A stretch of 64,000 nucleotides of DNA from Clostridia bacterium. Its GTDB lineage: Bacteria > Bacillota > Clostridia > Christensenellales > Borkfalkiaceae. A program made the position numbers and the translations under genes. This document shows positions 1 through 64,000 of this stretch, piece by piece (the first letter of the stretch is position 1; each line of letters opens with the position of its first letter). The stretch is from positions 31,623-95,622 of the forward strand of contig JAFQWV010000027.1 of the NCBI GenBank assembly GCA_017407325.1, given 5' to 3'. The notes beneath the pieces were generated by a model, which had not been told where the DNA came from, made no database searches, and saw only the letters and a program-made list of their open reading frames with translations.

Positions 1-23
1 TTTGTCAATAGTTTTTATTATAA

Positions 24-115
24 TGCAAGCGCACGCTTGCAATTTATGAACGCCTGCGTTCAATTTATGACGGCGAAGTCGTCAATTTATGCAACGCAAG
101 TTGCAATTTATTTTT
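24..115 (+). repeat. word-plus-hairpin array (word AATTTATG/ATTTA, 4 hairpins) abutting the glnS stop codon
   Basis: TGCAAGCGcaCGCTTGCA ATTTA TGAACGCctGCGTTCA ATTTA TGACGGCgaaGTCGTCA ATTTA TGCAACgcaaGTTGCA ATTTATTTTTT. The four stems are all different and the linker is constant. Words start at 41, 62, 84 and 105. Confidence 0.85.
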
Positions 116-1730
116 TAAAGCTGTCTTTTAGAGATACGATTTCGGAAAGAATAATCTTTTCGCCGTCAACCATTTTCTTATAATATCCCGTTCTAAGCAT
201 TTGGAAGCAACTGCCCGTCTCAACGCTGTCGATATATTTTTCGCAAACGCCTTGATAAATAGTACGGCTGTTTTCGTTAATACGTTCTGAAAAATCTTGA
301 CCTTGATATTCGGCGTCTTTTAAAAGGTAATCGTACTTACGAATTTCGCAAGGAACGAAGCTTTCTGCGCTTACCCAGTGAATAGTACCTTTACATTTAA
401 CGCCTGAAGTGTCGTTACCGCTTTTTGAATTTTCAACGATTGAAACGTGAACTTCTTTAACGCTACCGTCGTCGTTTAATACGGCGTTTTCGTACTTGAC
501 GATATACGCGCCTTTAAGTCTGACTACGCCGTCAGGTTTAAGGCGGAAATATTTTGGCGGTGGGTTTAAAGAAAAGTCGCTTTGTTCGATATAAATTTCT
601 TTGGTAAAGAGTACGTTTCTCTTGCCAAGTTCCGGTTTATTAGGGTTAATCTCGACTTCAACTTCTTCGCTAGCATCAAAATTGTCGATAACGACTTTGA
701 GTGGTTCAACGACAGCCATAGCGCGTTCTGCGTTTTGGTTTAAGTTGTCGCGAATAAAGTGTTCAAGATAGGAAATTTCAATTTCAGAGTTAGATTTTGC
801 AACGCCAATTTCGTCGCAGAACTTTTTGAGTGCGTCGCTTGGCACACCGCGATTTCTAAGTCCCGTCAAAGTCGGCATACGTGGATCTGACCAGCCGTCA
901 ACTGAACTTTCTTCAACGAGTTTTTTAAGGTAACGCTTACTCATAACTAAGTTAGTAACGTTAAGTCTAGCAAACTCGATTTGGCGAGGTTTATGTTCAA
1001 CGCCCGTATTTTCAACCGTCCAGTTATAAAGCGGGCGGTGGTCTTCAAACTCTAAAGTGCAGAGAGAGTGCGTAACCTTTTGCATAGAGTCGCAGATAGG
1101 ATGAGCAAAGTCGTACATAGGATAGATGCACCACTTATTTCCCGTACGGTGATGTTCTGCGTGTAAAACGCGATAAATTACAGGGTCGCGCATGTTAATA
1201 TTAGGCGACTTCATATCTATCTTAGCGCGCAAAACCTTTTCGCCGTCAGCGTACTTGCCGTCGCGCATTTCTCTAAAGAGTTTAAGGTTTTCTTCAACCG
1301 TTCTGTTTCTGTACGGACTTTCCTTACCGGGTTCTGTAAGCGTTCCGCGAAGGGCGCGAATTTCGTCACCCGACAAATCGCAAACGAACGCCTTGCCGTC
1401 TAAAATAAGTTTTTCTGCTAAAGAGTAAATTACGTCAAAATAGTCTGACGCATAGTGAATTTCAGCCCACTCAAAGCCGAGCCATTTGATATCTTCTTTG
1501 ATAGCGTCAACGTACTCGGTCTTTTCTTTTGATGGGTTGGTGTCGTCAAAGAAAAGATTACACTTTCCCCCGAACTTTTTAGCAACGCCAAAATTTAGGC
1601 ATAAACTTTTAGCGTGTCCGATATGCAAATAGCCGTTAGGCTCTGGTGGAAAACGCGTTTGTACTGCGCTTACCTTCCCTTCTGAAAGTTCTTTTTCAAT
1701 AATTTCTTCAATAAAGTTTTCGCAAATCAT
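108..1730 (-). CDS. glnS: glutamine--tRNA ligase
   Basis: 540-aa ORF. Class I motifs PEPNGYLHIGHAKS (HIGH) and LVMSKR (VMSKR form of KMSKS, as in GlnRS). Long C-terminal beta-barrel anticodon-binding part. Confidence 0.93.
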   Translation of the reverse strand: MICENFIEEIIEKELSEGKVSAVQTRFPPEPNGYLHIGHAKSLCLNFGVAKKFGGKCNLFFDDTNPSKEKTEYVDAIKEDIKWLGFEWAEIHYASDYFDVIYSLAEKLILDGKAFVCDLSGDEIRALRGTLTEPGKESPYRNRTVEENLKLFREMRDGKYADGEKVLRAKIDMKSPNINMRDPVIYRVLHAEHHRTGNKWCIYPMYDFAHPICDSMQKVTHSLCTLEFEDHRPLYNWTVENTGVEHKPRQIEFARLNVTNLVMSKRYLKKLVEESSVDGWSDPRMPTLTGLRNRGVPSDALKKFCDEIGVAKSNSEIEISYLEHFIRDNLNQNAERAMAVVEPLKVVIDNFDASEEVEVEINPNKPELGKRNVLFTKEIYIEQSDFSLNPPPKYFRLKPDGVVRLKGAYIVKYENAVLNDDGSVKEVHVSIVENSKSGNDTSGVKCKGTIHWVSAESFVPCEIRKYDYLLKDAEYQGQDFSERINENSRTIYQGVCEKYIDSVETGSCFQMLRTGYYKKMVDGEKIILSEIVSLKDSFKK

Positions 1731-1838
1731 TTTAATGTCCTTGCTCGCGACTTTCGTGCGCGCGTTAGATTAATTATTAACATTTTAGCATTATTTTTAC
1801 AAATAATCAATCAAATTGACAGATTTTAGCGCAATTAC

Positions 1839-1867
1839 TTGACAATATAGCGATATTTTAATAAAAT
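1839..1867 (+). promoter_or_regulatory. sigma-A-type promoter of glyQS
   Basis: TTGACA (1839-1844), 17-nt spacer, TAAAAT (1862-1867); about 30 nt upstream of the glyQS SD. Confidence 0.6.
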
Positions 1868-1899
1868 ATCAAGGAAATTAAAATTTAGAAGGTAAAATT

Positions 1900-3276
1900 A
1901 TGTCAAACAATCAAGTTACGATGGATAAAATTGTTAATCTTTGCAAATCGCGCGGTATCATTTTCCCCGGTAGTGAAATTTACGGCGGTATGGGCAATAC
2001 TTGGGATTACGGTCCTATCGGCGTAGAAATCAAAAACAATATTAAAAAATGCTGGTGGAAGAAATTCGTTCAAGAAAGCGAAAATTCTTACGGCGTTGAC
2101 GCTGCAATCTTGATGAACGCACGCGTTTGGGATGCTAGCGGTCACACCGCATCTTTCTCAGACCCTAAAATGGACTGTAAAGAGTGTAAAACTCGCCACC
2201 GTGCCGACAACCTAATCGAAGCGCACTCTAAAGGAACGGTTAATGCAGACCTACTTTCAAACGAAGAAATGGAACAATATATTAAAGACAACAACGTTTG
2301 CTGTCCAAGATGTGGTAAGTCTAACTTTACCCCAATACGACAGTTCAATCTTATGTTTGAAACTTCACGCGGTGTAACTGAAGAAGGACAAAACAAAATT
2401 TACCTTCGCCCAGAAACTGCTCAAGGCGAATTCGTAAACTTTCTAAACGTTCAAAGAACGACTCGCGCAAAAGTTCCGTTCGGTATCGCTCAGATCGGTA
2501 AAGCCTTCCGTAACGAAGTTACGCCGGGCAACTTTATCTTCAGAACTATCGAGTTTGAACAAATGGAGCACCAATTCTTCTGCAAAGAAGGTCAAGACCA
2601 AGAATATTACGAAATTTATAAAAATCTTGCGTGGGAATTTTTAAAATCTATCGGTATTGACGAAAGTCATATTCGCTTTAAAGACCACGACAAACTTGCA
2701 CACTACGCAAAAGCTGCGTGCGATATTCAATATCAATTCCCTATCGGCTGGTCAGAGCTTAACGGTATTCACAATCGCACTAATTACGACCTATCCCGCC
2801 ACCAAGAATATTCTGGAAAGAGTATGCTTTACGTAGATCCGTTCACGAACGAAAAGTATATTCCTTACGTTATCGAATACTCAATCGGTGCAGACAGACT
2901 TATGCTTGCAGTCCTTTCTGAAGCGTACGAAGAAGAAACTCTCGAAAATGGCGAAACCCGTCAAGTTATGCACTTCCACCCTGCAATCGCTGCTTATAAA
3001 GTTGCTGTTTTACCACTTCAGAAAAATCTTTCTGAAAAAGCGCGCGAAGTACAAAAGATGCTCGCAAAACGCTTTATGGTAACTTACGACGAAGCAGGCT
3101 CTATCGGTAAACGTTATCGCCGTCAAGACGAAATCGGAACGCCGTACTCTGTTACTATCGACTTTGACACGATGGAAAACGACACCGTTACCGTTCGCGA
3201 CCGCGACACGATGGAACAAATCAGAATTAAAATTAGTGAACTATCCGACTATATCGCAGAAAAAATTGCTTATTAA
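1900..3276 (+). CDS. glyQS: glycine--tRNA ligase (single-chain alpha2 type)
   Basis: 458-aa ORF with a class II core (RPETAQG, FRNEVTPGNFIFRTIEFEQME) and a C-terminal anticodon-binding domain. AGAAGG SD precedes the ATG. Confidence 0.93.
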   Translation: MSNNQVTMDKIVNLCKSRGIIFPGSEIYGGMGNTWDYGPIGVEIKNNIKKCWWKKFVQESENSYGVDAAILMNARVWDASGHTASFSDPKMDCKECKTRHRADNLIEAHSKGTVNADLLSNEEMEQYIKDNNVCCPRCGKSNFTPIRQFNLMFETSRGVTEEGQNKIYLRPETAQGEFVNFLNVQRTTRAKVPFGIAQIGKAFRNEVTPGNFIFRTIEFEQMEHQFFCKEGQDQEYYEIYKNLAWEFLKSIGIDESHIRFKDHDKLAHYAKAACDIQYQFPIGWSELNGIHNRTNYDLSRHQEYSGKSMLYVDPFTNEKYIPYVIEYSIGADRLMLAVLSEAYEEETLENGETRQVMHFHPAIAAYKVAVLPLQKNLSEKAREVQKMLAKRFMVTYDEAGSIGKRYRRQDEIGTPYSVTIDFDTMENDTVTVRDRDTMEQIRIKISELSDYIAEKIAY

Positions 3277-3295
3277 TCGACTTATAGCCTAATTT

Positions 3296-3340
3296 TTGCC
3301 GTTTTGAAGGTTTTCAAAACGGCAATTTTATTTTTGTTTT
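3296..3340 (+). terminator. intrinsic terminator after glyQS
   Basis: TTGCCGTTTTGAAggTTTTCAAAACGGCAA followed by TTTTATTTTTGTTTT. Confidence 0.85.
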
Positions 3341-3427
3341 TAAATTAAAATTTCAACAGTTATTTTTTTCACACGAAAATAACTTACAGTTTTCGCTAAA
3401 ATTACACTTAGTTTTTACAAAATTTGG

Positions 3428-3456
3428 TTGACTTTAAATGATTTATCATTTAATAT
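3428..3456 (+). promoter_or_regulatory. sigma-A-type promoter of the DUF1538 operon
   Basis: TTGACT, 17-nt spacer, TAATAT. Confidence 0.6.
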
Positions 3457-3485
3457 ATTATTAACTAATTCTCGACAGGTAGTTT

Positions 3486-5012
3486 ATGAACAAAATTTTA
3501 CTTGACAAATTAAAAGAATCGCTATTATCTGTACTTCCGGTCACGGTAATAATTTTAGTTTTAAACTATATTTTGCCTGATCCGTTACCATTTTACGAGA
3601 TTTTAAAATTTGCAATCGGTGCAACGATGCTTTTTTTTGGTATGGTTTTGTACAACTTAGGAAGTGAAACGGCACTTAGCCCTATCGGTGAGACTATCGG
3701 TAACAGAATTACGGGTACGAAAAAAATCCCTGTTATTTTGCTCGTCGGTTTTATTATTGGTTTTATCGTAACTATTGCAGAACCTGACTTAATAGTTCTT
3801 GGCGACCAGCTCGGTTCAATAAAGTGGACGTTAATTATAACGATAGCAATCGGAGTTGGACTATTCTTAGTGCTTGCTCTTACGAGAATTATTAAAAAAT
3901 TAAGCCTAAACCTTGTTTTAATCGTGCTATACGGCGTTTTATTCGCACTTGTTATATTTACCGAGCAAAGATATATTCCACTTGCGTTCGACTCTGGTGG
4001 GGTAACGACAGGACCTATAACAGTTCCGTTTATTCTGGCACTCGGTATCGGTATTGCTTCGGTTTTAGGTGGTAAAAACAAAAAAGAAGACAGTTTTGGT
4101 ATAGTCGCACTTTGCTCTATCGGGCCGATAATTTCGGTTATACTTCTTTCAATGATTTTTAAACCTGAAATTGACTCAAGCATAACTACTCTTTCGTCAG
4201 ACAGCGTACTAGGTGTTTTAAAGCTTTTCGCGACTAACATGCCAACCTATTTAAAAGACGTATTAATCGCGCTACTTCCTATTACTCTTTTCTATTTTAT
4301 AATTGACTTCTTTCTTATAAAAACACCTAAGCGCAGACTTAAAAAGATTGTAATCGGTTTACTTTACACCTACGTTGGACTTTCACTCTTTTTAGCAGGT
4401 GTAAACGTCGGCTTTATGTCGGCAGGTTTAAACCTTGGTCAAAGAATAGCGTCACTTAGCAATAACTACGTACTTATTCCAATCGGAATGGCAATCGGTT
4501 GCGTTCTCGTTCTTGCCGAGCCTGCCGTTCAAGTTTTATCTAAGCAAGTAGAAGAAATTTCAAACGGTAATATTAAAAAGAAAACAATCGTAATTACTTT
4601 ATGCGTTTCAATGGCAGTAGCCGTTGGGCTTTCTATGCTTAGAGTAATATTCCAATTTTCCGTACTCTACTACCTAATCCCCGGCTACTTAGTCGCGTTA
4701 GGGCTTACGTTCTTTTCGCCTAAGGTTTACACGGCTATTGCGTTCGACTCGGGTGGAGTTGTGTCAGGTCCTATGACTACGGCGTTTATGTTACCGCTTG
4801 CAATCGGCGCGTCAACCGCAATCAGCGGTGCTGGTGGCGTACTTTTAAATGCGTACGGCGTTGTTGCGCTCGTTGCGCTTACCCCACTTATCACGATTCA
4901 AATTTTTGGTATAATAACTAAACAAAAATCGAAAAAGAAAACTATCGTTCTACCGAAAAATATCGTTACGCTATTTGAAGGCGATATTATTGAACTTGAC
5001 GTAAAAAGATAG
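3486..5012 (+). CDS. DUF1538-family polytopic membrane protein (internally duplicated)
   Basis: 508 aa and strongly hydrophobic. Two homologous halves each carry AFDSGGVTTGP / AFDSGGVVSGP. Confidence 0.8.
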   Translation: MNKILLDKLKESLLSVLPVTVIILVLNYILPDPLPFYEILKFAIGATMLFFGMVLYNLGSETALSPIGETIGNRITGTKKIPVILLVGFIIGFIVTIAEPDLIVLGDQLGSIKWTLIITIAIGVGLFLVLALTRIIKKLSLNLVLIVLYGVLFALVIFTEQRYIPLAFDSGGVTTGPITVPFILALGIGIASVLGGKNKKEDSFGIVALCSIGPIISVILLSMIFKPEIDSSITTLSSDSVLGVLKLFATNMPTYLKDVLIALLPITLFYFIIDFFLIKTPKRRLKKIVIGLLYTYVGLSLFLAGVNVGFMSAGLNLGQRIASLSNNYVLIPIGMAIGCVLVLAEPAVQVLSKQVEEISNGNIKKKTIVITLCVSMAVAVGLSMLRVIFQFSVLYYLIPGYLVALGLTFFSPKVYTAIAFDSGGVVSGPMTTAFMLPLAIGASTAISGAGGVLLNAYGVVALVALTPLITIQIFGIITKQKSKKKTIVLPKNIVTLFEGDIIELDVKR

Positions 5013-5020
5013 GAGATTAT

Positions 5021-5368
5021 ATGAAAAATAAAACCGAACTTGAACTACTGGTTATAATTGCACCACGCGGTTATAGTGATAAAATTACAGAATCTATCGA
5101 GATTTTGGCGCACTTTCCAGCGATTGTAAGAAGTAAGGGAACTGCCCCGAACGATATTTTAAGCACGCTAGGTATTGGCGAGCCTGAAAAAGATTTACTT
5201 CTTTCATTCTGCGAAAGAAAAAACGTTGATTATATTTATCAAATGCTTGAGGAGCAGTTTGAGTTAAAATCTAAACAACGCGGTATCGCATTTACTATCC
5301 CCGTTTCTGCAGTTGGCGGAAACGTAACGCTACAAATACTTCTCGGTAAAACGAGAAATCTTATTTAA
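5021..5368 (+). CDS. P-II-like small regulatory protein (divergent)
   Basis: 115 aa. It starts 9 nt after the DUF1538 stop with a GGAG SD. Ferredoxin-like beta-alpha-beta pattern, and it sits in the known DUF1538 + P-II gene context. Confidence 0.6.
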   Translation: MKNKTELELLVIIAPRGYSDKITESIEILAHFPAIVRSKGTAPNDILSTLGIGEPEKDLLLSFCERKNVDYIYQMLEEQFELKSKQRGIAFTIPVSAVGGNVTLQILLGKTRNLI

Positions 5369-5379
5369 GGAGAACGGCT

Positions 5380-5733
5380 ATGAACGAATTAATCGTAGTA
5401 ATAGTAAATCAAGGCTTTGAAGAAGAAGTTATGGAATCTGCGCGCGCCGCTGGTGCGCGTGGCGGTACGATTTTCAACGCGCGCGGAACGGCTAACGCCC
5501 AAGACGAAGTCAAATTTTTAGGCGTTACCCTACACCCCGATAAGGAAATCGTATTTATTCTTACAGACAGCGATAGCAGAAACACTATAATGACTGCAAT
5601 TAAGGAAAACACGGGATTAACTACCCCGGGCGCAGGAATTATCTTTTCGCTCCCCGTTGATAGCGTTATGGGTATCGGCAAAACTTCAAACGACGAAGAA
5701 AAACCCGACGAAACGGACGGAACAAATTCTTAA
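5380..5733 (+). CDS. P-II family protein
   Basis: 117 aa with an AAGGAG SD. LIVVIVNQG...ARGGTIFNARG...KEIVFIL...AGIIFSLPV resembles GlnB-like P-II folds. Acidic C-terminal tail. Confidence 0.72.
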   Translation: MNELIVVIVNQGFEEEVMESARAAGARGGTIFNARGTANAQDEVKFLGVTLHPDKEIVFILTDSDSRNTIMTAIKENTGLTTPGAGIIFSLPVDSVMGIGKTSNDEEKPDETDGTNS

Positions 5734-5799
5734 TTTTTAGCATAATTTATATAAAATAATCGGCTATAAGTCGATTAATTAATAAATAGGAGAAGTGAT

Positions 5800-6618
5800 A
5801 TGAAGCTATTTAAAAAACTTTTCGTTTTTTTAACAGTTTTAGTTTTAATGCTAACAGTTACTGCTTGTACTATTGACGAAAGCGAACTTAACAACCTTTT
5901 AAACGGGTTACTTACAAGCAATAATTCGGCAAACGTAACGACCAGTAACACTTTGCCTGTAAGACCTAGCACTTCTACTTCAAGTAATTACGGCGTTGAC
6001 AGTAGTAGCGAGCCTTACTATCCGATAAACCCAACAGAGTCTACAAATTCAAGCATTTACTTAGTTCCACCGTCACCGCCTGTTGAAATTTTGCCTCAAT
6101 ATAGTGCTAGTCAAGAATCAAGCAGTTCTAAAACTACTGTAACACCACCTACTTACCAAACAAACGGCTTATACTCTTTTGAAGCTACACTTGCTCCTTA
6201 TGAAAAAGTATACGTATTTGATGAAAAAACAAACATCAAACCGTTTACCGTTTCGCAAGGTATAAAAACAACCACGTCTTCAGGAAAGATCGCAAAAGAC
6301 GGTTCAGCAATAGGATATATGTTTACGTATGGCTTTCAATTAGGCAAAAACGGCTCGTTTGATAACAAATCTTTACAAATAACGACAACCGGCTATCAAC
6401 AAATTGAAATATACGCTTCCGGATCAAGTTCCGGCGTTATTTCTGGCGAGCTTTGGGTTATCGACTCTCAAGGCTATGTAATCGACAGTGCTATAATTTT
6501 GTTCGGAACGGTTCATAGTTACGTATTAACAATGCCATCCGAAGGCACATACGCATTAGTTGCCACAATGGAATCCAGCATAACCGTATGGGGCGTAAGC
6601 TTTATTGAGAACGCATAA
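5800..6618 (+). CDS. lipoprotein with S/T/P-rich linker and C-terminal beta-sandwich-like module
   Basis: Signal peptide plus lipobox LTVTAC. Low-complexity Ser/Thr linker. The C-terminal module ends GTYALVATMESSITVWGVSFIE, the same terminal pattern as the modules in the giant protein. Confidence 0.7.
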   Translation: MKLFKKLFVFLTVLVLMLTVTACTIDESELNNLLNGLLTSNNSANVTTSNTLPVRPSTSTSSNYGVDSSSEPYYPINPTESTNSSIYLVPPSPPVEILPQYSASQESSSSKTTVTPPTYQTNGLYSFEATLAPYEKVYVFDEKTNIKPFTVSQGIKTTTSSGKIAKDGSAIGYMFTYGFQLGKNGSFDNKSLQITTTGYQQIEIYASGSSSGVISGELWVIDSQGYVIDSAIILFGTVHSYVLTMPSEGTYALVATMESSITVWGVSFIENA

Positions 6619-6646
6619 AAGCCTTTACATAAGTCGGTTAACTAAA

Positions 6647-6687
6647 CAAAACCGCAACTTGCTTATTCGCAAGTTGCGGTTTTTTTA
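6647..6687. terminator. bidirectional intrinsic terminator (lipoprotein gene / pflA)
   Basis: AAAACCGCAACTTGCttattcGCAAGTTGCGGTTTTTTT, with A-run and T-run flanks. It overlaps the pflA stop codon. Confidence 0.85.
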
Positions 6688-7395
6688 TCTAAATTCTTCG
6701 GGTACGAATTTATACAAACTTTCGATCGTTTCATTATCGCACTCTTTCGTGTTTTTAAGCGGAAAATCAATACCTAAATTATCATATTTAGACTGACATA
6801 TATTCCTAAACGGCAAGAGTTCGATTTTTTGAAGATTTTTGTACTTTTTAGAAATTTCCACTACCCTTTTAACCGAAGCTTCACTGTCGGTTAAGTTTGG
6901 GACGACTACGTGCCGTACCCAAAGTGGAACATTTTTCTTAGAAGTCAGTTCTAAAAATTCTTCTACCCTTTTTAAACTTCCACGCGCATAAGTTTTATAA
7001 TCTTCTTCTGTTACAAACTTAATATCGCACATTACAAGGTCGCAATACTTTAAAACTCGTTCTGCTTTTTCAAGGTCACAAATTCCCGAAGTGTCTATCG
7101 CGGTGTGAACGTTTTCAGCCTTTAAAAGTTTGAAAAGCTCTTCAATAAACTCTGGTTGTAATAACGGTTCACCACCTGATACGGTAACCCCACCGTGTTC
7201 GAAAAAATAAGGCTTATAACGCATTATCTTATTAAATAAGTCGATTACGCTAACTTTTGCACCTGTTATATCCCACGTATCGGGGTTATGACAGTACACG
7301 CAACGAAGGTGGCAACCTTGCATAAACACGGTCACCCTTATTCCCGGTCCATCAACAGCACCAAGGCTTTGAAAGGAATTGATAGTGCCAAACAT
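6685..7395 (-). CDS. pflA: pyruvate formate-lyase activating enzyme (radical SAM)
   Basis: 236 aa. Contains CHLRCVYCHN (CxxxCxxC) and GGVTVSGGEPLL. Lies immediately downstream of pflB. Confidence 0.92.
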   Translation of the reverse strand: MFGTINSFQSLGAVDGPGIRVTVFMQGCHLRCVYCHNPDTWDITGAKVSVIDLFNKIMRYKPYFFEHGGVTVSGGEPLLQPEFIEELFKLLKAENVHTAIDTSGICDLEKAERVLKYCDLVMCDIKFVTEEDYKTYARGSLKRVEEFLELTSKKNVPLWVRHVVVPNLTDSEASVKRVVEISKKYKNLQKIELLPFRNICQSKYDNLGIDFPLKNTKECDNETIESLYKFVPEEFR

Positions 7396-7397
7396 AA

Positions 7398-9635
7398 TTA
7401 AAGTTGTCCGTGGAAAGTTCTTGAAATTACTTCCAACTGCTGTTCGCGTGAAAGCTTGTGGAAGTTTACGGCATATCCTGAAACTCTTATAGTTAAGTTT
7501 GGATATTTTTCTGGGTGATCCATAGCGTCAATCAACGTTTCGCGATTGAATACGTTTACGTTGATGTGTTGCGCTTTTTGGGCAAAGTAACCGTCGATAA
7601 TATCGACTAAGTTTTTATATCTTTGCTCGTCGTCGTGACCTAGCGCTTCAGGAATTATTGAGAAGGTATTAGAAATACCGTCTTTACAGATATCGTAAGA
7701 AAGTTTTGCAACAGAGTTAAGTGATGCAAGCGCGCCGTTTTTCTCCCTGTTGTGCATTGGGTTAGCACCCGGAGCAAAAGGTTCACCAGCCTTTCTTCCG
7801 TCTGGAGTTGAGCCCGTCTTTTTTCCGTACACTACGTTTGACGTGATAGTAAGAATTGATAAAGTATGCTCAGCATTGCGATAAGTTGGATTTTTGCAAA
7901 GCTCTTTATAGAAAAGCTCGACTTGTTCTTTAGCAATATTATCAACTCTGTCGTCGTCGTTACCAAAAGCTGGGAACTCGCCTTCCGTGATAAAGTCGGT
8001 AATAAGCCCCGTTTCGTCGCGAATTACTTTAACTTTAGCGTACTTAATAGCAGAAAGTGAGTCGGCTAAAACTGATAAGCCTGCAATACCGAACGCCATA
8101 TAGCGGTGAACTTCGCTGTCGTGAAGTGACATCTGAACTTTTTCGTACGCGTATTTATCGTGCATATAGTGAATAATGTTCATTGCAGTAACGTAAGTTT
8201 TTGCAAGCCACGGACGGTACTTGTCCATAAGCGCAATTACTTTATCGTACTCTAAATATTCGCCTTGATACGGCTCGCCCTTAGGAGCGACTTGGTCACC
8301 CTTCTTCTCGTCGCGACCACCGTTAATCGACATAAGCAAGAGTTTTGCAAGGTTTGCACGCGCACCGAAAAATTGCATATCCTTACCAACGCGCATTGCA
8401 GATACACAGCACGCGATAGCGTAATCGTCGCCGTAAACTGGGCGCATTACGTCGTCGTTTTCATATTGAATAGCGTCCGTATCGCAAGAAACCTTCGTTG
8501 CGTAACGCTTGAATGCTTTTGGCAAGTTGCGCGACCATAAAACGGTTAAGTTTGGTTCTGCGCTCGAGCCAAGATTGTAAAGTGTGTGGAGTATTCTGAA
8601 CGAGTTTTTCGTAACCAAAGTACGACCGTCAACGCCCATACCACCGATTGCTTCAGTAATCCACATAGGATCGCCTGCGAACAATTCGTTGTATTCTGGC
8701 GTTCTTAAGTGACGTGCCATACGAAGCTTCATAACGAAATCGTCTAAAATTTCTTGAATTTGACTTTCCGTATAAACACCATTTTCTATGTCACGCGTAA
8801 AGTAAATATCTAAAAAAGTGCTTACTCTACCCAAGCTCATAGCAGCGCCGTTTTGTTCTTTGATTGCTGCAAGGTATGCAAAATATAGCCATTGAACTGC
8901 TTCTTTAGAGTCGGTTGCAGGGTTTGATATATCAAATCCGTAGCTTGATGCCATTTTCTTAAGATCGTCAAGCACTAAAATTTGTTCGTGAAGTTCTTCA
9001 ACTTGACGAATATCTTCTGCACTAACGATAGTTTGCGAATATTTCTTTTTATCCTTTTTCTTTTCTTCAATCAAAAAGTCTACGCCGTATAAAGCAACTC
9101 TACGGTAGTCGCCGATAATTCTACCACGACCGTACGCGTCTGGAAGACCTGTGATGATACCAGAGTGGCGCGCAGCACGAATATCTTCGTTGTAAGCACG
9201 GAAAACACCGTCGTTATGTGTCGTACGGTAAATAAACTTTTCTTCTACTTTGTCAGATAGCTTATAGTTGTACGCAATACACGCCTTTCTCGTCATATTA
9301 AGACCACCGAACGGGTTTACACCACGCTTTAACGGCTCGTCAGTTTGAATACCAACGATAATTTCATTTTCACGGTCTAAATATCCCGGCGCATGCGAAG
9401 TCGGGGTGATAACAGTTTCAGTATCAACCTTTAAAACACCACCGTTTTTTGCTTCTTCTTTAAATAACTCGTTTAATTTTGCCATTAAAGAAGTCGTTCT
9501 TTGAGTAGCTGGTGCTAAAAACTTTTCATCACCTTCGTACGGTGTATAGTTGTCTTGTATAAAAGAGCGAACGTCAATTTGATTTTTCCAAGCGTCGCCT
9601 TTGAAACCTTTCCAAGCATTTATGAATCTTTCCAT
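7398..9635 (-). CDS. pflB: pyruvate formate-lyase (formate C-acetyltransferase)
   Basis: Glycyl-radical fingerprint RVSGYAVNF near the C-terminus and active-site [18 protein letters not shown] places the start at ATG 9635, not the GTG 9650 of the ORF track. Confidence 0.94.
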
Positions 9636-9716
9636 ACTCTCTCCTTCCACATGCCTAACATGTGTTATTTTTAGTTTTTTATGTAAACTTTAACCTTAAT
9701 TTCTCTTTGCTAATTT

Positions 9717-9746
9717 AATATACCATACGCAGGTATATTGTGTCAA
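9717..9746 (-). promoter_or_regulatory. sigma-A-type promoter of pflBA
   Basis: Minus strand reads TTGACA (9741-9746), 18-nt spacer, TATATT (9717-9722). Confidence 0.55.
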
Positions 9747-9763
9747 CAGATTTTTTAAACAAA

Positions 9764-9845
9764 CACAATATATTGTGATAAATTTTTTATTGAAACACAA
9801 AATGTTCGATAAATTGTTTTTTAAACTCCAAACGTTCGACAAATT
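9764..9845. promoter_or_regulatory. 14-bp perfect palindrome plus 30-31-bp tandem direct repeats upstream of the pflB promoter
   Basis: CACAATATATTGTG at 9764-9777. GATAAATT/GACAAATT-headed units start at 9777, 9808 and 9838. Minus-strand TGTCGAA / TATCGAA cores resemble Spo0A boxes. Confidence 0.45.
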
Positions 9846-9846
9846 A

Positions 9847-9877
9847 ATATCCGCCCTTTTAGCAAAGTAGCGGATAT
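9847..9877 (-). terminator. probable terminator after aspS
   Basis: ATATCCGC ... GCGGATAT stem directly downstream of the aspS stop. The U-tract is modest. Confidence 0.45.
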
Positions 9878-9889
9878 TTTAAGTTAACA

Positions 9890-11686
9890 TCAATCTTTTT
9901 TGTCGTCACGAATAGACAAATATAATTCGTCAAGTTGTTTCTTTTCAACCTTAGACGGAGCTTCACTCATAACGCAAGAAGCGTTTTGAACTTTAGGGAA
10001 AGCGATAACGTCTTTAATTGACTCAGTTTTCGCAAGAAGCATCGTAAGTCTGTCAAGACCAAACGCAAGACCACCGTGCGGTGGAGTTCCGTACTTAAAC
10101 GCGTTTACGAAAAATCCGAATTTCTTTTCGATATCTTCGTCGCTGAACTTTAAGATATTGAAAATCTTTGCTTGAAGTTCACGAGAATAAATTCTTATAG
10201 AACCGCCACCTGCTTCTTGACCGTTGATAACAAGGTCGTAAGCTTTAGCGCGCATCTTAGTAGGGTCTACGTCTAAAAGGTGTAAATCTTCGTCTTTCGG
10301 TGCAGTGAACGGATGATGCATAGCAACGTATCTTTGTTCTTCTTCGCTATACTCGAACATTGGGAAATCTACAACCCATAAGACGTCGTATTTATCTTTA
10401 TCGAATAAATTAAACTTTTCTGCTAGGTGTAGTCTTAAACCGCCTAAAGTGTTGAACACAACGGTATCTTTATCTGCAGAAATAAACACTGCATCGCCGT
10501 CAACTATATCTAATCTCTCAGAAAGTGCGTCTATAAGCTCGTTATTTAAGAATTTATTGAAAGAAGACTTAACTTCTCCACCGTTTTTAACAAGCCAGCA
10601 AAGACCTTTTGCGCCTAAAGTTTTTGCAAATTCTGAAAGGGCGTCTAAGTCTTTTCTTGAAAGATTTTTAGCACCTGACTTAAAGTTGATTGCCCTAACG
10701 CTACCACCTGAAGAGATAGCAGATGAGAATACTACGAACGGAGAATCTTTAACGATATCGGAAATATCTTTAAGCTCCATTTCAAAACGAGTATCAGGCT
10801 TATCCGAGCCGTAGCGAGTCATAGCTTCTTCATAGCTAAGCGTTCTAAAATGGTCGCTACCTAAGTCGATATTAACGGCATCTTTAAAAATTTTCTTAAC
10901 CAAGCCTTCAACCGTGTACATAACGTCGGTTTCTTTTTCAACGAAACTCATTTCAAGGTCGATTTGAGTAAACTCCGGTTGACGGTTAGCGCGTAAATCT
11001 TCGTCGCGAAAACATTTAGCAATTTGATAGTATCTATCGTAGCCTGCAATCATTAAAAGTTGTTTATAAAGCTGTGGAGATTGAGGTAGTGCGTAGAAAC
11101 AGCCTTCGTGAATTCTTGACGGAACGAGATAATCGCGCGCGCCTTCTGGGGTTGATTTACCCAAAAACGGCGTTTCGATTTCCATAAAACCTAAGTCGTA
11201 AAGGTATTGTCTTGCACTCATAGCGATTTGCGAGCGAATTTTAAGATTGTTTTGCAAAACCGGACGGCGCAAATCTAAATATCTGTATTTAAGACGTAAC
11301 GTTTCATTTACTTGCGTGTCGTCGATAATTTCAAACGGAGTAAGCTCGGCTTCAGATAAAATTTTGATATTTTCAGCCAAAATTTCAACTTCGCCCGTCG
11401 CAATCTTATCCGTTTTCGAGCTTCTTTCGCGAACAGTTCCTTCTACTGCCAAAACGTATTCCGAGCGAACAGACTCTGCCTTTTCAAAAAGCGATTTTTC
11501 AGAAACGGTTTCGTCAAGCACGATTTGAACGATACCCGTTCTGTCGCGAAGATCGATAAATATTAAACTTCCCAAGCTTCTACGGCGTTGCACCCAACCT
11601 GTTACCACCGCTTTTTCACCTACGTTTGAAAGCCTAAAACTTCCGCAGTATGCAGTTCTTGTAAGACCGTTCATAGATTCAGACAT
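9890..11686 (-). CDS. aspS: aspartate--tRNA ligase (bacterial type)
   Basis: 598 aa. N-terminal OB fold, class II motifs FRDEDLRANRQPEFTQID and GGLAFGLDRL, and a GAD-type insertion. Confidence 0.94.
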   Translation of the reverse strand: MSESMNGLTRTAYCGSFRLSNVGEKAVVTGWVQRRRSLGSLIFIDLRDRTGIVQIVLDETVSEKSLFEKAESVRSEYVLAVEGTVRERSSKTDKIATGEVEILAENIKILSEAELTPFEIIDDTQVNETLRLKYRYLDLRRPVLQNNLKIRSQIAMSARQYLYDLGFMEIETPFLGKSTPEGARDYLVPSRIHEGCFYALPQSPQLYKQLLMIAGYDRYYQIAKCFRDEDLRANRQPEFTQIDLEMSFVEKETDVMYTVEGLVKKIFKDAVNIDLGSDHFRTLSYEEAMTRYGSDKPDTRFEMELKDISDIVKDSPFVVFSSAISSGGSVRAINFKSGAKNLSRKDLDALSEFAKTLGAKGLCWLVKNGGEVKSSFNKFLNNELIDALSERLDIVDGDAVFISADKDTVVFNTLGGLRLHLAEKFNLFDKDKYDVLWVVDFPMFEYSEEEQRYVAMHHPFTAPKDEDLHLLDVDPTKMRAKAYDLVINGQEAGGGSIRIYSRELQAKIFNILKFSDEDIEKKFGFFVNAFKYGTPPHGGLAFGLDRLTMLLAKTESIKDVIAFPKVQNASCVMSEAPSKVEKKQLDELYLSIRDDKKD

Positions 11687-11737
11687 AAATTTCCTTCTTT
11701 TTGCGCAAAATATGCGCGCGTATTATTAACTTTATTA

Positions 11738-11766
11738 ATTTTACATAAAATGTAAATTAAAGTCAA
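11738..11766 (-). promoter_or_regulatory. sigma-A-type promoter of aspS
   Basis: Minus strand reads TTGACT, 17-nt spacer (contains the palindrome TTTACATaaaATGTAAA), TAAAAT. Confidence 0.55.
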
Positions 11767-11821
11767 TAGAAAACGCGCGCAATTTCAAAAAATTGAGAGC
11801 CTATTTTTGTTTCTAAAAAAC

Positions 11822-12907
11822 TTATCCTATTTGCTTTAGTCCGTAAACACTAATTGAGCCACCTTTTGAATAAATTTCATTTCCCGATTCGTCAAAAAAT
11901 CTAATTCTTAAATTGTCGATAAAGCTTTGCCCTATATCCTTACCTATCGTCGTTTTGGCAACCAACCCAATAGCATCACCCGTATCAAGAGAGGCTTGTT
12001 GCTTTTCGACTTTTGCAAAATTTGCACACATATTAAACTTAAAAGATACGTGATAAGTTTCGCTATAAAGCGTTAAATCGCTTTCTTCGGTGTCGTAAAC
12101 GATAACGTAAGACGAGCCGATTTTCGTCTCAATTCTAGTTGAAACGGGTGTATTTGGCTCGCTTAGGTTAAAAGGAATCTCCATAAGCGCAAACAACTCT
12201 TTATACCTTCCACCAAGACTGAGTTCAATCTCACTATCTTGTGGAATTATTGAATACGCAACCTGCGCCCACTGAAGGTCAGATTTTTTTACGTAGTTTG
12301 AAGTGATGTCGTTACCACTTGCGTCGCACTCAGCCTTTTTTGCCGTGTATTCACCGCTCTTTAACTTATCAATTTCTTCATTCAATTCGTCAACAGTCGG
12401 CGCATTTAATGATTTTGCAGAAAGAGTAACGTCACCCGAAAGACCGTTGACGGAACTAACGATTTTTGAATTTAAAAACTTGTTTATTTCGTCTATTTTC
12501 CCGTTTACACGGCTGAGTAAAATTTCTACTTGAGTGCTACCACCTAAAGAAAGCATAGTTGAGTTTACCGAGTTTTTAATTTCAATATTGAAAACCTCAG
12601 AATTTAAAACGACGGTACTTTCATCGTTTTCAAATAAAATTTGCGCTAATATCTCTCCTGCAACCTGAGTATTTTTTCCTTCAGCCACCCACGATAGCAA
12701 AATAACGCTTTCATCATCTTGCGGTAACGTAGTCAGTTTAATAACGTCGCCACTATCGTCTGGATAGGTTAATTTTAAATAGGCAGAAAGCTTAGACAAA
12801 TCAAGCTCGTTATAAAATTTATCGAACTCAAACGTAAAGGTTTCAACACCACTATCCCCTTGAAATAATGGTTTTTTAATGATTTTTACTTTTCTTTGAT
12901 TATACAT
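11822..12907 (-). CDS. hypothetical protein resembling phage baseplate/tail-fibre proteins
   Basis: The start was moved to ATG 12907 (GGGGGA SD) because the promoter at 12938-12965 lies inside the ORF-track N-terminus. The N-terminal beta domain and the SVNGLSGDVTL motif recall Firmicute phage tail-fibre/BppU-like proteins. Confidence 0.55.
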   Translation of the reverse strand: MYNQRKVKIIKKPLFQGDSGVETFTFEFDKFYNELDLSKLSAYLKLTYPDDSGDVIKLTTLPQDDESVILLSWVAEGKNTQVAGEILAQILFENDESTVVLNSEVFNIEIKNSVNSTMLSLGGSTQVEILLSRVNGKIDEINKFLNSKIVSSVNGLSGDVTLSAKSLNAPTVDELNEEIDKLKSGEYTAKKAECDASGNDITSNYVKKSDLQWAQVAYSIIPQDSEIELSLGGRYKELFALMEIPFNLSEPNTPVSTRIETKIGSSYVIVYDTEESDLTLYSETYHVSFKFNMCANFAKVEKQQASLDTGDAIGLVAKTTIGKDIGQSFIDNLRIRFFDESGNEIYSKGGSISVYGLKQIG

Positions 12908-12937
12908 AATCCCCCTTGACCTTAATTCCCTAATGGT

Positions 12938-12965
12938 ATTATAAACCAACTTTTAATTTTGTCAA
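12938..12965 (-). promoter_or_regulatory. sigma-A-type promoter of the 11822-12907 gene
   Basis: Minus strand reads TTGACA, 16-nt spacer, TATAAT. Confidence 0.6.
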
Positions 12966-13001
12966 TAACTCTCTGCCAACGAATTTTTCGTTAGAGCAAG
13001 T

Positions 13002-13037
13002 AAAAATGAGTTCGACGATTTGTCGAACTCATTTTAT
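13002..13037 (-). terminator. intrinsic terminator after the 13051-14466 gene
   Basis: AATGAGTTCGACgattTGTCGAACTCATT with a T-run on the minus strand. Confidence 0.8.
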
Positions 13038-13050
13038 TAATTTTTAAAAA

Positions 13051-14466
13051 TTATGCTTTTTTCTTTTTTAATGCTACTACTAAAATCACAGCTAAAGTTG
13101 CAACGAAGAATATACTACTTTCAGCGCTTGCGTTTGATTTACAACCGCCAGCACTTGGTTCTTCGTTTTTGCTAAGATCTTCGTTACTTTTATTAGGTCT
13201 AGTGATAGGAGATTTTGAAGTTTCTTGTGTAGAGTTGTTTTCTACTGCCCCGCCTTTCGAAGATTCTACCTTAGAGTTAGTTGTAGTTTCTTCTTTTGAA
13301 GCTTGTGGCTTAGAGCTGTTTGCAGTTTCTTCTTTTGAAGCTTGTGGCTTAGAGCTGTTTGTAGTTTCTTCTTTTGAAGCTTGTGGCTTAGAGCTGTTTG
13401 TAATTTCTTCTTTTGAAGAGCTTGAACCCGTGTTATCATTACCACCTGTTGAATAATTGACTCTTATACTACCAACGAGTAAAATTTGTGTTTCTTTACC
13501 GTCCATAAGTTTAAAGACCGGTTTTTCGCCGTTAGTAGCGTAATCGTCTGTAGCAATTGCAAAGCCTTCGTAATTTTCGCCTGTTGATACCGTGCTTGCT
13601 GGCTTAACTTGAGTAATGCTAGGAGTATTTGCGCCGTTAAAAATTATTTGAACGCTCAAGTTCTTTTTATTGTTATCCGTTGCGGCCCACAAAACGTCTT
13701 GGGATACGTCGTAATCAAGCGCCATTGCGCAACCAAGACCTGTGTCTATATCAGCAATCTGCACCGAAGTTTCGTCTTTATTTAAAATATAAGCATATAC
13801 GTGACCGTTGTCTTCTAACGCAACGAAGAACACGCCGTTTGCAGCTTGATTTGGATAGTTGCTGCTTTTGAATAAGCCACCCTTATTTTTATCGTAAAGT
13901 TTACCTTCGAGCTCGCTGTTAGAAACCCACTCAACGGCCTCAAGTCCTACGTTCGAATCGCTTACTTTTGGCAAACTTGAAGTTAAATTCCACTCTTGAG
14001 TAGCAACCACAGTATCTCCGCTTGCTTTTGGATCTACCTTTAAAACCGCGTTTTTACTTACACTTTTATTAGCAGAGTCCCTTTCAGTACAAACGTAAAC
14101 GAAACCTTCTTCGTCAGCCGTTATACCTTCTGTATCAGCGGCTTTAGAACTGCTTGGATTAGTTTTAAATTTAATTTTTTTACCTTTTCCTTTGCTATAT
14201 CCGCTAGCAAACGATAAAGTTCCGTTTTTCGCCACGTCTAAAACCCACATCATACCGTCGCCGTTTTCAACGACGAAAAGTTGCCCGTTATAAAAATCTA
14301 AACCTGATGAATCGGCAGAAAACAATCCTTCGCTCTGGTCGTAAACAGTAGTTGCGTTGTTTCCCGGCCAGGTTATTTCAGTCGCAGCAAATGCTACTAA
14401 ACTATTTGCACAAAAAAACAGCGCAAACGCAAAACATAAAGAGATTAATAACTTGTTAATTTTCAT
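13051..14466 (-). CDS. secreted beta-propeller-like protein (SdiA-regulated/phytase-like) with tandem repeats and C-terminal anchor-like tail
   Basis: Signal peptide. Motifs EGITADEEGFVYVCTERD and ENYEGFAI. SKEETTNSSKPQA is repeated. The C-terminus reads GGCKSNAS, then a hydrophobic helix, then KKKKA. Confidence 0.7.
   Translation of the reverse strand: MKINKLLISLCFAFALFFCANSLVAFAATEITWPGNNATTVYDQSEGLFSADSSGLDFYNGQLFVVENGDGMMWVLDVAKNGTLSFASGYSKGKGKKIKFKTNPSSSKAADTEGITADEEGFVYVCTERDSANKSVSKNAVLKVDPKASGDTVVATQEWNLTSSLPKVSDSNVGLEAVEWVSNSELEGKLYDKNKGGLFKSSNYPNQAANGVFFVALEDNGHVYAYILNKDETSVQIADIDTGLGCAMALDYDVSQDVLWAATDNNKKNLSVQIIFNGANTPSITQVKPASTVSTGENYEGFAIATDDYATNGEKPVFKLMDGKETQILLVGSIRVNYSTGGNDNTGSSSSKEEITNSSKPQASKEETTNSSKPQASKEETANSSKPQASKEETTTNSKVESSKGGAVENNSTQETSKSPITRPNKSNEDLSKNEEPSAGGCKSNASAESSIFFVATLAVILVVALKKKKA
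13271..13420 (-). repeat. 39-nt in-frame tandem repeat, about 3.8 copies (SKEETTNSSKPQA)
   Basis: TTAGAGCTGTTTG(C/T)AGTTTCTTCTTTTGAAGCTTGTGGC is reiterated head to tail. Confidence 0.9.
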
Positions 14467-14621
14467 AAATTGCCTCTAACGTTTATTTTCACGACAATTA
14501 TATATTATTCCATAAAATTTCGTCAATAATTTCTCAAAAATTTTCCAAAATAGATATAAACTAAACACAAAAAGATATTTGCAGAACTTTTAATTAATTA
14601 TTAATAAAATAGAAAAATAGC

Positions 14622-14647
14622 AAAAACCGACCTATAGGTCGGTTTTT
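14622..14647 (-). terminator. intrinsic terminator after ylmC-like gene
   Basis: AAAAACCGACCtataGGTCGGTTTTT. Confidence 0.85.
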
Positions 14648-14657
14648 GCATAAAAAG

Positions 14658-14930
14658 CTATTCTTCTTCACTATCACAAACGCCTTCGCTTTGACAGCCG
14701 ATAGGCTCGTTTTTAAGCCTGACTAAAACAGCGTCGTCACCAATTTTTTCTACGCAACAAAGGTTTACTAAAAACTCGTCAGAAGGTAGTATCGTTTTTT
14801 TAGAAACGATAAACGCAAGCACTCTACCATCAGGGAAAGTAAACACTAAATCAGTTACTTTACCAAGGTCTTTACCGTCAACAAGATTGACGACTTTTTT
14901 CTTTTTTAAACTGCTATAATTTAATTCCAT
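14658..14930 (-). CDS. ylmC: YlmC/YmxH-family sporulation protein (PRC-barrel)
   Basis: 90 aa. VVNLVDGKDLGKVTDLVF is typical of the family, and the gene follows sigG as in Bacillus. Confidence 0.8.
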   Translation of the reverse strand: MELNYSSLKKKKVVNLVDGKDLGKVTDLVFTFPDGRVLAFIVSKKTILPSDEFLVNLCCVEKIGDDAVLVRLKNEPIGCQSEGVCDSEEE

Positions 14931-14976
14931 ACACCACCGTCTACGGTATATGTTATTCGCTAAAATTCGTTTATAT

Positions 14977-15747
14977 TCAACAAATTTTATTTTTAATAGT
15001 TTTTAAGGCGTTTTTTTCTAATCGGGAAACTTGCGCTTGCGAAAGCCCTATCTCATCGGAAATTTCAGTTTGAGTTTTACCTTCATAATATCTTAAATAT
15101 AAAATTTTTCTTTCTCTGTCGCCTAGCTTTTTGATGGCTTCGGTAAGTGCAACCTTTTCCGTCCAGTTATCTTCGGTATTTTTCTCGTCTGCAATCTGGT
15201 CAAGAAGTAGTAGCGTATCCCCTTGCTTATTATATACGGGGTCGTAAAGTGAAACGGGGTCGGAAATAGCGTCAAGCGCATAAACGACTTCTCTTTCGCG
15301 AATTGCAAGTCGCTTTGCGATATTCTCCGTAGTCGGTTCACCGTCTTCTGCTTCGATTTCACTTCTGGTTTTTAAAACCTGGTACGCAGTGTCGCGAATA
15401 CTTCTTGAAACGCGCAAGCTGTTCTTTGCACGAAGATATCTTTTAACTTCGCCAAGTATCATAGGAACTGCGTAGGTTGAAAACTTTACCCCGACTTGCG
15501 TATCGAAATTATCGGTCGCCTTAATAAGCCCAATGCACCCTGCTTGAAACAAGTCGTCAACCGAAACCTTAGAAGATGAAAACCGTTTGATTACGGATAG
15601 CACCAGACGCATATTCCCCAAAATAAATTTTTCTTTTGCTAAAAGGTCTCCGCCTTTTATTTTTAAGAGTAAGTCGTTGCAATCTTTAGAGCCAAGGCGC
15701 GGAAGCTCGCTTGTGTTTATTCCGCAAATTTCAACTTTTTGTGCCAT
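14977..15747 (-). CDS. sigG: RNA polymerase sporulation sigma factor G
   Basis: 256 aa. The N-terminal KVEICGINTSELPRL, then NMRLVLSVIKRF, VKFSTYAVPMILGEVKRYLR and VSRSIRDTAY match SigG rather than SigF. Confidence 0.9.
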   Translation of the reverse strand: MAQKVEICGINTSELPRLGSKDCNDLLLKIKGGDLLAKEKFILGNMRLVLSVIKRFSSSKVSVDDLFQAGCIGLIKATDNFDTQVGVKFSTYAVPMILGEVKRYLRAKNSLRVSRSIRDTAYQVLKTRSEIEAEDGEPTTENIAKRLAIREREVVYALDAISDPVSLYDPVYNKQGDTLLLLDQIADEKNTEDNWTEKVALTEAIKKLGDRERKILYLRYYEGKTQTEISDEIGLSQAQVSRLEKNALKTIKNKIC

Positions 15748-15884
15748 AAACTTTCCTTTTTTCGCTGTCTTTTATATAGAAAAACCAGCCTATAGCACTA
15801 TTATCGGCTATTTTTGGTTTTTTATTCCAATTTTGAGAAAGTTTTAAATCTGCAAAAATTTAGTAAAAAGTTATATTTTAATCG

Positions 15885-15913
15885 TTGACATTAATAATTA
15901 AATATAATATAAT
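15885..15913 (+). promoter_or_regulatory. sigma-A-type promoter of hydCBA
   Basis: TTGACA (15885-15890), 17-nt spacer, TATAAT (15908-15913); about 95-nt leader. Confidence 0.7.
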
Positions 15914-16009
15914 ATTTTTTAGTATGTATAGTGATTTGTTTGTTTACCTACGATAGACAGGCATTTCAAAAGAAAAACAAGCATAACAATCTACTAAAGG
16001 AGGGCTGGT

Positions 16010-16495
16010 ATGGCTCATTTACAAGAGAATGCTGTCAAGAAGATTGTAGAAATCTGTGACAGATACGCTCAAGAAAGAACCCCACTTATGATGATTTTAA
16101 GCGATATTCAAAAGGAATACGGCTATATTCCGCTTGAAGTTCAGGAAATCGTTTCAGAAAAGACAGGTATTTCGGTTGCTGAAATTTACGGCGTCGTTAC
16201 CTTCTATTCGTTCTTCTCTTTAAAACCAAAGGGAAAATACGTTATCGGTTGCTGTCTTGGAACGGCTTGCTACGTTAAAGGCGCACAGCAAGTAATTGAC
16301 AAATTTTCTGAAATTATCGGCATTAAACCAGGTGAAACTTCTGAAGACGGTTTATTTACCTTAGACGCACTCCGTTGTATCGGCGCTTGCGGTATCGCCC
16401 CTGCCGTTACTATCAACGGTAAGGTTTACCCAAAGCTTTCCGTTGACCAAATTCCTAAAATCGTTGAAGAATATAGAGCGTTGGAGGCAAACTAA
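16010..16495 (+). CDS. hydC: [FeFe] hydrogenase NuoE-like [2Fe-2S] subunit
   Basis: 161 aa. Thioredoxin-like 2Fe-2S pattern CCLGTACYV...CIGACGIAP. AAGGAGGG SD. Confidence 0.88.
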   Translation: MAHLQENAVKKIVEICDRYAQERTPLMMILSDIQKEYGYIPLEVQEIVSEKTGISVAEIYGVVTFYSFFSLKPKGKYVIGCCLGTACYVKGAQQVIDKFSEIIGIKPGETSEDGLFTLDALRCIGACGIAPAVTINGKVYPKLSVDQIPKIVEEYRALEAN

Positions 16496-18360
16496 TGATT
16501 AAAAATTTTGAAGAACTCAATCAATTAAGCGCAAAATGCGCAAGCTGTCTTGACGCAAAGTTCACAGGCAGCGACGGAAAAAGACATATCGTTTTATGTG
16601 GTGGTACAGGTTGTCTTTCTTCTAATTCTGACGAAATTACTAAAGAATTCAGAAAGTTAGTTGCAGAAAAGCATATCGAAGACAAAGTTACCGTCAACCA
16701 AGTTGGTTGCTTTGGTTTCTGTTCTCAAGGACCTTTCGTAAAGATTTATCCGGAAGATACTCTTTACAGACTTGTAAAAATCGAAGACGTTTCGGAAATC
16801 GTTGAAAAGGATATTATCGACGGTGAAGTCGTTGACAGATTGTTATACATCGACCCAAAAACGGCTGAAAAAGTAACTAAGCAAGAAGATATCAACTTCT
16901 ACAAAAAGCAAGTTCGCGTTGCACTTCACGGTTGCGGTAGCATTAACCCTGAAGATATCAACGAAAGTATCGGCGCTGGCGCATTCAAAGGCTTAGCACG
17001 CGCACTTACTATGGACAGACAAGACGTTATCAACGAAATTTTAGAATCTGGACTTCGCGGTCGTGGTGGTGGTGGCTTCCCTACCGGAAGAAAGTGGCAA
17101 TTTGCTTACGCTCAACCAGACGGCGAAAAGTACGTCGTTTGTAACGGTGACGAAGGTGACCCGGGCGCGTTTATGGACAGATCAATCCTTGAAGGTAACC
17201 CACTTGCAGTTATCGAAGGTATGATGATCGCTGGTTACGCTATCGGCGCACAAAACGGTTACTTCTACGTTCGTGCTGAATACCCTATCGCCGTAAACAG
17301 ATTAAAAATTGCTATTAAGCAAGCAGAAGAACTCGGTCTTTTAGGAAATAACATCTTAGGTACCGACTTTAGCTTTAACGTACATATAAGACTTGGCGCA
17401 GGCGCGTTCGTTTGCGGTGAAGAAACTGCACTTTTAAACTCTATCGAAGGTCAAAGAGGTATGCCTAGACCACGTCCACCGTTCCCAGCGGTTAAAGGTC
17501 TTTGGGATAAACCTTCTATTATCAATAACGTTGAAACACTTGCTTGCGTTCCTTATATTCTAAGAGAAGGTAAAGATGCGTTCTCAAGCCACGGTACTCA
17601 AAAATCTAAGGGAACTAAGGTTTTTGCACTCGGCGGAAAAATCAACAACGTAGGCTTAGTTGAAGTTCCTATGGGAACTACTTTACGCGAGCTTATCTAT
17701 GATATCGGTGGTGGCGTTCCTAACGGCAAAAAGTTTAAAGCAATTCAAACGGGTGGTCCTTCAGGTGGATGCTTAACGGCAGCTGACCTTGACGCTGAAA
17801 TCGACTTTGACAACCTTGTTGCTAAAGGCTCGATGATGGGCTCTGGCGGTGCTATCGTAATGGACGAAGACAACTGTATGGTTGACGTTGCTAAGTTCTA
17901 TATGGAATTTATCTGCGACGAATCTTGCGGTAAATGCACTCCTTGCCGTATCGGTACTAAGAGAATGCTTGAAATCCTTACTAAAATTACTGACGGTAAG
18001 GCTACTATGGACGACTTAGCAGAACTTGAAGAACTTGCAGAAAACGTCAAGAGTAACTCTCTCTGCGGTCTCGGTCAAACTGCTCCAAACCCTGTTTTAT
18101 CTACCTTAAAGCATTTCAGAGACGAATATATCGCTCACATAGTTGACAAGAAATGCCCTGCTCATACTTGTAAGAACCTTATGATTTACGATATCGAAGC
18201 TGACAAGTGTAAAAAGTGTAGCCTTTGCGCTCGCAAATGCCCTGTTGGCGCTATTTCTGGCGTTGTCGGTAAAGAACCTTTCGTTATCGACCAATCTAAA
18301 TGTATTAAGTGCGGTATGTGTATTGCTTCTTGTAAGTTTAATGCTATCGTTAAAAAATAA
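16495..18360 (+). CDS. hydB: [FeFe] hydrogenase NuoF-like flavoprotein subunit
   Basis: 621 aa. Contains GRGGGGFPTGRKW (FMN/NAD(H) site), ESCGKCTPCR, and C-terminal 2x[4Fe-4S] motifs CKKCSLCARKCP and CIKCGMCIASC. Start overlaps the hydC stop. Confidence 0.92.
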   Translation: MIKNFEELNQLSAKCASCLDAKFTGSDGKRHIVLCGGTGCLSSNSDEITKEFRKLVAEKHIEDKVTVNQVGCFGFCSQGPFVKIYPEDTLYRLVKIEDVSEIVEKDIIDGEVVDRLLYIDPKTAEKVTKQEDINFYKKQVRVALHGCGSINPEDINESIGAGAFKGLARALTMDRQDVINEILESGLRGRGGGGFPTGRKWQFAYAQPDGEKYVVCNGDEGDPGAFMDRSILEGNPLAVIEGMMIAGYAIGAQNGYFYVRAEYPIAVNRLKIAIKQAEELGLLGNNILGTDFSFNVHIRLGAGAFVCGEETALLNSIEGQRGMPRPRPPFPAVKGLWDKPSIINNVETLACVPYILREGKDAFSSHGTQKSKGTKVFALGGKINNVGLVEVPMGTTLRELIYDIGGGVPNGKKFKAIQTGGPSGGCLTAADLDAEIDFDNLVAKGSMMGSGGAIVMDEDNCMVDVAKFYMEFICDESCGKCTPCRIGTKRMLEILTKITDGKATMDDLAELEELAENVKSNSLCGLGQTAPNPVLSTLKHFRDEYIAHIVDKKCPAHTCKNLMIYDIEADKCKKCSLCARKCPVGAISGVVGKEPFVIDQSKCIKCGMCIASCKFNAIVKK

Positions 18361-18374
18361 GTGGAGGAATTACA

Positions 18375-20141
18375 ATGTCTAAAGTAAATATTAAAATTGA
18401 AGGCATACCTTTCGAGGTAGAAGCCGGTCAAACGATTTTAGAAGCAGCCAAGGCTTGCGGTTTTGAAATCCCTTCGCTTTGCGCTTTTAATCACGGAGAA
18501 TGTTCAAAAGGCTCCTGCCGTGTTTGTCTTGTTGAAGCAACCGGCGCTAGAGGCTTAGTTGCATCTTGCGTATACCCTGTTAGCGAAGGTATGGAAATTA
18601 CTATTTCTTCACCAAAAGCTACTGCTGCAAGAAGATCTTCTGTTGAACTTTTATTATCTAATCACAACAAAAACTGCCAACAATGTGAAAAGAACGGCAA
18701 ATGCGAGCTTTTACACGTTGCTAAAATAACCGGTGCTAGAGACGATATGTATCAAGGTGCACAAACACCTACTACTCTCGACCGTCTTACCCCTTCTATC
18801 GTCAGAGATACGTCTAAATGTATCCTTTGCGGTAGATGTGTTGAAAGATGTAAAAACGCACACGGCTTAGGTATTTTAGGCTTTGAAAAGCGTGGTTTCA
18901 ACACTATCGTTTCCCCTGCTGAAAACAGAAGCTTTGCTAACTCTCCTTGTATCCTTTGCGGTCAATGCGTAAGCGTTTGTCCAACGGGTGCTTTAATGGA
19001 AGTTTCTGAAATCGAAAAAGTTGATGCAGCATTTAAAGCCGGTAAATACGTAGTAGTTCAAACTGCCCCTGCAGTAAGAGCTGCGCTCGGCGAAGAATTC
19101 GATATGCCTATCGGCTCGCTCGTTACAGGTAAAATGGTTTCTGCCCTAAAGCGCCTTGGCTTTAAGAAGGTATTTGATACTAACTTTGCAGCAGACCTTA
19201 CTATTATGGAAGAAGCAACCGAACTTCTTGACAGAATCAATAACGGTGGCGTTCTCCCTATGATTACTTCTTGTTCTCCAGGCTGGGTAAACTACGCTGA
19301 AATTAACTACGGCGAACTTTTACCACACCTTTCAAGCTGTAAGTCACCACACGAAATGTTCGGTGCTATCTTGAAAAATTACTACGCTGAAAAGAACGGT
19401 ATTAAGCCTGAAGATATGTTCGTCGTTTCTATCATGCCTTGTACTGCTAAAAAGTACGAAAAAGATAGACCAGAGCTTTCTGTAAACGGTCTTAAGGACG
19501 TTGACGCTGTTTTAACTACGAGAGAGCTTGGTAAACTCATCAAGCGTTCTGGTATCAACTTTACTAAACTTTCTGACTCTGAATTTGACAACGATATCGT
19601 TGGCGAATATTCAGGTGCAGGCGTAATCTTCGGAACGACCGGTGGCGTTATGGAAGCGGCTCTTCGTACTGCTGCGTACACCCTAACAGGTAAAGAACTT
19701 GAAAAAGTTGAGCTTACCGAAGTTCGCGGTTTCGAAGGTATCAAAGAAGCATCTTACAACTTAGCAGGAAAAGAAGTTAGAATCGCAGTTGCTCACGGTA
19801 TGAAAAATGCTAAAGTTTTACTTGACCAAATTAAAGACGGCACAAGCAAATATCACTTTATTGAAATTATGGGCTGTCCGGGTGGCTGTATCGCAGGTGG
19901 CGGACAACCGTACGTAAAACCTTGCTTCTTGCCAAACGAAGGCGCTGATATTTTAGATACTTACAAGCAAAAGAGAGCAAGCGCGCTTTATTCTGAAGAC
20001 GAATCAAAACAAATCAGAGTTTCTCACAAGAACCCACAAATTATTGACCTTTATAAAAACTTCCTTGGAAAGCCAAACTCTCACAAGGCTCACGAGCTTC
20101 TTCACACTACTTACGTAAAGAGAGAAAAGTTCACGAAGTAA
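18375..20141 (+). CDS. hydA: [FeFe] hydrogenase catalytic subunit (M3-type, trimeric/bifurcating-type context)
   Basis: 588 aa. N-terminal 2Fe-2S, HNKNCQQCEKNGKC and two 4Fe-4S ferredoxin motifs. H-cluster motifs MPCTAKK and EIMGCPGGCIAGGGQP are canonical, but motif L1 reads TSCSPGW (19266-19286). Confidence 0.92.
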   Translation: MSKVNIKIEGIPFEVEAGQTILEAAKACGFEIPSLCAFNHGECSKGSCRVCLVEATGARGLVASCVYPVSEGMEITISSPKATAARRSSVELLLSNHNKNCQQCEKNGKCELLHVAKITGARDDMYQGAQTPTTLDRLTPSIVRDTSKCILCGRCVERCKNAHGLGILGFEKRGFNTIVSPAENRSFANSPCILCGQCVSVCPTGALMEVSEIEKVDAAFKAGKYVVVQTAPAVRAALGEEFDMPIGSLVTGKMVSALKRLGFKKVFDTNFAADLTIMEEATELLDRINNGGVLPMITSCSPGWVNYAEINYGELLPHLSSCKSPHEMFGAILKNYYAEKNGIKPEDMFVVSIMPCTAKKYEKDRPELSVNGLKDVDAVLTTRELGKLIKRSGINFTKLSDSEFDNDIVGEYSGAGVIFGTTGGVMEAALRTAAYTLTGKELEKVELTEVRGFEGIKEASYNLAGKEVRIAVAHGMKNAKVLLDQIKDGTSKYHFIEIMGCPGGCIAGGGQPYVKPCFLPNEGADILDTYKQKRASALYSEDESKQIRVSHKNPQIIDLYKNFLGKPNSHKAHELLHTTYVKREKFTK

Positions 20142-20150
20142 TAAAATTAC

Positions 20151-20186
20151 AAAGGGTAGTCCAAACTTGGACTACCCTTTTTTTTG
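20151..20186 (+). terminator. intrinsic terminator after hydA
   Basis: AAAGGGTAGTCCAAacTTGGACTACCCTTTTTTTT. Confidence 0.9.
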
Positions 20187-20220
20187 CTTTAATCGTTCTA
20201 TAAGTCGATTATTGCACTTT

Positions 20221-21096
20221 TTATAGGTTTATTTTGTTTTTCAAAACCCTTGCTTGATAGAAAAATCCTAAAATAGAGCCACCTATAAGAAATACCGTTC
20301 CAAACAGCGTCGTTAAAAAGTTTACCGTTTCGTTTGATAAGAAATCATAAATATAATTCGTCGAAACGTTTACGTTTATAAACCAACCGAAAAAGACTTC
20401 AAGCGTTATAACCGTTATTACTATTGATAACGCTTTGAATACACCTGATTTATTTCTGAAAAAGCACACTAGCGTGTTATCGGCAACCACTACGAAAACA
20501 ACTAACAAAATTACGTTCAACCATTTAAAAATGATAGACGTTTTTCTAAGGGCACAAAGCGCTGGAAAATCTGCAAATTTAAAAACTTCGTTTGCTCCAC
20601 CGCCAAAAGTAAAAGCAAGCACTATTCCCAGTATGATTAAGATTGTAGAAATCAAATTTAAAACTACGGAAACGATTTGTTTTGCTAAAAGATGTTCTTC
20701 AATCGTTGCCGGCACGCTTAACATTACGTACCCGTGCGAACCAAAAAAGCATTTTTTAAATCTATTTGACGTTTTTATGCTCATCATACAAAGTAGCGTA
20801 CCGCCGATACCTGCAAAAAGCATAATCGAGAAAATAAGCGACAGTTGCGCGTTGTAATACCCCATCGACTCAGGATTTAAATTTTTCATTAGCGACGCTG
20901 AACTGCAGGTTGAAATTATTGCAGTAACAAGTATTACGAGCAAGATTAAATAAGTCGTAAAAATCGGTTTAATTTCATACTTTAACAATTTTTTAAGAAC
21001 GTATCCGCGCACTTTTTTGACGTTTCCGTTTTTATCGTAATCGGAAACAGGAACGCTGAACGGACTGTCAACCATAACTTTTTCTTCTACGCCCAT
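20221..21096 (-). CDS. multi-pass membrane protein, probable permease partner of the ABC ATPase
   Basis: 291 aa with about 6 hydrophobic segments. Its ATG overlaps the ATPase stop by 10 nt. Confidence 0.7.
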   Translation of the reverse strand: MGVEEKVMVDSPFSVPVSDYDKNGNVKKVRGYVLKKLLKYEIKPIFTTYLILLVILVTAIISTCSSASLMKNLNPESMGYYNAQLSLIFSIMLFAGIGGTLLCMMSIKTSNRFKKCFFGSHGYVMLSVPATIEEHLLAKQIVSVVLNLISTILIILGIVLAFTFGGGANEVFKFADFPALCALRKTSIIFKWLNVILLVVFVVVADNTLVCFFRNKSGVFKALSIVITVITLEVFFGWFINVNVSTNYIYDFLSNETVNFLTTLFGTVFLIGGSILGFFYQARVLKNKINL

Positions 21097-21791
21097 CTGA
21101 ACACCTCCCTAAAAAGTTCGTCAATACTCTTTCCTTTCTCTAGGCGAATTTCTTCGGTCTTTCCCGAAAGCACGATTTCACCGTTTTTAATAAACAAAAT
21201 ATGGTCGAAATAATTTTCAATCTCGCTTATTAAATGAGTACTGATAATTAGCGTTGCATTTTCATTTTTCATCTTAATTATCGTCTCGAGTATGTAATCG
21301 CGCGCAGCAGGATCGACGCCAGCGATAGGCTCGTCTAAAATATAAAGTTTCGCATCTCGCGATAAGGTTAAAATAAGCGCAAGTTTTTCTTTCGTACCTT
21401 TTGATAAGGTTTTAATTTTAAGCGCTGGATTAATTTGAAGTTCTATTAGCATTTTCTCGGCTTTAGGCTTGTTAAAGTCGTAGAAAAAATCTTCGTAAAA
21501 CTGCATTTGCTCGTTAACCGTAAAATCGTTAAAAAGCGAGTACGCATCAGATAGGTACGAAACGGCAGATTTGGTTTCTACACCGCGTTCTTTTCCCAGT
21601 ATTTTAATACTGCCTGCCGTCGGGGTTAAAAGCCCAGCAATAAGTTTAATCAAAGTCGTCTTGCCACTGCCGTTAGGACCTAAAAGTCCCACTATAGCAC
21701 CGTTATCTTCAAGTTTTAGGTTTACGTTAGACAAAGCAAGATTATCTTTGTACATTTTCGTAAGATTTTCGCATTCTAAAATATATTCCAA
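21087..21791 (-). CDS. ABC transporter ATP-binding protein
   Basis: Walker A GPNGSGKTT, signature LSKGTKEKL, Walker B LYILDEP. AAGGAGGTG SD sits 6 nt before TTG 21791. The ORF-track N-terminal extension overlaps the promoter. Confidence 0.9.
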   Translation of the reverse strand: MEYILECENLTKMYKDNLALSNVNLKLEDNGAIVGLLGPNGSGKTTLIKLIAGLLTPTAGSIKILGKERGVETKSAVSYLSDAYSLFNDFTVNEQMQFYEDFFYDFNKPKAEKMLIELQINPALKIKTLSKGTKEKLALILTLSRDAKLYILDEPIAGVDPAARDYILETIIKMKNENATLIISTHLISEIENYFDHILFIKNGEIVLSGKTEEIRLEKGKSIDELFREVFRWA

Positions 21792-21813
21792 TTTTATCCA
21801 CCTCCTTGCTACT

Positions 21814-21842
21814 ATTATACTACCTATATGTATCTGTGTCAA
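21814..21842 (-). promoter_or_regulatory. consensus sigma-A promoter of the ABC operon
   Basis: Minus strand reads TTGACA, 17-nt spacer, TATAAT. Confidence 0.75.
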
Positions 21843-21845
21843 TCC

Positions 21846-21874
21846 CCAAAATAAAACGCCGAATTTCTCGGCGC
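21846..21874 (-). terminator. intrinsic terminator after sigE
   Basis: Minus strand reads GCGCCGAgaaatTCGGCGT followed by TTTATTTT. Confidence 0.7.
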
Positions 21875-22588
21875 TTATTCTTGTTCTGCTTTTTTAATTT
21901 CCTTTCTTAACCTTGCAACAATCTTTTTTTCAAGCCGTGATATGTACGACTGCGAGATACCTAAAAGGTCGGCAACTTCTTTTTGGGTAAGTTCTTTTCC
22001 GCCACCTAACCCAAACCTTAAATTCATTATTTGTCTTTCGCGTGGGTTTAACTTTAAAATCGCGTTTTTAAGTTGCTCGTGCTCGGCAGAAATTTCTAAA
22101 TTTTTCGAAACGACGTCAGAGTCCGTTCCTAATACGTCGGATAGTAGCAATTCGTTACCTTCCCAATCGACGTTTAACGGCTCGTCAAACGAAACTTCGC
22201 CTTTTATCTTTGAAACGCGCCTTAAGTGCATCAAAATCTCGTTTTCAATACAGCGTGAAGCGTAAGTTGCAAGCTTAATTTTCTTTTCCGCGTCAAACGA
22301 ATTTATCGCCTTAATAAGCCCAATCGTCCCGACTGAAATAAGATCGTCAAGCTCAATCCCCGTGTTATCAAATTTTCTCGCTATATATACTACAAGTCGC
22401 AAATTTCTCTCGATTAAAAGTTTTTTAACTTCACTATCACCGTCAGCGAGAAGTTTAATTTTCTCTTGTTCTTCTTCGCTATCAAGTGGCTCGGGCAAAG
22501 TTTCAGCACCCGACATATAATGAATATACTGTGGCTTGCGAAAGAGTTTTAATATTAATTTTTTAATTTTTGCAAAGAGTTTTTTCAT
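21875..22588 (-). CDS. sigE: RNA polymerase sporulation sigma factor E (pro-sigma-E)
   Basis: 237 aa. Basic pro-sequence [16 protein letters not shown], then [23 protein letters not shown] and [20 protein letters not shown], closely like B. subtilis SigE. Confidence 0.92.
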
Positions 22589-22621
22589 ATTTACCCCCTA
22601 ATAACCGTGTTATAGCCTAAT

Positions 22622-23422
22622 TTATAGAAAAAATGCACCAATTATTATTTCTGCGTCATCGCAAAGTTTATTCGTGCTTTTATTAAACCCTAAAACCGCG
22701 TCAAAAACGCGAGTCGTTCCGTTTATTGAAATCGTCACGCTGTCAATATCGTATAAAGCAAGGTCACCTATACCGCTAGCCGTCGTTATCGGCATAAATC
22801 TTGACGCGCTTTTTCCGTTAAACAATTTATCAATCACCTCGCTTTCGCAAACGAGAACGGGAAGATTCGTTTTTGCATCAACTAAAGTGTTTCCACTGTC
22901 GACAAAAGCCGTAAATTTTTTGCGTATTCCATTAACTTCAAGCGTTATTTCGCACTCGAAATTTTTGTTTAGTTTATTAATTTTAGAAAGAGTAACCTTT
23001 TTTATTATCTTATAGCATAAAAACGCGACTAAAAAATTTATACCGACGGGAAGTACGCCTGCATTTTTGACACCTTCAGTTGAATAGTCAATACCTAATA
23101 AACTTAAAACGCCTATTATCGTACCGCCTACTGCAAAAGTTAACAGAATAAAAACGTTTAAAAATTTCAGATAGTTAAAAACGGTCTTATGCTCGCACGA
23201 AATTAAAGTTATAAGCATTGCAAGTATAATTTTTATTAAAAAAGATATACCGTCGTTAAGATTAAACATCGGAACTATCACCGCAATTATAGTTCCTACG
23301 ATTGCACCGAGCGAAAGTCTAAAAAACGTGGAGCGCGTTTTGGTAAGTTTCGCCGTTCCCTTTAAAAGAAGGTAGTCCATTATTAAATTATCAATAATAG
23401 CATATTCAAGATAAACTTCCAT
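22622..23422 (-). CDS. spoIIGA: sigma-E processing peptidase SpoIIGA
   Basis: 266 aa. N-terminal membrane domain starts MEVYLEYAIIDNLIMDYLLL. C-terminal aspartic protease motif is VDSGNTLVD. Lies directly upstream of sigE. Confidence 0.88.
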   Translation of the reverse strand: MEVYLEYAIIDNLIMDYLLLKGTAKLTKTRSTFFRLSLGAIVGTIIAVIVPMFNLNDGISFLIKIILAMLITLISCEHKTVFNYLKFLNVFILLTFAVGGTIIGVLSLLGIDYSTEGVKNAGVLPVGINFLVAFLCYKIIKKVTLSKINKLNKNFECEITLEVNGIRKKFTAFVDSGNTLVDAKTNLPVLVCESEVIDKLFNGKSASRFMPITTASGIGDLALYDIDSVTISINGTTRVFDAVLGFNKSTNKLCDDAEIIIGAFFL

Positions 23423-23502
23423 AATACTACTTTATATAAATTTAACCCAAAAATTATAACTAACTTTGTTACATAATAAATAATTTTGTCAAAACTAAAA
23501 AC

Positions 23503-23550
23503 AAAAAACCGCGCTATACGGCGAAAATCGCCCTATAGCGCGGTTTTTTA
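23503..23550. terminator. bidirectional terminator-like hairpin
   Basis: AAAAAACCGCGCTATA ... TATAGCGCGGTTTTTT with a nested CGGCGAaaaTCGCC hairpin. Confidence 0.7.
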
Positions 23551-23585
23551 TAGTTTTATATAAAATGCTATTTCTTTCTCTATTA

Positions 23586-23752
23586 GTGAAGTTTTCGCTA
23601 GCGAAAATGAAGTTGTGCTATGCACAGTGAAGTTGCTCACTTTTCTCGCAGTGAAGTTAAGTTTGCCAATAACTTCGCCGTTAGGCGAAACTTCACTCAC
23701 AAAGTGAACTTCACTATCGAAGATAACTTCACTTGCCCAAAGGGCAAACTTA
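23586..23752. repeat. quasi-palindromic word-plus-hairpin array (GTGAAGTT x4, then AACTTCAC x3-4)
   Basis: Words are at 23586, 23607, 23627 and 23651 (forward) and at 23689, 23707 and 23725 (reverse complement). Different small hairpins lie between them: TTCGCtaGCGAA, GTGCtatGCAC, CGCCgttaGGCG, TCACaaaGTGA, TATCgaaGATA, TTGCCCaaaGGGCAA. Confidence 0.85.
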
Positions 23753-23809
23753 GTTTTAGCGTGAACACTCCGTTAAGAGTATTCACGCTAATTGCCGAGC
23801 GTTTTTTAA

Positions 23810-25381
23810 TTAAAATTCTAAAAGTTTTAAATATTCGTTTTTGTCAACAGCAGCAAGGAACAAGTATAATCTTGGACCTTGATCGCTACCGATTAATAAG
23901 TTATAGAACACTTTGAAGAACTTTTGTTGACGAGCCATATTTTCTTTCTTCGTCAAGTTTACGTCGTTTATAATCGTGTATAAATAACTTTGGATATCTT
24001 TATCAGTAAAACCTTCGGTGTTTTTAACGTATTCGTAAAGGTTTTTAACCGCAAGCTTTTCTTCTTCGTCGCAAGCGTCGTAAAACTCTTGATTTTTATT
24101 TTCTAAAAGTTTATACATCTTTGACGGTTGGTGATTCGTAATCCAATTCTTAACGCGCGCAAGTCTTGATTCGTCAGCCTTGTCAAACTCAATGCCGATT
24201 TTACCAAGTAAAGCTTTAACTGCATCAGGTTTAAAATCAACTACCGTTGCAATACTTGCTAAAACGCCGAACGGAACTTTTGACTTAGTCTTGTCGCCGT
24301 CAATTAAACTAAATTCGTAAACCGTTTGATTAAACTCGTCACTAGTGCCGTTTTTAACTGCCTCTAAGCCCTTATCAAACTCGCTATAATGGCGAATAAT
24401 AGTGTCGTCAAAATTGAACGCAAACGGTGCTTTAGGCTCGTATTTAGCAAAGAGCCATCTAATCATATCAGGCTCGTACACCTTTAAAAGTGTAGCAGGC
24501 GTAATGTTGTTACCTGTAGAACTGTGCATATCGCCAAGTCCAGCAATAGAAAGCCAGCCGTAACCTTGGAAAAGCGGTGGTTCAACCCCTAAAACGTTTT
24601 TAGCGATATCGCTTGCTACGACGTAGCTACCGCTTGATGCGGCGTGGTCAATACCACCCGGTTCAAAGTCAACCCCTTCAACGCCCCAACGCATTGGCCA
24701 GTCAACCTTCCAAACGAGTTTAATAAGATTATATTCGCGAATTTTAACCGTCTTAGTTTGACCACACTTTTTACATCTGAAAGTAATTTCTTCGCAGTCG
24801 TCAGAAACGGATAAAACCTCGGTAAAGTCTTTCATTTCGCAGTCGCAGTAAACGTTTAACGGATAGTAATTATCTCTGTCGTCTTCCGTCGCGTCCTGAG
24901 TTTTATAACTCATTAAAATGTCGTAAATTTCTTTACGCTTTTTGAGTGCGAAAATTATGCCGTCAGCGTATCTTCCCGAAGTGTATTCCTTTGCTTGATA
25001 TCTATAATCTGCACTAATACCAAGTTCTTTTAAAGAATTTTCAAATTCCTTTTCGTTGTATTCGGCATACGTAGAGTATACACCGTACGGATCTGGAATA
25101 TAAGCGTAAGGCATACCGATATATTTTTCAAAATCAGGACAAATTTTTACAATGTTTGACGGCGCTTTTCTAAGTCTGTCAAACTCGTCCCACGAAAATA
25201 ATAATTTTGCTTTTTTACCCATTTTTTCAAGAGCCTTGCAAACGTAGAAACTCGTTGCAACGTCTCTGAAATTTCCGATGTGCACAGATCCACTCGGACT
25301 AATACCAGCGGCACAAACGTACACGTCTTTATTAGGTTTTCTTGCTATAAGTTCTTCAGCAATTTTCTCTGCCCAATGCAT
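23810..25381 (-). CDS. lysK: class I lysine--tRNA ligase
   Basis: 523 aa. N-terminus MHWAEKIAEEL...AAGISPSGSVHIGNFRD (HIGN) and overall layout resemble archaeal/spirochaetal-type LysRS. The KMSKS-equivalent loop reads GDMHSSTG. Confidence 0.82.
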   Translation of the reverse strand: MHWAEKIAEELIARKPNKDVYVCAAGISPSGSVHIGNFRDVATSFYVCKALEKMGKKAKLLFSWDEFDRLRKAPSNIVKICPDFEKYIGMPYAYIPDPYGVYSTYAEYNEKEFENSLKELGISADYRYQAKEYTSGRYADGIIFALKKRKEIYDILMSYKTQDATEDDRDNYYPLNVYCDCEMKDFTEVLSVSDDCEEITFRCKKCGQTKTVKIREYNLIKLVWKVDWPMRWGVEGVDFEPGGIDHAASSGSYVVASDIAKNVLGVEPPLFQGYGWLSIAGLGDMHSSTGNNITPATLLKVYEPDMIRWLFAKYEPKAPFAFNFDDTIIRHYSEFDKGLEAVKNGTSDEFNQTVYEFSLIDGDKTKSKVPFGVLASIATVVDFKPDAVKALLGKIGIEFDKADESRLARVKNWITNHQPSKMYKLLENKNQEFYDACDEEEKLAVKNLYEYVKNTEGFTDKDIQSYLYTIINDVNLTKKENMARQQKFFKVFYNLLIGSDQGPRLYLFLAAVDKNEYLKLLEF

Positions 25382-25447
25382 AATTCCACCTCTAAATTTG
25401 GTATGTTTTATTGATTTAATCGACTTATACGCCGATTTATTAGTTTT

Positions 25448-25990
25448 CTAACCTTTTTTAACTCTCTCTTCAATAGCCCTTGCGACTTCTTCAGGAGTAA
25501 GGCTTGTAGTATCAATTACGCAGTCGTAATTTGATAAGTTTAAAATATCTAAACCGTAAAAGTTTTTATATCTTAACGCTTCGCTTTTTCTTCGCGCGGT
25601 AAGTTTATCAAGTGCCTCGTCTACGCTTTTATACCCTTCGTCAGCGCGACCTGCATTGAACACTCTCTCTGCTGCAACGCGCGGATCGACTTTAAGGTAA
25701 AAACTCAAGGTTGAAGGAACGAAATGCCACGCAAGACGCGAATCGAAAATAAAATTACCGTCTACACTTTCGTAACTTGCTAAATAGTCGTCAATCTTTT
25801 TGTCGTACGCTGGATTTCCTTCGATATGGCGGTTAAATTCTTCTATCGTCATACCTTCTTCCTGCGCGAGTTTTCTTAAAATAACACCCGTTGAAACTCG
25901 AGTTACTTCGTGACGGGAAGAAAGTATTCCCATAACGGTACTTTTACCGCTACCTAAGTCCCCTGTTATCGAAATTCTGAATTTTTCCAT
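25448..25990 (-). CDS. cytidylate kinase-like family P-loop protein
   Basis: 180 aa with P-loop GDLGSGKST and the size and pattern of the (d)CMP kinase-like family. Confidence 0.75.
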   Translation of the reverse strand: MEKFRISITGDLGSGKSTVMGILSSRHEVTRVSTGVILRKLAQEEGMTIEEFNRHIEGNPAYDKKIDDYLASYESVDGNFIFDSRLAWHFVPSTLSFYLKVDPRVAAERVFNAGRADEGYKSVDEALDKLTARRKSEALRYKNFYGLDILNLSNYDCVIDTTSLTPEEVARAIEERVKKG

Positions 25991-26069
25991 AATACACCTA
26001 TAAACTTTAATAAGTATATATTATTTAACTAATATAGTCAACAAAAATACAAGTTGAATTTTATAAAAC

Positions 26070-26897
26070 TTAAACCGAAATATTCTGTTTTTCTAAAAAC
26101 GCGATAATCGGTTTTGTCAACAACTCAAACTGTAAAGTATCGTTTGGATAAACCGCGCTAAAAGTCTTTTTAAGTCCGTCAAATAAAATTTTTGTTCTCG
26201 AAGTTTTTTCTCTTACGTCTAAAACTACCGTAACCATAAAAATTTGCGGTACTTCCATAAGTTTAGTTTTTGCCGATTGAGATAGCGCAAATAAACTTTT
26301 TGCTCTATCAAAAAGATTTCCGAACCAAGAAATTTCAAGTGCAAACTGCAAATTGTTCTCGTTTGCATTTTCACCTTTAGAAAGTTCTACGGCAATAAAG
26401 AGTGCTTGCAAATATTCGTTTACCGACTTAAGCATCTCGGCGCGATTAAAACTTATTTTGTTTTTCTGCGCTTTGAAATATTCGTAAAACTCGGTAGCGT
26501 CTTCAAAGAATTTTTTAGCCGTCTTTTTAGCGAACTTATAGTTCTTTTTTTCAACACCTAATTCCGAAAACATATCCATTTGACTTTCCCCCGCCTCAAG
26601 GTCAGCCCTTTCCCGAACAAAGGGCTGACCGTTTTTGGGGAATTTTTCAACCTGTTTTATAGGTTTAGGTATATTTACGTTTTCTTGAATTTTATCTTCT
26701 TTTTTGGCAACCGATTTTTCAGATTTTTCAGTGCTTAATTTTTCTTTCTTTACAGATTTCTTTTCTTTAGATTCAGATTTTATCGTTTTATCGACGTATA
26801 GCGCGACTTTTTTATTTTCTTTGCGCTCTTTAAGGTCGACGGTTTCACCGTCAAAAAAACCTTTATCGTAAAACTTAATCTTTACTGTGCCTGGCAA
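26070..26897 (-). CDS. hypothetical Lys/Glu-rich protein (start uncertain)
   Basis: 275-aa ORF from a TTG without SD, overlapping the parC end by 23 nt. An internal ATG (MDMFSELG) has a GGGGGA SD. No recognisable motif. Confidence 0.45.
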
Positions 26898-29325
26898 ACA
26901 AATAGGTAAATTCAGGTAAAATCGTGCCGATATTTTTGATAGGTTTACCTTTTGTAGTTCTTGCTTCTCTTACTATTTGATCGGTGTCAGAATAGTATTC
27001 AACACCCATTCTATCTACTATATAAACGCCCTTAGTTTCGTCGCCTGTTATACTATCTGCAAACAAGACTTTTTCGTTAAGCTTGCTATCGCCAAGTTCA
27101 AAAATCTTAACGCCCTTTCTTGCTCTGGCAAGGCGAGAAATTGACGAGATTGCAACGACTTTATATTCGCCAGTAGTTGCACCGAGTGCTATTTTGTCCG
27201 TTTCGTCGTTGACTTGTTTGCTAAATACGACCTTATCACCTTCGTATAGGTCTACGCCCTTAACACCACCGGCAACTCTACCTTGTTCAGGAAGTTTATC
27301 CTTTTCAGCGTTTAAGCACATACCTTTTTCGGTAACAAAGAACATAGTCGTGTTTTCTTTTTCTTGTTCAACCCAAATAAGCTCGTCGCCGTCTTTGAGT
27401 TTAATTGCTTGATAAATACCCTTTTGAACGGTGTATTCCTTCCAATCGGTAAGCTTAACCATACCTTGTTTTGTGTAGAACATAAGCTTTCCGTCCGGAA
27501 CTTCAATTCCTTTAACTGCGAAGAAGCTTACAGGCATTTCGCCTTTTTCTGCTTCAGGGAACAGCGTTTCAAAGCTTACGCCGTCAACCAAAGTTCCTTT
27601 AGACTCTGAAAGTAGTTCCATATCAATCTTATAGCAGTTACCAAGGTTAGTAAACGCATAAACGAACTGGTCGGAACGAGCGTCAACGGTAAACTTGAAT
27701 ACGTCGCGTGCGTTAGGCTCGCCGTCAGACTCGATACGCTTGAACGTCGCAGGCTTAATCTTTCTAATTTTGCCCTTAGAGTTGAGCCCTACTACGAAGT
27801 TTTCGACAGGTACGGCATCGGTTGATTTTGAAATTACGATATCGCTTGCATTTTCAACGATTTGAGATCTTCTGTCGTCGCGATATTTCTTCTTAATCAC
27901 AAGCATTTCTGCTTCAACGACTTGCATTTGCTTAGCCTTGGAGTCGATTATCGCGTTATATTCCTTAATTTTAGCCTGCAATTCTTTAAGCTCGTTTTTA
28001 AGATTATCAATCTCAAGCTTAGTAAGTCTTGCAAGCCTTAAGTCTAAAATTGCGTTCGCTTGTTTATCGGTTAGCGAGAACGCTTTTTTAAGATTTTGGC
28101 GAGCAGTTGACGTATCTTGAGAAGTCTTGATTATTCTGATTACTTCGTCAATATTAGTTACCGCAACGATTAAACCTTCTAAAATGTGGGCGCGTTCTTT
28201 AGCCTTTTCAAGGTCGTATTTCGTTCTTCTTAAAATGACGTTTCTTTGATATTCAACGTAGTGACGGTAAATATCTAAAAGTCCAAGTTGTTGCGGTTTA
28301 CCTTCAGCGATTGCAACGATATTAATGCCGAACGAACACTCAAGGTTAGTCATTTTATAAAGCGAGGCAAGAATTTTGTCTACGTTTGCGTCTTTCTTAA
28401 GTCTGATAACGGCACGCATACCTTTACGGTCTGATTCGTCGTTTACCGATTGAATACCACCGAAAATTTCTTTTTTCTCGTCGCACAAGTCGTCAATCTT
28501 CTTTAAAAGTTGAGCTTTATTTACTTGGTAAGGAATTTCAGTAATGACAAGGCTTTGTCTATCGCCGTCGCCAACTTCTATATGAATTTTAGCGCGGAGC
28601 GTAATTTTACCCCTACCCGTTTGGTAAGCCTTTTTAAGTTCCGTACCCGCAATTATATAACCACCCGTAGGAAAGTCGGGACCTTTGACGATTTTCATCA
28701 TTTCGTCAAGCGTAATTTTAGGATTGTGTATATATGCAATTGCGCCGTCGATAACTTCAGCTAAGTTGTGCGTTGGAATATTCGTCGCAAGACCTACCGC
28801 AATACCCGTTGCGCCGTTAACCAAAAGGTTAGGATATCTACCCGGCAAAATGTCAGGTTCTTTAAGCGAGTCGTCAAAGTTAGGATTCCATCTTACGGTA
28901 TTTTTTTCAATATCCTTTAACAATTCTAACGCAAGCGGTTGCATTTTAACTTCCGTATAACGCATTGCAGCCGCAGGATCGCCGTCGATTGAACCAAAGT
29001 TTCCTTGACCTTCGACAAGTGGCATACGCATGTTATAAGGCTGAGCTAAACGAACCATCGCATCGTACACTGACGAGTCGCCGTGTGGGTGGTATTTTGC
29101 CAAGCAGTCACCGACAACTCTCGCGCTCTTTTTAAAGCCTTTGTCTGGGAACATTCCTTGTTCGTACATAGAATATAAAATTCTTCTTTGAACAGGCTTT
29201 AAGCCGTCCTCAACTCTTGGTAAGGCTCTATCGAGTATAACGTGTTCTGCGTACGGAATCATTGACGAGTGCAGAACTTCTTCCATTGTGTTGGTTATTA
29301 TTGATTCTCTTTTTACTACTTCCAT
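26875..29325 (-). CDS. parC: DNA topoisomerase IV subunit A
   Basis: 816 aa. Contains [11 protein letters not shown] (Q as in ParC; GyrA usually has H), YHPHGD and AAMRYTE. No GyrA-box seen in the C-terminal domain. Confidence 0.8.
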
Positions 29326-29370
29326 TGTTTAAAATCTCCAAATACCCTTAATAATCGACTTATTGACCGA

Positions 29371-31329
29371 CTAATCTCTGTTTCTAACTTCAAAGTCGTC
29401 AACTTTGTTGAAGTCTGCATATTTTTGAATATAAGCCTTTCTTTCTTCTAAGCCGTCACCCATTAAGATGGTGATAAGTCTTTCGGCTTCAGCCGCATCT
29501 TCAATGCTTACGCGCATTAAAATTCTCGTTTGCGGGTTCATAGTCGTTTCCCAAAGCTGACTTGGATTCATTTCGCCAAGCCCTTTATAGCGTTGAAGTT
29601 GATAGCCACGACCGACGATTTCTATCTTCTTTTTAAGTTCTTTATCGTCGTAGGCATATTCTACAACGTCTTTTTTATACACCTTATAAAGTGGTGGCAT
29701 ACCGATATAAACGTGACCTTCTTGAATAAGCTCGCGCATGTATCTAAAGAAGAAGGTTAGAAGAATTGCTCTTATATGTGCGCCGTCCTGGTCGGCATCA
29801 GATAAGATAATAACTTTATCATATCTTAAATCCTTCATAGAAAAATCACTGCCGATACCTGTTCCGAGTGCGCTTATAATAGTTCTAATTTCTTCGTTTT
29901 TCAAAACTTCTTCGATGCGCTTTTTCTCAGTATTAAGCGGTTTACCCCTAAGCGGTAAGATTGCTTGGTGCTGACGGTCACGACCTTGTTTTGCGCTACC
30001 GCCCGCCGAGTCACCTTCTACGATAAACACTTCGTTAAGTTCTGCTTTTCTTGACGAGCAGTCTGCAAGTTTACCAACGAGCTTTGCCCCATCAGCACTA
30101 TTTTTAGCCCTTGCAACTTCTTTAGCCTTTCTGGCTGCCGTTCTTGCTTTTTCTGCAGCAAGCGCCTTTTCCATCATTTTTTCTAGAATTTCAGTTTTCT
30201 TTTTGTCCTTTCCTAACTGAGCAAGTTCCGTTATAGTAACGCTTTCAACCGCAGGTTTAACTTCTGGGTTTCCAAGTTTGGTCTTAGTTTGACCTTCAAA
30301 CTCGACGTTTTTCATTTTTATAGAAATAATCGCCGTCATACCTTCGCGGAAATCTTCGCCGATAAGATTTTGGTCTTTCGCTTTCAAGAAACCGCGCTCT
30401 CTTGCGATATCGTTCATAATACGCGTTACACCCGACTTAAAGCCGACTTCGTGCATACCGCCTTCAGGCGTTGGAATATTGTTTACGAACGAATAAATAC
30501 TTTCGGTGTAAGCGTCAGTGTGTTGAATAGCAAACTCAATCTTAATATCGTCTTTTTCTTTGCAAACGTAAATAGGCTCGCTATAAAGAGTGGTTTTTCC
30601 TTCGTTAAGGTATTTAACAAAGTCGATAATACCACCGTCATAACAAAATTCTTCGGTTACAGGGTTTTCACTTCTTTTGTCGGTGAAGGTAATTTTTACA
30701 CCCTTATTCAAAAACGCAAGCTCTTTTAAGCGCTTTGATATAATTTCAGCTTTAAACTCAACCGTTTCAAAAATGGTCGCATCTGGCTTAAAGCGAACGA
30801 ACGAGCCGTGCTTATTCGTCTTTTCCTTAGTATTTTCAAGCTCGCCTTGTGGGATACCTGCATAGATTTTTCCGTTTCGCTTGTCCACCCAGCTTTTAAA
30901 GTCCATTTTATAAACTGTCTTTTTATAGACTTCAACCTTAAGCCACTCGCTTAGTGCGTTCGTAACGGATGCGCCAACGCCGTGCAGACCGCCAGAGAAT
31001 TTATAATTGTCGTTATTAAACTTACCCCCTGCGTGAAGCTGGGTAAATACGACTTGAACACCACTAACTTTTGCTTTAGGGTGAATATCTGTAGGAATAC
31101 CACGTCCGTTATCCTCAACCGACGCGCTGCCGTCTTTATATAATATTACTGAAACGGTATCAGCATAGCCGTTTGCCGCTTCGTCAATAGCGTTATCTAC
31201 TATTTCCCACAAAATATGATGAAGACCTTTCACACCGGTACTTCCGATATACATACCGGGCCTAACTCTTACCGCCTCAAGACCTTCTAAGATATCAATA
31301 TCGCCTGAACTATATCCGTTTGCTGCCAT
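29371..31329 (-). CDS. parE: DNA topoisomerase IV subunit B
   Basis: 652 aa. GHKL ATPase region (LEGLEAVRVRPGMYIGST, GGLHGVGASV) and Toprim region (EGDSAGGSAKQGRDR, PLRGK). Paired with parC. Confidence 0.8.
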   Translation of the reverse strand: MAANGYSSGDIDILEGLEAVRVRPGMYIGSTGVKGLHHILWEIVDNAIDEAANGYADTVSVILYKDGSASVEDNGRGIPTDIHPKAKVSGVQVVFTQLHAGGKFNNDNYKFSGGLHGVGASVTNALSEWLKVEVYKKTVYKMDFKSWVDKRNGKIYAGIPQGELENTKEKTNKHGSFVRFKPDATIFETVEFKAEIISKRLKELAFLNKGVKITFTDKRSENPVTEEFCYDGGIIDFVKYLNEGKTTLYSEPIYVCKEKDDIKIEFAIQHTDAYTESIYSFVNNIPTPEGGMHEVGFKSGVTRIMNDIARERGFLKAKDQNLIGEDFREGMTAIISIKMKNVEFEGQTKTKLGNPEVKPAVESVTITELAQLGKDKKKTEILEKMMEKALAAEKARTAARKAKEVARAKNSADGAKLVGKLADCSSRKAELNEVFIVEGDSAGGSAKQGRDRQHQAILPLRGKPLNTEKKRIEEVLKNEEIRTIISALGTGIGSDFSMKDLRYDKVIILSDADQDGAHIRAILLTFFFRYMRELIQEGHVYIGMPPLYKVYKKDVVEYAYDDKELKKKIEIVGRGYQLQRYKGLGEMNPSQLWETTMNPQTRILMRVSIEDAAEAERLITILMGDGLEERKAYIQKYADFNKVDDFEVRNRD

Positions 31330-31405
31330 AACTACTCCTTAATTTATCGTATATTATATTTTTTATCTGAAAATTGAATTAATTGAACTATTCAAAGGCT
31401 TTTTC

Positions 31406-31951
31406 TTATTCTGACTTTTTACTTAAAGTCTTTAAAACCCTTAAACCGTTCTCTACCCTTTCGAGATAGCCGTACTTTAGCATCTCGTTTTTTATAAGAA
31501 TAAACTCATCAAAAACGTCGGCAATTATAAGATGAACTTCTTTATCTGAATAAATTCTATTCTTTTTAAACTTTTTCGCAATCTCGCCCAAAACCACTTC
31601 TCGCTTTTTAATCTGAACAGGAAGCGCCAAAAGTTTTCCATCCATAAAGCATTCGTCTAAGACTTCTTTATTAAAAGCGTTTTTATGAATTTCTCTGTTT
31701 TCTTTAATTATATCCTTCAACGACCTATCAAGCGAGTGTGGATTTAGCGAATACGTTTGATAGTACTGTTCTTTTTTAGACACGACAAAACCAACCGCCT
31801 GCAACTTTTTCAAGTGAAAGCTTGCGGTTGATACCGTGATATTTAATTCCATTGCAATCTCTTCCACGAACTTAGGCTTTTCCATTAAAGAAGATAAAAT
31901 TTTTAAGCGCGTGGAATCGGCAACGGCTTTTAAGAACAATTCTGCACTCAT
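31406..31951 (-). CDS. ArsR-family HTH regulator with DUF2087-like C-terminal domain
   Basis: 181 aa. N-terminal wHTH (LKAVADSTRLKILSSL...EIAMELNITVSTASFHLKKL). C-terminal segment YSDKEVHLIIADVFDEF...GYLER. Confidence 0.78.
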   Translation of the reverse strand: MSAELFLKAVADSTRLKILSSLMEKPKFVEEIAMELNITVSTASFHLKKLQAVGFVVSKKEQYYQTYSLNPHSLDRSLKDIIKENREIHKNAFNKEVLDECFMDGKLLALPVQIKKREVVLGEIAKKFKKNRIYSDKEVHLIIADVFDEFILIKNEMLKYGYLERVENGLRVLKTLSKKSE

Positions 31952-32095
31952 CTTGATTTTATAACCGTCGAATTATTTTTTCTAATTTGATATTATACTA
32001 ATAAAAACAAATTTGTCAAGCTATTTTTAACAAAATTTAAAAATTTTCAATAAAAAACGCTCATATTTTTTGATAAATACAAGCGTTTTTTGTTT

Positions 32096-32419
32096 TTATT
32101 CAATTATTATTTGACCTATGAAAAGGTTGTCAACTTTGTTTTTTAGTTTCAAACTTTCTATTTCATTTTTAGACTTTGTTCTTAGATACTCGTCTGTCAA
32201 CATAAAACTTTCTCCACGCGAGATAATAATCAGCGCATCACCATGTTTCGGTTCTTTTTTAAGCGAATTATCCAAAATAATAAATTGTGGCGTAGTTTTG
32301 AATTTTTGCGAAATTTCAAGCACCGTTTCGTTTTTACCAACAAAATAAACGGTTTTATTAAAAATATTAATTGGGGTTAATAACTTCATACTAATACGAA
32401 TATATTTTTGTATAAGCAT
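32096..32419 (-). CDS. small hypothetical protein, LysM-like segment (start uncertain)
   Basis: 107-aa ORF. VYFVGKNETVLEISQKFKTTPQFIILDN...GDALII follows a LysM-like spacing. No SD at either candidate ATG. Confidence 0.4.
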   Translation of the reverse strand: MLIQKYIRISMKLLTPINIFNKTVYFVGKNETVLEISQKFKTTPQFIILDNSLKKEPKHGDALIIISRGESFMLTDEYLRTKSKNEIESLKLKNKVDNLFIGQIIIE

Positions 32420-33928
32420 TTTTATTACAAACTACGGGGTGATACTATAAAAAAAGTTTTTAAGACCGTTGCGCTTGTAACCGTTTTTTCTTGTTTCGAG
32501 CGTTTTTTAGGTTTCCTTTACAGAATATTCTTATCTCGAAAGCTCGGCGCAGAAGGAATCGGTATGTACCAAATCACTTTGTCGGTCGTCGGAGTGCTTG
32601 TCACACTTACGGCAAGTGGAACGCCTATTACCGTTTCAAGACTTATGCTAAAAGCGCGTGCAAAAAACAATCCGCAAACCGAGCGCGACGTAATTTCAGC
32701 AGGTATATTCACAAGCCTTTTAATAAGCCTTCCGATAACGATAGCACTTTATGCGTTTAAGAGTAAACTAAGCTTTATTTTTGCCGATCCACGATGCTAT
32801 GATTTACTTTTAGTAATCTTGCCAAGCATAGTGTTAACAAGTGTTTACGCAGTTATACGCGGGGTTTTTTGGGGAAACAAGAATTTTTTAACCTATTCGT
32901 TAATCGAGCTTATCGAAGAAGTTATAATGATTGTATTCGGTTTTTTCTTAGTATCGAAAATGACGTCAATCTACGACGGAACGGTGCGAGCAGGTTATTC
33001 GATTTTTATATCTTACGTCGTATCTTTCGTCATCTCGACAACCATCTTTATCGTTCAAGGTGGAAAACTGACAAATCCTGTAAAGCAGTTCTTGCCACTT
33101 ATCGAATCGTCACTTCCCATAACATTAATGCGAACGGGAACCTCACTTATATCAAGCTTAGTTGCAATAATATTACCTATGCGACTTATCGCAACGGGGC
33201 TAACGTCAAGCGATGCCCTCGCACTCTACGGCGAACTTAGCGGTATGACTTTACCACTTCTATTTATTCCGTCAACGCTTATAGGCTCGATAGCACTCGT
33301 TCTTGTTCCGGATATATCCGAAAACTTTTATAAAAATAATATTGAAATTCTAAAAAACAAAATCTCTGGCGCAATAAAATGTTCAGTTTTAATATCCTGC
33401 TTAATCTTTCCTACGTTTATTGCTTGCGGTAGAGAAATAGGCGTTTTAATCTACTCTAACTTAAACGCAGGAATTATGCTTTCAGCGTCGGCTATTATGA
33501 TGCTACCTATGAGTATAACAATGATTACTAACAGCGTGCTAAATTCTATGAATATGGAAAAGAAAACGCTTTTATTCTATCTTATAGGCGCGTGTTTTTT
33601 ACTTGCGTTCGTTTGGTTTTTGCCGTCAATTTGTGGCGTTTACGCGCTTATTTGGGGACATATTGCAAGTTACGTAATTACGGCAATTCTAAATTTAATT
33701 ACTCTTGAACTTGCCTTTTACAAAAATATATCCTACAAAAAGCACCTTGTACTATCTTTTCTGTCTGCGCTGCTATCAACCTTTTTTGGAGTGTTTATTA
33801 ACGGCATTTTGTCGAACTTTTTCGGAAATCTTTTAGTGCTTATAATATCAACCGTAGCAGTTTTGATATTCGACTTTATACTTATGAAAATTTTTTCCGT
33901 TTTCGAATTTTTAAAAAGGGTTAATTAA
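32408..33928 (+). CDS. spoVB: SpoVB/MurJ-type (MOP superfamily) flippase
   Basis: About 14 TM segments. The N-terminal FERFLGFLYRIFLSRKLGAEGIGMY resembles SpoVB. The true start is unclear: TTG 32408 lacks an SD, and GGGGTGAT precedes an in-frame ATA at about 32447. Confidence 0.75.
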   Translation: MYKHFYYKLRGDTIKKVFKTVALVTVFSCFERFLGFLYRIFLSRKLGAEGIGMYQITLSVVGVLVTLTASGTPITVSRLMLKARAKNNPQTERDVISAGIFTSLLISLPITIALYAFKSKLSFIFADPRCYDLLLVILPSIVLTSVYAVIRGVFWGNKNFLTYSLIELIEEVIMIVFGFFLVSKMTSIYDGTVRAGYSIFISYVVSFVISTTIFIVQGGKLTNPVKQFLPLIESSLPITLMRTGTSLISSLVAIILPMRLIATGLTSSDALALYGELSGMTLPLLFIPSTLIGSIALVLVPDISENFYKNNIEILKNKISGAIKCSVLISCLIFPTFIACGREIGVLIYSNLNAGIMLSASAIMMLPMSITMITNSVLNSMNMEKKTLLFYLIGACFLLAFVWFLPSICGVYALIWGHIASYVITAILNLITLELAFYKNISYKKHLVLSFLSALLSTFFGVFINGILSNFFGNLLVLIISTVAVLIFDFILMKIFSVFEFLKRVN

Positions 33929-33971
33929 CGCTTGACAATTAATATCTATTGTTATATATTATTTTCACAAA

Positions 33972-34110
33972 TGCAGAGTAGGATTACCGCGTTAAGTGTT
34001 GCAAAACGGGATGTTGTTTGCAAACGAAAGACGTTGTCTGCGATGGTTGTCCGCGTCCGTTGCAAATAAGCAATCAGGTTCTCTACTTTTGTAGAGAATT
34101 TTTTGCTTTT
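33972..34110 (+). ncRNA. THF (tetrahydrofolate) riboswitch with terminator expression platform
   Basis: GCAGAGUAGGAUUACCGCGUUAAGUGUUGCAAAACGGGAUGUUGUUUGCAAACGAAAG... matches the conserved AGAGUAG / CGCGUUAAGUGU / GGGAUGU / AACGAA blocks of the folT-motif aptamer as I remember them. It is followed by TTCTCTACttttGTAGAGAATTTTTTGCTTTTT, directly upstream of folT. Confidence 0.85.
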
Positions 34111-34137
34111 TACGGAACTCTATTAAGGAGTTTTATT

Positions 34138-34815
34138 ATGTTTAATTTACTTGCACCAAGCGCCTTTGATTTTAAGGCAATTTTTTCTAACGTTCTATCT
34201 GAATGGTACTATTATCTAACTTTTATTCTAATAGTGCTGACGGTAATTTTTCTTGTCGTTAAGTTCAAACCGCAAGAAAAAGTCGAACTTAAGAAAACGC
34301 ATAAACTATCAATAATTGCAATTCTTTCCGCGCTTTGCGTTATTGCAAATATTTTCTCATTTGGCTCGGATTTTGTAAAGTTTTCGTTTGTTAGCGTAGT
34401 GTGCTTTATCGCAGGTTTTACGCTTGGTCCAATCGGAGGACTTGCAGTTGGTTTTATTGGCGACTTTTTGGCGGGAATAATCTTTCCGTTTGGCGTATAT
34501 AACCCGATAATCGCGCTCGGTAGCGCTTTATTTGGTTTTATCCCCGGAATTATCTTCCACTATTTTAAAGGAAACAATATCATAAAAACGGTCGTTTCGT
34601 TTATAATTTGCTACGTCGTTTGTTCGGTTCTCTTAAACACTACCGCAACCTATTTTATGTACTTACACGGAAATTCGGCTAAGTATCAAACGGTATTTGC
34701 TTACCTCGTTGCAAGAATTCCGACGACTGCAATTACCCAAGGTATCAATCTTGTAATTTCAATCTTGCTACTTCCTGCACTTAATAAAATTAAAGAAACA
34801 CTTTTGAAAAAATAA
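34138..34815 (+). CDS. folT: folate-family ECF transporter S component
   Basis: About 225-aa membrane protein starting at ATG 34138 (AAGGAG SD), downstream of the THF riboswitch. The ORF-track start 34018 lies inside the aptamer. Confidence 0.8.
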   Translation: MFNLLAPSAFDFKAIFSNVLSEWYYYLTFILIVLTVIFLVVKFKPQEKVELKKTHKLSIIAILSALCVIANIFSFGSDFVKFSFVSVVCFIAGFTLGPIGGLAVGFIGDFLAGIIFPFGVYNPIIALGSALFGFIPGIIFHYFKGNNIIKTVVSFIICYVVCSVLLNTTATYFMYLHGNSAKYQTVFAYLVARIPTTAITQGINLVISILLLPALNKIKETLLKK

Positions 34816-34821
34816 TAAAAA

Positions 34822-34866
34822 AGAAAAGCGCGGTTATCAAAACGTTTTGATAACCGCGTTAATTTA
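34822..34866. terminator. bidirectional terminator (folT / aminotransferase)
   Basis: Perfect 30-nt palindrome CGCGGTTATCAAAACGTTTTGATAACCGCG with A-rich and T-rich flanks. Confidence 0.85.
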
Positions 34867-36042
34867 TTTGATTTTTTCTATAAACTTTCTTATTCTTTCA
34901 AGTGCTTTTTCAATATCTTTTATACTGTAAGCATAACTTATGCGAACGAAGTTTTTTCCTGACTTACCAAAAGCACTGCCGGGAACAACCGCCACCCACT
35001 CGCTATCGAGTAATTTTTGAGCAAATTCGTCGCCATCCATACCAAAAGATTCGACGGAAGCAAAAACGTAAAACGCTCCACGTGGTGGAATACATTTAAA
35101 TCCCATATCTTCAAGCTCATTGACAAGATATCTTCTTCGCATATCGTATTCGTCGCGCATATCGTTAATAACCGAAAAGTCGTTCTCAAAACAATCTTTT
35201 AAGCACGCAACACCTGCATACTGACTTATAGTCGGCGCACACATAATTGCGTATTGATGAATTTTGATAAGCACGCTACAAATTTCTTTCGGTGCTAAGA
35301 GATAACCAAGTCTCCAGCCAGTCATAGCAAAAAACTTAGAAAAACCGTTAATAACTACTGTGCGTTCTTTTAGTCCAGCGATATTCGCAGGAGATACGTG
35401 AACGCCCTCGTAAGTTAATTCGCTATATATCTCGTCACTTATAACGATAAGGTCGTTTTCGATAATAAGTGGGGCTATAAGCTCGTAATCTTCCTTATTC
35501 ATAGTTGCGCCCGTCGGATTATTCGGGTAAGAAAGAATAATTGCTTTAGTTTTACCAGTTATGCACTTTTTAAGATTTTCCGGCGTTACCTTAAATTCGG
35601 TTTCCTTTTCGCAAGGGATAGGAATAGCCACACCACTTTGAAGTTCAACGCACGGCGCGTAGGATACGTAGCTTGGATCAAGCACTAAAACTTCATCACC
35701 GGGATTTATAAACCCACGCAAAGTCATATCAACTGCTTCAGATGCTCCGATAGTTACGATAACTTCATTTTTAGGGTCGTATTCCAGGTTGTATTTAGTG
35801 TTGTAAAAACGCGAGATAAGCTCTCTAAGCTCGTCAAGTCCCCAATTTGACGTGTAATGAGTATAGCCTTTTCTAATTGCGTTCATAGCAAAATTACGAC
35901 CACTCCAAGGCGTGTCAAAGTCAGGCTCTCCAACACCTAAGGAAATAGCGTTTTCATTTTTCCTTACGATATCGAAAAACTTTCGAATTCCCGAAGGCTT
36001 TATTTCTTTTGCTTTTTTGGAAAAATATTTATCGTAATCCAT
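34864..36042 (-). CDS. class I/II PLP-dependent aminotransferase
   Basis: 392 aa. SGIRKFFD, PNNPTG and the PLP-lysine context NGFSKFFAMTGWRLGY. Confidence 0.88.
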   Translation of the reverse strand: MDYDKYFSKKAKEIKPSGIRKFFDIVRKNENAISLGVGEPDFDTPWSGRNFAMNAIRKGYTHYTSNWGLDELRELISRFYNTKYNLEYDPKNEVIVTIGASEAVDMTLRGFINPGDEVLVLDPSYVSYAPCVELQSGVAIPIPCEKETEFKVTPENLKKCITGKTKAIILSYPNNPTGATMNKEDYELIAPLIIENDLIVISDEIYSELTYEGVHVSPANIAGLKERTVVINGFSKFFAMTGWRLGYLLAPKEICSVLIKIHQYAIMCAPTISQYAGVACLKDCFENDFSVINDMRDEYDMRRRYLVNELEDMGFKCIPPRGAFYVFASVESFGMDGDEFAQKLLDSEWVAVVPGSAFGKSGKNFVRISYAYSIKDIEKALERIRKFIEKIK

Positions 36043-36044
36043 TT

Positions 36045-36533
36045 TTATTCGTGTATGCTAATTCTCTTAGACTTTTTGGTATTGCCTAACAAAATTCCGC
36101 CTTCCTTATATTTTTTCAAGATAAAATGCGTGGTGACGCTGGTTACGCAGTCGATACCAGAAAGTCTTTCACTGATAAAGAGTGCTACGTCGCGCATAGT
36201 AGTCCCCTCTAAAGTAATAGAAAAATCATAAGTGCCACTCATAAGATAAACAGACTTAACTTCTGGAAAACTTGATAAATCTTCTGCAATCTTTTCAAAC
36301 CCTGCGCGAGCTTGTGGTGTAACTTTAACTTCAACTAGCGCATCAACTAGTTCTTCCCCCGTCTTTTCATGATTGATAACGGCTGTATACTTTACGATCA
36401 CACCGTCTTTTTCAAGTTCTGAGATAACTTTTTCAATCTCTTTTTCTTCCACTCCAAACATGACGCCAAGTTTTTTAGGCGTATAGCGTGCATCATCTTG
36501 CAATGCGTTTAAGACTTTTTTCTTTAAATCCAT
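36045..36533 (-). CDS. Lrp/AsnC-family transcriptional regulator
   Basis: 162 aa with an N-terminal HTH plus a RAM-like domain. Its stop lies 2 nt before the aminotransferase start. Confidence 0.85.
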   Translation of the reverse strand: MDLKKKVLNALQDDARYTPKKLGVMFGVEEKEIEKVISELEKDGVIVKYTAVINHEKTGEELVDALVEVKVTPQARAGFEKIAEDLSSFPEVKSVYLMSGTYDFSITLEGTTMRDVALFISERLSGIDCVTSVTTHFILKKYKEGGILLGNTKKSKRISIHE

Positions 36534-36602
36534 AAAAATATCCGTCCTTTATGTTTTACTTCTTATATTTTTTGAGAATATTATAACTATAGGAGAACTA
36601 AT

Positions 36603-36689
36603 ATGTTGTTATTAAGTATCGGTTTAGTTATAGGCGCAAACTTGGGTTTATTTTTCTTTGCACTGATAAATGCTTCTAAAAAAGATTAA
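36603..36689 (+). CDS. candidate 28-aa hydrophobic mini-protein
   Basis: AGGAGA SD sits 6 nt before the ATG. Peptide is MLLLSIGLVIGANLGLFFFALINASKKD. Its stop overlaps the convergent ABC exporter stop by 4 nt. Confidence 0.35.
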   Translation: MLLLSIGLVIGANLGLFFFALINASKKD

Positions 36690-38356
36690 TATCTTTTAAG
36701 CTCTACACATCTATCTTTAATAGTCATTTGAACGTTACAAATATCTTTTGCAACCATCTTGTGCGAAATAATAATTAGCGTCGTGTCATTTCCAAGCTTT
36801 TCTTTAATAGACTTTAAAACTTTAATTTCCGTTTCCTCGTCTAAAGCGCTAGTTGCTTCGTCAAGTAAAATAATCGGCTTTTTGCTAAGTAGCGCACGGC
36901 AGATTGCAACGCGCTGACCTTGACCTTCGCTAAGCCCTTGACCGTTTTCACCAATCACAGTATCAAGACCTTGTGGCAAACTATCTAAAAAGTCCATGCA
37001 ACTAATTTCGGCTGTCGCCACTATTTCTTCTTCTGTTGCGCTATCGTTTAAAAAGCAAACGTTTTCGCGAATAGTTCCTGAAAAAAGCATATTCCCTTGC
37101 GGAACGAAGGCAAACAAAGACCTATCCGACGACGTAATTTTTTTCTTAGAATTTTCTGTTTCAAAATATAATTCACCTTGATAATCGTCATATACGCCGA
37201 GTAATAGTTTAAATAGCGTACTTTTGCCAATTCCTGAAATACCTTTTATCAAACAGAAATCACCTTTTTTAATTTCGAAGCTAGCGTTATCTATCACCTT
37301 TTCGCGACCGTAAGAAAAGGTTAAATTTTTCGCGCTTATTGAACGAATATCAGAATAATTTATTCTGTCGTCTTCACTAGATTTTTGCTCGTCTTTAATG
37401 TCGATAACTTCCAAAATTCTTTCAGCCGACGACAGCATTTCATAGTAAACGGTAAAAATTTGAGTAAAGTTCATAAACGGCGCTTGCAGTTGATTTACAA
37501 GCTGAATCATAGCAGTAATCAAACCGAAAGTCACGCCACTACTACCGTTTAAAAGGTTTATAGCTCCCCAAACGACTGTTGCGATATAGAAAAACGAAAA
37601 AGCAAAACTTAACGCACTTGTGAGTAATGACGCTATATAGCGTTGTTTTTTAGCAGTTTTTAAATATTCGTCAAACTTTTTACTGCCGAGCGAAGAAACT
37701 TTATACTCCACCGAAAAAACTTTAACCGCCAAAAGATTTGACGTGTTTTCTGTTAGATAAGACACAACTTCGCTTTCTTTTTCGCGAGTTTTTCTGTGAA
37801 GCTTCTTAAATAGCTTTCTTACCAAAAAAGACGCGCCAACGATTACAAGTCCACCTAAAACTAAAAACAGCGTAAATATCGGTTGATAGTAAAGGAGCAC
37901 CCCGACAGCCAAAACGACTTTTACAATCATTGCAACAAACGCAGGAAGTATTTGCGAATATCCACGCGCAATTATCTGCGAATCCGTCGTAATTCTGCCG
38001 ACCAAATCCCCCGTTTTATACTCTGAAATTTTAGCATAATCTTTGTTTAAAAGCTTAGAAAAAACTTCTTTTTTAAGATTCACTTCGCAAGTTAATCTGC
38101 ACTTTTCAATCATAATTTTATCAAGCACAGAAAATAAAAATGCAAAAATTAATAAAATTATCGAAACACCAGCTCGGAATAAAACAGTTTTAAGCTCGCT
38201 ACTATCGCTTAGCGCAGAGTTGATTAAGTCTTTCGTAGACAACGCAAAAAAGACCATAAGCGCCGATTGAACCCCGCTTACAAGCACCGTTAAAAGATAT
38301 ATGAATTTTGTTTTTTCAGTACTCTTTTTTATAAATTGCGTTGCTTTACTTTTCAT
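36686..38356 (-). CDS. ABC exporter, fused permease/ATPase (MsbA-like type)
   Basis: 556 aa. Six N-terminal TM helices, Walker A GISGIGKST, signature LSEGQGQR, Walker B ILLDEATSALD. Confidence 0.9.
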   Translation of the reverse strand: MKSKATQFIKKSTEKTKFIYLLTVLVSGVQSALMVFFALSTKDLINSALSDSSELKTVLFRAGVSIILLIFAFLFSVLDKIMIEKCRLTCEVNLKKEVFSKLLNKDYAKISEYKTGDLVGRITTDSQIIARGYSQILPAFVAMIVKVVLAVGVLLYYQPIFTLFLVLGGLVIVGASFLVRKLFKKLHRKTREKESEVVSYLTENTSNLLAVKVFSVEYKVSSLGSKKFDEYLKTAKKQRYIASLLTSALSFAFSFFYIATVVWGAINLLNGSSGVTFGLITAMIQLVNQLQAPFMNFTQIFTVYYEMLSSAERILEVIDIKDEQKSSEDDRINYSDIRSISAKNLTFSYGREKVIDNASFEIKKGDFCLIKGISGIGKSTLFKLLLGVYDDYQGELYFETENSKKKITSSDRSLFAFVPQGNMLFSGTIRENVCFLNDSATEEEIVATAEISCMDFLDSLPQGLDTVIGENGQGLSEGQGQRVAICRALLSKKPIILLDEATSALDEETEIKVLKSIKEKLGNDTTLIIISHKMVAKDICNVQMTIKDRCVELKRY

Positions 38357-38438
38357 ATTGTTAATTGTACCATTAATTGACTATTAAGTCAATTATTTTT
38401 AAAAAATAAAAAAGTTGATAAAAATTCTCTGATTTCTA

Positions 38439-39161
38439 TTAAACATACAAAAGGTTTGTTCCTTTTAAAGTAAAATACCAAAATTTTTTATTTCCGTATA
38501 TATCGCCGTCTATTAGCAATAAATGTAGTTCGTAACAGCTATCCCTAAAATGCAATTCAGCCGAGTATAAACTTGTCCATAATGTTAACGGATTATCATC
38601 TTCCCACTTATTTATCTTAAAATCTTCACGCTCTATTATTTCATAATTCTCTATTAAAACTTCACGTCTACCTATCTTTATAAAATAATCTTTGCCATTT
38701 GAATATTCTTCAAGAACCAGTTCACCCACAACGTCGTCAAGTATAAACTTTTCGGGTAAATAGTCTTGCGCAATTTCAGTTGTTTTATTAGCCTTATCAG
38801 CCGTTTTTTCTAACTCTTTTAACAAATTATTTGCATAAGACGTTAAAAACTCTTTATCTTGTTTGCAGGCATAACCTAATACTATCGTTTCTGTATTTAT
38901 TTTATCAAAAATCTCTTTAGGTAAAGACGATAACGCTTCAGCGTTTCTCTCTATTTGTGCTTGATAAAAATTTTCAGCTAAATTTGCCTTAATAACTGCC
39001 GAAAACAATTCTTTATCTTTAGACATTTTTTTAAAAAACTCGCTTTTACTGCGTTGCTGAATATCGACATACGATTTAATTTTCTCGTCAAATTCTTTTA
39101 AACAATGTATAAACCTTACTTGCTCGTACTGCGACACCCATTTTTTTGTTAAATATTTCAT
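38439..39161 (-). CDS. hypothetical protein, DUF4085-like
   Basis: Start moved to ATG 39161 (GGAG SD). The N-terminus MKYLTKKWVSQYEQ resembles the MKYFTKEWY start I associate with DUF4085 proteins. Confidence 0.6.
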   Translation of the reverse strand: MKYLTKKWVSQYEQVRFIHCLKEFDEKIKSYVDIQQRSKSEFFKKMSKDKELFSAVIKANLAENFYQAQIERNAEALSSLPKEIFDKINTETIVLGYACKQDKEFLTSYANNLLKELEKTADKANKTTEIAQDYLPEKFILDDVVGELVLEEYSNGKDYFIKIGRREVLIENYEIIEREDFKINKWEDDNPLTLWTSLYSAELHFRDSCYELHLLLIDGDIYGNKKFWYFTLKGTNLLYV

Positions 39162-39220
39162 AAAAATCTCCATTTTTAAGTGGCTTAACCAAACAACCAC
39201 CCAATTTTTAATAATTTAAA

Positions 39221-39239
39221 CCTATACTATATGTATAGG
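39221..39239. promoter_or_regulatory. candidate operator palindrome in the divergent region
   Basis: CCTATACtatatGTATAGG (7-bp perfect arms) lies between the DUF4085-like gene and the first HTH gene. Confidence 0.35.
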
Positions 39240-39285
39240 TGATTTATCTTATAGACCACCTAAATATAACTTTAGGAGTAAATAA

Positions 39286-39735
39286 TTGTCCATATCTCAA
39301 TCCTTCCAAAAAAGGTTTCATTCAATAATAGAAGATTCAGACTATACTCGTAGTGAATTAGCAAAACTGATTCCTTTAAGCCAAAGCACTCTTTCAAATG
39401 CTTTAACGTACGGCATTATACCTAGCACTAAGACGTTAGTAAAAATCGCAGACTTTTTCGATATATCTATTAACTTTCTTTTAGGCAAAACTGACGTCGA
39501 AAATTTTGATAAAAGTTCTGCACCTGCTAACTTTCAGTCGCGTTTTGAAAGTCTATGTTTAGAAAAAGAAGTTACACATTACAAGGTAGCCAATGATTGC
39601 TTGTTTGATAAAAGTAATATCTCTAGATGGATTACTAAAGGCTTCTTACCTGAACTTGAAATATTAGAATTGCTTTGCGATTACTTTAACGTTTCTATTG
39701 ATTATATTTTGGGTAGGTCAGATTATAAAGACTAA
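39286..39735 (+). CDS. double XRE-type HTH protein (paralog 1)
   Basis: 149 aa. TTG start with TAGGAG SD. Two HTH modules, each ending in ISINFLLGKTD / VSIDYILGRSD. Confidence 0.78.
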   Translation: MSISQSFQKRFHSIIEDSDYTRSELAKLIPLSQSTLSNALTYGIIPSTKTLVKIADFFDISINFLLGKTDVENFDKSSAPANFQSRFESLCLEKEVTHYKVANDCLFDKSNISRWITKGFLPELEILELLCDYFNVSIDYILGRSDYKD

Positions 39736-39762
39736 TTATAATTTATTTAGGAGTCATAATTT

Positions 39763-40209
39763 ATGCCTATTTCTACAAAGTTCCAAAAGCGCATAAACGA
39801 ACTTGTCGCTGATTCTGAATTAAAGAACGCGGATTTAGCAAAAGCTGGGAAATTTGATTATCGTTCATTATCAAACGCATTAGTTTATGGAATAATTCCG
39901 ACTACGTCAACGCTTATTAAAATTGCTGATTATTTCAACGTATCAATAGACTATCTTTTAGGAAGAACTGACAAAAACGATTTTTTTGAGATGTCAAACT
40001 CAACCTTTCAACAAAGATTTGAAGAACTTTGTAAAGAAAAAGGCGTTACTCATTACAAAGTTAGTCAAGATTGTTTCTTTGATAAAAGCAACATATCGCG
40101 TTGGCTTTCTAAAGGTTATTTGCCAACGCTTGAAATTCTAGATATGATAACAAAATATTTTAACGTTTCTATTGATTACATTTTGGGTAGGTCAGATTAT
40201 AAAGACTAA
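39763..40209 (+). CDS. double XRE-type HTH protein (paralog 2)
   Basis: 148 aa. ATG with TAGGAG SD. Same two-module layout as paralog 1, and the last about 53 nt differ from paralog 1 at one position. Confidence 0.8.
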   Translation: MPISTKFQKRINELVADSELKNADLAKAGKFDYRSLSNALVYGIIPTTSTLIKIADYFNVSIDYLLGRTDKNDFFEMSNSTFQQRFEELCKEKGVTHYKVSQDCFFDKSNISRWLSKGYLPTLEILDMITKYFNVSIDYILGRSDYKD

Positions 40210-40230
40210 TTGTATTTTAACAAATTATTT

Positions 40231-40262
40231 TAGGTGGCTAAAGCATTTAGCCACCTATTTTA
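40231..40262. terminator. terminator after the HTH pair
   Basis: TAGGTGGCTAAagcaTTTAGCCACCTATTTT. Confidence 0.8.
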
Positions 40263-40303
40263 GTAAAAAAATGTCTTATTTTGTCGAATATTGTCAAAAA
40301 TTA

Positions 40304-41368
40304 TTAACTATTTAAGTTAGCCATTTCATACCAACGTTCTGCATGGTGAACAGCTAGCCCAAAGCTTTCGTCTACCATACTTTTTAAAAGCGCCATTTCG
40401 CTAAGCATTACGCTTTCGCCTTCTTCCCAAAAAGAAACGTTGTCACCTTCTGTTGAATAAGTCTCAATACCCATAAAAACCGACTTATTGACCGACTTTG
40501 CATAATTTATCTCTTCGCTTGATACGCTGTAAATTCCGTCTGCGGTATCGCGATAACTCATTAAAAATACTCTGTCGCAAATATCAATCATTGCTTCATA
40601 AGCAAGTCTTTTTTCGCCGTTATAAGTTATCTCATAATCAAGCCAGAACGGTAAATCAAAAGAAAATTCGATATCAGGAAAATCCGTTTTAACTTTTATT
40701 GCAACGTCAATTAGTTCTTGTATAAGAGTTACCCTTACAGGACTTTCTTTATCCGTACCCTTCCAAGACGGATTTTGGTGTGGTTCAATATCTAAATGAA
40801 CACCCGAAAATTGAGAATTTGGAAATTCTTGTTGATACGCTAAATATTTATTAAGTTTAGTATACAAATTTGTGCTATCTTGCGCCCAGCCGTATTCTCC
40901 ACCAAGCCAATACACGCGAATATTCTTTTCTTTTGCTTTTTGAATAAAAGATGCGGTATTAACGGAAAATTCACTCGAACAGTAATAAATTTCATTGACA
41001 CCACGCGTTGCTACAAAATCTAAATATTCGTCGCCTAAACTCTTTTTCCACCACCAAACTCCTAAAACGCGCTCCTTTTTTTCATTTTCAGAATTATCAA
41101 TAGAAATTTCAATACTTTCCGATAGTGACAAACTATTTAAACTTTCCGATAGTGACAAACTATTTAAACTTTCCGATAGTGACAAACTATTTAAACTTTC
41201 CGGATTTTTAGATGAATTAGTCGAGTTAATCGACTTATACAGCGATTTTTGGCTTAAACTTACACTTTCACTTATTGAATTTTTTAAGTTATTCTTACTT
41301 TCATTTTTTCCACACGCTACCAATAATGCTAACGCTAAAATAAGCATAATAATAAATATTTTTTTCAT
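40304..41368 (-). CDS. lipoprotein with Ser/Leu repeats and a TIM-barrel glycosidase-like domain
   Basis: Lipobox LLVAC. SLNSLSLSE is repeated 3 times. The C-terminal about 260 aa (VLGVWWW..., GVHLDIEPH) look like an uncharacterised GH-like domain. Confidence 0.7.
   Translation of the reverse strand: MKKIFIIMLILALALLVACGKNESKNNLKNSISESVSLSQKSLYKSINSTNSSKNPESLNSLSLSESLNSLSLSESLNSLSLSESIEISIDNSENEKKERVLGVWWWKKSLGDEYLDFVATRGVNEIYYCSSEFSVNTASFIQKAKEKNIRVYWLGGEYGWAQDSTNLYTKLNKYLAYQQEFPNSQFSGVHLDIEPHQNPSWKGTDKESPVRVTLIQELIDVAIKVKTDFPDIEFSFDLPFWLDYEITYNGEKRLAYEAMIDICDRVFLMSYRDTADGIYSVSSEEINYAKSVNKSVFMGIETYSTEGDNVSFWEEGESVMLSEMALLKSMVDESFGLAVHHAERWYEMANLNS
41114..41204 (-). repeat. 27-nt in-frame tandem repeat, about 3.3 copies
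   Basis: ACTTTCCGATAGTGACAAACTATTTAA is reiterated at 41114, 41141 and 41168, with a partial copy at 41195. Confidence 0.9.
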
Positions 41369-41375
41369 AATTTTT

Positions 41376-41410
41376 TAAAATTCCCACCGCTTTTTAGCGG
41401 TGGGATAAAA
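41376..41410 (-). terminator. terminator after mscS
   Basis: TCCCACCGCtttttaGCGGTGGGA with a short U-run on the minus strand. Confidence 0.6.
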
Positions 41411-41416
41411 TTTTAA

Positions 41417-42295
41417 TTATTTCTTATCGATCATATGAACGTCAATTTGATTGAACGGAACGGTAATGCCGTTTGCATCAAATGCTTTCTTAACGTCGTC
41501 AATCATAGTAAAGTATACGGTCCAATAATCTTCGTTTTTGCACCATGCTCTAACGGTAATTTCAATACCAGAAGAAACGCATGCTGAAATTTTTACGAAA
41601 GATTCAGGATCTTTTAATACTAACTCGTTATTTGCAAGAACTTCTTCAACAAGACGAATAGCTTTTCCAGCATCGTCGCCGTAAGAAATTTGGAAAACGT
41701 TATCAACTCTGCGTAAGTCTTTCATAGAGTAGTTAGTAATGTTTCCGTTAGCGAGCGCGCCGTTAGGAAGCATAACTACTTTGTTGTCAACCGTTACAAC
41801 GTAGGTATAGAAAAGTCTGATATCTTCAACAGTACCTGTTTCGCCTTGAGCAGTAATAAAATCGCCAATCTTAAAAGGTCTCATAATAATGATTACGAAC
41901 CAACCAGCAAGGTTAGCAAGCGAGCCTTGAACGGCTAAGCCGATAGCAACTGAAACAGATGCGATAATCGTACCAATACCAGCAGTATCAATACCAACGT
42001 AACCTAAGAAGATTACAAAAAGCACGAGTTTTAAACCAAACTTAATAAGCTTGTAAACTACGTTGGTAATCGTCTTATCTCTACCCTTTTTCTCCATACC
42101 CTTTTTAACTCTTTTTGCAATAAAGTTAACGACAGAGAAAAGAATAAATAAAACGATTAAACCGATTAAAAGCTTCAACCCGCTAGTTTGAATCCAGTCG
42201 ATACACTTTTGGAAAAATGCCGACCAGCTCCAAGTAGCAGCAGCTTCACCAGTAGTTCCTGCTGATTCCACTGTTTCTGCAAACAATTTAAACAT
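41417..42295 (-). CDS. mscS: small-conductance mechanosensitive channel (MscS family)
   Basis: 292 aa. Three TM helices, then the beta-domain motif PFKIGDFITAQGETGTVEDI. Confidence 0.86.
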   Translation of the reverse strand: MFKLFAETVESAGTTGEAAATWSWSAFFQKCIDWIQTSGLKLLIGLIVLFILFSVVNFIAKRVKKGMEKKGRDKTITNVVYKLIKFGLKLVLFVIFLGYVGIDTAGIGTIIASVSVAIGLAVQGSLANLAGWFVIIIMRPFKIGDFITAQGETGTVEDIRLFYTYVVTVDNKVVMLPNGALANGNITNYSMKDLRRVDNVFQISYGDDAGKAIRLVEEVLANNELVLKDPESFVKISACVSSGIEITVRAWCKNEDYWTVYFTMIDDVKKAFDANGITVPFNQIDVHMIDKK

Positions 42296-42396
42296 TTATT
42301 CACCTCAAAAATTTATTGTGTAAGTAAATAATAGCAAGTATAATAATAAAAGTCAATTATTAATTTAAACTATTTATTATTTCACAAAATTTTTAT

Positions 42397-43383
42397 TTAT
42401 ATCTTAAAATATTTTTGATTTTTACTTCGTGGTTTTTCTGGGTTAGTCATACCAATAAGCCCGGCTTCAAGCGCTGGAAGAATATAGTTTTTACGAAAAG
42501 TATCTCTTGACTTGAGCCCAACCTTTTCCATAAGTTCAGTAAGTGACATAGGATAAGCTTCTATAACCGACATAAGTGCGGTTATTTGATTATTTATATG
42601 GCTATAATGCTTTCTGGAATCTTTTATTATATCAAAAAGTGCAGATTTTATAACGCCCAGCATAAATAAAATAAACCTATTTGACTTACCTTCGGAAGTA
42701 GAAAGGCTTATCGCTTTATAATATTGTTCTTGGTTATCCTTTATTATACTTTCAATTGGTATCCATTTAAATATAGGTTTCCAATTCGACAAAAGTGCCG
42801 TTTGCCAAAGTCTACCCATTCTGCCGTTTCCGTCAAGGAAAGGGTGAATAAATTCAAATTCATAATGAAACACGCTTGATTTTATAAGCATTTGGGGTTT
42901 ACTTGTCTTTAGCCAATCGAATAATTGTAAAAGTTGCCCTTTTACCATTTGATATGGTGGAGCAACGTGTATTACGTCGCCATTTTGATTGATAACACCA
43001 ACTGAAGAAGTCCTAATTTTACCAGCCTCATCCACAAGATCGTTCATCATAATCTTGTGCATTTTTGTTAAATCTTCTATCGAAAAAGGATTGACTTCAT
43101 CAATCACTTTATAAGTTTGAAAAGCATTCTTTACCGCAATAATATCATCTTGTGGACCTAAAACACGCTTACCTTCTATTACGTCGGTTACTTGTTGTAA
43201 CGAAAGTGTATTATTTTCAATAGCAAGTGAAGAGTGTATAGATTTAATACGACTAACCCTTCTTAATCTTGGAAGTTTTTCAAGTTCGTTAACGTTTTTT
43301 AACTCACCCAAAAGTTCCATAATTTCAGAAGTTAACTCTAACATTTCTTCAGTAATATCATAAGGTGGAATATATTTATCCAT
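42397..43383 (-). CDS. Fic-family protein (class II type with C-terminal wHTH)
   Basis: Fic motif HPFLDGNGRMGRL. N-terminal SLAIEN fits the (S/T)xxxE(G/N) auto-inhibition motif. C-terminal winged-helix-like segment. Confidence 0.9.
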   Translation of the reverse strand: MDKYIPPYDITEEMLELTSEIMELLGELKNVNELEKLPRLRRVSRIKSIHSSLAIENNTLSLQQVTDVIEGKRVLGPQDDIIAVKNAFQTYKVIDEVNPFSIEDLTKMHKIMMNDLVDEAGKIRTSSVGVINQNGDVIHVAPPYQMVKGQLLQLFDWLKTSKPQMLIKSSVFHYEFEFIHPFLDGNGRMGRLWQTALLSNWKPIFKWIPIESIIKDNQEQYYKAISLSTSEGKSNRFILFMLGVIKSALFDIIKDSRKHYSHINNQITALMSVIEAYPMSLTELMEKVGLKSRDTFRKNYILPALEAGLIGMTNPEKPRSKNQKYFKI

Positions 43384-43404
43384 AACTCTCTCCTTCTTGA
43401 AATA

Positions 43405-43433
43405 ATTTTAGCATATTCTGATTATATTGTCAA
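43405..43433 (-). promoter_or_regulatory. sigma-A-type promoter of the Fic gene
   Basis: Minus strand reads TTGACA, 17-nt spacer, TAAAAT. Confidence 0.6.
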
Positions 43434-43436
43434 CAA

Positions 43437-43578
43437 CTTACACGAAATCATACACGATATCTTACACGATTAGATGTTGCTTTGCAACTCGATATGCAAC
43501 CTTGCGGTTGCTCGATATGCAAAACTGTCGTTTCGCTCGATATGTGCCTACGGCACTCGATAGCAAGTTTTTAACTTG
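43437..43578 (-). repeat. 12-nt direct repeats (..TACACGA x3), then a word-plus-hairpin array with word CATATCGAG (reverse orientation)
   Basis: The plus strand shows CTCGATATG/TCGATAG words at 43489, 43511, 43536 and 43556. They separate GTTGCtttGCAAC, CAACCttgcGGTTG, CAAAACtgtcGTTTCG, GTGCCtacGGCAC and CAAGTTtttAACTTG. Confidence 0.85.
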
Positions 43579-43702
43579 CATTGTGGTCGTGAACGCTATC
43601 GCGTTCCGTAATTAACATATAATTTTTTTCTAAGGATTTTAATTATTATATAATTTCACACCTCATCCGTCGCTTCGCGACACCTTCCCCTCAAGGGGAA
43701 GG
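43578..43702. repeat. mosaic repeat modules shared with 61116-61353
   Basis: CATTGTGGTCGTGAACGCTAnCnCGTTCCGT..TAACATATA recurs at 61280-61323. ATTATTATATAA recurs at about 61341. ACACCTCATCCGTCGC..CGCGACACCTTCCCCTCAAGGGGAAGG recurs inverted at 61116-61160. Confidence 0.85.
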
Positions 43703-43724
43703 CTTGTTTTAAATTTTGTTGAAT

Positions 43725-44070
43725 TACGCGTCAGTCTACACGACTGGCAGGTCGCCTGCCTAAAAACCTTAGAAACAAGGTCGGGCAACCCGACTGTTAT
43801 GTATTGTTTATTACCCAAACTTAAAGCACGCGTCAGCCACACGACTGGCAGGTCGCCTGCCTAAAAACCTTAGAAGCGAGCAAGACAAGGCACAAAAAAA
43901 GTGTTTGGATTGGATAGACCTTTTTTATTACGGTTAAAAGGCTTAGAAACAAGTTAGGCTAGGCTCGAAAAAGCCCTTCGGATTGGATAGACCTTGCCTA
44001 TTATATGATTAAAAACCTTAGAAGCGAGCAAGACAAGGCACAAAAAAAGTGTTTGGATTGGATAGACCTT
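43725..44070. repeat. nested dispersed direct repeats in the Fic-kdgK spacer
   Basis: ACGCGTCAGnCnACACGACTGGCAGGTCGCCTGCCTAAAAACCTTAGAA occurs twice (about 43726 and 43829). AAAAACCTTAGAAGCGAGCAAGACAAGGCACAAAAAAAGTGTTTGGATTGGATAGACC occurs twice (about 43863 and 44010). GGATTGGATAGACC occurs 3 times. Confidence 0.85.
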
Positions 44071-44099
44071 TGCGGTCATCCAAGTCAAACACTTTTTTT
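44042..44099. terminator. long bidirectional terminator-like hairpin downstream of kdgK
   Basis: AAAAAAAGTGTTTG...ATTGGAT...ATCCAA...CAAACACTTTTTTT. Confidence 0.7.
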
Positions 44100-44136
44100 A
44101 GAAACGCCGTATTGCGACGCTTATAAGGTTTTTAAA

Positions 44137-45159
44137 TTAGCGTTGAACGCGACCTGATGCGTCCCCACCAGCTAAATTTTCAACTTCTTCTTTAGAAACA
44201 AGGTTGAAGTCGCCGTTGATAGTGTGCTTTAATGCGCTTGCAGCAACTGCAAATTCTAAAGCCTTACCTTGATCGGTTGGGTAAGTTAATAAGCCGTGAA
44301 TTAAACCGCCAGAGAAAGAGTCACCACCACCAACGCGGTCAATGATTGGGTTAACGTCGTAACGCTTAGATTGATAGAATTCTTTACCATTGTAGATAAG
44401 AGCCTTCCAGCCGTTGTGAGTTGCAGAGAAAGATTCTCTTAAAGTAGAAACAACGTACTTAAAGCCGAATTCTTTAGCCATAGCCTTGAAGATACCTTCG
44501 TAGCCAGCAGCATCAGTCTTACCAGCGTTTACGTCAGCTTCAGGCTTGAAGCCTAAGCAAAGTTCAGCGTCTTCTTCGTTACCGATACAAACGTCAACGT
44601 ACTTCATAAGAGGTTTCATGATAGAGATAGCCTTTTCGCTAGTCCATAATTTTTTACGGAAGTTAAGGTCAACTGAAACGGTAACACCGTGGCGTTTTGC
44701 AGCTTCACAAGCAAGACGAGTAAGTTCAGCACTCTTATCAGAGATAGCTGGAGTAATACCAGACCAGTGGAACCAGTCAGCACCTTCCATGATAGCGTCG
44801 AAATCGAAATCTTGTGGATCAGCTTCAGCAATAGCACTGTTTGCGCGGTCGTAGATAACCTTACTTGGACGCATAGATGCGCCGGTTTCAAGGAAGTAAA
44901 TACCAACTCTGTCGCCACCACGAGCAATATAATCAGTCTTAACGCCGTATTTTCTTAATGCGTTAACAGCGCTTTGACCAATTTCGTGTTTAGGAAGTTT
45001 GGTTACGAAGTAAGCATCGTGACCGTAGTTAGCGCAAGAAACAGCAACGTTTGCTTCGCCACCGCCGTAAACAACGTCGAAAGCGTCAGATTGAACGAAA
45101 CGACGGTTTCCAGGAGTTGAAAGACGTAACATAATTTCGCCTAAAGTAACAATTTTCAT
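44137..45159 (-). CDS. kdgK: 2-dehydro-3-deoxygluconokinase (PfkB family)
   Basis: Start at ATG 45159 (AAGGAG SD). MKIVTLGEIMLRLSTPG...GGGEANVAV... and the C-terminal DRVGGGDSF motif. Confidence 0.85.
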   Translation of the reverse strand: MKIVTLGEIMLRLSTPGNRRFVQSDAFDVVYGGGEANVAVSCANYGHDAYFVTKLPKHEIGQSAVNALRKYGVKTDYIARGGDRVGIYFLETGASMRPSKVIYDRANSAIAEADPQDFDFDAIMEGADWFHWSGITPAISDKSAELTRLACEAAKRHGVTVSVDLNFRKKLWTSEKAISIMKPLMKYVDVCIGNEEDAELCLGFKPEADVNAGKTDAAGYEGIFKAMAKEFGFKYVVSTLRESFSATHNGWKALIYNGKEFYQSKRYDVNPIIDRVGGGDSFSGGLIHGLLTYPTDQGKALEFAVAASALKHTINGDFNLVSKEEVENLAGGDASGRVQR

Positions 45160-45307
45160 TATAATTCTCCTTATCAGACAGCCTAATTTCAAGGCTTGTC
45201 CAAATTTTTTTCATTACATATATTATAATACAAGAACTAATTATCGTCTATTTTTTTTATTAGCAACTTTATACACAAAACGGATATTTAGCAGTTAAAA
45301 ACAGAAA

Positions 45308-46489
45308 TCACGCTTTATACTCGTCCATAAGTGCAGTAAAGGCTGGAATAGAATTTAAAATCTGTTGTTTTGAAACGCAGTAAGATATGCGCGCGTGGGT
45401 TTTAACGCCAAAGCCCGTACCTGCAACTATTAAAAGTTCATGTTTAAGAGCGCGCTTGGAAAATTCTTCACCGTCACCTGAAGGGGACTTAACGAACAGA
45501 TAAAACGCACCGTCAGGCTTGGCGAATTCATAGCCAAGTTTACTTAGCGCATCGCACAAAACATCGCGATTTTCTTTGTATTCAGCAACGAGTGCTTTTT
45601 GTGAAACGTTTTCTTTTGCGACGAATTGAAACAAGCTTGGAGCGCAAACGTAGCCGTATGCTCTACCTGCTCCACAAACTGCAAGGTAAAGTTTTTCCGA
45701 GTCTTGCATTTTAGGGTTAATCGCTATATAGCCAATTCTTTCGCCCGGAAGTGATAGCGATTTCGAGTAAGAATAACAAACAACCGTGTCGTCGTAATAG
45801 TTCATCAGATACGGCACTTCTTCGCCGTAAGTAATTTCTCTGTACGGCTCGTCACAGATGATAAAAATTCGCGTTCCGAGTTCTTTAGATTTAGCTCGCA
45901 AGATATCGCAAAGCTTTTCGATAATCTCTTTACTGTAAACGACGCCACTAGGATTGTTAGGGCTGTTTACTATAATAGCTTTAACGCTTTTATCAATTTT
46001 AGAAGATAAATCGTCAAAGTCGATAGTCATATCGTCAAGCGGTTTAACAACCTCAAATTTTGCGCCAGCAGTTTCAGAGAAAACTTTATATTCTGGGAAG
46101 TACGGCGCAAGTGCAAGCACTTTTTCGCCACTATTTATAAGCGCGCCAAGCGAAATCGTCAAAGATGCCGCCGCCCCACAAGTCATATAAATTAAGTCTT
46201 TGTTAATGCCGACAGAAAATCTTTCGTTGATAGAACGAGCAATCGTTTCTCTAACCCCCACATCCCCTTGAGCAGAAGTATAACCGTGTAAGCTCGTTGG
46301 ACTTACGTTAGAAACAAGGTCGATAATCGACTTATTTACCGACTTTGGTGGTTCTATGCTCGGATTTCCTAAACTAAAATCGAAAACCTTATCTTCACCA
46401 ATTTCCGCCTTTCTTTTTTTGCCGTATTCGAAAAGTTCTCTTATAACGCTACGCGTAGAACCTAAACCGTAAAATCTCTCGTTAAACAT
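45308..46489 (-). CDS. class I/II PLP-dependent aminotransferase (aspartate/alanine type)
   Basis: 393 aa. NSPNNPSG and the PLP-lysine context YSYSKSLSLPGERIGY. Confidence 0.88.
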   Translation of the reverse strand: MFNERFYGLGSTRSVIRELFEYGKKRKAEIGEDKVFDFSLGNPSIEPPKSVNKSIIDLVSNVSPTSLHGYTSAQGDVGVRETIARSINERFSVGINKDLIYMTCGAAASLTISLGALINSGEKVLALAPYFPEYKVFSETAGAKFEVVKPLDDMTIDFDDLSSKIDKSVKAIIVNSPNNPSGVVYSKEIIEKLCDILRAKSKELGTRIFIICDEPYREITYGEEVPYLMNYYDDTVVCYSYSKSLSLPGERIGYIAINPKMQDSEKLYLAVCGAGRAYGYVCAPSLFQFVAKENVSQKALVAEYKENRDVLCDALSKLGYEFAKPDGAFYLFVKSPSGDGEEFSKRALKHELLIVAGTGFGVKTHARISYCVSKQQILNSIPAFTALMDEYKA

Positions 46490-46523
46490 TTTATCACCGT
46501 AAATATTATTTTTTTTATAGTTT

Positions 46524-46549
46524 TCAAGGGATGAAAACTCATCCCTTGA
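46524..46549. terminator. hairpin downstream of the giant ORF (no U-tract on the minus strand)
   Basis: TCAAGGGATGAaaacTCATCCCTTGA. T-rich flanks suit only a plus-strand reading. Confidence 0.35.
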
Positions 46550-46577
46550 ATTTTGTTTAGTTGTGTTAAAAATTTGA

Positions 46578-49500
46578 TTATTTAGTATAATCTAGCAATA
46601 CCGAATGTTGATAAGTACCTTCTGCGTAATTACCGATTACTGCGCTAGCTACGTGTGATGCGCTAACGCTAAATCCCGCAGTCAAACTATCAGCTTCTGC
46701 ACCGTTTAACTTAACTTTTGCAATAGGAGTAAACTCGATGTCACAATTATCGTTATTTACAAAGTTTCCGTCATTATCGTAAACGACAAGATCAGAAATA
46801 ACACCCGAGAAGGTTATAATTGCATTACCAGCTTCAACGCTTTGAGTCATATTCATAAAGTCTTGACCAGTACCAACGTTGTAAGTTGTTCCGTCCTTTT
46901 CGTAGTTAAAGTTCATAGTAACTGAAACTGCGCCGCTAAGGTTCGACTTATTCTTCATAAGCTCTGCAACGTAATTAGTACCGTAGAACTCTAAATGAGC
47001 GGTAAAGCGAATACCCGTGTAATCCTTATTAAGTCTTATCGAACCACCTTCGGTGAACGAAAGTTTAGTGTACATTGCAGTCCACTCACCAGCTGGAGCC
47101 GTTCCGTTTTGACCTACAGCCGTAACGCCCTTATCCGTCCAGCACAGGAATTCAAATCCACTTGGTGCGTCAGGAGCATTTGGCATAGTACCGTCTTGAT
47201 AAGTCTTATAAAGATATGCGTTTTCTTCGCCGTTCTTAGTTACTTCGATAGTAGCTGAAACAGTTTGTGAAACACCAACCTTTAATTCATACGAACCAGC
47301 GTGAACACTACCTAAAACGTAGTGAGTTCCCCAAATGGTAGTATCAATTTGGCTGTTCCAAGTAACTGCTAAAGTAATTTCCGTACCACTATCTGCAGTA
47401 GAGTTAGTGCTGATTTCAGCCTTAACTTTGTCAAGACGGTAATCGCTGTTTAATGCAGTAGTATCTTCAATAGAGTAAATCTTAACGATATAGTAAGGAA
47501 CTGCGCTATTTAAAACGATAATTTCAATGGTAGTAGCGTAATGTCCATTGTCAAGTAGTTCAAGATTAGAACCGTTCCAAACGTAACCGCTTTCAAGAAC
47601 TAATTCAACAGGTACTGAATATCTTCCTGCCGCGACGTTATGTGCGCCCATAGTTAAGTCGTAAATAGTTTCGTCGCTTGGGTCGTCAGCGTTAGTCGCT
47701 TCAGCAAGTTTCCACTTAATTTCGAATACGCTTTCAAATACTTTTTCACCATTTATACCGTCTAACGCGTAAGGAATTTGGACTTGAATAGTTTCGTCGC
47801 TACGAACAGTTGGGGTATCAATCTCAATATCCGTAATCGAAATCGTCCAGAACGCGTAAAGAACTGTATCGCCTTCGATAAATACTTCGTCATCCAAACC
47901 GTAAATTTCTCCACTTCCGTCAGGATATAACGACCAGCCTTCGAATTCAGCAACGGTATTATCAGGAAGAATATATTCAGCCGTTACTGTAAAGTAAGTA
48001 CTGTTAGCGTGTTGGACAGATACTGGCATAGTAGCACCAGTATCGAACGTATCAACGAAAGTAATTACTACGTTGCCCGTTACCTTTTCAAAGCCTGCAT
48101 AAATTGTTACTGCCGTATCCGTAGAATTTGCCTTTAACGAATTGATAAAGTCAATAGTAAACGCTTGGTTAATATCAAATTCTTGAGCTCCTTCATTGTC
48201 GGTATACCAACCTACGAAAGAATAACCAGGAATTTGCGGTCTAACGTGTAGAGCGCTACCTAAAGATGCAGTTCCTTGAGTATGAACGAACGGAATTGCA
48301 TCGCCTACAGGCACGATAACGGAATCGTATAAATCTGCATTTTGATTGAACTCGTCGTCGTTTGCAATGACACTAAACTTTTCGAAGTTAACTGTTATAC
48401 CCCATCTTGCGTAAAGGGTAAACGTTTCATCGTCAGGTTCTAACGCCATAACCTTGTTAGGATTATCACCGTCAAATACCCAAGTTCTTTCAAAACCTTG
48501 GCTATCAATATAGTACCAGCTGTGAATTACGTAACCGTTTGCAGTTGCCGTAATAGTTGGAAGTTCAGTATTGAAAGTGAACATACCGCTGTTATTTTCG
48601 AGCGTTTTGCCTTCAACTTCTAAAGTAGCAAAATCAATGTTTGCATTTCCACTTTCGAAAGTTATCTTGTATTCGTTCGCTCTCCAAACAGCAAATAGCG
48701 TAATGTTTTCTGTCAACGTGATAACGCTTTCAGTCGTATACTCAGCAGTTGGACTATTTTGAACCAACGACCAACCGACGAACGTATAACCCATAAGGTT
48801 AGTAAATTTATCGGTTAGTGCGTATCTGTAACCTATCGGGTAAACGTTACTGTCTTGAACGACAGGATAAGCAGAACCAACGACTTCTGCGTATTCAGTC
48901 TTAAAGGTTACCTTAGCACCAAAGTCTGCTTGAAGGTCAATCTCATAAATATCGTTATCCGTGATTATACCCGAACTTTCAAGTGATGCTTGACCGAAAT
49001 TCCAATCCGCGCCGTTGTAAGTCCAAGTACGGAAGGTACGCGTCGTATTAATATAAGAAGGATTTTCCGCAAGAACAGGTGCGTCGAATAATTCGGTGTA
49101 TGATACCATATCCGTAGTTATAAGTTCGTTACCGTTCTTATAGTTAATCGTGTAAGTCTTTGGTGTCCAATCTGCAGTAACTACGACGTGATCATTTAAC
49201 ATGATGTTAGACGAGAATATTTCGCCGTTACTATAATACCAGTCAACGAAGTTGTAACCAACGCGACTTAATTCTAAATCTTTAAGTGCTTGTTCTCTGC
49301 CAACACCTCTAATCGTAATAACTTCATTAACTTGCTTATTCTTAGGTATTTTGTACTCAACGGTATTTCCGAAACCTGAGTCGAACGTGAGAGTATAATA
49401 ACCTACGTTAAATACCGCATATAAGGTTGAAACTTTTTCTTCGTTGCCTTCAACAATTACGTCTGAATAAAGATCAATATCGTAAAGTCCGCCTGCTTGG

Positions 49501-52500
49501 TATGATGCAACTTGAGCAGATTGATCAATAGACCAACCGATAAATTCGATATTTTGAGCAGCCGGTGCGTTGTTTAATCCAGATTCAGCGAAAGTAGGCA
49601 ACTCAATCTTCGCACTCTTAACGAACGGAGTAGCATTTGCATAAGTTCCACTACCATCGGTAGATAAGTATTTTTCAACGCCTGCATATACAAACTTAAC
49701 CTTAACGATATTATCGCTAGTAGTTTTTACAGGATAAGCATTAATTAACAACTTAGAAATGATTGTTTCGTCGCCTACCGACTTAACGAAAAGTTCAGTT
49801 AGACCGTTCGTGTTTATTGATAGCGTCGCAAGTTCAGCATTTGTGTAAACCGCTAAATCGCTTGAAGTCGCTAAAGAGTTACCACTTGCGTCAACTACTG
49901 ATAACGTACTTGAATTGTTCGACGTTCTAACGCCACCAACAAACTTAACTTCAACCCTTTCAACACCATTAGGAATTGAAATCTTCAACGCATTTTCGCC
50001 TGCGTCTAAAGTTAAGTATCCGTTTTCGTTAGCGTAACTGTTCGATAATCCAGTAAGAACTAATTGGTTACCAACGTCACCGTTAGAATCGATTACTAAG
50101 TCACCAGCAACACCTTGCGTCCAGTCGCTTGAATCTTTTCTTTCAAAACCAACGCCCGCGTTTGCATTTTTACTATCTTGGATAGTAACGTGTGCTGATG
50201 CTTGGTAAGTATTTGATTCTATTGTTTCATCTTCATTATTAGTTGTAATAAACGCATAACCTATATCAGCGTACAAAGTAGTCGTGAAGACGTATTCGTT
50301 ACCGATGTCTTTATTGAAATTGTCACAAGTCCATACAAGACTGTCAGGAATCCAATCTTTAGAAACACCGCTTCTGTCTATGTAATAACCTCTAACTTCA
50401 AACGCTGAAATTACTGCAGATTTAGTAGTTCCGATAGGATAAATGAAATTCTTTTCAACGAGTGGTTCATTGTCAGTAAATTGAATTATGATATTTCTGA
50501 GAGTCAAGTCTAACGTTACGCCAATTTGTTGTAAGTTTTCATTAACGCCGTCACTAAATGCAAAACTACCATAATCACTATCGTCAAGCTTTATATAACC
50601 TGTGAGAGTTTGAGTTCCACTTTGTAAGCTAGAAAGCGTCCATCCGCTAACTGCAAGTGACCAGTCGATAGCAAGATTCTTACCAAAGCCGTCACCCGTT
50701 ACCATTACGTTTGCAGGAAGCTCTAAGGCGCTTGCCGAAACAATTGCAGTTCCACTTGTAGAACCTTCTTCTCTGTAAACGTTTTCCATAACGTCAACTA
50801 TATATTTTTCTAAATCTTGTAGCTCGTTTGGTGTTACGATTTCCTTAGTATGAATATCCTCAATGAAGTATGCGTACAAGTAAATCGTATCGCCGTCAAT
50901 CATTTCAAACGACGGATAGAACTTATTTTCACCGTCAAACGTCGCTTGATTTTGGAATACGCCGTCGTCAAGATACCAACCCATAAAGATATAACCGTTT
51001 AAAGTTGGATCTTCACTAGGTTTAGTAATACCGTCAACTAAATTAAACGTTCCGCCATCGTGCGTTGCTTCATTGCTTATAAACTCGTAATTGTAAGTAA
51101 TAGGAGTCCACTTAGCGTAAAGCGTAATATCTTCAGAAACTGTTAATTCTTGACCGTAAGTGTATGCCACTGCACCACCTTCTGTCGTTGCCCAACCGGC
51201 AAACGTATAACCGTCACGGTGGAAGTGGTTGATATCGACGATAGTTGAACCACTTACGAGATAATCGTAAGTTTCTTCAGCGCCTTCTATATTATTGTTA
51301 TAAGTAAGCGTATTACCTACAAATTGATCGTTTGAAACGCTAGCGCTAATTCCAACGATATAAATAGCGCTATTTCCCGTTGTAGTAATATTAATAGTCG
51401 AAGCTTCGCTTACTGTAGTTGCGTAAACTGCTATGTCAGCAACGAACGGAGTAAACGTACTACCATCATCAAACGTTCTTGATACAGAATATTCTGTACC
51501 GTTGATAGTAAATTTGCTTGAACCACTTGCTACAACAGCAGAAACTCTTATAGACAACGCACTTTCAGTAGTAATGCCACTAACGTTTACGCTAATAGTA
51601 TTACCTTTTGCAAGAGAAAGCATAGGCTTAGACATAGCGTTAGAACCTGCCGTTGCACCACTTGCGTCAATAGTTAATACGTCGCCGTTTTTAGCAATAA
51701 TTTTTCCGTTATATTTAGTAGTCCAATCATTACCTAAAGTTTGAGAGCAATCGGTGTAAACCGTATCAATCGCTTGTAGTTCGCTAGAGTATGCGTCCCA
51801 CTTAGCGGTTAAAGTTTTACCCGAGCCCCATTGTGCGTATAAAACCGTACCTTCAGGAATGACACCTACTAAGCGATTATCAGATGCATTAGGGTTGAAA
51901 ATATCACCCGGATAATAAGTATCACCTTGACCGTTAGATTGAGTATTCCAACTTAAGAATACTTTATCTTCTCTTGTTTCTGCAGTCATATCAAACTCGT
52001 TTTCCGAAAGTGGGCCACGACCGTTAGTGTAATACTTAGTAAACGAATCAGTTGAACCGTCGTTAGCATAGTAAGTCAACGCCCTTGCACGTTGCCATAC
52101 AGCGTAAAGCGTAATATTACCGTCAAGTTCTAACGATTTACCAACTTGATAGTTTTGTTCAATACTATCTGAGCCTTTCGTTCTAGACCAACCGATAAAT
52201 TCGTAGCCTTCGCGCTCGAAGAAGTTCTTTTCAACGATAGCGTCATCACCCGAACCGTTTTCGGCGTAAACGACTTCACGAGTTAACGCGTTATCTGTGC
52301 CGTCGTTTGCGTGATAAGTAATAATATGACTTTCGTCCTCAACCATAGTACACTCAACCTTAATGCCGGTTAAGTAAATATTTGTTGATCTATGAGTATT
52401 TCTAACCGTAAATACGGTTTCATCTCCCGAATATTCATATATATGATATGAAGGAGAGAACTCGTAGAAGTAGTTAAAGTCTGTTTCATTATCAGTTTCC

Positions 52501-55500
52501 GTGTAGGAGTGGTCAGTAACCAACATTTTATCTTTACCGCTGTTCAACGGACCAACCTCTAACGTTACGTCGTTACCTGATGCACGGAATCTAACTGCAT
52601 AAACTGAGATTTTAACAGAAGCATAACCCTTTGGAACTACTACGTAGATAAACGGAGCATTAAGACTTGTTTGGTGATAACCTTTAATCATTGACCAAGT
52701 TTGACCGTGATAGTCTGTATCAACGAGTGCCGCAGTAATACCGTCGTCTTCGTCAACGACAGTTTCGTCGTCAGCAATAATCTTAACTTCACCGTTTCTT
52801 GCAACGATCGTACCAGGAATCGTCGCTTCGTCAGTTGCAACTTGATAGTAGTCTGACCAAGCCTTATCGTGCGTATTAGAATTATTGTTATAGAGTACGT
52901 GGTCGCCAGAGCCTGTGTAAGCAAACGCTGTAAATTCAGCAGAATACGTTGCGTAATCTTCAGCTTCTACTACGGTTACTTTGCAATAAACGTAATACGT
53001 ACCGTCTTGACTTCTATCATAAGCTTGACTGTCAATTTCAACACCAGCCCAACTAGAATACCAAACCGTACCACTAGGTGCAGTGTCTAAAGTTGCCCTA
53101 AAGATATATGTACCTGCTACGTTTGCATTATAAGCAACACTAGTCCAACTACCTACGATAACCGCGTAGTCGTAGTCGCTTGTCTCGTTACCGTTTATGT
53201 CGCAAACTACAAATTCAGTAGGTAAACTGTTGATAATTTCAGATTCAGTAGTACCTTCTTGAACGGTCTTTTCTAAGTCTTTAACGATAACAGGTAAAGT
53301 AGCCGTATACCAATTTGCGGTAACAGTCGTATCTTCGTTGAACGTCGTATCTTGCGTAATGCTTGGAGACCAACCGTCAAACGTATATTCATAACCGTTT
53401 ACCGTAAATCTGACTTCAGAGAAATCAGGCATAGAGTCAAGGCTATCGCCACTGTAAATTTTATATTCAAGTGCAAACGAACCAAAAACTTGACTAATTT
53501 GATCGCTTGTCATACCAGCAGGCGCGTTCACGTCGAAAGTGATAGTAATCTTTGGTTCTTCTTCCATTATAACGTAAAGATTATTAGTTTCACTTGTGAC
53601 AGTTAAAACGTCGCCAGGGTTATAATAACTTGCTGTTCCGCTTGTGGCGGTTGCCCATCTACTGAACAAATAGTGATCAGGTAAATCAAGGTGTTCAGTT
53701 TGCGGTTTAACGATTACTTTTGCCTGATTTAAATAGTTATAAGGTTCTTCTATCGCTTCGCCGTAAGAATTATTGTCATTGATAACTGTATGGTAATATA
53801 ATTTGTTAGTAGAGTCTTCAATATTCTCATCGTTTATGTTTTCATCTTCGTATTGAGCGTTAACAACGATAGAATGAAGCGCAGTATTGTTACCGCTTGA
53901 GAATAAGTAAAGAATATTTCCGTAATCATCAGTCGTACTTATACTTAAATTCGTATAAGTTGCACCAACAGTTTGACTAAGCGGAACTTGTATTCCATCT
54001 TCAGTCCAAAGCGAAACGTTATCTTTCGTTGCATTCGTTACTTTAATAACGATTAAAAGCATCGAATACTCATTTGGTAAGTCAATTTTAATCGGCGCGT
54101 CATTTTTATAAGATGAGTTACTGAAAGTCGCACCTGTTAAATTGATAATACCGTCGCTTGTTATTTCGCCAATATTATCTGCGTCAACTACGATAGAAAC
54201 TTCACCGTTTTCTGACAACGTATAGCGGTCGTTTGTTAAAGTAAGTCCGCTATTCCATGCAGTTCTACCGTCTGACATATAACCGGCACCAGCCATAACT
54301 TGCGCGCCAATTACGTAAACTTCAACGATAGATTCGACCGTTATAGTTGACGTTTCAACTTCTCCAATCTCGTAAAGATATCCACTTGGAACGCTTATCG
54401 TACCAGTTACTTTATAGAAACCAGCCACGTCAATATTTGCATAGTTACTGATATTTTTAGCCGTGTAATTACCGTCTAATTCTGTTGCGTAAGTCGCATT
54501 TACGTAATCCCAATCAACAGTCCAACTTGCCGTAGAACCGTTAGCAAGACGTATCGTCGTAGTGCTTGGTAAATATAAACCGTAAACTTTAGCATCAGCA
54601 AGCGGAACTTTACCGCGTGTTGATTCAGGAGTATCTGCACTATCAACAACCGTATACCACTTAGCGTATAGAGTCATATCTCTTAATACGTTATCAATCG
54701 AATCTGTATAAACGTTGCCGAGTGAATCTACCCAATGGCTGAATACGTAACCTTTAGAAGAAGTGGTCGGAACAATAGCTGTAAGATCTAACGAACCACC
54801 GTTTTCAACTTTTTGATCAGCGATAGCACCGTCAAAAGGTCTAGCGTCGTTATCGTCAGTAACAAACGAAATCGTTCTTTCAACGTCTGTATTAATTTCC
54901 GTAGTCAATTCTAACGAAATTTCATAGAATCTTGCACCACTACTAAAGTTTAAGTAATAAGTAATATCATCACCGTTTTCATCTGCGGTGTCAAACGAAC
55001 CAGAAGTACCGGTCAAGTATGTATTTGAAACAGATGGAGTAATGATTGCAGTTTCCCCATTACCCATAGAAGATCCTATAGTTTTAGAAACCCAAATATT
55101 AATTTGTCCGTTACTACTTGGAGTACCTACAACTTTAACTTTAAACGAAGAATAAACAGAACTTGGAACTTTAAAACTAATATATCTTGTCGATTTTGAA
55201 GATCCACCAGTCTTAATTACCGTACCAGTTTGTAAATCACCACTACCAAATACGATATCCGTTCTTTCTTCTGCCATATTTGATAAACCGTGGAAAGTTA
55301 CTTCAATACCTTGCGAGTTAGGCACGGTTAGTTGTTCACCATTTTTATAAATGATAAAGTTTTCTATTTCCGTAGGTATATCAATCTTTTTTTCCCAAAC
55401 AGCGTATAAAGTAACCGTTGCATCTTGAGTATTAGCAAGGTTTTCAACGCTTTCACCGTTTAGATATACCACGTCACCGTTTGCGCTCGTTGCCCAGCCT

Positions 55501-58500
55501 TTAAAAGTGTAACCTTCTAGCGTAAAGCCGTTTTGAGTTAATGCTGTAGCCTGACCGTAAGTTGCAACTATCGGACTCATTTCTCCCGTTGCATCTTCAT
55601 TATTTTTATTAAACGCGATATTGTACGTAATAGGATTCCAAGTAGCAGTTAAAGTTACGTCACTTGCTGGCATCGTAAACGAAGCGTTTGCTTGTTTTAC
55701 GCCGTCAAACGCACTTGATTCCCAACCAGCGAAAGTATAACCTAATCTTGAAGGATTAGCCCCACTGATTGTAAACGTAACACCTTCTTTAAACCTATTA
55801 GAATTGCTTGGCATTGAAATTTCTTCGCCATCAACACCGTCTACGTAAGTTACGCTGTAAGTTGCAGTCCAACTTGCCGTAAGCGTTACGTTATTTTCAG
55901 GCATAGTAAACGTTTCACCTGCTTGCTTAGTTCCGCTAAATGCAGATGACGTCCAACCTGCAAAAATATAATTAGTTCTTGTAGGAACAGTTGAACTGAT
56001 AGTAACAGTGTCCCCGCTTGAATATTGGGTACTGTCCGTAGGAGCGTTTGCCCCACCGTTAGCGTTATAAGTTACGGTATATGTATCTGGTGTTTCGCCC
56101 GTTGCGTTCCACTTAGCGTAAAGCGTAGTATCGTTTGTAACGACTGTATTGAAATCATAAGCCTTAGTTAAGTTACTGTCTAAGTACCAACCGCCAAAAG
56201 TATAATCAGTCTTAGTAGGAGCAGTCGGCTCAGAAACTTTTCCACCAACCGCAATATTAGAAACGTTACTTACAGAAGTTCCACCGTTTTCTTCAAAAGA
56301 CACGGTAAACGTCGGCGCCTTACTTAACTCAACTTTAATACCAGTTATAAAACCGTTATTGCTTGCATTTCCATTTGAAATAGTATAAGTTCCAGCAGAT
56401 AATGAACTAGTCGTATACGATCCAGGTGTAAACTCTTTGAATAAATTTGTTTCCGTATAGAACGCTGAAGAAGCGATTATATCACCTGTACTACCATTTA
56501 TTGAAACCGTCCAGTTTTTACTATTTGTTACGGTGGTTCCGTAAACAGTAACTTTTGCAGTATAACCTTCTTTAATAACGATAGTTGCAAAATCTTTACT
56601 ATTTGCCGCAATTCTTATAAACGGCTCAGTAATTGCACGGTGGGTTGAGTCAGTTATACACTTGCTTGAATCAAATTTTACCGTAACACCCGTGTTGTCA
56701 ATAATTGTATAATATCCATCGCTCAAATAATCAGCGTACAAATCTGTCCAACGAACGTTTTGGTAAATATCAGCATTAGTGGTAACGTATTTACCGTCAC
56801 TATCCATGGTATAAGAATTCCAAGTAACGGTAGAATCGCTTGCAGAAACTCTCGAACTGATAGAACCAGGAGCAATTTGGAAAACAGGTTTAAGCGTCAT
56901 ATCCTTCGTTGGATGTATTTCAGCATTTTCTGCATATTCAACACCGTCTTGGTCTATCCACGCTATAAAAGTATAATTTGTTCTTGCAACGTTAGTTGGC
57001 GCGTTAAAACCGTCAACAAAATTGGCATTAATCACAGAATTTAGTTTCGCGGTGATGTTTATACCTGTATTTCCGTTGAAATCGTAGGTAATATTGTAAT
57101 AATTATTTCTACTACCTGTTAAATCTTGCACTATGGCACTGAAGTCAATAGTAATTGTATACTCCGTGGCAGTCCAAACGGCGTAAATTGTTCCGTTTGA
57201 AAGTTCAGCATCTTCAATTAAATCACCATTTGCATCGAACAAATCTGCGCTTGTTGCGTTTTCAGAACTTGCAAAACCTGCAAAATCATAATGTTCTCTA
57301 CTTGGAATATGCGAACTTAAAAGTTCAGGATTTGCAATTGCTACTTTAATACCCGAAAGCGTTTCGCTACCGCCAGCGAAACTACCACCGTTAGCGTCAA
57401 GTGTAAACGTGTATGCTTCAACGCTATCTTCAAGTTCCCAACCTGCGTAAAGAACCATATCCGACGTAATAATGGTTGAGTTTAATACAAACTGCGTCGT
57501 TAATTGTGCGTCTATATACCAACCCGTAAAGTCGTAATTATCTCTTGTTGGCGTAGGTAAAGTACCAGTATAAACGTTACCGACAACAGCCGCGATATAT
57601 TCGTCACCCGAAAGCGTTCCGCCGTTTGCATCTAACGGAATTTGTCTTTCGTTAACGTTAGGTGTAGTAGGCTTGTTTACAGTTTCGTTAAAATATTCGA
57701 TAAACGCTAAAATAAACGGAGCCGTACCTTTTGAACCATTTGCAACCGCAGATTTATTAACATATGTAGACGCTAGACCTGAATTCGCATCACTTAAACT
57801 TGTAGCACCACAAATATCGTATACGTTAATATCCGAACCGCTAACTGATACAGAGTGTGCATAAATACCTTCAAAAACTTGTCTACCAATATCGTTATAT
57901 GAAAGAGGATCTCCCCCTGCAGTAGTAGTATAAGTTCCTGACAAATATCCCGCTTTACCGCCTTTCATTAAAGCGTAAGCAAACATCGCAGAACCTGACG
58001 TTTCAAGATAGTTATCCGTATTCTTTATCGTGCCTTGGTTTAAAACATGATAGAACATTTTAGAATCAGGGTCTTGATGCGCTAAAATACTATCCATCAA
58101 ATCTTTAAATACAGCCGTCAAATACGCTCTACTGCTCGTATATGTAGTATTTTTAAACGTAATTTCGTTTATCGTTTCGTCTGGCAAATAATCTAAAACG
58201 TCAACGAGCGACATAGCAAGCCAGCCTGTACCACGTGACCAGAAAGCCGAACTTACGCCGTCTTCATTTGCCCAAGGCGCAGCACCGTCCGCAGAATAAC
58301 CGTGGTAATAAAGGCCTGTGTCACTATCGCGCATATTATTAACTACTACGGCGTATTGGTCAATTAAGCCTTGCACGGTATATCTAAAATCAGTAGTTCC
58401 TAACTGCGCTTTACCGCCTGCCGCTAAATATCTTGCATAAAGCGGAGCGTACATATATAAACCGTCAAGCCAAACTTCATTAACTTCATCCGGCGTATGC

Positions 58501-60419
58501 CAAGGGTTATAAGTATCTTCAAGCCTATGACTCTCGTCGTTTGCAAACTGAGTTAACGCCCACTCAACTGCTCTTAAAAATTTGTCGTCACCAGAAAACT
58601 CGTAAGCATCGAATAAAACGCGGGTAGTTTGCAAGAAGTCAAGTCTTACGATATTGTTGAACTGGCTAGCACTTTCTGGATTAGGCGTGTCACTTGAATT
58701 GCTATATTGAACGATAGTACCGTCTTCACGGATATATCTTTCGAGATAATCAACCACGAATTGTTGATACTTATCTATCGTTTCTCCTTGAGTGTCTTCG
58801 TTTAAGTTATAAGAAAGGTTTACGAGCGAATTTAAGAAAATGCCGTTTACGTAGTTAAAGTAACCACGCCATTTTTCATCTTCACCAACCCACGAGCCTT
58901 GCACCATATTTTTCCATGCTTCGCCGTTAACCTTACTGTTATCCGTGGTTGTGTCTACGTGCCCTTCGATATAATCAAGAATCGCATCTTGATCAACTTC
59001 GTTAAACCAAAGTGCGTATAAAGTTATATCCTCACTTACCTTATCCAAGTCAAAATCAAACTCGTCTCTATAAGTCGATTTATCCGTAGTTTTATACCAA
59101 CCCATAAAGGTATAACCTGTTCTTTCTGGGTTCTCAGGTCTATCGACCATACCGTCGTCGCTTGCGACTTCCATCGTCTCTTTACCGTTAGACATTGTAC
59201 CGTCTTGCGCGTTAAACGTAATGGTATAATTATTCGCATTCCATTGCGCAACAAACGTTACGTCACTTGCTGGCATAGTAAACGTTCCGCCAGGCTGATA
59301 CGTATTATTACCGTATTTCCAGCCCGTAAACGTATATTTAGATCTTGTCGGAATAACGCTACTAATATTTATTTTATCGCCCGATTCGTACTGATTATTA
59401 TCACTCGGTGCACCGCTACCGCCGTTTGCATCATACGTCACCGTAAAATCAGTCTTTTCCGTCCAATTAGCAGTAAGTACTACATTGGCAGTTCCCATTG
59501 TAAACTGTCCGTTTGAAATTATGACACCACCACTTGTAACAGTCCAACCATCAAACAAGTAATTATCTTTAGTCGGATTAGAAGTTATAACGTCAGAAAT
59601 CTTTACCGTAGCACCTTCAGCAAAACTTCCACCGCTTACGTTACTAGTACTACCATTAAACTTACCACCGTTTAAATTATAAGTTACGGTATAAGTAGCC
59701 GCCGGCGTTTCACCTGCTGGAGTCATATCCGTAATACGTAAAGCACTAACTTTTACTTTTTTATTACTTCCAACCAATTCAACAGTATCAAATACTAAAG
59801 TACTAGTGCCAGCTGCAGCAGTTGTAAATTCAACATAACCAACTCTACCAGTACTTGAAGTGTGTTTGTAGTAATTCATAAAATCGGTAGGCGTGCTACC
59901 ACTAGCAAACGCAGTTGCATGTTTTGTAATATTCTTAGTTGAAGGAGTTTCAGAATTGAAAGAATACGAATAAGTAGGGCTCGATGTTAAATCAGCTGAA
60001 CCAGCGATTAACATTTCAACTTTTGCTGGATATAACAAGTTGAATTCAACAGTAATATCATCACTATGACCATTACTTTGCGTCAAAAGATTTTTGGATG
60101 TTCCACTAGCACCGTTAATAGAAACAGATTCAGCATCGCCTATTTTCCAATTTTGATTAGGTGATATAAAAGTAACATAATTAGCAGAACCAGTTGGCTG
60201 AACCGTTCCCAAAGTGTAACTCGTGCCAGATTTTGTAAGATATACAGTTTTAGCCCCAGTTATAGTAGCACTACTCAAATGCAAGTCAAATGTTTTATCG
60301 CCATTAGCAGCGCTTGCGGTGTATTTTGTGTCGAAGGTTGAAATGCCCACGCCAAAAGACACTACCATTAAAAACGATAGCGCAACGATTGCCAAACTTC
60401 TAAATTTCTTCTTAAACAT
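46578..60419 (-). CDS. giant secreted multidomain protein: Listeria-Bacteroides (InlB B-type) repeats, GH88/GH105-like domain, multiple beta-sandwich modules
   Basis: Uninterrupted 4613-codon ORF. AAAGGAG SD before the ATG. Signal peptide MFKKKFRSLAIVALSFLMVVSF. About 25 copies of the ..Y.V.Y..NGG ... Y.F.GW ... LYA.W repeat. No LPXTG or other anchor at the C-terminus. Confidence 0.9.
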   Translation of the reverse strand: MFKKKFRSLAIVALSFLMVVSFGVGISTFDTKYTASAANGDKTFDLHLSSATITGAKTVYLTKSGTSYTLGTVQPTGSANYVTFISPNQNWKIGDAESVSINGASGTSKNLLTQSNGHSDDITVEFNLLYPAKVEMLIAGSADLTSSPTYSYSFNSETPSTKNITKHATAFASGSTPTDFMNYYKHTSSTGRVGYVEFTTAAAGTSTLVFDTVELVGSNKKVKVSALRITDMTPAGETPAATYTVTYNLNGGKFNGSTSNVSGGSFAEGATVKISDVITSNPTKDNYLFDGWTVTSGGVIISNGQFTMGTANVVLTANWTEKTDFTVTYDANGGSGAPSDNNQYESGDKINISSVIPTRSKYTFTGWKYGNNTYQPGGTFTMPASDVTFVAQWNANNYTITFNAQDGTMSNGKETMEVASDDGMVDRPENPERTGYTFMGWYKTTDKSTYRDEFDFDLDKVSEDITLYALWFNEVDQDAILDYIEGHVDTTTDNSKVNGEAWKNMVQGSWVGEDEKWRGYFNYVNGIFLNSLVNLSYNLNEDTQGETIDKYQQFVVDYLERYIREDGTIVQYSNSSDTPNPESASQFNNIVRLDFLQTTRVLFDAYEFSGDDKFLRAVEWALTQFANDESHRLEDTYNPWHTPDEVNEVWLDGLYMYAPLYARYLAAGGKAQLGTTDFRYTVQGLIDQYAVVVNNMRDSDTGLYYHGYSADGAAPWANEDGVSSAFWSRGTGWLAMSLVDVLDYLPDETINEITFKNTTYTSSRAYLTAVFKDLMDSILAHQDPDSKMFYHVLNQGTIKNTDNYLETSGSAMFAYALMKGGKAGYLSGTYTTTAGGDPLSYNDIGRQVFEGIYAHSVSVSGSDINVYDICGATSLSDANSGLASTYVNKSAVANGSKGTAPFILAFIEYFNETVNKPTTPNVNERQIPLDANGGTLSGDEYIAAVVGNVYTGTLPTPTRDNYDFTGWYIDAQLTTQFVLNSTIITSDMVLYAGWELEDSVEAYTFTLDANGGSFAGGSETLSGIKVAIANPELLSSHIPSREHYDFAGFASSENATSADLFDANGDLIEDAELSNGTIYAVWTATEYTITIDFSAIVQDLTGSRNNYYNITYDFNGNTGINITAKLNSVINANFVDGFNAPTNVARTNYTFIAWIDQDGVEYAENAEIHPTKDMTLKPVFQIAPGSISSRVSASDSTVTWNSYTMDSDGKYVTTNADIYQNVRWTDLYADYLSDGYYTIIDNTGVTVKFDSSKCITDSTHRAITEPFIRIAANSKDFATIVIKEGYTAKVTVYGTTVTNSKNWTVSINGSTGDIIASSAFYTETNLFKEFTPGSYTTSSLSAGTYTISNGNASNNGFITGIKVELSKAPTFTVSFEENGGTSVSNVSNIAVGGKVSEPTAPTKTDYTFGGWYLDSNLTKAYDFNTVVTNDTTLYAKWNATGETPDTYTVTYNANGGANAPTDSTQYSSGDTVTISSTVPTRTNYIFAGWTSSAFSGTKQAGETFTMPENNVTLTASWTATYSVTYVDGVDGEEISMPSNSNRFKEGVTFTISGANPSRLGYTFAGWESSAFDGVKQANASFTMPASDVTLTATWNPITYNIAFNKNNEDATGEMSPIVATYGQATALTQNGFTLEGYTFKGWATSANGDVVYLNGESVENLANTQDATVTLYAVWEKKIDIPTEIENFIIYKNGEQLTVPNSQGIEVTFHGLSNMAEERTDIVFGSGDLQTGTVIKTGGSSKSTRYISFKVPSSVYSSFKVKVVGTPSSNGQINIWVSKTIGSSMGNGETAIITPSVSNTYLTGTSGSFDTADENGDDITYYLNFSSGARFYEISLELTTEINTDVERTISFVTDDNDARPFDGAIADQKVENGGSLDLTAIVPTTSSKGYVFSHWVDSLGNVYTDSIDNVLRDMTLYAKWYTVVDSADTPESTRGKVPLADAKVYGLYLPSTTTIRLANGSTASWTVDWDYVNATYATELDGNYTAKNISNYANIDVAGFYKVTGTISVPSGYLYEIGEVETSTITVESIVEVYVIGAQVMAGAGYMSDGRTAWNSGLTLTNDRYTLSENGEVSIVVDADNIGEITSDGIINLTGATFSNSSYKNDAPIKIDLPNEYSMLLIVIKVTNATKDNVSLWTEDGIQVPLSQTVGATYTNLSISTTDDYGNILYLFSSGNNTALHSIVVNAQYEDENINDENIEDSTNKLYYHTVINDNNSYGEAIEEPYNYLNQAKVIVKPQTEHLDLPDHYLFSRWATATSGTASYYNPGDVLTVTSETNNLYVIMEEEPKITITFDVNAPAGMTSDQISQVFGSFALEYKIYSGDSLDSMPDFSEVRFTVNGYEYTFDGWSPSITQDTTFNEDTTVTANWYTATLPVIVKDLEKTVQEGTTESEIINSLPTEFVVCDINGNETSDYDYAVIVGSWTSVAYNANVAGTYIFRATLDTAPSGTVWYSSWAGVEIDSQAYDRSQDGTYYVYCKVTVVEAEDYATYSAEFTAFAYTGSGDHVLYNNNSNTHDKAWSDYYQVATDEATIPGTIVARNGEVKIIADDETVVDEDDGITAALVDTDYHGQTWSMIKGYHQTSLNAPFIYVVVPKGYASVKISVYAVRFRASGNDVTLEVGPLNSGKDKMLVTDHSYTETDNETDFNYFYEFSPSYHIYEYSGDETVFTVRNTHRSTNIYLTGIKVECTMVEDESHIITYHANDGTDNALTREVVYAENGSGDDAIVEKNFFEREGYEFIGWSRTKGSDSIEQNYQVGKSLELDGNITLYAVWQRARALTYYANDGSTDSFTKYYTNGRGPLSENEFDMTAETREDKVFLSWNTQSNGQGDTYYPGDIFNPNASDNRLVGVIPEGTVLYAQWGSGKTLTAKWDAYSSELQAIDTVYTDCSQTLGNDWTTKYNGKIIAKNGDVLTIDASGATAGSNAMSKPMLSLAKGNTISVNVSGITTESALSIRVSAVVASGSSKFTINGTEYSVSRTFDDGSTFTPFVADIAVYATTVSEASTINITTTGNSAIYIVGISASVSNDQFVGNTLTYNNNIEGAEETYDYLVSGSTIVDINHFHRDGYTFAGWATTEGGAVAYTYGQELTVSEDITLYAKWTPITYNYEFISNEATHDGGTFNLVDGITKPSEDPTLNGYIFMGWYLDDGVFQNQATFDGENKFYPSFEMIDGDTIYLYAYFIEDIHTKEIVTPNELQDLEKYIVDVMENVYREEGSTSGTAIVSASALELPANVMVTGDGFGKNLAIDWSLAVSGWTLSSLQSGTQTLTGYIKLDDSDYGSFAFSDGVNENLQQIGVTLDLTLRNIIIQFTDNEPLVEKNFIYPIGTTKSAVISAFEVRGYYIDRSGVSKDWIPDSLVWTCDNFNKDIGNEYVFTTTLYADIGYAFITTNNEDETIESNTYQASAHVTIQDSKNANAGVGFERKDSSDWTQGVAGDLVIDSNGDVGNQLVLTGLSNSYANENGYLTLDAGENALKISIPNGVERVEVKFVGGVRTSNNSSTLSVVDASGNSLATSSDLAVYTNAELATLSINTNGLTELFVKSVGDETIISKLLINAYPVKTTSDNIVKVKFVYAGVEKYLSTDGSGTYANATPFVKSAKIELPTFAESGLNNAPAAQNIEFIGWSIDQSAQVASYQAGGLYDIDLYSDVIVEGNEEKVSTLYAVFNVGYYTLTFDSGFGNTVEYKIPKNKQVNEVITIRGVGREQALKDLELSRVGYNFVDWYYSNGEIFSSNIMLNDHVVVTADWTPKTYTINYKNGNELITTDMVSYTELFDAPVLAENPSYINTTRTFRTWTYNGADWNFGQASLESSGIITDNDIYEIDLQADFGAKVTFKTEYAEVVGSAYPVVQDSNVYPIGYRYALTDKFTNLMGYTFVGWSLVQNSPTAEYTTESVITLTENITLFAVWRANEYKITFESGNANIDFATLEVEGKTLENNSGMFTFNTELPTITATANGYVIHSWYYIDSQGFERTWVFDGDNPNKVMALEPDDETFTLYARWGITVNFEKFSVIANDDEFNQNADLYDSVIVPVGDAIPFVHTQGTASLGSALHVRPQIPGYSFVGWYTDNEGAQEFDINQAFTIDFINSLKANSTDTAVTIYAGFEKVTGNVVITFVDTFDTGATMPVSVQHANSTYFTVTAEYILPDNTVAEFEGWSLYPDGSGEIYGLDDEVFIEGDTVLYAFWTISITDIEIDTPTVRSDETIQVQIPYALDGINGEKVFESVFEIKWKLAEATNADDPSDETIYDLTMGAHNVAAGRYSVPVELVLESGYVWNGSNLELLDNGHYATTIEIIVLNSAVPYYIVKIYSIEDTTALNSDYRLDKVKAEISTNSTADSGTEITLAVTWNSQIDTTIWGTHYVLGSVHAGSYELKVGVSQTVSATIEVTKNGEENAYLYKTYQDGTMPNAPDAPSGFEFLCWTDKGVTAVGQNGTAPAGEWTAMYTKLSFTEGGSIRLNKDYTGIRFTAHLEFYGTNYVAELMKNKSNLSGAVSVTMNFNYEKDGTTYNVGTGQDFMNMTQSVEAGNAIITFSGVISDLVVYDNDGNFVNNDNCDIEFTPIAKVKLNGAEADSLTAGFSVSASHVASAVIGNYAEGTYQHSVLLDYTK
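57690..58982 (-). other. GH88/GH105-like (unsaturated glucuronyl/rhamnogalacturonyl hydrolase) domain within the giant protein (about aa 480-910)
   Basis: VWLDGLYMYAPLYA, SAFWSRGTGWLAMSLVD and NYLETSGSAMFAYALMKG match the (alpha/alpha)6 GH88/GH105 family motifs (YteR/UGL-like) as I remember them. Confidence 0.7.
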
Positions 60420-60528
60420 ATATGTACTCCTTTTCGGAAAAAGCCTTTTTTTGTTCTACTTTCCCCGACAACGGATTATTCCCGTATTTTACGCGCAAAA
60501 GCACGCGATAAATATTATAATATATAAT

Positions 60529-60557
60529 ATATTAACAAAACGCGACAAAATTGTCAA
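60529..60557 (-). promoter_or_regulatory. sigma-A-type promoter of the giant gene
   Basis: Minus strand reads TTGACA (60552-60557), 17-nt spacer, TAATAT (60529-60534); about 100-nt leader. Confidence 0.65.
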
Positions 60558-60632
60558 TAATATTATAAAAACTTGTAGCAGGTTGCAAGAAATTTTCCAC
60601 TTCATATAAAGCACATTGCACAAGAAAACAAA

Positions 60633-60727
60633 ATAAATTGCAAAATAAATTTTGCATAAATTGACGGCGTTTGCCGTCATAAATTGACCGCTAACTGCGT
60701 TCATAAATTGCAACCCAAGTTGCATTA
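60633..60727 (-). repeat. word-plus-hairpin array, word CAATTTAT (reverse orientation, 4 units)
   Basis: The plus strand reads ATAAATTG GCAAAATaaATTTTGC ATAAATTG GACGGCgtttGCCGTC ATAAATTG GACCGCtaactGCGTTC ATAAATTG GCAACccaaGTTGC. As written, the terminal G of each word and the first G of the next hairpin are the same base. Confidence 0.85.
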
Positions 60728-60765
60728 TGGTTATTTTTTCATTGCGAGCGTTACTTCTATTTATT

Positions 60766-60948
60766 CCTACCCCGTCATTGCGAGCGCGATTTATCGCGCG
60801 TGGCAATCTCTAAAGAACTAACCGAGCACTTTTAACGCCGAACACTAAAACAACCCACACGCACTTTATAGATTCTTACGCTTTCGCTCAGAATGACACT
60901 AATGAGTGTTGTAAAATAATTAGACGGCGTTTAAAAAAAACGCACGAC
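60766..60948 (+). repeat. 184-bp structured/MITE-like element, copy 1
   Basis: Starts CCTACCCCGTCATTGCGAGCGCGATTTATCGCGCGTGGCAATCTCTAAAG and ends AGACGGCGTTTAAAAAAAACGCACGAC. Contains internal long-range inverted repeats. Confidence 0.85.
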
Positions 60949-60954
60949 AATAAT

Positions 60955-61078
60955 GCAAATCGTGATTTGCAATTTATGAAAGTTTTAACTTTCAATTTAT
61001 GCGCCTAAAGCGCAATTTATGAACTTTGCAAAAGTTCAATTTATCGCAGTTTTTGCGAATAAAATTCGCAAAAACTGC
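60955..61078 (+). repeat. word-plus-hairpin array, word AATTTATG(A) (5 hairpins)
   Basis: GCAAATCgtGATTTGC, GAAAGTTttAACTTTC, GCGCctaaaGCGC, GAACTTTgcaAAAGTTC and a 15-bp stem GCAGTTTTTGCGAATaaaATTCGCAAAAACTGC. Words are at 60971, 60994, 61014 and 61038. Confidence 0.88.
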
Positions 61079-61169
61079 CCTATAACGCGATTATTGCACC
61101 ATTTTTTCCCCCTAGCCTTTCCCTTGAGGGGAAGGTGTCGCCCCGCGACGGATGAGGTGTAAGATTGTT

Positions 61170-61310
61170 AATGATGTGCAAAATAAATTTTGCATGATGC
61201 GCTAACTTGTCAGTTAGCATGAAGCGCAATCCTACTTTTTGCGCACGGATTACATGATGTGTAAGTATGCAAGCAACTTACATTGTGGTCGTGAACGCTA
61301 GCACGTTCCG
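61170..61310 (+). repeat. word-plus-hairpin array, word CATGATG/CATGAAG
   Basis: TGCAAAATaaATTTTGCA (same hairpin as at 60639-60656), GCTAACttgtcaGTTAGC, GCGCAA..TTGCGC, TGTAAGT..ACTTACA and GAACGctagcaCGTTC. Confidence 0.8.
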
Positions 61311-61390
61311 TGAATAACATATATTTTAATTTCGGACTGAAATTATTATATAAATCGTTTTTTGTCATTGCAGCGCGATTTTTATTTACT

Positions 61391-61574
61391 CCTACCCCGT
61401 CATTGCGAGCGCGATTTATCGCGCGTGGCAATCTCTAAAGAACTAACCGAGCACTTTTAACACCCGAACACTAAAATAACCCACAACGCACTTTAGAGAT
61501 TCTTACGCTTTCGCTCAGAATGACAATATTCAGTATTATAAAATAATTAGACGGCGTTTAAAAAAACGCACGAC
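61391..61574 (+). repeat. 184-bp structured/MITE-like element, copy 2
   Basis: Near-identical to 60766-60948 and 61707-61890. Confidence 0.88.
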
Positions 61575-61580
61575 CACAAT

Positions 61581-61672
61581 GCAAATCTGAGATTTGCAAA
61601 TCATGAAAGCCTGCTTTCAAATCACGAACGGCTTGCCGTTCAAATCATGAAGGCTCAGCCTTCAAATCATCC
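61581..61672 (+). repeat. word-plus-hairpin array, word AAATCATGA (4 units)
   Basis: GCAAATCtgaGATTTGC, GAAAGCctGCTTTC, GAACGGCttGCCGTTC and GAAGGCtcaGCCTTC. Words are at 61598, 61619, 61642 and 61664. Confidence 0.88.
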
Positions 61673-61706
61673 TCTAAGGCAACATATCGAGCGCGATTTT
61701 TTTACT

Positions 61707-61890
61707 CCTACCCCGTCATTGCGAGCGCGATTTATCGCGCGTGGCAATCTCTAAAGAACTAACCGCGCACTTTTAACACCCGAACGTAAAAACAACCCAC
61801 AACGCACTTTAGAGATTCTTACGCTACCGCTCAGAATGACAGTATTCAGTATTATAAAATAATTAGACGGCGTTTAAAAAAACGCACGAC
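61707..61890 (+). repeat. 184-bp structured/MITE-like element, copy 3
   Basis: Near-identical to copies 1 and 2. The word CATATCGAG is present both before it (61683-61691) and after it. Confidence 0.88.
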
Positions 61891-61896
61891 CTTTAT

Positions 61897-62004
61897 GAAA
61901 GTTAAAAACTTGCTATCGAGCAACCGTTAGGTTGCATATCGAGTTGCTCCAGCAACATATCGAGCGCGAACAAAGTTCGCGCATATCGAGTAGCCTTTAA
62001 GCTG
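61897..62004 (+). repeat. word-plus-hairpin array, word CATATCGAG (4-5 units)
   Basis: AAGTTaaaAACTT, CAACCgttaGGTTG, TTGCtccaGCAA, CGCGAACaaaGTTCGCG and TAGCctttaaGCTG. Words are at 61912, 61935, 61956 and 61982. Confidence 0.88.
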
Positions 62005-62080
62005 CCCAATACTGCCGTACGGTTACTAGCGTCAAAAATTGCCAAATTTCAGGCGATTTTATGCTTTTTGGTCGAGTATT

Positions 62081-62124
62081 CAAAAAAGGCGCGAATTTGC
62101 CAAATAACGGCAAATTCGCGCCTT
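62081..62124 (-). terminator. second terminator-like hairpin downstream of the mini-ORF
   Basis: 16-bp stem AAGGCGCGAATTTGCC / GGCAAATTCGCGCCTT, followed by a T-run on the minus strand. Confidence 0.6.
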
Positions 62125-62139
62125 AAAATCAATATTTAT

Positions 62140-62187
62140 TAAAAACATAAAAATTAAAAGCCTTGCGAAATACTTCGCAAGGCTTTA
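62140..62187 (-). terminator. intrinsic terminator after the mini-ORF
   Basis: AAAGCCTTGCGAAatacTTCGCAAGGCTTT, followed on the minus strand by TTTAATTTTTATGTTTTT. Confidence 0.85.
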
Positions 62188-62201
62188 AGATTGTTTTTTA
62201 A

Positions 62202-62330
62202 TTACCAAACGATACCGATATCGTCTGCGTCAACGTCGTTGTCAGCACCTAATTGACTTGCAGTTACAACGTCTTCTGTAAAGAAGGTAATTTCAAATTG
62301 TAATTCTTCATAATTTTTCATAATTTTCAT
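62202..62330 (-). CDS. candidate 42-aa highly acidic mini-protein
   Basis: AGGAGGT SD is directly upstream of ATG 62330, 9 nt after the stop of the upstream repeat-protein gene. Peptide is MKIMKNYEELQFEITFFTEDVVTASQLGADNDVDADDIGIVW. A terminator follows. Confidence 0.5.
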   Translation of the reverse strand: MKIMKNYEELQFEITFFTEDVVTASQLGADNDVDADDIGIVW

Positions 62331-62339
62331 ACCTCCTAA

Positions 62340-64000
62340 TTAACCATTTAATACTACGCCGTAAATTTCGGCTTGAGCATCAGTAAGTTGACCAGCATCA
62401 TAAAGCTTTTGCGCTTTACTTACGATTGTATCACTTTCAATTGCATCACTTTCAGCGATAATTGATACGCCGTTGATTGTAATCGTCATATCAACGTTTA
62501 ATGCGTTTTGTGCTTTTGCTGAATCAATACCAGTTATTGAAAGGTTTGCAAGATATCCACTTTGATTTTCGTTATAAGCAATATTAAGAACATCAACGTT
62601 TACGTTTGCACTAGAACCATTTGTAAGGTTAGCAACGTTAAACACAGCACTTGCATTTAAAGTTAAACCATTTAAAGCGTTTTCGTTTGCATCAACGATA
62701 GTTACAACGTAACCAAATCTAACTGCTGGACTTTCAGCACTCTTTCTAAAACTAATACCTAAATATTCAGCCTTAGCAAATGCATTTACATCACCAAACT
62801 TGCCAATATAAGTATAACCAAAATCTGAAATTTGAATTTCTTTAATATAAGTACTTGATTGCGAACCGTCAACTTCAAATCTGTAAACGCCATTTTCAGT
62901 TGTAACATATTCAAAATCTTTAAATGCACCTGCCGTTGTCGTAACCGTTGAAAGTGCAGTAGTACTATTATTATTATAGAAGGAAGATGCTACTTCTCTA
63001 CCCGAGTATATTGTAACAACAATTTTAGTGTTAGCTTCAGCAAAGAATTCAATATATGCACCATCTTTACCTTTTATCATACTATAAGATACATTATCAA
63101 TAGTTTGTGCTTCAACACCCCAATTGTTTGAACTGTTAGTTCCTAATGTATATCCCGCTTCTTGAGCATCATCAGCCGTTGTATAATTGTTAAAATCATA
63201 AGAAACAGCAGGTGTTAATAATGAGATATTAGCAGTTACTGTTGCGTTTGATACATCGTAACCAGTCTTCGCTTTTAAAGTACCAATAACAACGCCGTCA
63301 GCATATTCACCCCAAACAACTTCAAATTGAACCTCATCAATTGTTACAATTGCAGGTAAAGCGTCGTATATACCGTCTTGAGTAGCAGTAATATTAAGTG
63401 AAGTACTTGCAACAGCAATTTCTTTTACGATAACTTGCATTGTAGGAGCGGCTGCAGTTACGTCGTAGACGTTAGCGTCTACTGTTACGTTACCAGTTAA
63501 AGTATAGTTTTGAAGTTTGGTTGCGTCGTAATCTTTATCCCATTTCCAAGTTACAGGCAAAGAATATTCGCCAGAAGTAACTACGGTAGGAAGTTCGATT
63601 TCGTCTATTGCAGTTCCAAAATCAATTTCTACGTTAGAAACAGCGTCATATTCAGTGATTGAAGGCTTAACGAAGTTAGCGTCAAGTTCCCAAACTGCTT
63701 TAAAGGTTGTGTCAGAATTGATTGGAACTGTTGTAATATCAATTACAGTTGAACCGTCAGTTGACCAACCTAAGAAATTGTAACCAGTCTTAGTAGGTGC
63801 TGTAGGGGCAGACGTTAAAGTTTTACCTTCTTCAACAGTTACAGCTGCAACTTCGCTACCACCGTCAGTATCAAATGATACGGTGTAGTTAGTTACCAAC
63901 GGAGTGATTTCAACATCATAGATAAAAAACTTTCTGGCAGTTCCTGAATTACCACACATCAATGCCGCGTTAGCTGTAAAAACAGTGGTTCCTTTATCTA
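62340..64000 (-). CDS. Listeria-Bacteroides repeat / Ig-like / beta-sandwich module protein, N-terminus beyond the window edge
   Basis: The reading frame stays open to position 64000, upstream of the TTG/ATG given in the ORF track. Contains YTVSFDTDGG...YNFLGWS...FKAVW, a module ending STYIKEIQIS, and a C-terminal ISFR...AVRF domain like the giant protein's C-terminus. Confidence 0.85.
   Translation of the reverse strand, partial: DKGTTVFTANAALMCGNSGTARKFFIYDVEITPLVTNYTVSFDTDGGSEVAAVTVEEGKTLTSAPTAPTKTGYNFLGWSTDGSTVIDITTVPINSDTTFKAVWELDANFVKPSITEYDAVSNVEIDFGTAIDEIELPTVVTSGEYSLPVTWKWDKDYDATKLQNYTLTGNVTVDANVYDVTAAAPTMQVIVKEIAVASTSLNITATQDGIYDALPAIVTIDEVQFEVVWGEYADGVVIGTLKAKTGYDVSNATVTANISLLTPAVSYDFNNYTTADDAQEAGYTLGTNSSNNWGVEAQTIDNVSYSMIKGKDGAYIEFFAEANTKIVVTIYSGREVASSFYNNNSTTALSTVTTTAGAFKDFEYVTTENGVYRFEVDGSQSSTYIKEIQISDFGYTYIGKFGDVNAFAKAEYLGISFRKSAESPAVRFGYVVTIVDANENALNGLTLNASAVFNVANLTNGSSANVNVDVLNIAYNENQSGYLANLSITGIDSAKAQNALNVDMTITINGVSIIAESDAIESDTIVSKAQKLYDAGQLTDAQAEIYGVVLNG

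Follow-up and report, generated by a model that had tools for sequence, protein, structure and literature searches.

Introduction

The NIMEs of Neisseria (dRS3-flanked units), the BIMEs of E. coli and the STAR elements of Staphylococcus are mosaic intergenic repeat clusters, and REPIN/REP doublets rely on an ssDNA nuclease that binds hairpins and whose single-copy gene lies elsewhere. The NTS/SRM hairpins are cut by the Ssn ssDNA nucleases (Chenal et al. 2025, Nat Commun 16:2388; PMC11893778), a family of ~94-aa single-domain GIY-YIG proteins (cd10448) that bind these hairpins as ssDNA only; the cut site lies a few nucleotides 5′ of the hairpin, as shown for Neisseria, Wolbachia and others (PMC11893778). 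Within an NTS the GTC is required for cleavage and the C after the palindrome for binding, the ssn gene is organized as NTS-ssnA-NTS, and SRMs are searched with the pattern HGTCWYN(0-2)YYVSBRHN(0-5)WNVSBRGN(0-2)RNCYNB (PMC11893778). The CGTC-tagged REPs, with CGTC, TGTC or CCTC as terminal tag and found in Micavibrio, Bradyrhizobium and as Neisseria dRS3, are mostly dimers with the tags outside and conserved spacers of 20–100 bp, and have no known transposase (Di Nocera, De Gregorio and Rocco 2013, BMC Genomics 14:522; PMC3733652).

Here we describe three repeats in a Clostridia genome for which an original prediction had offered two structural readings, a three-way-junction RNA or a MITE-like element. 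Each copy is probably a DNA repeat with a core formed by a head-to-head, CGTC/TGTC-tagged heterodimer of NTS/SRM type; it would be non-autonomous and served by a putative Ssn-type nuclease encoded elsewhere.

Organization of the repeat copies

The window, the whole 64,000-nucleotide stretch of DNA analysed, contains the three direct copies that had been reported. A repeat search and MAFFT alignment place the aligned copies at 60747–60961, 61372–61597 and 61688–61913, with 87–94% identity and a mean column identity of 93%, and a 37-nt probe derived from the element has exactly three matches where none is expected in shuffles. The copies thus stand as predicted, but the boundaries of the 184-bp unit proposed for them do not: the natural unit is a GTCATT...AATGAC core of 124–126 nt with a separable 57-nt tail. 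The repeat is composite, with one or two truncated 36-nt 'head' repeats preceding the core and the AT-rich tail following it. A fourth core copy, located just beyond the window edge (L001:1-114), stops exactly at AATGAC and continues into a different module.

Copy 1 is preceded by a truncated head repeat (60738–60773, + strand; CATTGCGAGCG and a spacer ending in CCCC) that duplicates the opening portion of the core's 5′ module. Its core (60774–60897, + strand) combines two CGTC/TGTC-tagged hairpin modules in inverted orientation, tags outside, around an A/C-rich spacer of ~50 nt. Its tail (60898–60955, + strand), an AT-rich stretch with the previously described GCGTTT/AAACGC hairpin and then ACGACAATAATG, doubles as the leader of the following array. 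Copy 2 has a truncated head repeat (61364–61398, + strand; GTCATTGC-AGCGCGATTTTT... then CCCC), a core (61399–61524, + strand) without counterpart at the matching position of the related loci L194 and L189, and a tail plus array leader (61525–61581, + strand) with promoter-like sequences on both strands (ATGACA-16-AATAAT on the + strand, TTTAAA-16-TATAAT on the − strand). Copy 3 consists of a head-like repeat (61683–61714, + strand; CATATCGAGCGCGATTTTTTTACTCCTACCCC), a core (61715–61840, + strand) that is the sole copy common to all three compared versions of the spacer, and a tail plus array leader (61841–61897, + strand).

The partial 5′ duplications that had been noticed ahead of the copies are real, and the 36-nt head unit is present in tandem before copies in L193 (12870, 12906, 12942) and in L194. 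The two predicted open reading frames starting MPRAINRARNDGVG are artefacts, as suggested, since both begin inside the repeat; a search with the concatenated spurious-ORF peptides found no related protein among 5.8 billion.

The copies sit in a fast-changing, hairpin-filled spacer beside giant surface-protein genes. Across related genomes this spacer contains three, two or one copies, and in L189 two array leaders are fused at the position of the window's copy 2. The repeat is not confined to this locus: other loci carry it too, as do related genomes. The 10 copies known so far all belong to a small number of repeat-rich spacers that adjoin paralogous surface-protein loci, so duplication along with these loci, rather than mobility, could explain much of the distribution.

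Structure of the core

The long-range pairing described for the core, GTCATTGCGAGCG with CGCTCAGAATGAC, holds at 11 of 13 positions, with arms 99–100 nt apart and starts ~113 nt apart. The second pairing (AATCTCTAAAG with CTTTAGAGATT), the nested GCGCGATTTATCGCGC hairpin and the A/C-rich centre of ~50 nt are also present, and the element folds with z-scores of −4.7 (+ strand) and −3.5 (− strand). The core is an inverted, tags-outside pair of YGTC-ATTNN...N′N′AAT-C hairpin modules with an intervening spacer of about 50–60 nt that is ~90% conserved among nine copies. The copies in the window are themselves chimeras of a GC-type module (e.g. copy 2, 61398–61435, + strand; C-GTC-[ATTGC-GA-(GCGCGAT TT ATCGCGC)-GTG-GCAAT]-CTC) and a CT-type module (e.g. 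copy 2, 61496–61525, − strand; T-GTC-[ATTCT-GA-(GCGAAAGC)-GTA-AGAAT]-CTC).

The module stem is just 5 bp, with a GA interruption, an apical mini-hairpin and a 3-nt bulge. In the predicted ssDNA fold of each module GTC is unpaired and the stem runs from ATT to AAT, followed by C; the predicted folds ATTGC...GCAAT-CTC and ATTCT...AGAAT-CTC have the same register as the Neisseria NTS control. Folded alone, the CT-type module is weak (−2.9 kcal/mol, z = −0.9). The heads CGTCAT (+ strand) and TGTCAT (− strand) are kept in all copies, and neither module of any copy has lost the GTC, the ATT..AAT stem or the C after it.

Flanking hairpin-linker arrays

The arrays reported around the copies are real, and the region 60600–62040 contains 23 perfect hairpins of at least 6 bp, where 2.7 would be expected and none of 200 dinucleotide shuffles has more than 8. 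They are strings of TG...CA palindromes with constant linkers of 5–7 nt, varying between strains. The 'hairpin words' originally noted are junctions, each taking in the final 2 nt of a palindrome, the 5–7-nt linker and the opening 2 nt of the palindrome after it. The GCAAATC..GATTTGC hairpin said to begin the array after every copy is common to copies 1 and 2 only, the array of copy 3 starting with AAGTTAAAAACTT.

Copy 1 lies between an array to its left (60633–60725, − strand) with linker ATTTA and the word CAATTTATG read outward, and one to its right (60956–61045, + strand) with CAATTTATG, directly beyond which a perfect hairpin of 15 bp occupies 61046–61078. Further right is a member of a separate repeat family, M2 (61100–61165, + strand; CCCTTGAGGGGAAGG..GCGAC..GGATGAGGTG), with further copies at 43668–43720 and in L001, L189 and L195. 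A CATCA/CATGATG-linker array (61170–61360, − strand) has its own leader (a GAACG..CGTTC hairpin and ACGACCACAATG) and a paralogue in L152. The AATCA-linker array ('CAAATCATG'; 61582–61672, + strand) has paralogues in L001 and L195, and in one of these a stem has changed in a compensatory manner. The ATATCGA-linker array ('CATATCGAG'; 61898–62015, + strand) has paralogues at 43470–43592 (− strand) and in L001; seven metagenome assemblies break at or before this array in the window.

The proposal that the element targets the arrays is not supported: arrays also exist without the core, and the core sits between array leaders. A rule that the arrays on two sides always have complementary words is true for copy 1, 23585–23745 and L152 and fails for copy 3 and L189. 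Target-site duplications of tiny hairpin insertions do not fully explain the words, as paralogous arrays keep their hairpins while the linkers all differ in concert. The array-leader pattern has 15 matches in viral contigs, all by chance and without arrays. We found no published description of the hairpin-linker arrangement. The arrays, with conserved leader, compensatory TG...CA stems, array-specific linker and cassette replacement, might together with variant Ssn-type dimers inserted at their leaders constitute an undescribed hypervariable intergenic cassette system in Clostridia, possibly written or remodelled by an ssDNA enzyme and driving recombination and antigenic mosaicism at giant adhesin loci, although we regard this as doubtful. 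The arrays are strain-variable, break short-read assemblies and may merit a study of their own.

Related elements and GIY-YIG genes in other genomes

A scan with the pattern GTCATTNNGAGCG-N(85-115)-CGCTCNNAATGAC defines a wider family, and all family figures rest on the matches listed. The core termini are present in at least 120 loci from Chloroflexota, Bacteroidota, Acidobacteriota, Pseudomonadota, Clostridia MAGs and others. Among the matches listed, 244 modules from other genomes were compared, and in 198 of them NN covaries with the local N′N′. In 9 out of 18 chimeric elements each end still has its local complement even though the long-range NN pairing is lost; each end is thus a hairpin of its own. 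The flanks of 118 elements among these matches are Y-Y at the 5′ side and R-R at the 3′ side, with the base 5′ of GTC being T in 67 and C in 44, and none of the 118 has a target-site duplication longer than 2 nt. No transposase recurs in the 120 loci listed, including any Y1 cluster, and the window itself contains none, as had been stated.

Genes of a different kind accompany the termini. In the five cases examined, ~95-aa GIY-YIG genes are directly flanked by core-type termini; modules lie beside or around the gene in L031 (Micavibrio), in L013 and in all three further independent homologues, which were picked solely on contig number and length (for example, L162 has a module at 1468–1500, the GIY-YIG gene at 1501–1794 and a module at 1795–1824). 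The only PDB relative of the examined proteins is a weak UPF0213 match, and the published SRM pattern does not match the modules that flank these genes. HMM searches reveal no GIY-YIG gene in the window or in 11 other loci from the species group, and a cognate nuclease is therefore assumed; the likely partner of the element is an Ssn-type nuclease encoded elsewhere, not a transposase.

The gapped termini pattern has no matches in viral contigs, and blastn of plasmid sequences gives no match to the element. A metagenome scan for the P3-bearing 5′ module returned one unrelated GC-rich match, and literature searches with the element's sequence strings only unrelated primers.

Alternative explanations

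The three repeats are most likely DNA-level repeats rather than RNA genes. A structured non-coding RNA, transcribed from the − strand by a promoter in the AT-rich tail and folding into a three-way junction (P1 closing stem, long P2, P3 hairpin), is an improbable account of the core, even though the − strand folds better (−59.9 versus −44.2 kcal/mol on the + strand), C-A positions of the + strand become U-G on the − strand, and the predicted tail promoter TTTAAA-16-TATAAT lies directly upstream on the − strand of copies 2 and 3. This −10 box reads TACAAC in five of nine aligned core copies, so that the tail TATAAT of the original prediction is confirmed for two copies but is not conserved, and the fourth copy (L001:1-114) lacks the tail entirely; a terminator after the core is also absent. 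One-sided changes among nine copies mostly preserve G-U, A-U or G-C pairs on the − strand, and retention of G-U/G-T pairs is the pattern that an RNA would also give, but the covariation check on these copies finds a compensatory change at none of 44 predicted pairs, and a P2 pair is broken in two copies. The wider family covaries in the local end hairpins and not in the long-range P1, and RNA is not bound by Ssn nucleases (PMC11893778). Extra G-U pairs on the − strand are expected given the G/T-rich centre, and the small excess across 122 elements (446 versus 425 expected, p = 0.004) is not used as evidence for RNA since it is confounded by these G/T-rich centres. Rfam gives nothing relevant in the window at gathering level, in 60400–62340 at E≤10, or in 15 family loci at gathering level, the sole Rfam 15 matches being a tRNA, and a THF riboswitch elsewhere in the window; this result and the lack of compensatory changes leave the three-way-junction reading unsupported. 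Reading CUGAGCGAA as a hammerhead or other ribozyme fails on inspection, with conserved core residues missing and CUGA present in the CT variant only, and a terminator reading fails on flanks that are Y-Y at the 5′ side and R-R at the 3′ side without an A-run or T-run.

The other structural reading first offered, a MITE-like or small non-autonomous element, is the better fit of the two given the widespread termini, the flanking of GIY-YIG genes, the literature and the copy-number variation. A classical MITE, an IS deletion derivative moved by a DDE or HUH (RAYT/IS200-type) transposase acting on 13-bp terminal inverted repeats, would account for those repeats, the ~125-nt size and the multiple copies, and REP/REPIN-RAYT systems have the same doublet architecture (PMC3733652); it is nonetheless highly improbable, as direct target-site duplications are absent at the 118 listed family members, no transposase recurs in the 120 listed loci or occurs in the window, the published survey reports no transposase association for CGTC repeats (PMC3733652), and the tag is CGTC, not the GTAG of RAYT-linked REPs. 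Ordinary local segmental duplication, with neither mobility nor a dedicated protein and with the SRM/CGTC likeness as an ancient inert relic, we judge unlikely. Copies 1–3 have the head repeat and tail in common as well as the core, so what was duplicated extends past the palindrome; every copy adjoins a paralogous [Flg_new protein][~40-aa peptide][giant adhesin] locus, the core identity of 92–96% is close to the 88–97% seen for adjacent coding sequence in related genomes, and no nuclease gene was found in the window and 11 other species-group loci. Duplication alone is harder to reconcile with the exact core boundary of the fourth copy next to a different module, with copies embedded between different arrays, with presence or absence at a single position where the flanking leaders are kept, and with the preservation of the critical GTC, ATT..AAT stem and C in both modules of every copy. 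Extremely improbable is a cis-regulatory, phase-variation device in which the inverted arrays around copy 1 are inversion sites that flip a promoter of the giant adhesin: these arrays do have arms of 31–40 nt that are 70–81% complementary, promoter-like sites face both ways, and a gene for a 4613-aa surface protein is downstream, but no invertase or recombinase gene is nearby, copies 2 and 3 have no matching inverted arms, no variant in inverted orientation is seen among related loci, and arrays also adjoin housekeeping genes.

Proposed mechanism and significance

Under the preferred reading as an NTS/SRM-type heterodimer, the core would comprise two REP-like palindromic units of this type arranged head-to-head around the conserved ~50-nt spacer, each predicted to fold as ssDNA into a small hairpin that matches the grammar bound by Ssn. 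With the units in inverted orientation, one 'sense' unit stands at the 5′ end of either DNA strand, which would put the predicted cut sites just outside both ends of the core. The element may be a non-autonomous relative of the module–GIY-YIG gene–module units of other genomes, and its upkeep, spread or rearrangement could proceed by ssDNA nicking and recombination through an Ssn-type nuclease encoded elsewhere in the genome. A ~220-nt composite of head repeats, core and tail, duplicated or inserted between array leaders, would have given rise to the three local copies. By analogy with NTS/dRS3, the repeats may make the spacer beside the mosaic surface-protein genes prone to recombination and variable between strains.

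If this reading is true, three 'mystery RNAs' are accounted for by a system characterised only in 2025, and spurious reading frames such as those starting MPRAINRARNDGVG become maskable in annotation. It would also place Ssn-type sites in a spore-forming gut/rumen Clostridia lineage beside giant mosaic adhesin genes. The GTCATT-NN-GAGCG...N′N′AATC module class (at least 120 loci, many phyla) flanks Ssn-like genes and escapes the published pattern, so the census of Ssn target sites is probably an underestimate.

Comparison with known systems

The modules resemble SRM/NTS sites in length (~28–38 nt), in the unpaired (C/T)GTC head, in a stem beginning A-T, T-A, T-A, and in a C, then Y, directly after the palindrome. 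The H-GTC-W-Y head is immediately 5′ of the palindrome in all copies in the window, and the repeats are likewise present in many copies and cluster around surface-protein genes. The core-type termini on both sides of ~95-aa single-domain GIY-YIG genes in other genomes reproduce the NTS-ssnA-NTS organization. However, the published SRM pattern has no matches in the window on either strand although the NTS control is found, and it matches just 10 of the 120 family loci among those listed; the modules in the window therefore represent a variant class, GTCATT-NN-GAGCG-(mini-hairpin GCGNAGC or longer hairpin)-N′N′AATC, with a 5-bp basal stem. This stem is short and interrupted whereas that of NTS is a continuous 8 bp. 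Most of the Ssn hosts described are Gram-negative, unlike the spore-forming Clostridia MAG studied here, and no ssn gene has so far been found among the loci scanned from the present species group.

The CGTC-tagged REPs share the CGTC or TGTC terminal tag, a stem that begins with A-T pairs, a short tail, the tags-outside dimer with a conserved spacer in the 20–100-bp range and the lack of a transposase association; heterodimers are common among them, and the dimer can fold as one large hairpin. They differ in having stems of 8–9 bp and loops of 4–5 nt, where the modules in the window show a 5-bp stem together with an internal loop and an apical hairpin, in a CCA rather than a CTC tail, and in being described mainly from Alphaproteobacteria, not Clostridia. 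REPINs similarly combine two inverted REP hairpins and a spacer in a non-autonomous unit of ~100 nt, but have a GTAG tag and an HUH/Y1 (RAYT) enzyme in place of the (C/T)GTC tag and GIY-YIG-linked family seen here, and REPs are lineage-specific whereas the core termini are nearly identical across phyla.

The surrounding arrays differ from NIMEs, BIMEs and STAR elements in their variable short TG...CA palindromes, array-specific linker of 5–7 nt and conserved leader. The spacer as a whole is like these clusters in being a repeat-rich, strain-variable intergenic mosaic of palindromic units and constant short motifs, enriched beside variable surface or virulence genes, and the position of the Clostridia sites beside adhesin genes parallels the clustering of NTS/dRS3 around variable surface genes in Neisseria.

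Genomic context of the repeats

The window is chromosomal DNA of an uncultured Clostridia bacterium and encodes spoIIGA, a sigma factor, an [FeFe] hydrogenase and pyruvate formate-lyase; its GlnRS is identical to MBQ2718269.1 and its type IIA topoisomerase B to MBQ2718293.1, and metagenome assemblies tagged XIEF21 and LIUQ22 contain genes identical to those of the window. The three direct repeat copies are real and non-random, with cores at 60774–60897, 61399–61524 and 61715–61840 (+), and sit in a 1.8-kb non-coding spacer (60420–62201). The start of a leftwards-transcribed 4613-aa surface-protein gene (46578–60419) forms one border, and the other is a leftwards-transcribed 42-aa peptide gene (62202–62330) located after an InlB-B-repeat (Flg_new) protein gene. 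The spacer contains 23 perfect hairpins of at least 6 bp (2.7 expected), and seven independent short-read assemblies end at or before its edge. Two ORFs beginning MPRAINRARNDGVG have start codons inside the repeat and are artefacts of it, as originally proposed; their products have no relative among 5.8 billion proteins.

The acidic peptide gene (39–42 aa; MKIMKNYEELQFEITFFTEDVV...DDIGIVW) is conserved and always follows a ~750-aa Flg_new protein gene, 10–19 nt from its stop codon in all paralogous and orthologous loci (window 62202–62330 (-); L189:12290–12409; L193:12335–12460; L194:2461–2580; L196:12398–12520). The giant adhesin genes of the window (46578–60419), L189, L193 and L194 encode 4613–6001 aa, and paralogues contain GH88 and Flg_new repeats. 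Both adhesin and Flg_new genes are mosaics: among close relatives, nucleotide identity ranges by segment from 72% to 97–100%, suggesting frequent recombination at these loci.

Elsewhere, a THF riboswitch (33972–34064 (+); 75.9 bits) extends into the beginning of ORF 34018–34815 as delimited mechanically. This ORF encodes an ECF-transporter S component, and its true start codon is presumably further downstream. A 75-nt tandem repeat (2.8 copies; 43862–44070) in the Fic–PfkB spacer is strain-dependent in copy number and shorter in assemblies L130 and L134. Perfect or near-perfect in-frame tandem repeats lie in ORFs without a Pfam family at 41114–41202 (27 nt × 3.3, 100% identity) and 13270–13418 (39 nt × 3.8, 94% identity); the counterpart of the former in L129 has four copies, compared with about 3.3 in the window.

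Anatomy of the repeat unit

Comparison of all copies reveals a modular unit of one or more head repeats, a core and a tail. The head consists of at least one truncated 36-nt repeat, made up of GTCATTGCGAGCGCGATTTTTATTTAC... and a spacer with CCCC or CATAAT at its end, and includes the partial 5′ duplications noted before the copies; similar tandem partial ends occur in other phyla (e.g. L010, L049, L086). The core (124–126 nt, GTCATTGCGAGCG to CGCTCAGAATGAC) contains all of the predicted internal pairings and is an inverted pair of tagged end hairpins, or modules (YGTC-ATTNN...N′N′AAT-C), with the tags outside. One core end carries GC and the other CT at NN, such that the window copies are chimeras. 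The 57-nt AT-rich tail, with its GCGTTT/AAACGC hairpin, accompanies nine of ten known copies. It is absent from the fourth copy (L001:1–114), just past the window end, where the core terminates precisely at ...AATGAC, with a different repeat after it; the core is thus a unit in its own right.

A widespread family of termini

A scan for GTCATTNNGAGCG-N(85–115)-CGCTCNNAATGAC, using one genome per species, identified at least 120 loci in Chloroflexota, Bacteroidota, Acidobacteriota, Alpha-, Beta- and Gammaproteobacteria, Verrucomicrobiota, Gemmatimonadota, Nitrospirota, Abditibacteriota, Clostridia MAGs and others. In all those listed, a conserved end, sometimes an additional hairpin, and a variable centre precede the mirror image of the first end. 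The bases flanking the elements are Y-Y (5′) and R-R (3′), and target-site duplications are absent. NN covaries with the nearby N′N′ (ATTNN...N′N′AAT) in 198 of 244 ends, and nine of 18 chimeric elements keep local complementarity at both ends while the long-range NN pairing is lost. Together these patterns argue that the functional unit is the ~28–38-nt hairpin at each end and not the long closing stem.

The original prediction also raised the possibility that the core is a structured non-coding RNA, and the minus strand does fold better than the plus strand, with substitutions that are mostly wobble-compatible on it. However, across nine copies compensatory changes affect 0 of 44 predicted pairs, a pair is disrupted in two of the copies, the core has no Rfam match, and the TATAAT box predicted on that strand, although present in some copies, is degenerate in most. 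This is therefore a minor alternative, and the core most likely acts as ssDNA rather than RNA. The usual module apex is GCGNAGC or GCGAAAGC; as d(GCGAAGC) and d(GCGAAAGC), these are DNA mini-hairpins of exceptional stability, which gives no more than a hint that DNA is the relevant form.

Hairpin-linker arrays

The arrays described as flanking the copies are present. Their units are palindromes starting with TG (or G) and ending with CA (or C), and within any one array the same linker (ATTTA, AATCA, ATATCGA or CATCA) joins them. A conserved leader comes before every array; it comprises a hairpin and then ACGACCACAATG or a variant of it, and on the opposite strand it reads GTCGT, hairpin and C, reminiscent of the module grammar. 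Three further arrays have no adjoining core: one with linker ATTTA after the GlnRS gene (27–111), one with two inverted arms, AGTGAAGTT and AACTTCACT, between the class-I LysRS gene and spoIIGA (23585–23745), and CTCGATATG between the Fic and PfkB genes (43470–43592).

Some hairpins are common to paralogous arrays but show compensatory differences in their stems (AAGGC..GCCTT and AAGAT..ATCTT; GCAAAA..TTTTGC and GCAAGC..GCTTGC; TAGCTT..AAGCTA and TAGCC..GGCTA, the window having a T-G intermediate of this last pair). Between paralogues the linkers of an array can all differ as a set, and whole units are gained and lost. The post-GlnRS spacer holds a single four-unit array in the window (1–111), L153, L154 and L155, and a ~436-nt divergent double array with another linker (CATTTCATG) in one strain (L152:11623–12059) with identical flanks. 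We found no published description of such arrays, and they are the most novel component of the locus.

A further dispersed repeat family, M2, comprises a pair of small hairpins (CCTTCCCCTTGAGGGGAAGG..(G)CGAC/ACCGC..GGATGAGGTG) and is located at 61100–61165 (+) and 43668–43720 (-), at L001:121–165 and 1881–1925, and in L189 and L195. Direct copies of M2 plus array bracket an HTH–HipA toxin-antitoxin pair in L001, and one assembly (L134) ends inside M2.

Copies in related genomes

The copies are not confined to this locus. Two further cores each are present in L189, L193 and L194, all in spacers of paralogous or orthologous loci organized as Flg_new protein, ~40-aa peptide, spacer and giant adhesin. 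These genomes are close relatives of mosaic identity (72–97% in coding DNA, 92–96% in the core), so that core conservation is not remarkable by itself. The same spacer aligned from three genomes has three, two and one core copies. Where the window has copy 2, the two array leaders of L189 are joined directly back-to-back, resembling an empty site; the short repeat flanking this junction (ATTATTT and TTTATAT) is so rich in A and T that it cannot be counted as a target duplication. In L194, copy 2 is missing along with one leader and one array. Among more distant relatives, L195 keeps the arrays and M2 with no core, and L196 has none of the three.

Association with GIY-YIG nucleases

Clustering of all ORFs in the 120 loci listed yields no recurring transposase, and a small GIY-YIG protein recurs in L013, L029 and L031. 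In L031 (Micavibrio) a 99-aa GIY-YIG gene lies between identical element copies carrying an extra hairpin of the window's kind (GCGCG-TGAAA-CGCGC), and in L013 the element ends 36 nt upstream of the GIY-YIG start codon. The same termini bracket the gene in all three further homologues, which were picked only by contig number and length. The genes lie between GTCATTGCGAG...CTCGCAATGAC modules at L162:1468–1824 (module 1468–1500, gene 1501–1794, module 1795–1824), L172:1483–1830, L182:1397–1970 and L031:787–1353. Many homologues are found on very short contigs, which would be expected from assembly breaks at repeats around them. The module-associated proteins match Pfam PF01541 only and no NCBIfam equivalog; in the PDB, a UPF0213 protein is a weak match. 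As originally reported, the window has no transposase; neither this nor a GIY-YIG gene is present in the window or in 11 other loci scanned from the same species group, and a cognate nuclease is assumed to be encoded elsewhere in this genome.

Relationship to known hairpin families

Di Nocera et al. 2013 (PMC3733652) defined a CGTC-tagged REP superfamily with a CGTC, TGTC or CCTC tag, a stem opening with A-T pairs and a short tail. The majority form tags-outside ('HH') dimers, often heterodimers, with conserved 20–100 bp spacers; hosts include Micavibrio, Bradyrhizobium, Neisseria (dRS3) and Rickettsia, and the elements "apparently lack a dedicated transposase". Chenal et al. 2025 (PMC11893778) characterized the Neisseria form of these hairpins, NTS (CGTCATTCCCGCGMAVGCGGGAATCYRG), which is bound only as ssDNA by SsnA. 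This single-domain GIY-YIG nuclease of 94 aa cuts a few nt 5′ of the hairpin; cutting requires GTC and binding requires the C after the palindrome. NTS repeats concentrate near surface and virulence genes and modulate transformation, and Ssn homologues from different phyla have Ssn-related motifs on either side (NTS-ssnA-NTS) (PMC11893778).

The window modules retain the head of these motifs (CGTCAT, TGTCAT), their ATT...AAT stem and the C directly after it, and are predicted to fold as ssDNA in the same register as NTS. However, they do not match the published search pattern for Ssn-related motifs, which the examined modules flanking GIY-YIG genes also escape, and their stem-loop departs from the 2013 definition in having a basal stem of 5 bp, an internal loop and an apical hairpin. 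The core is therefore filed as a variant class of the CGTC-REP/Ssn-related hairpin-dimer family rather than a member by the published definitions.
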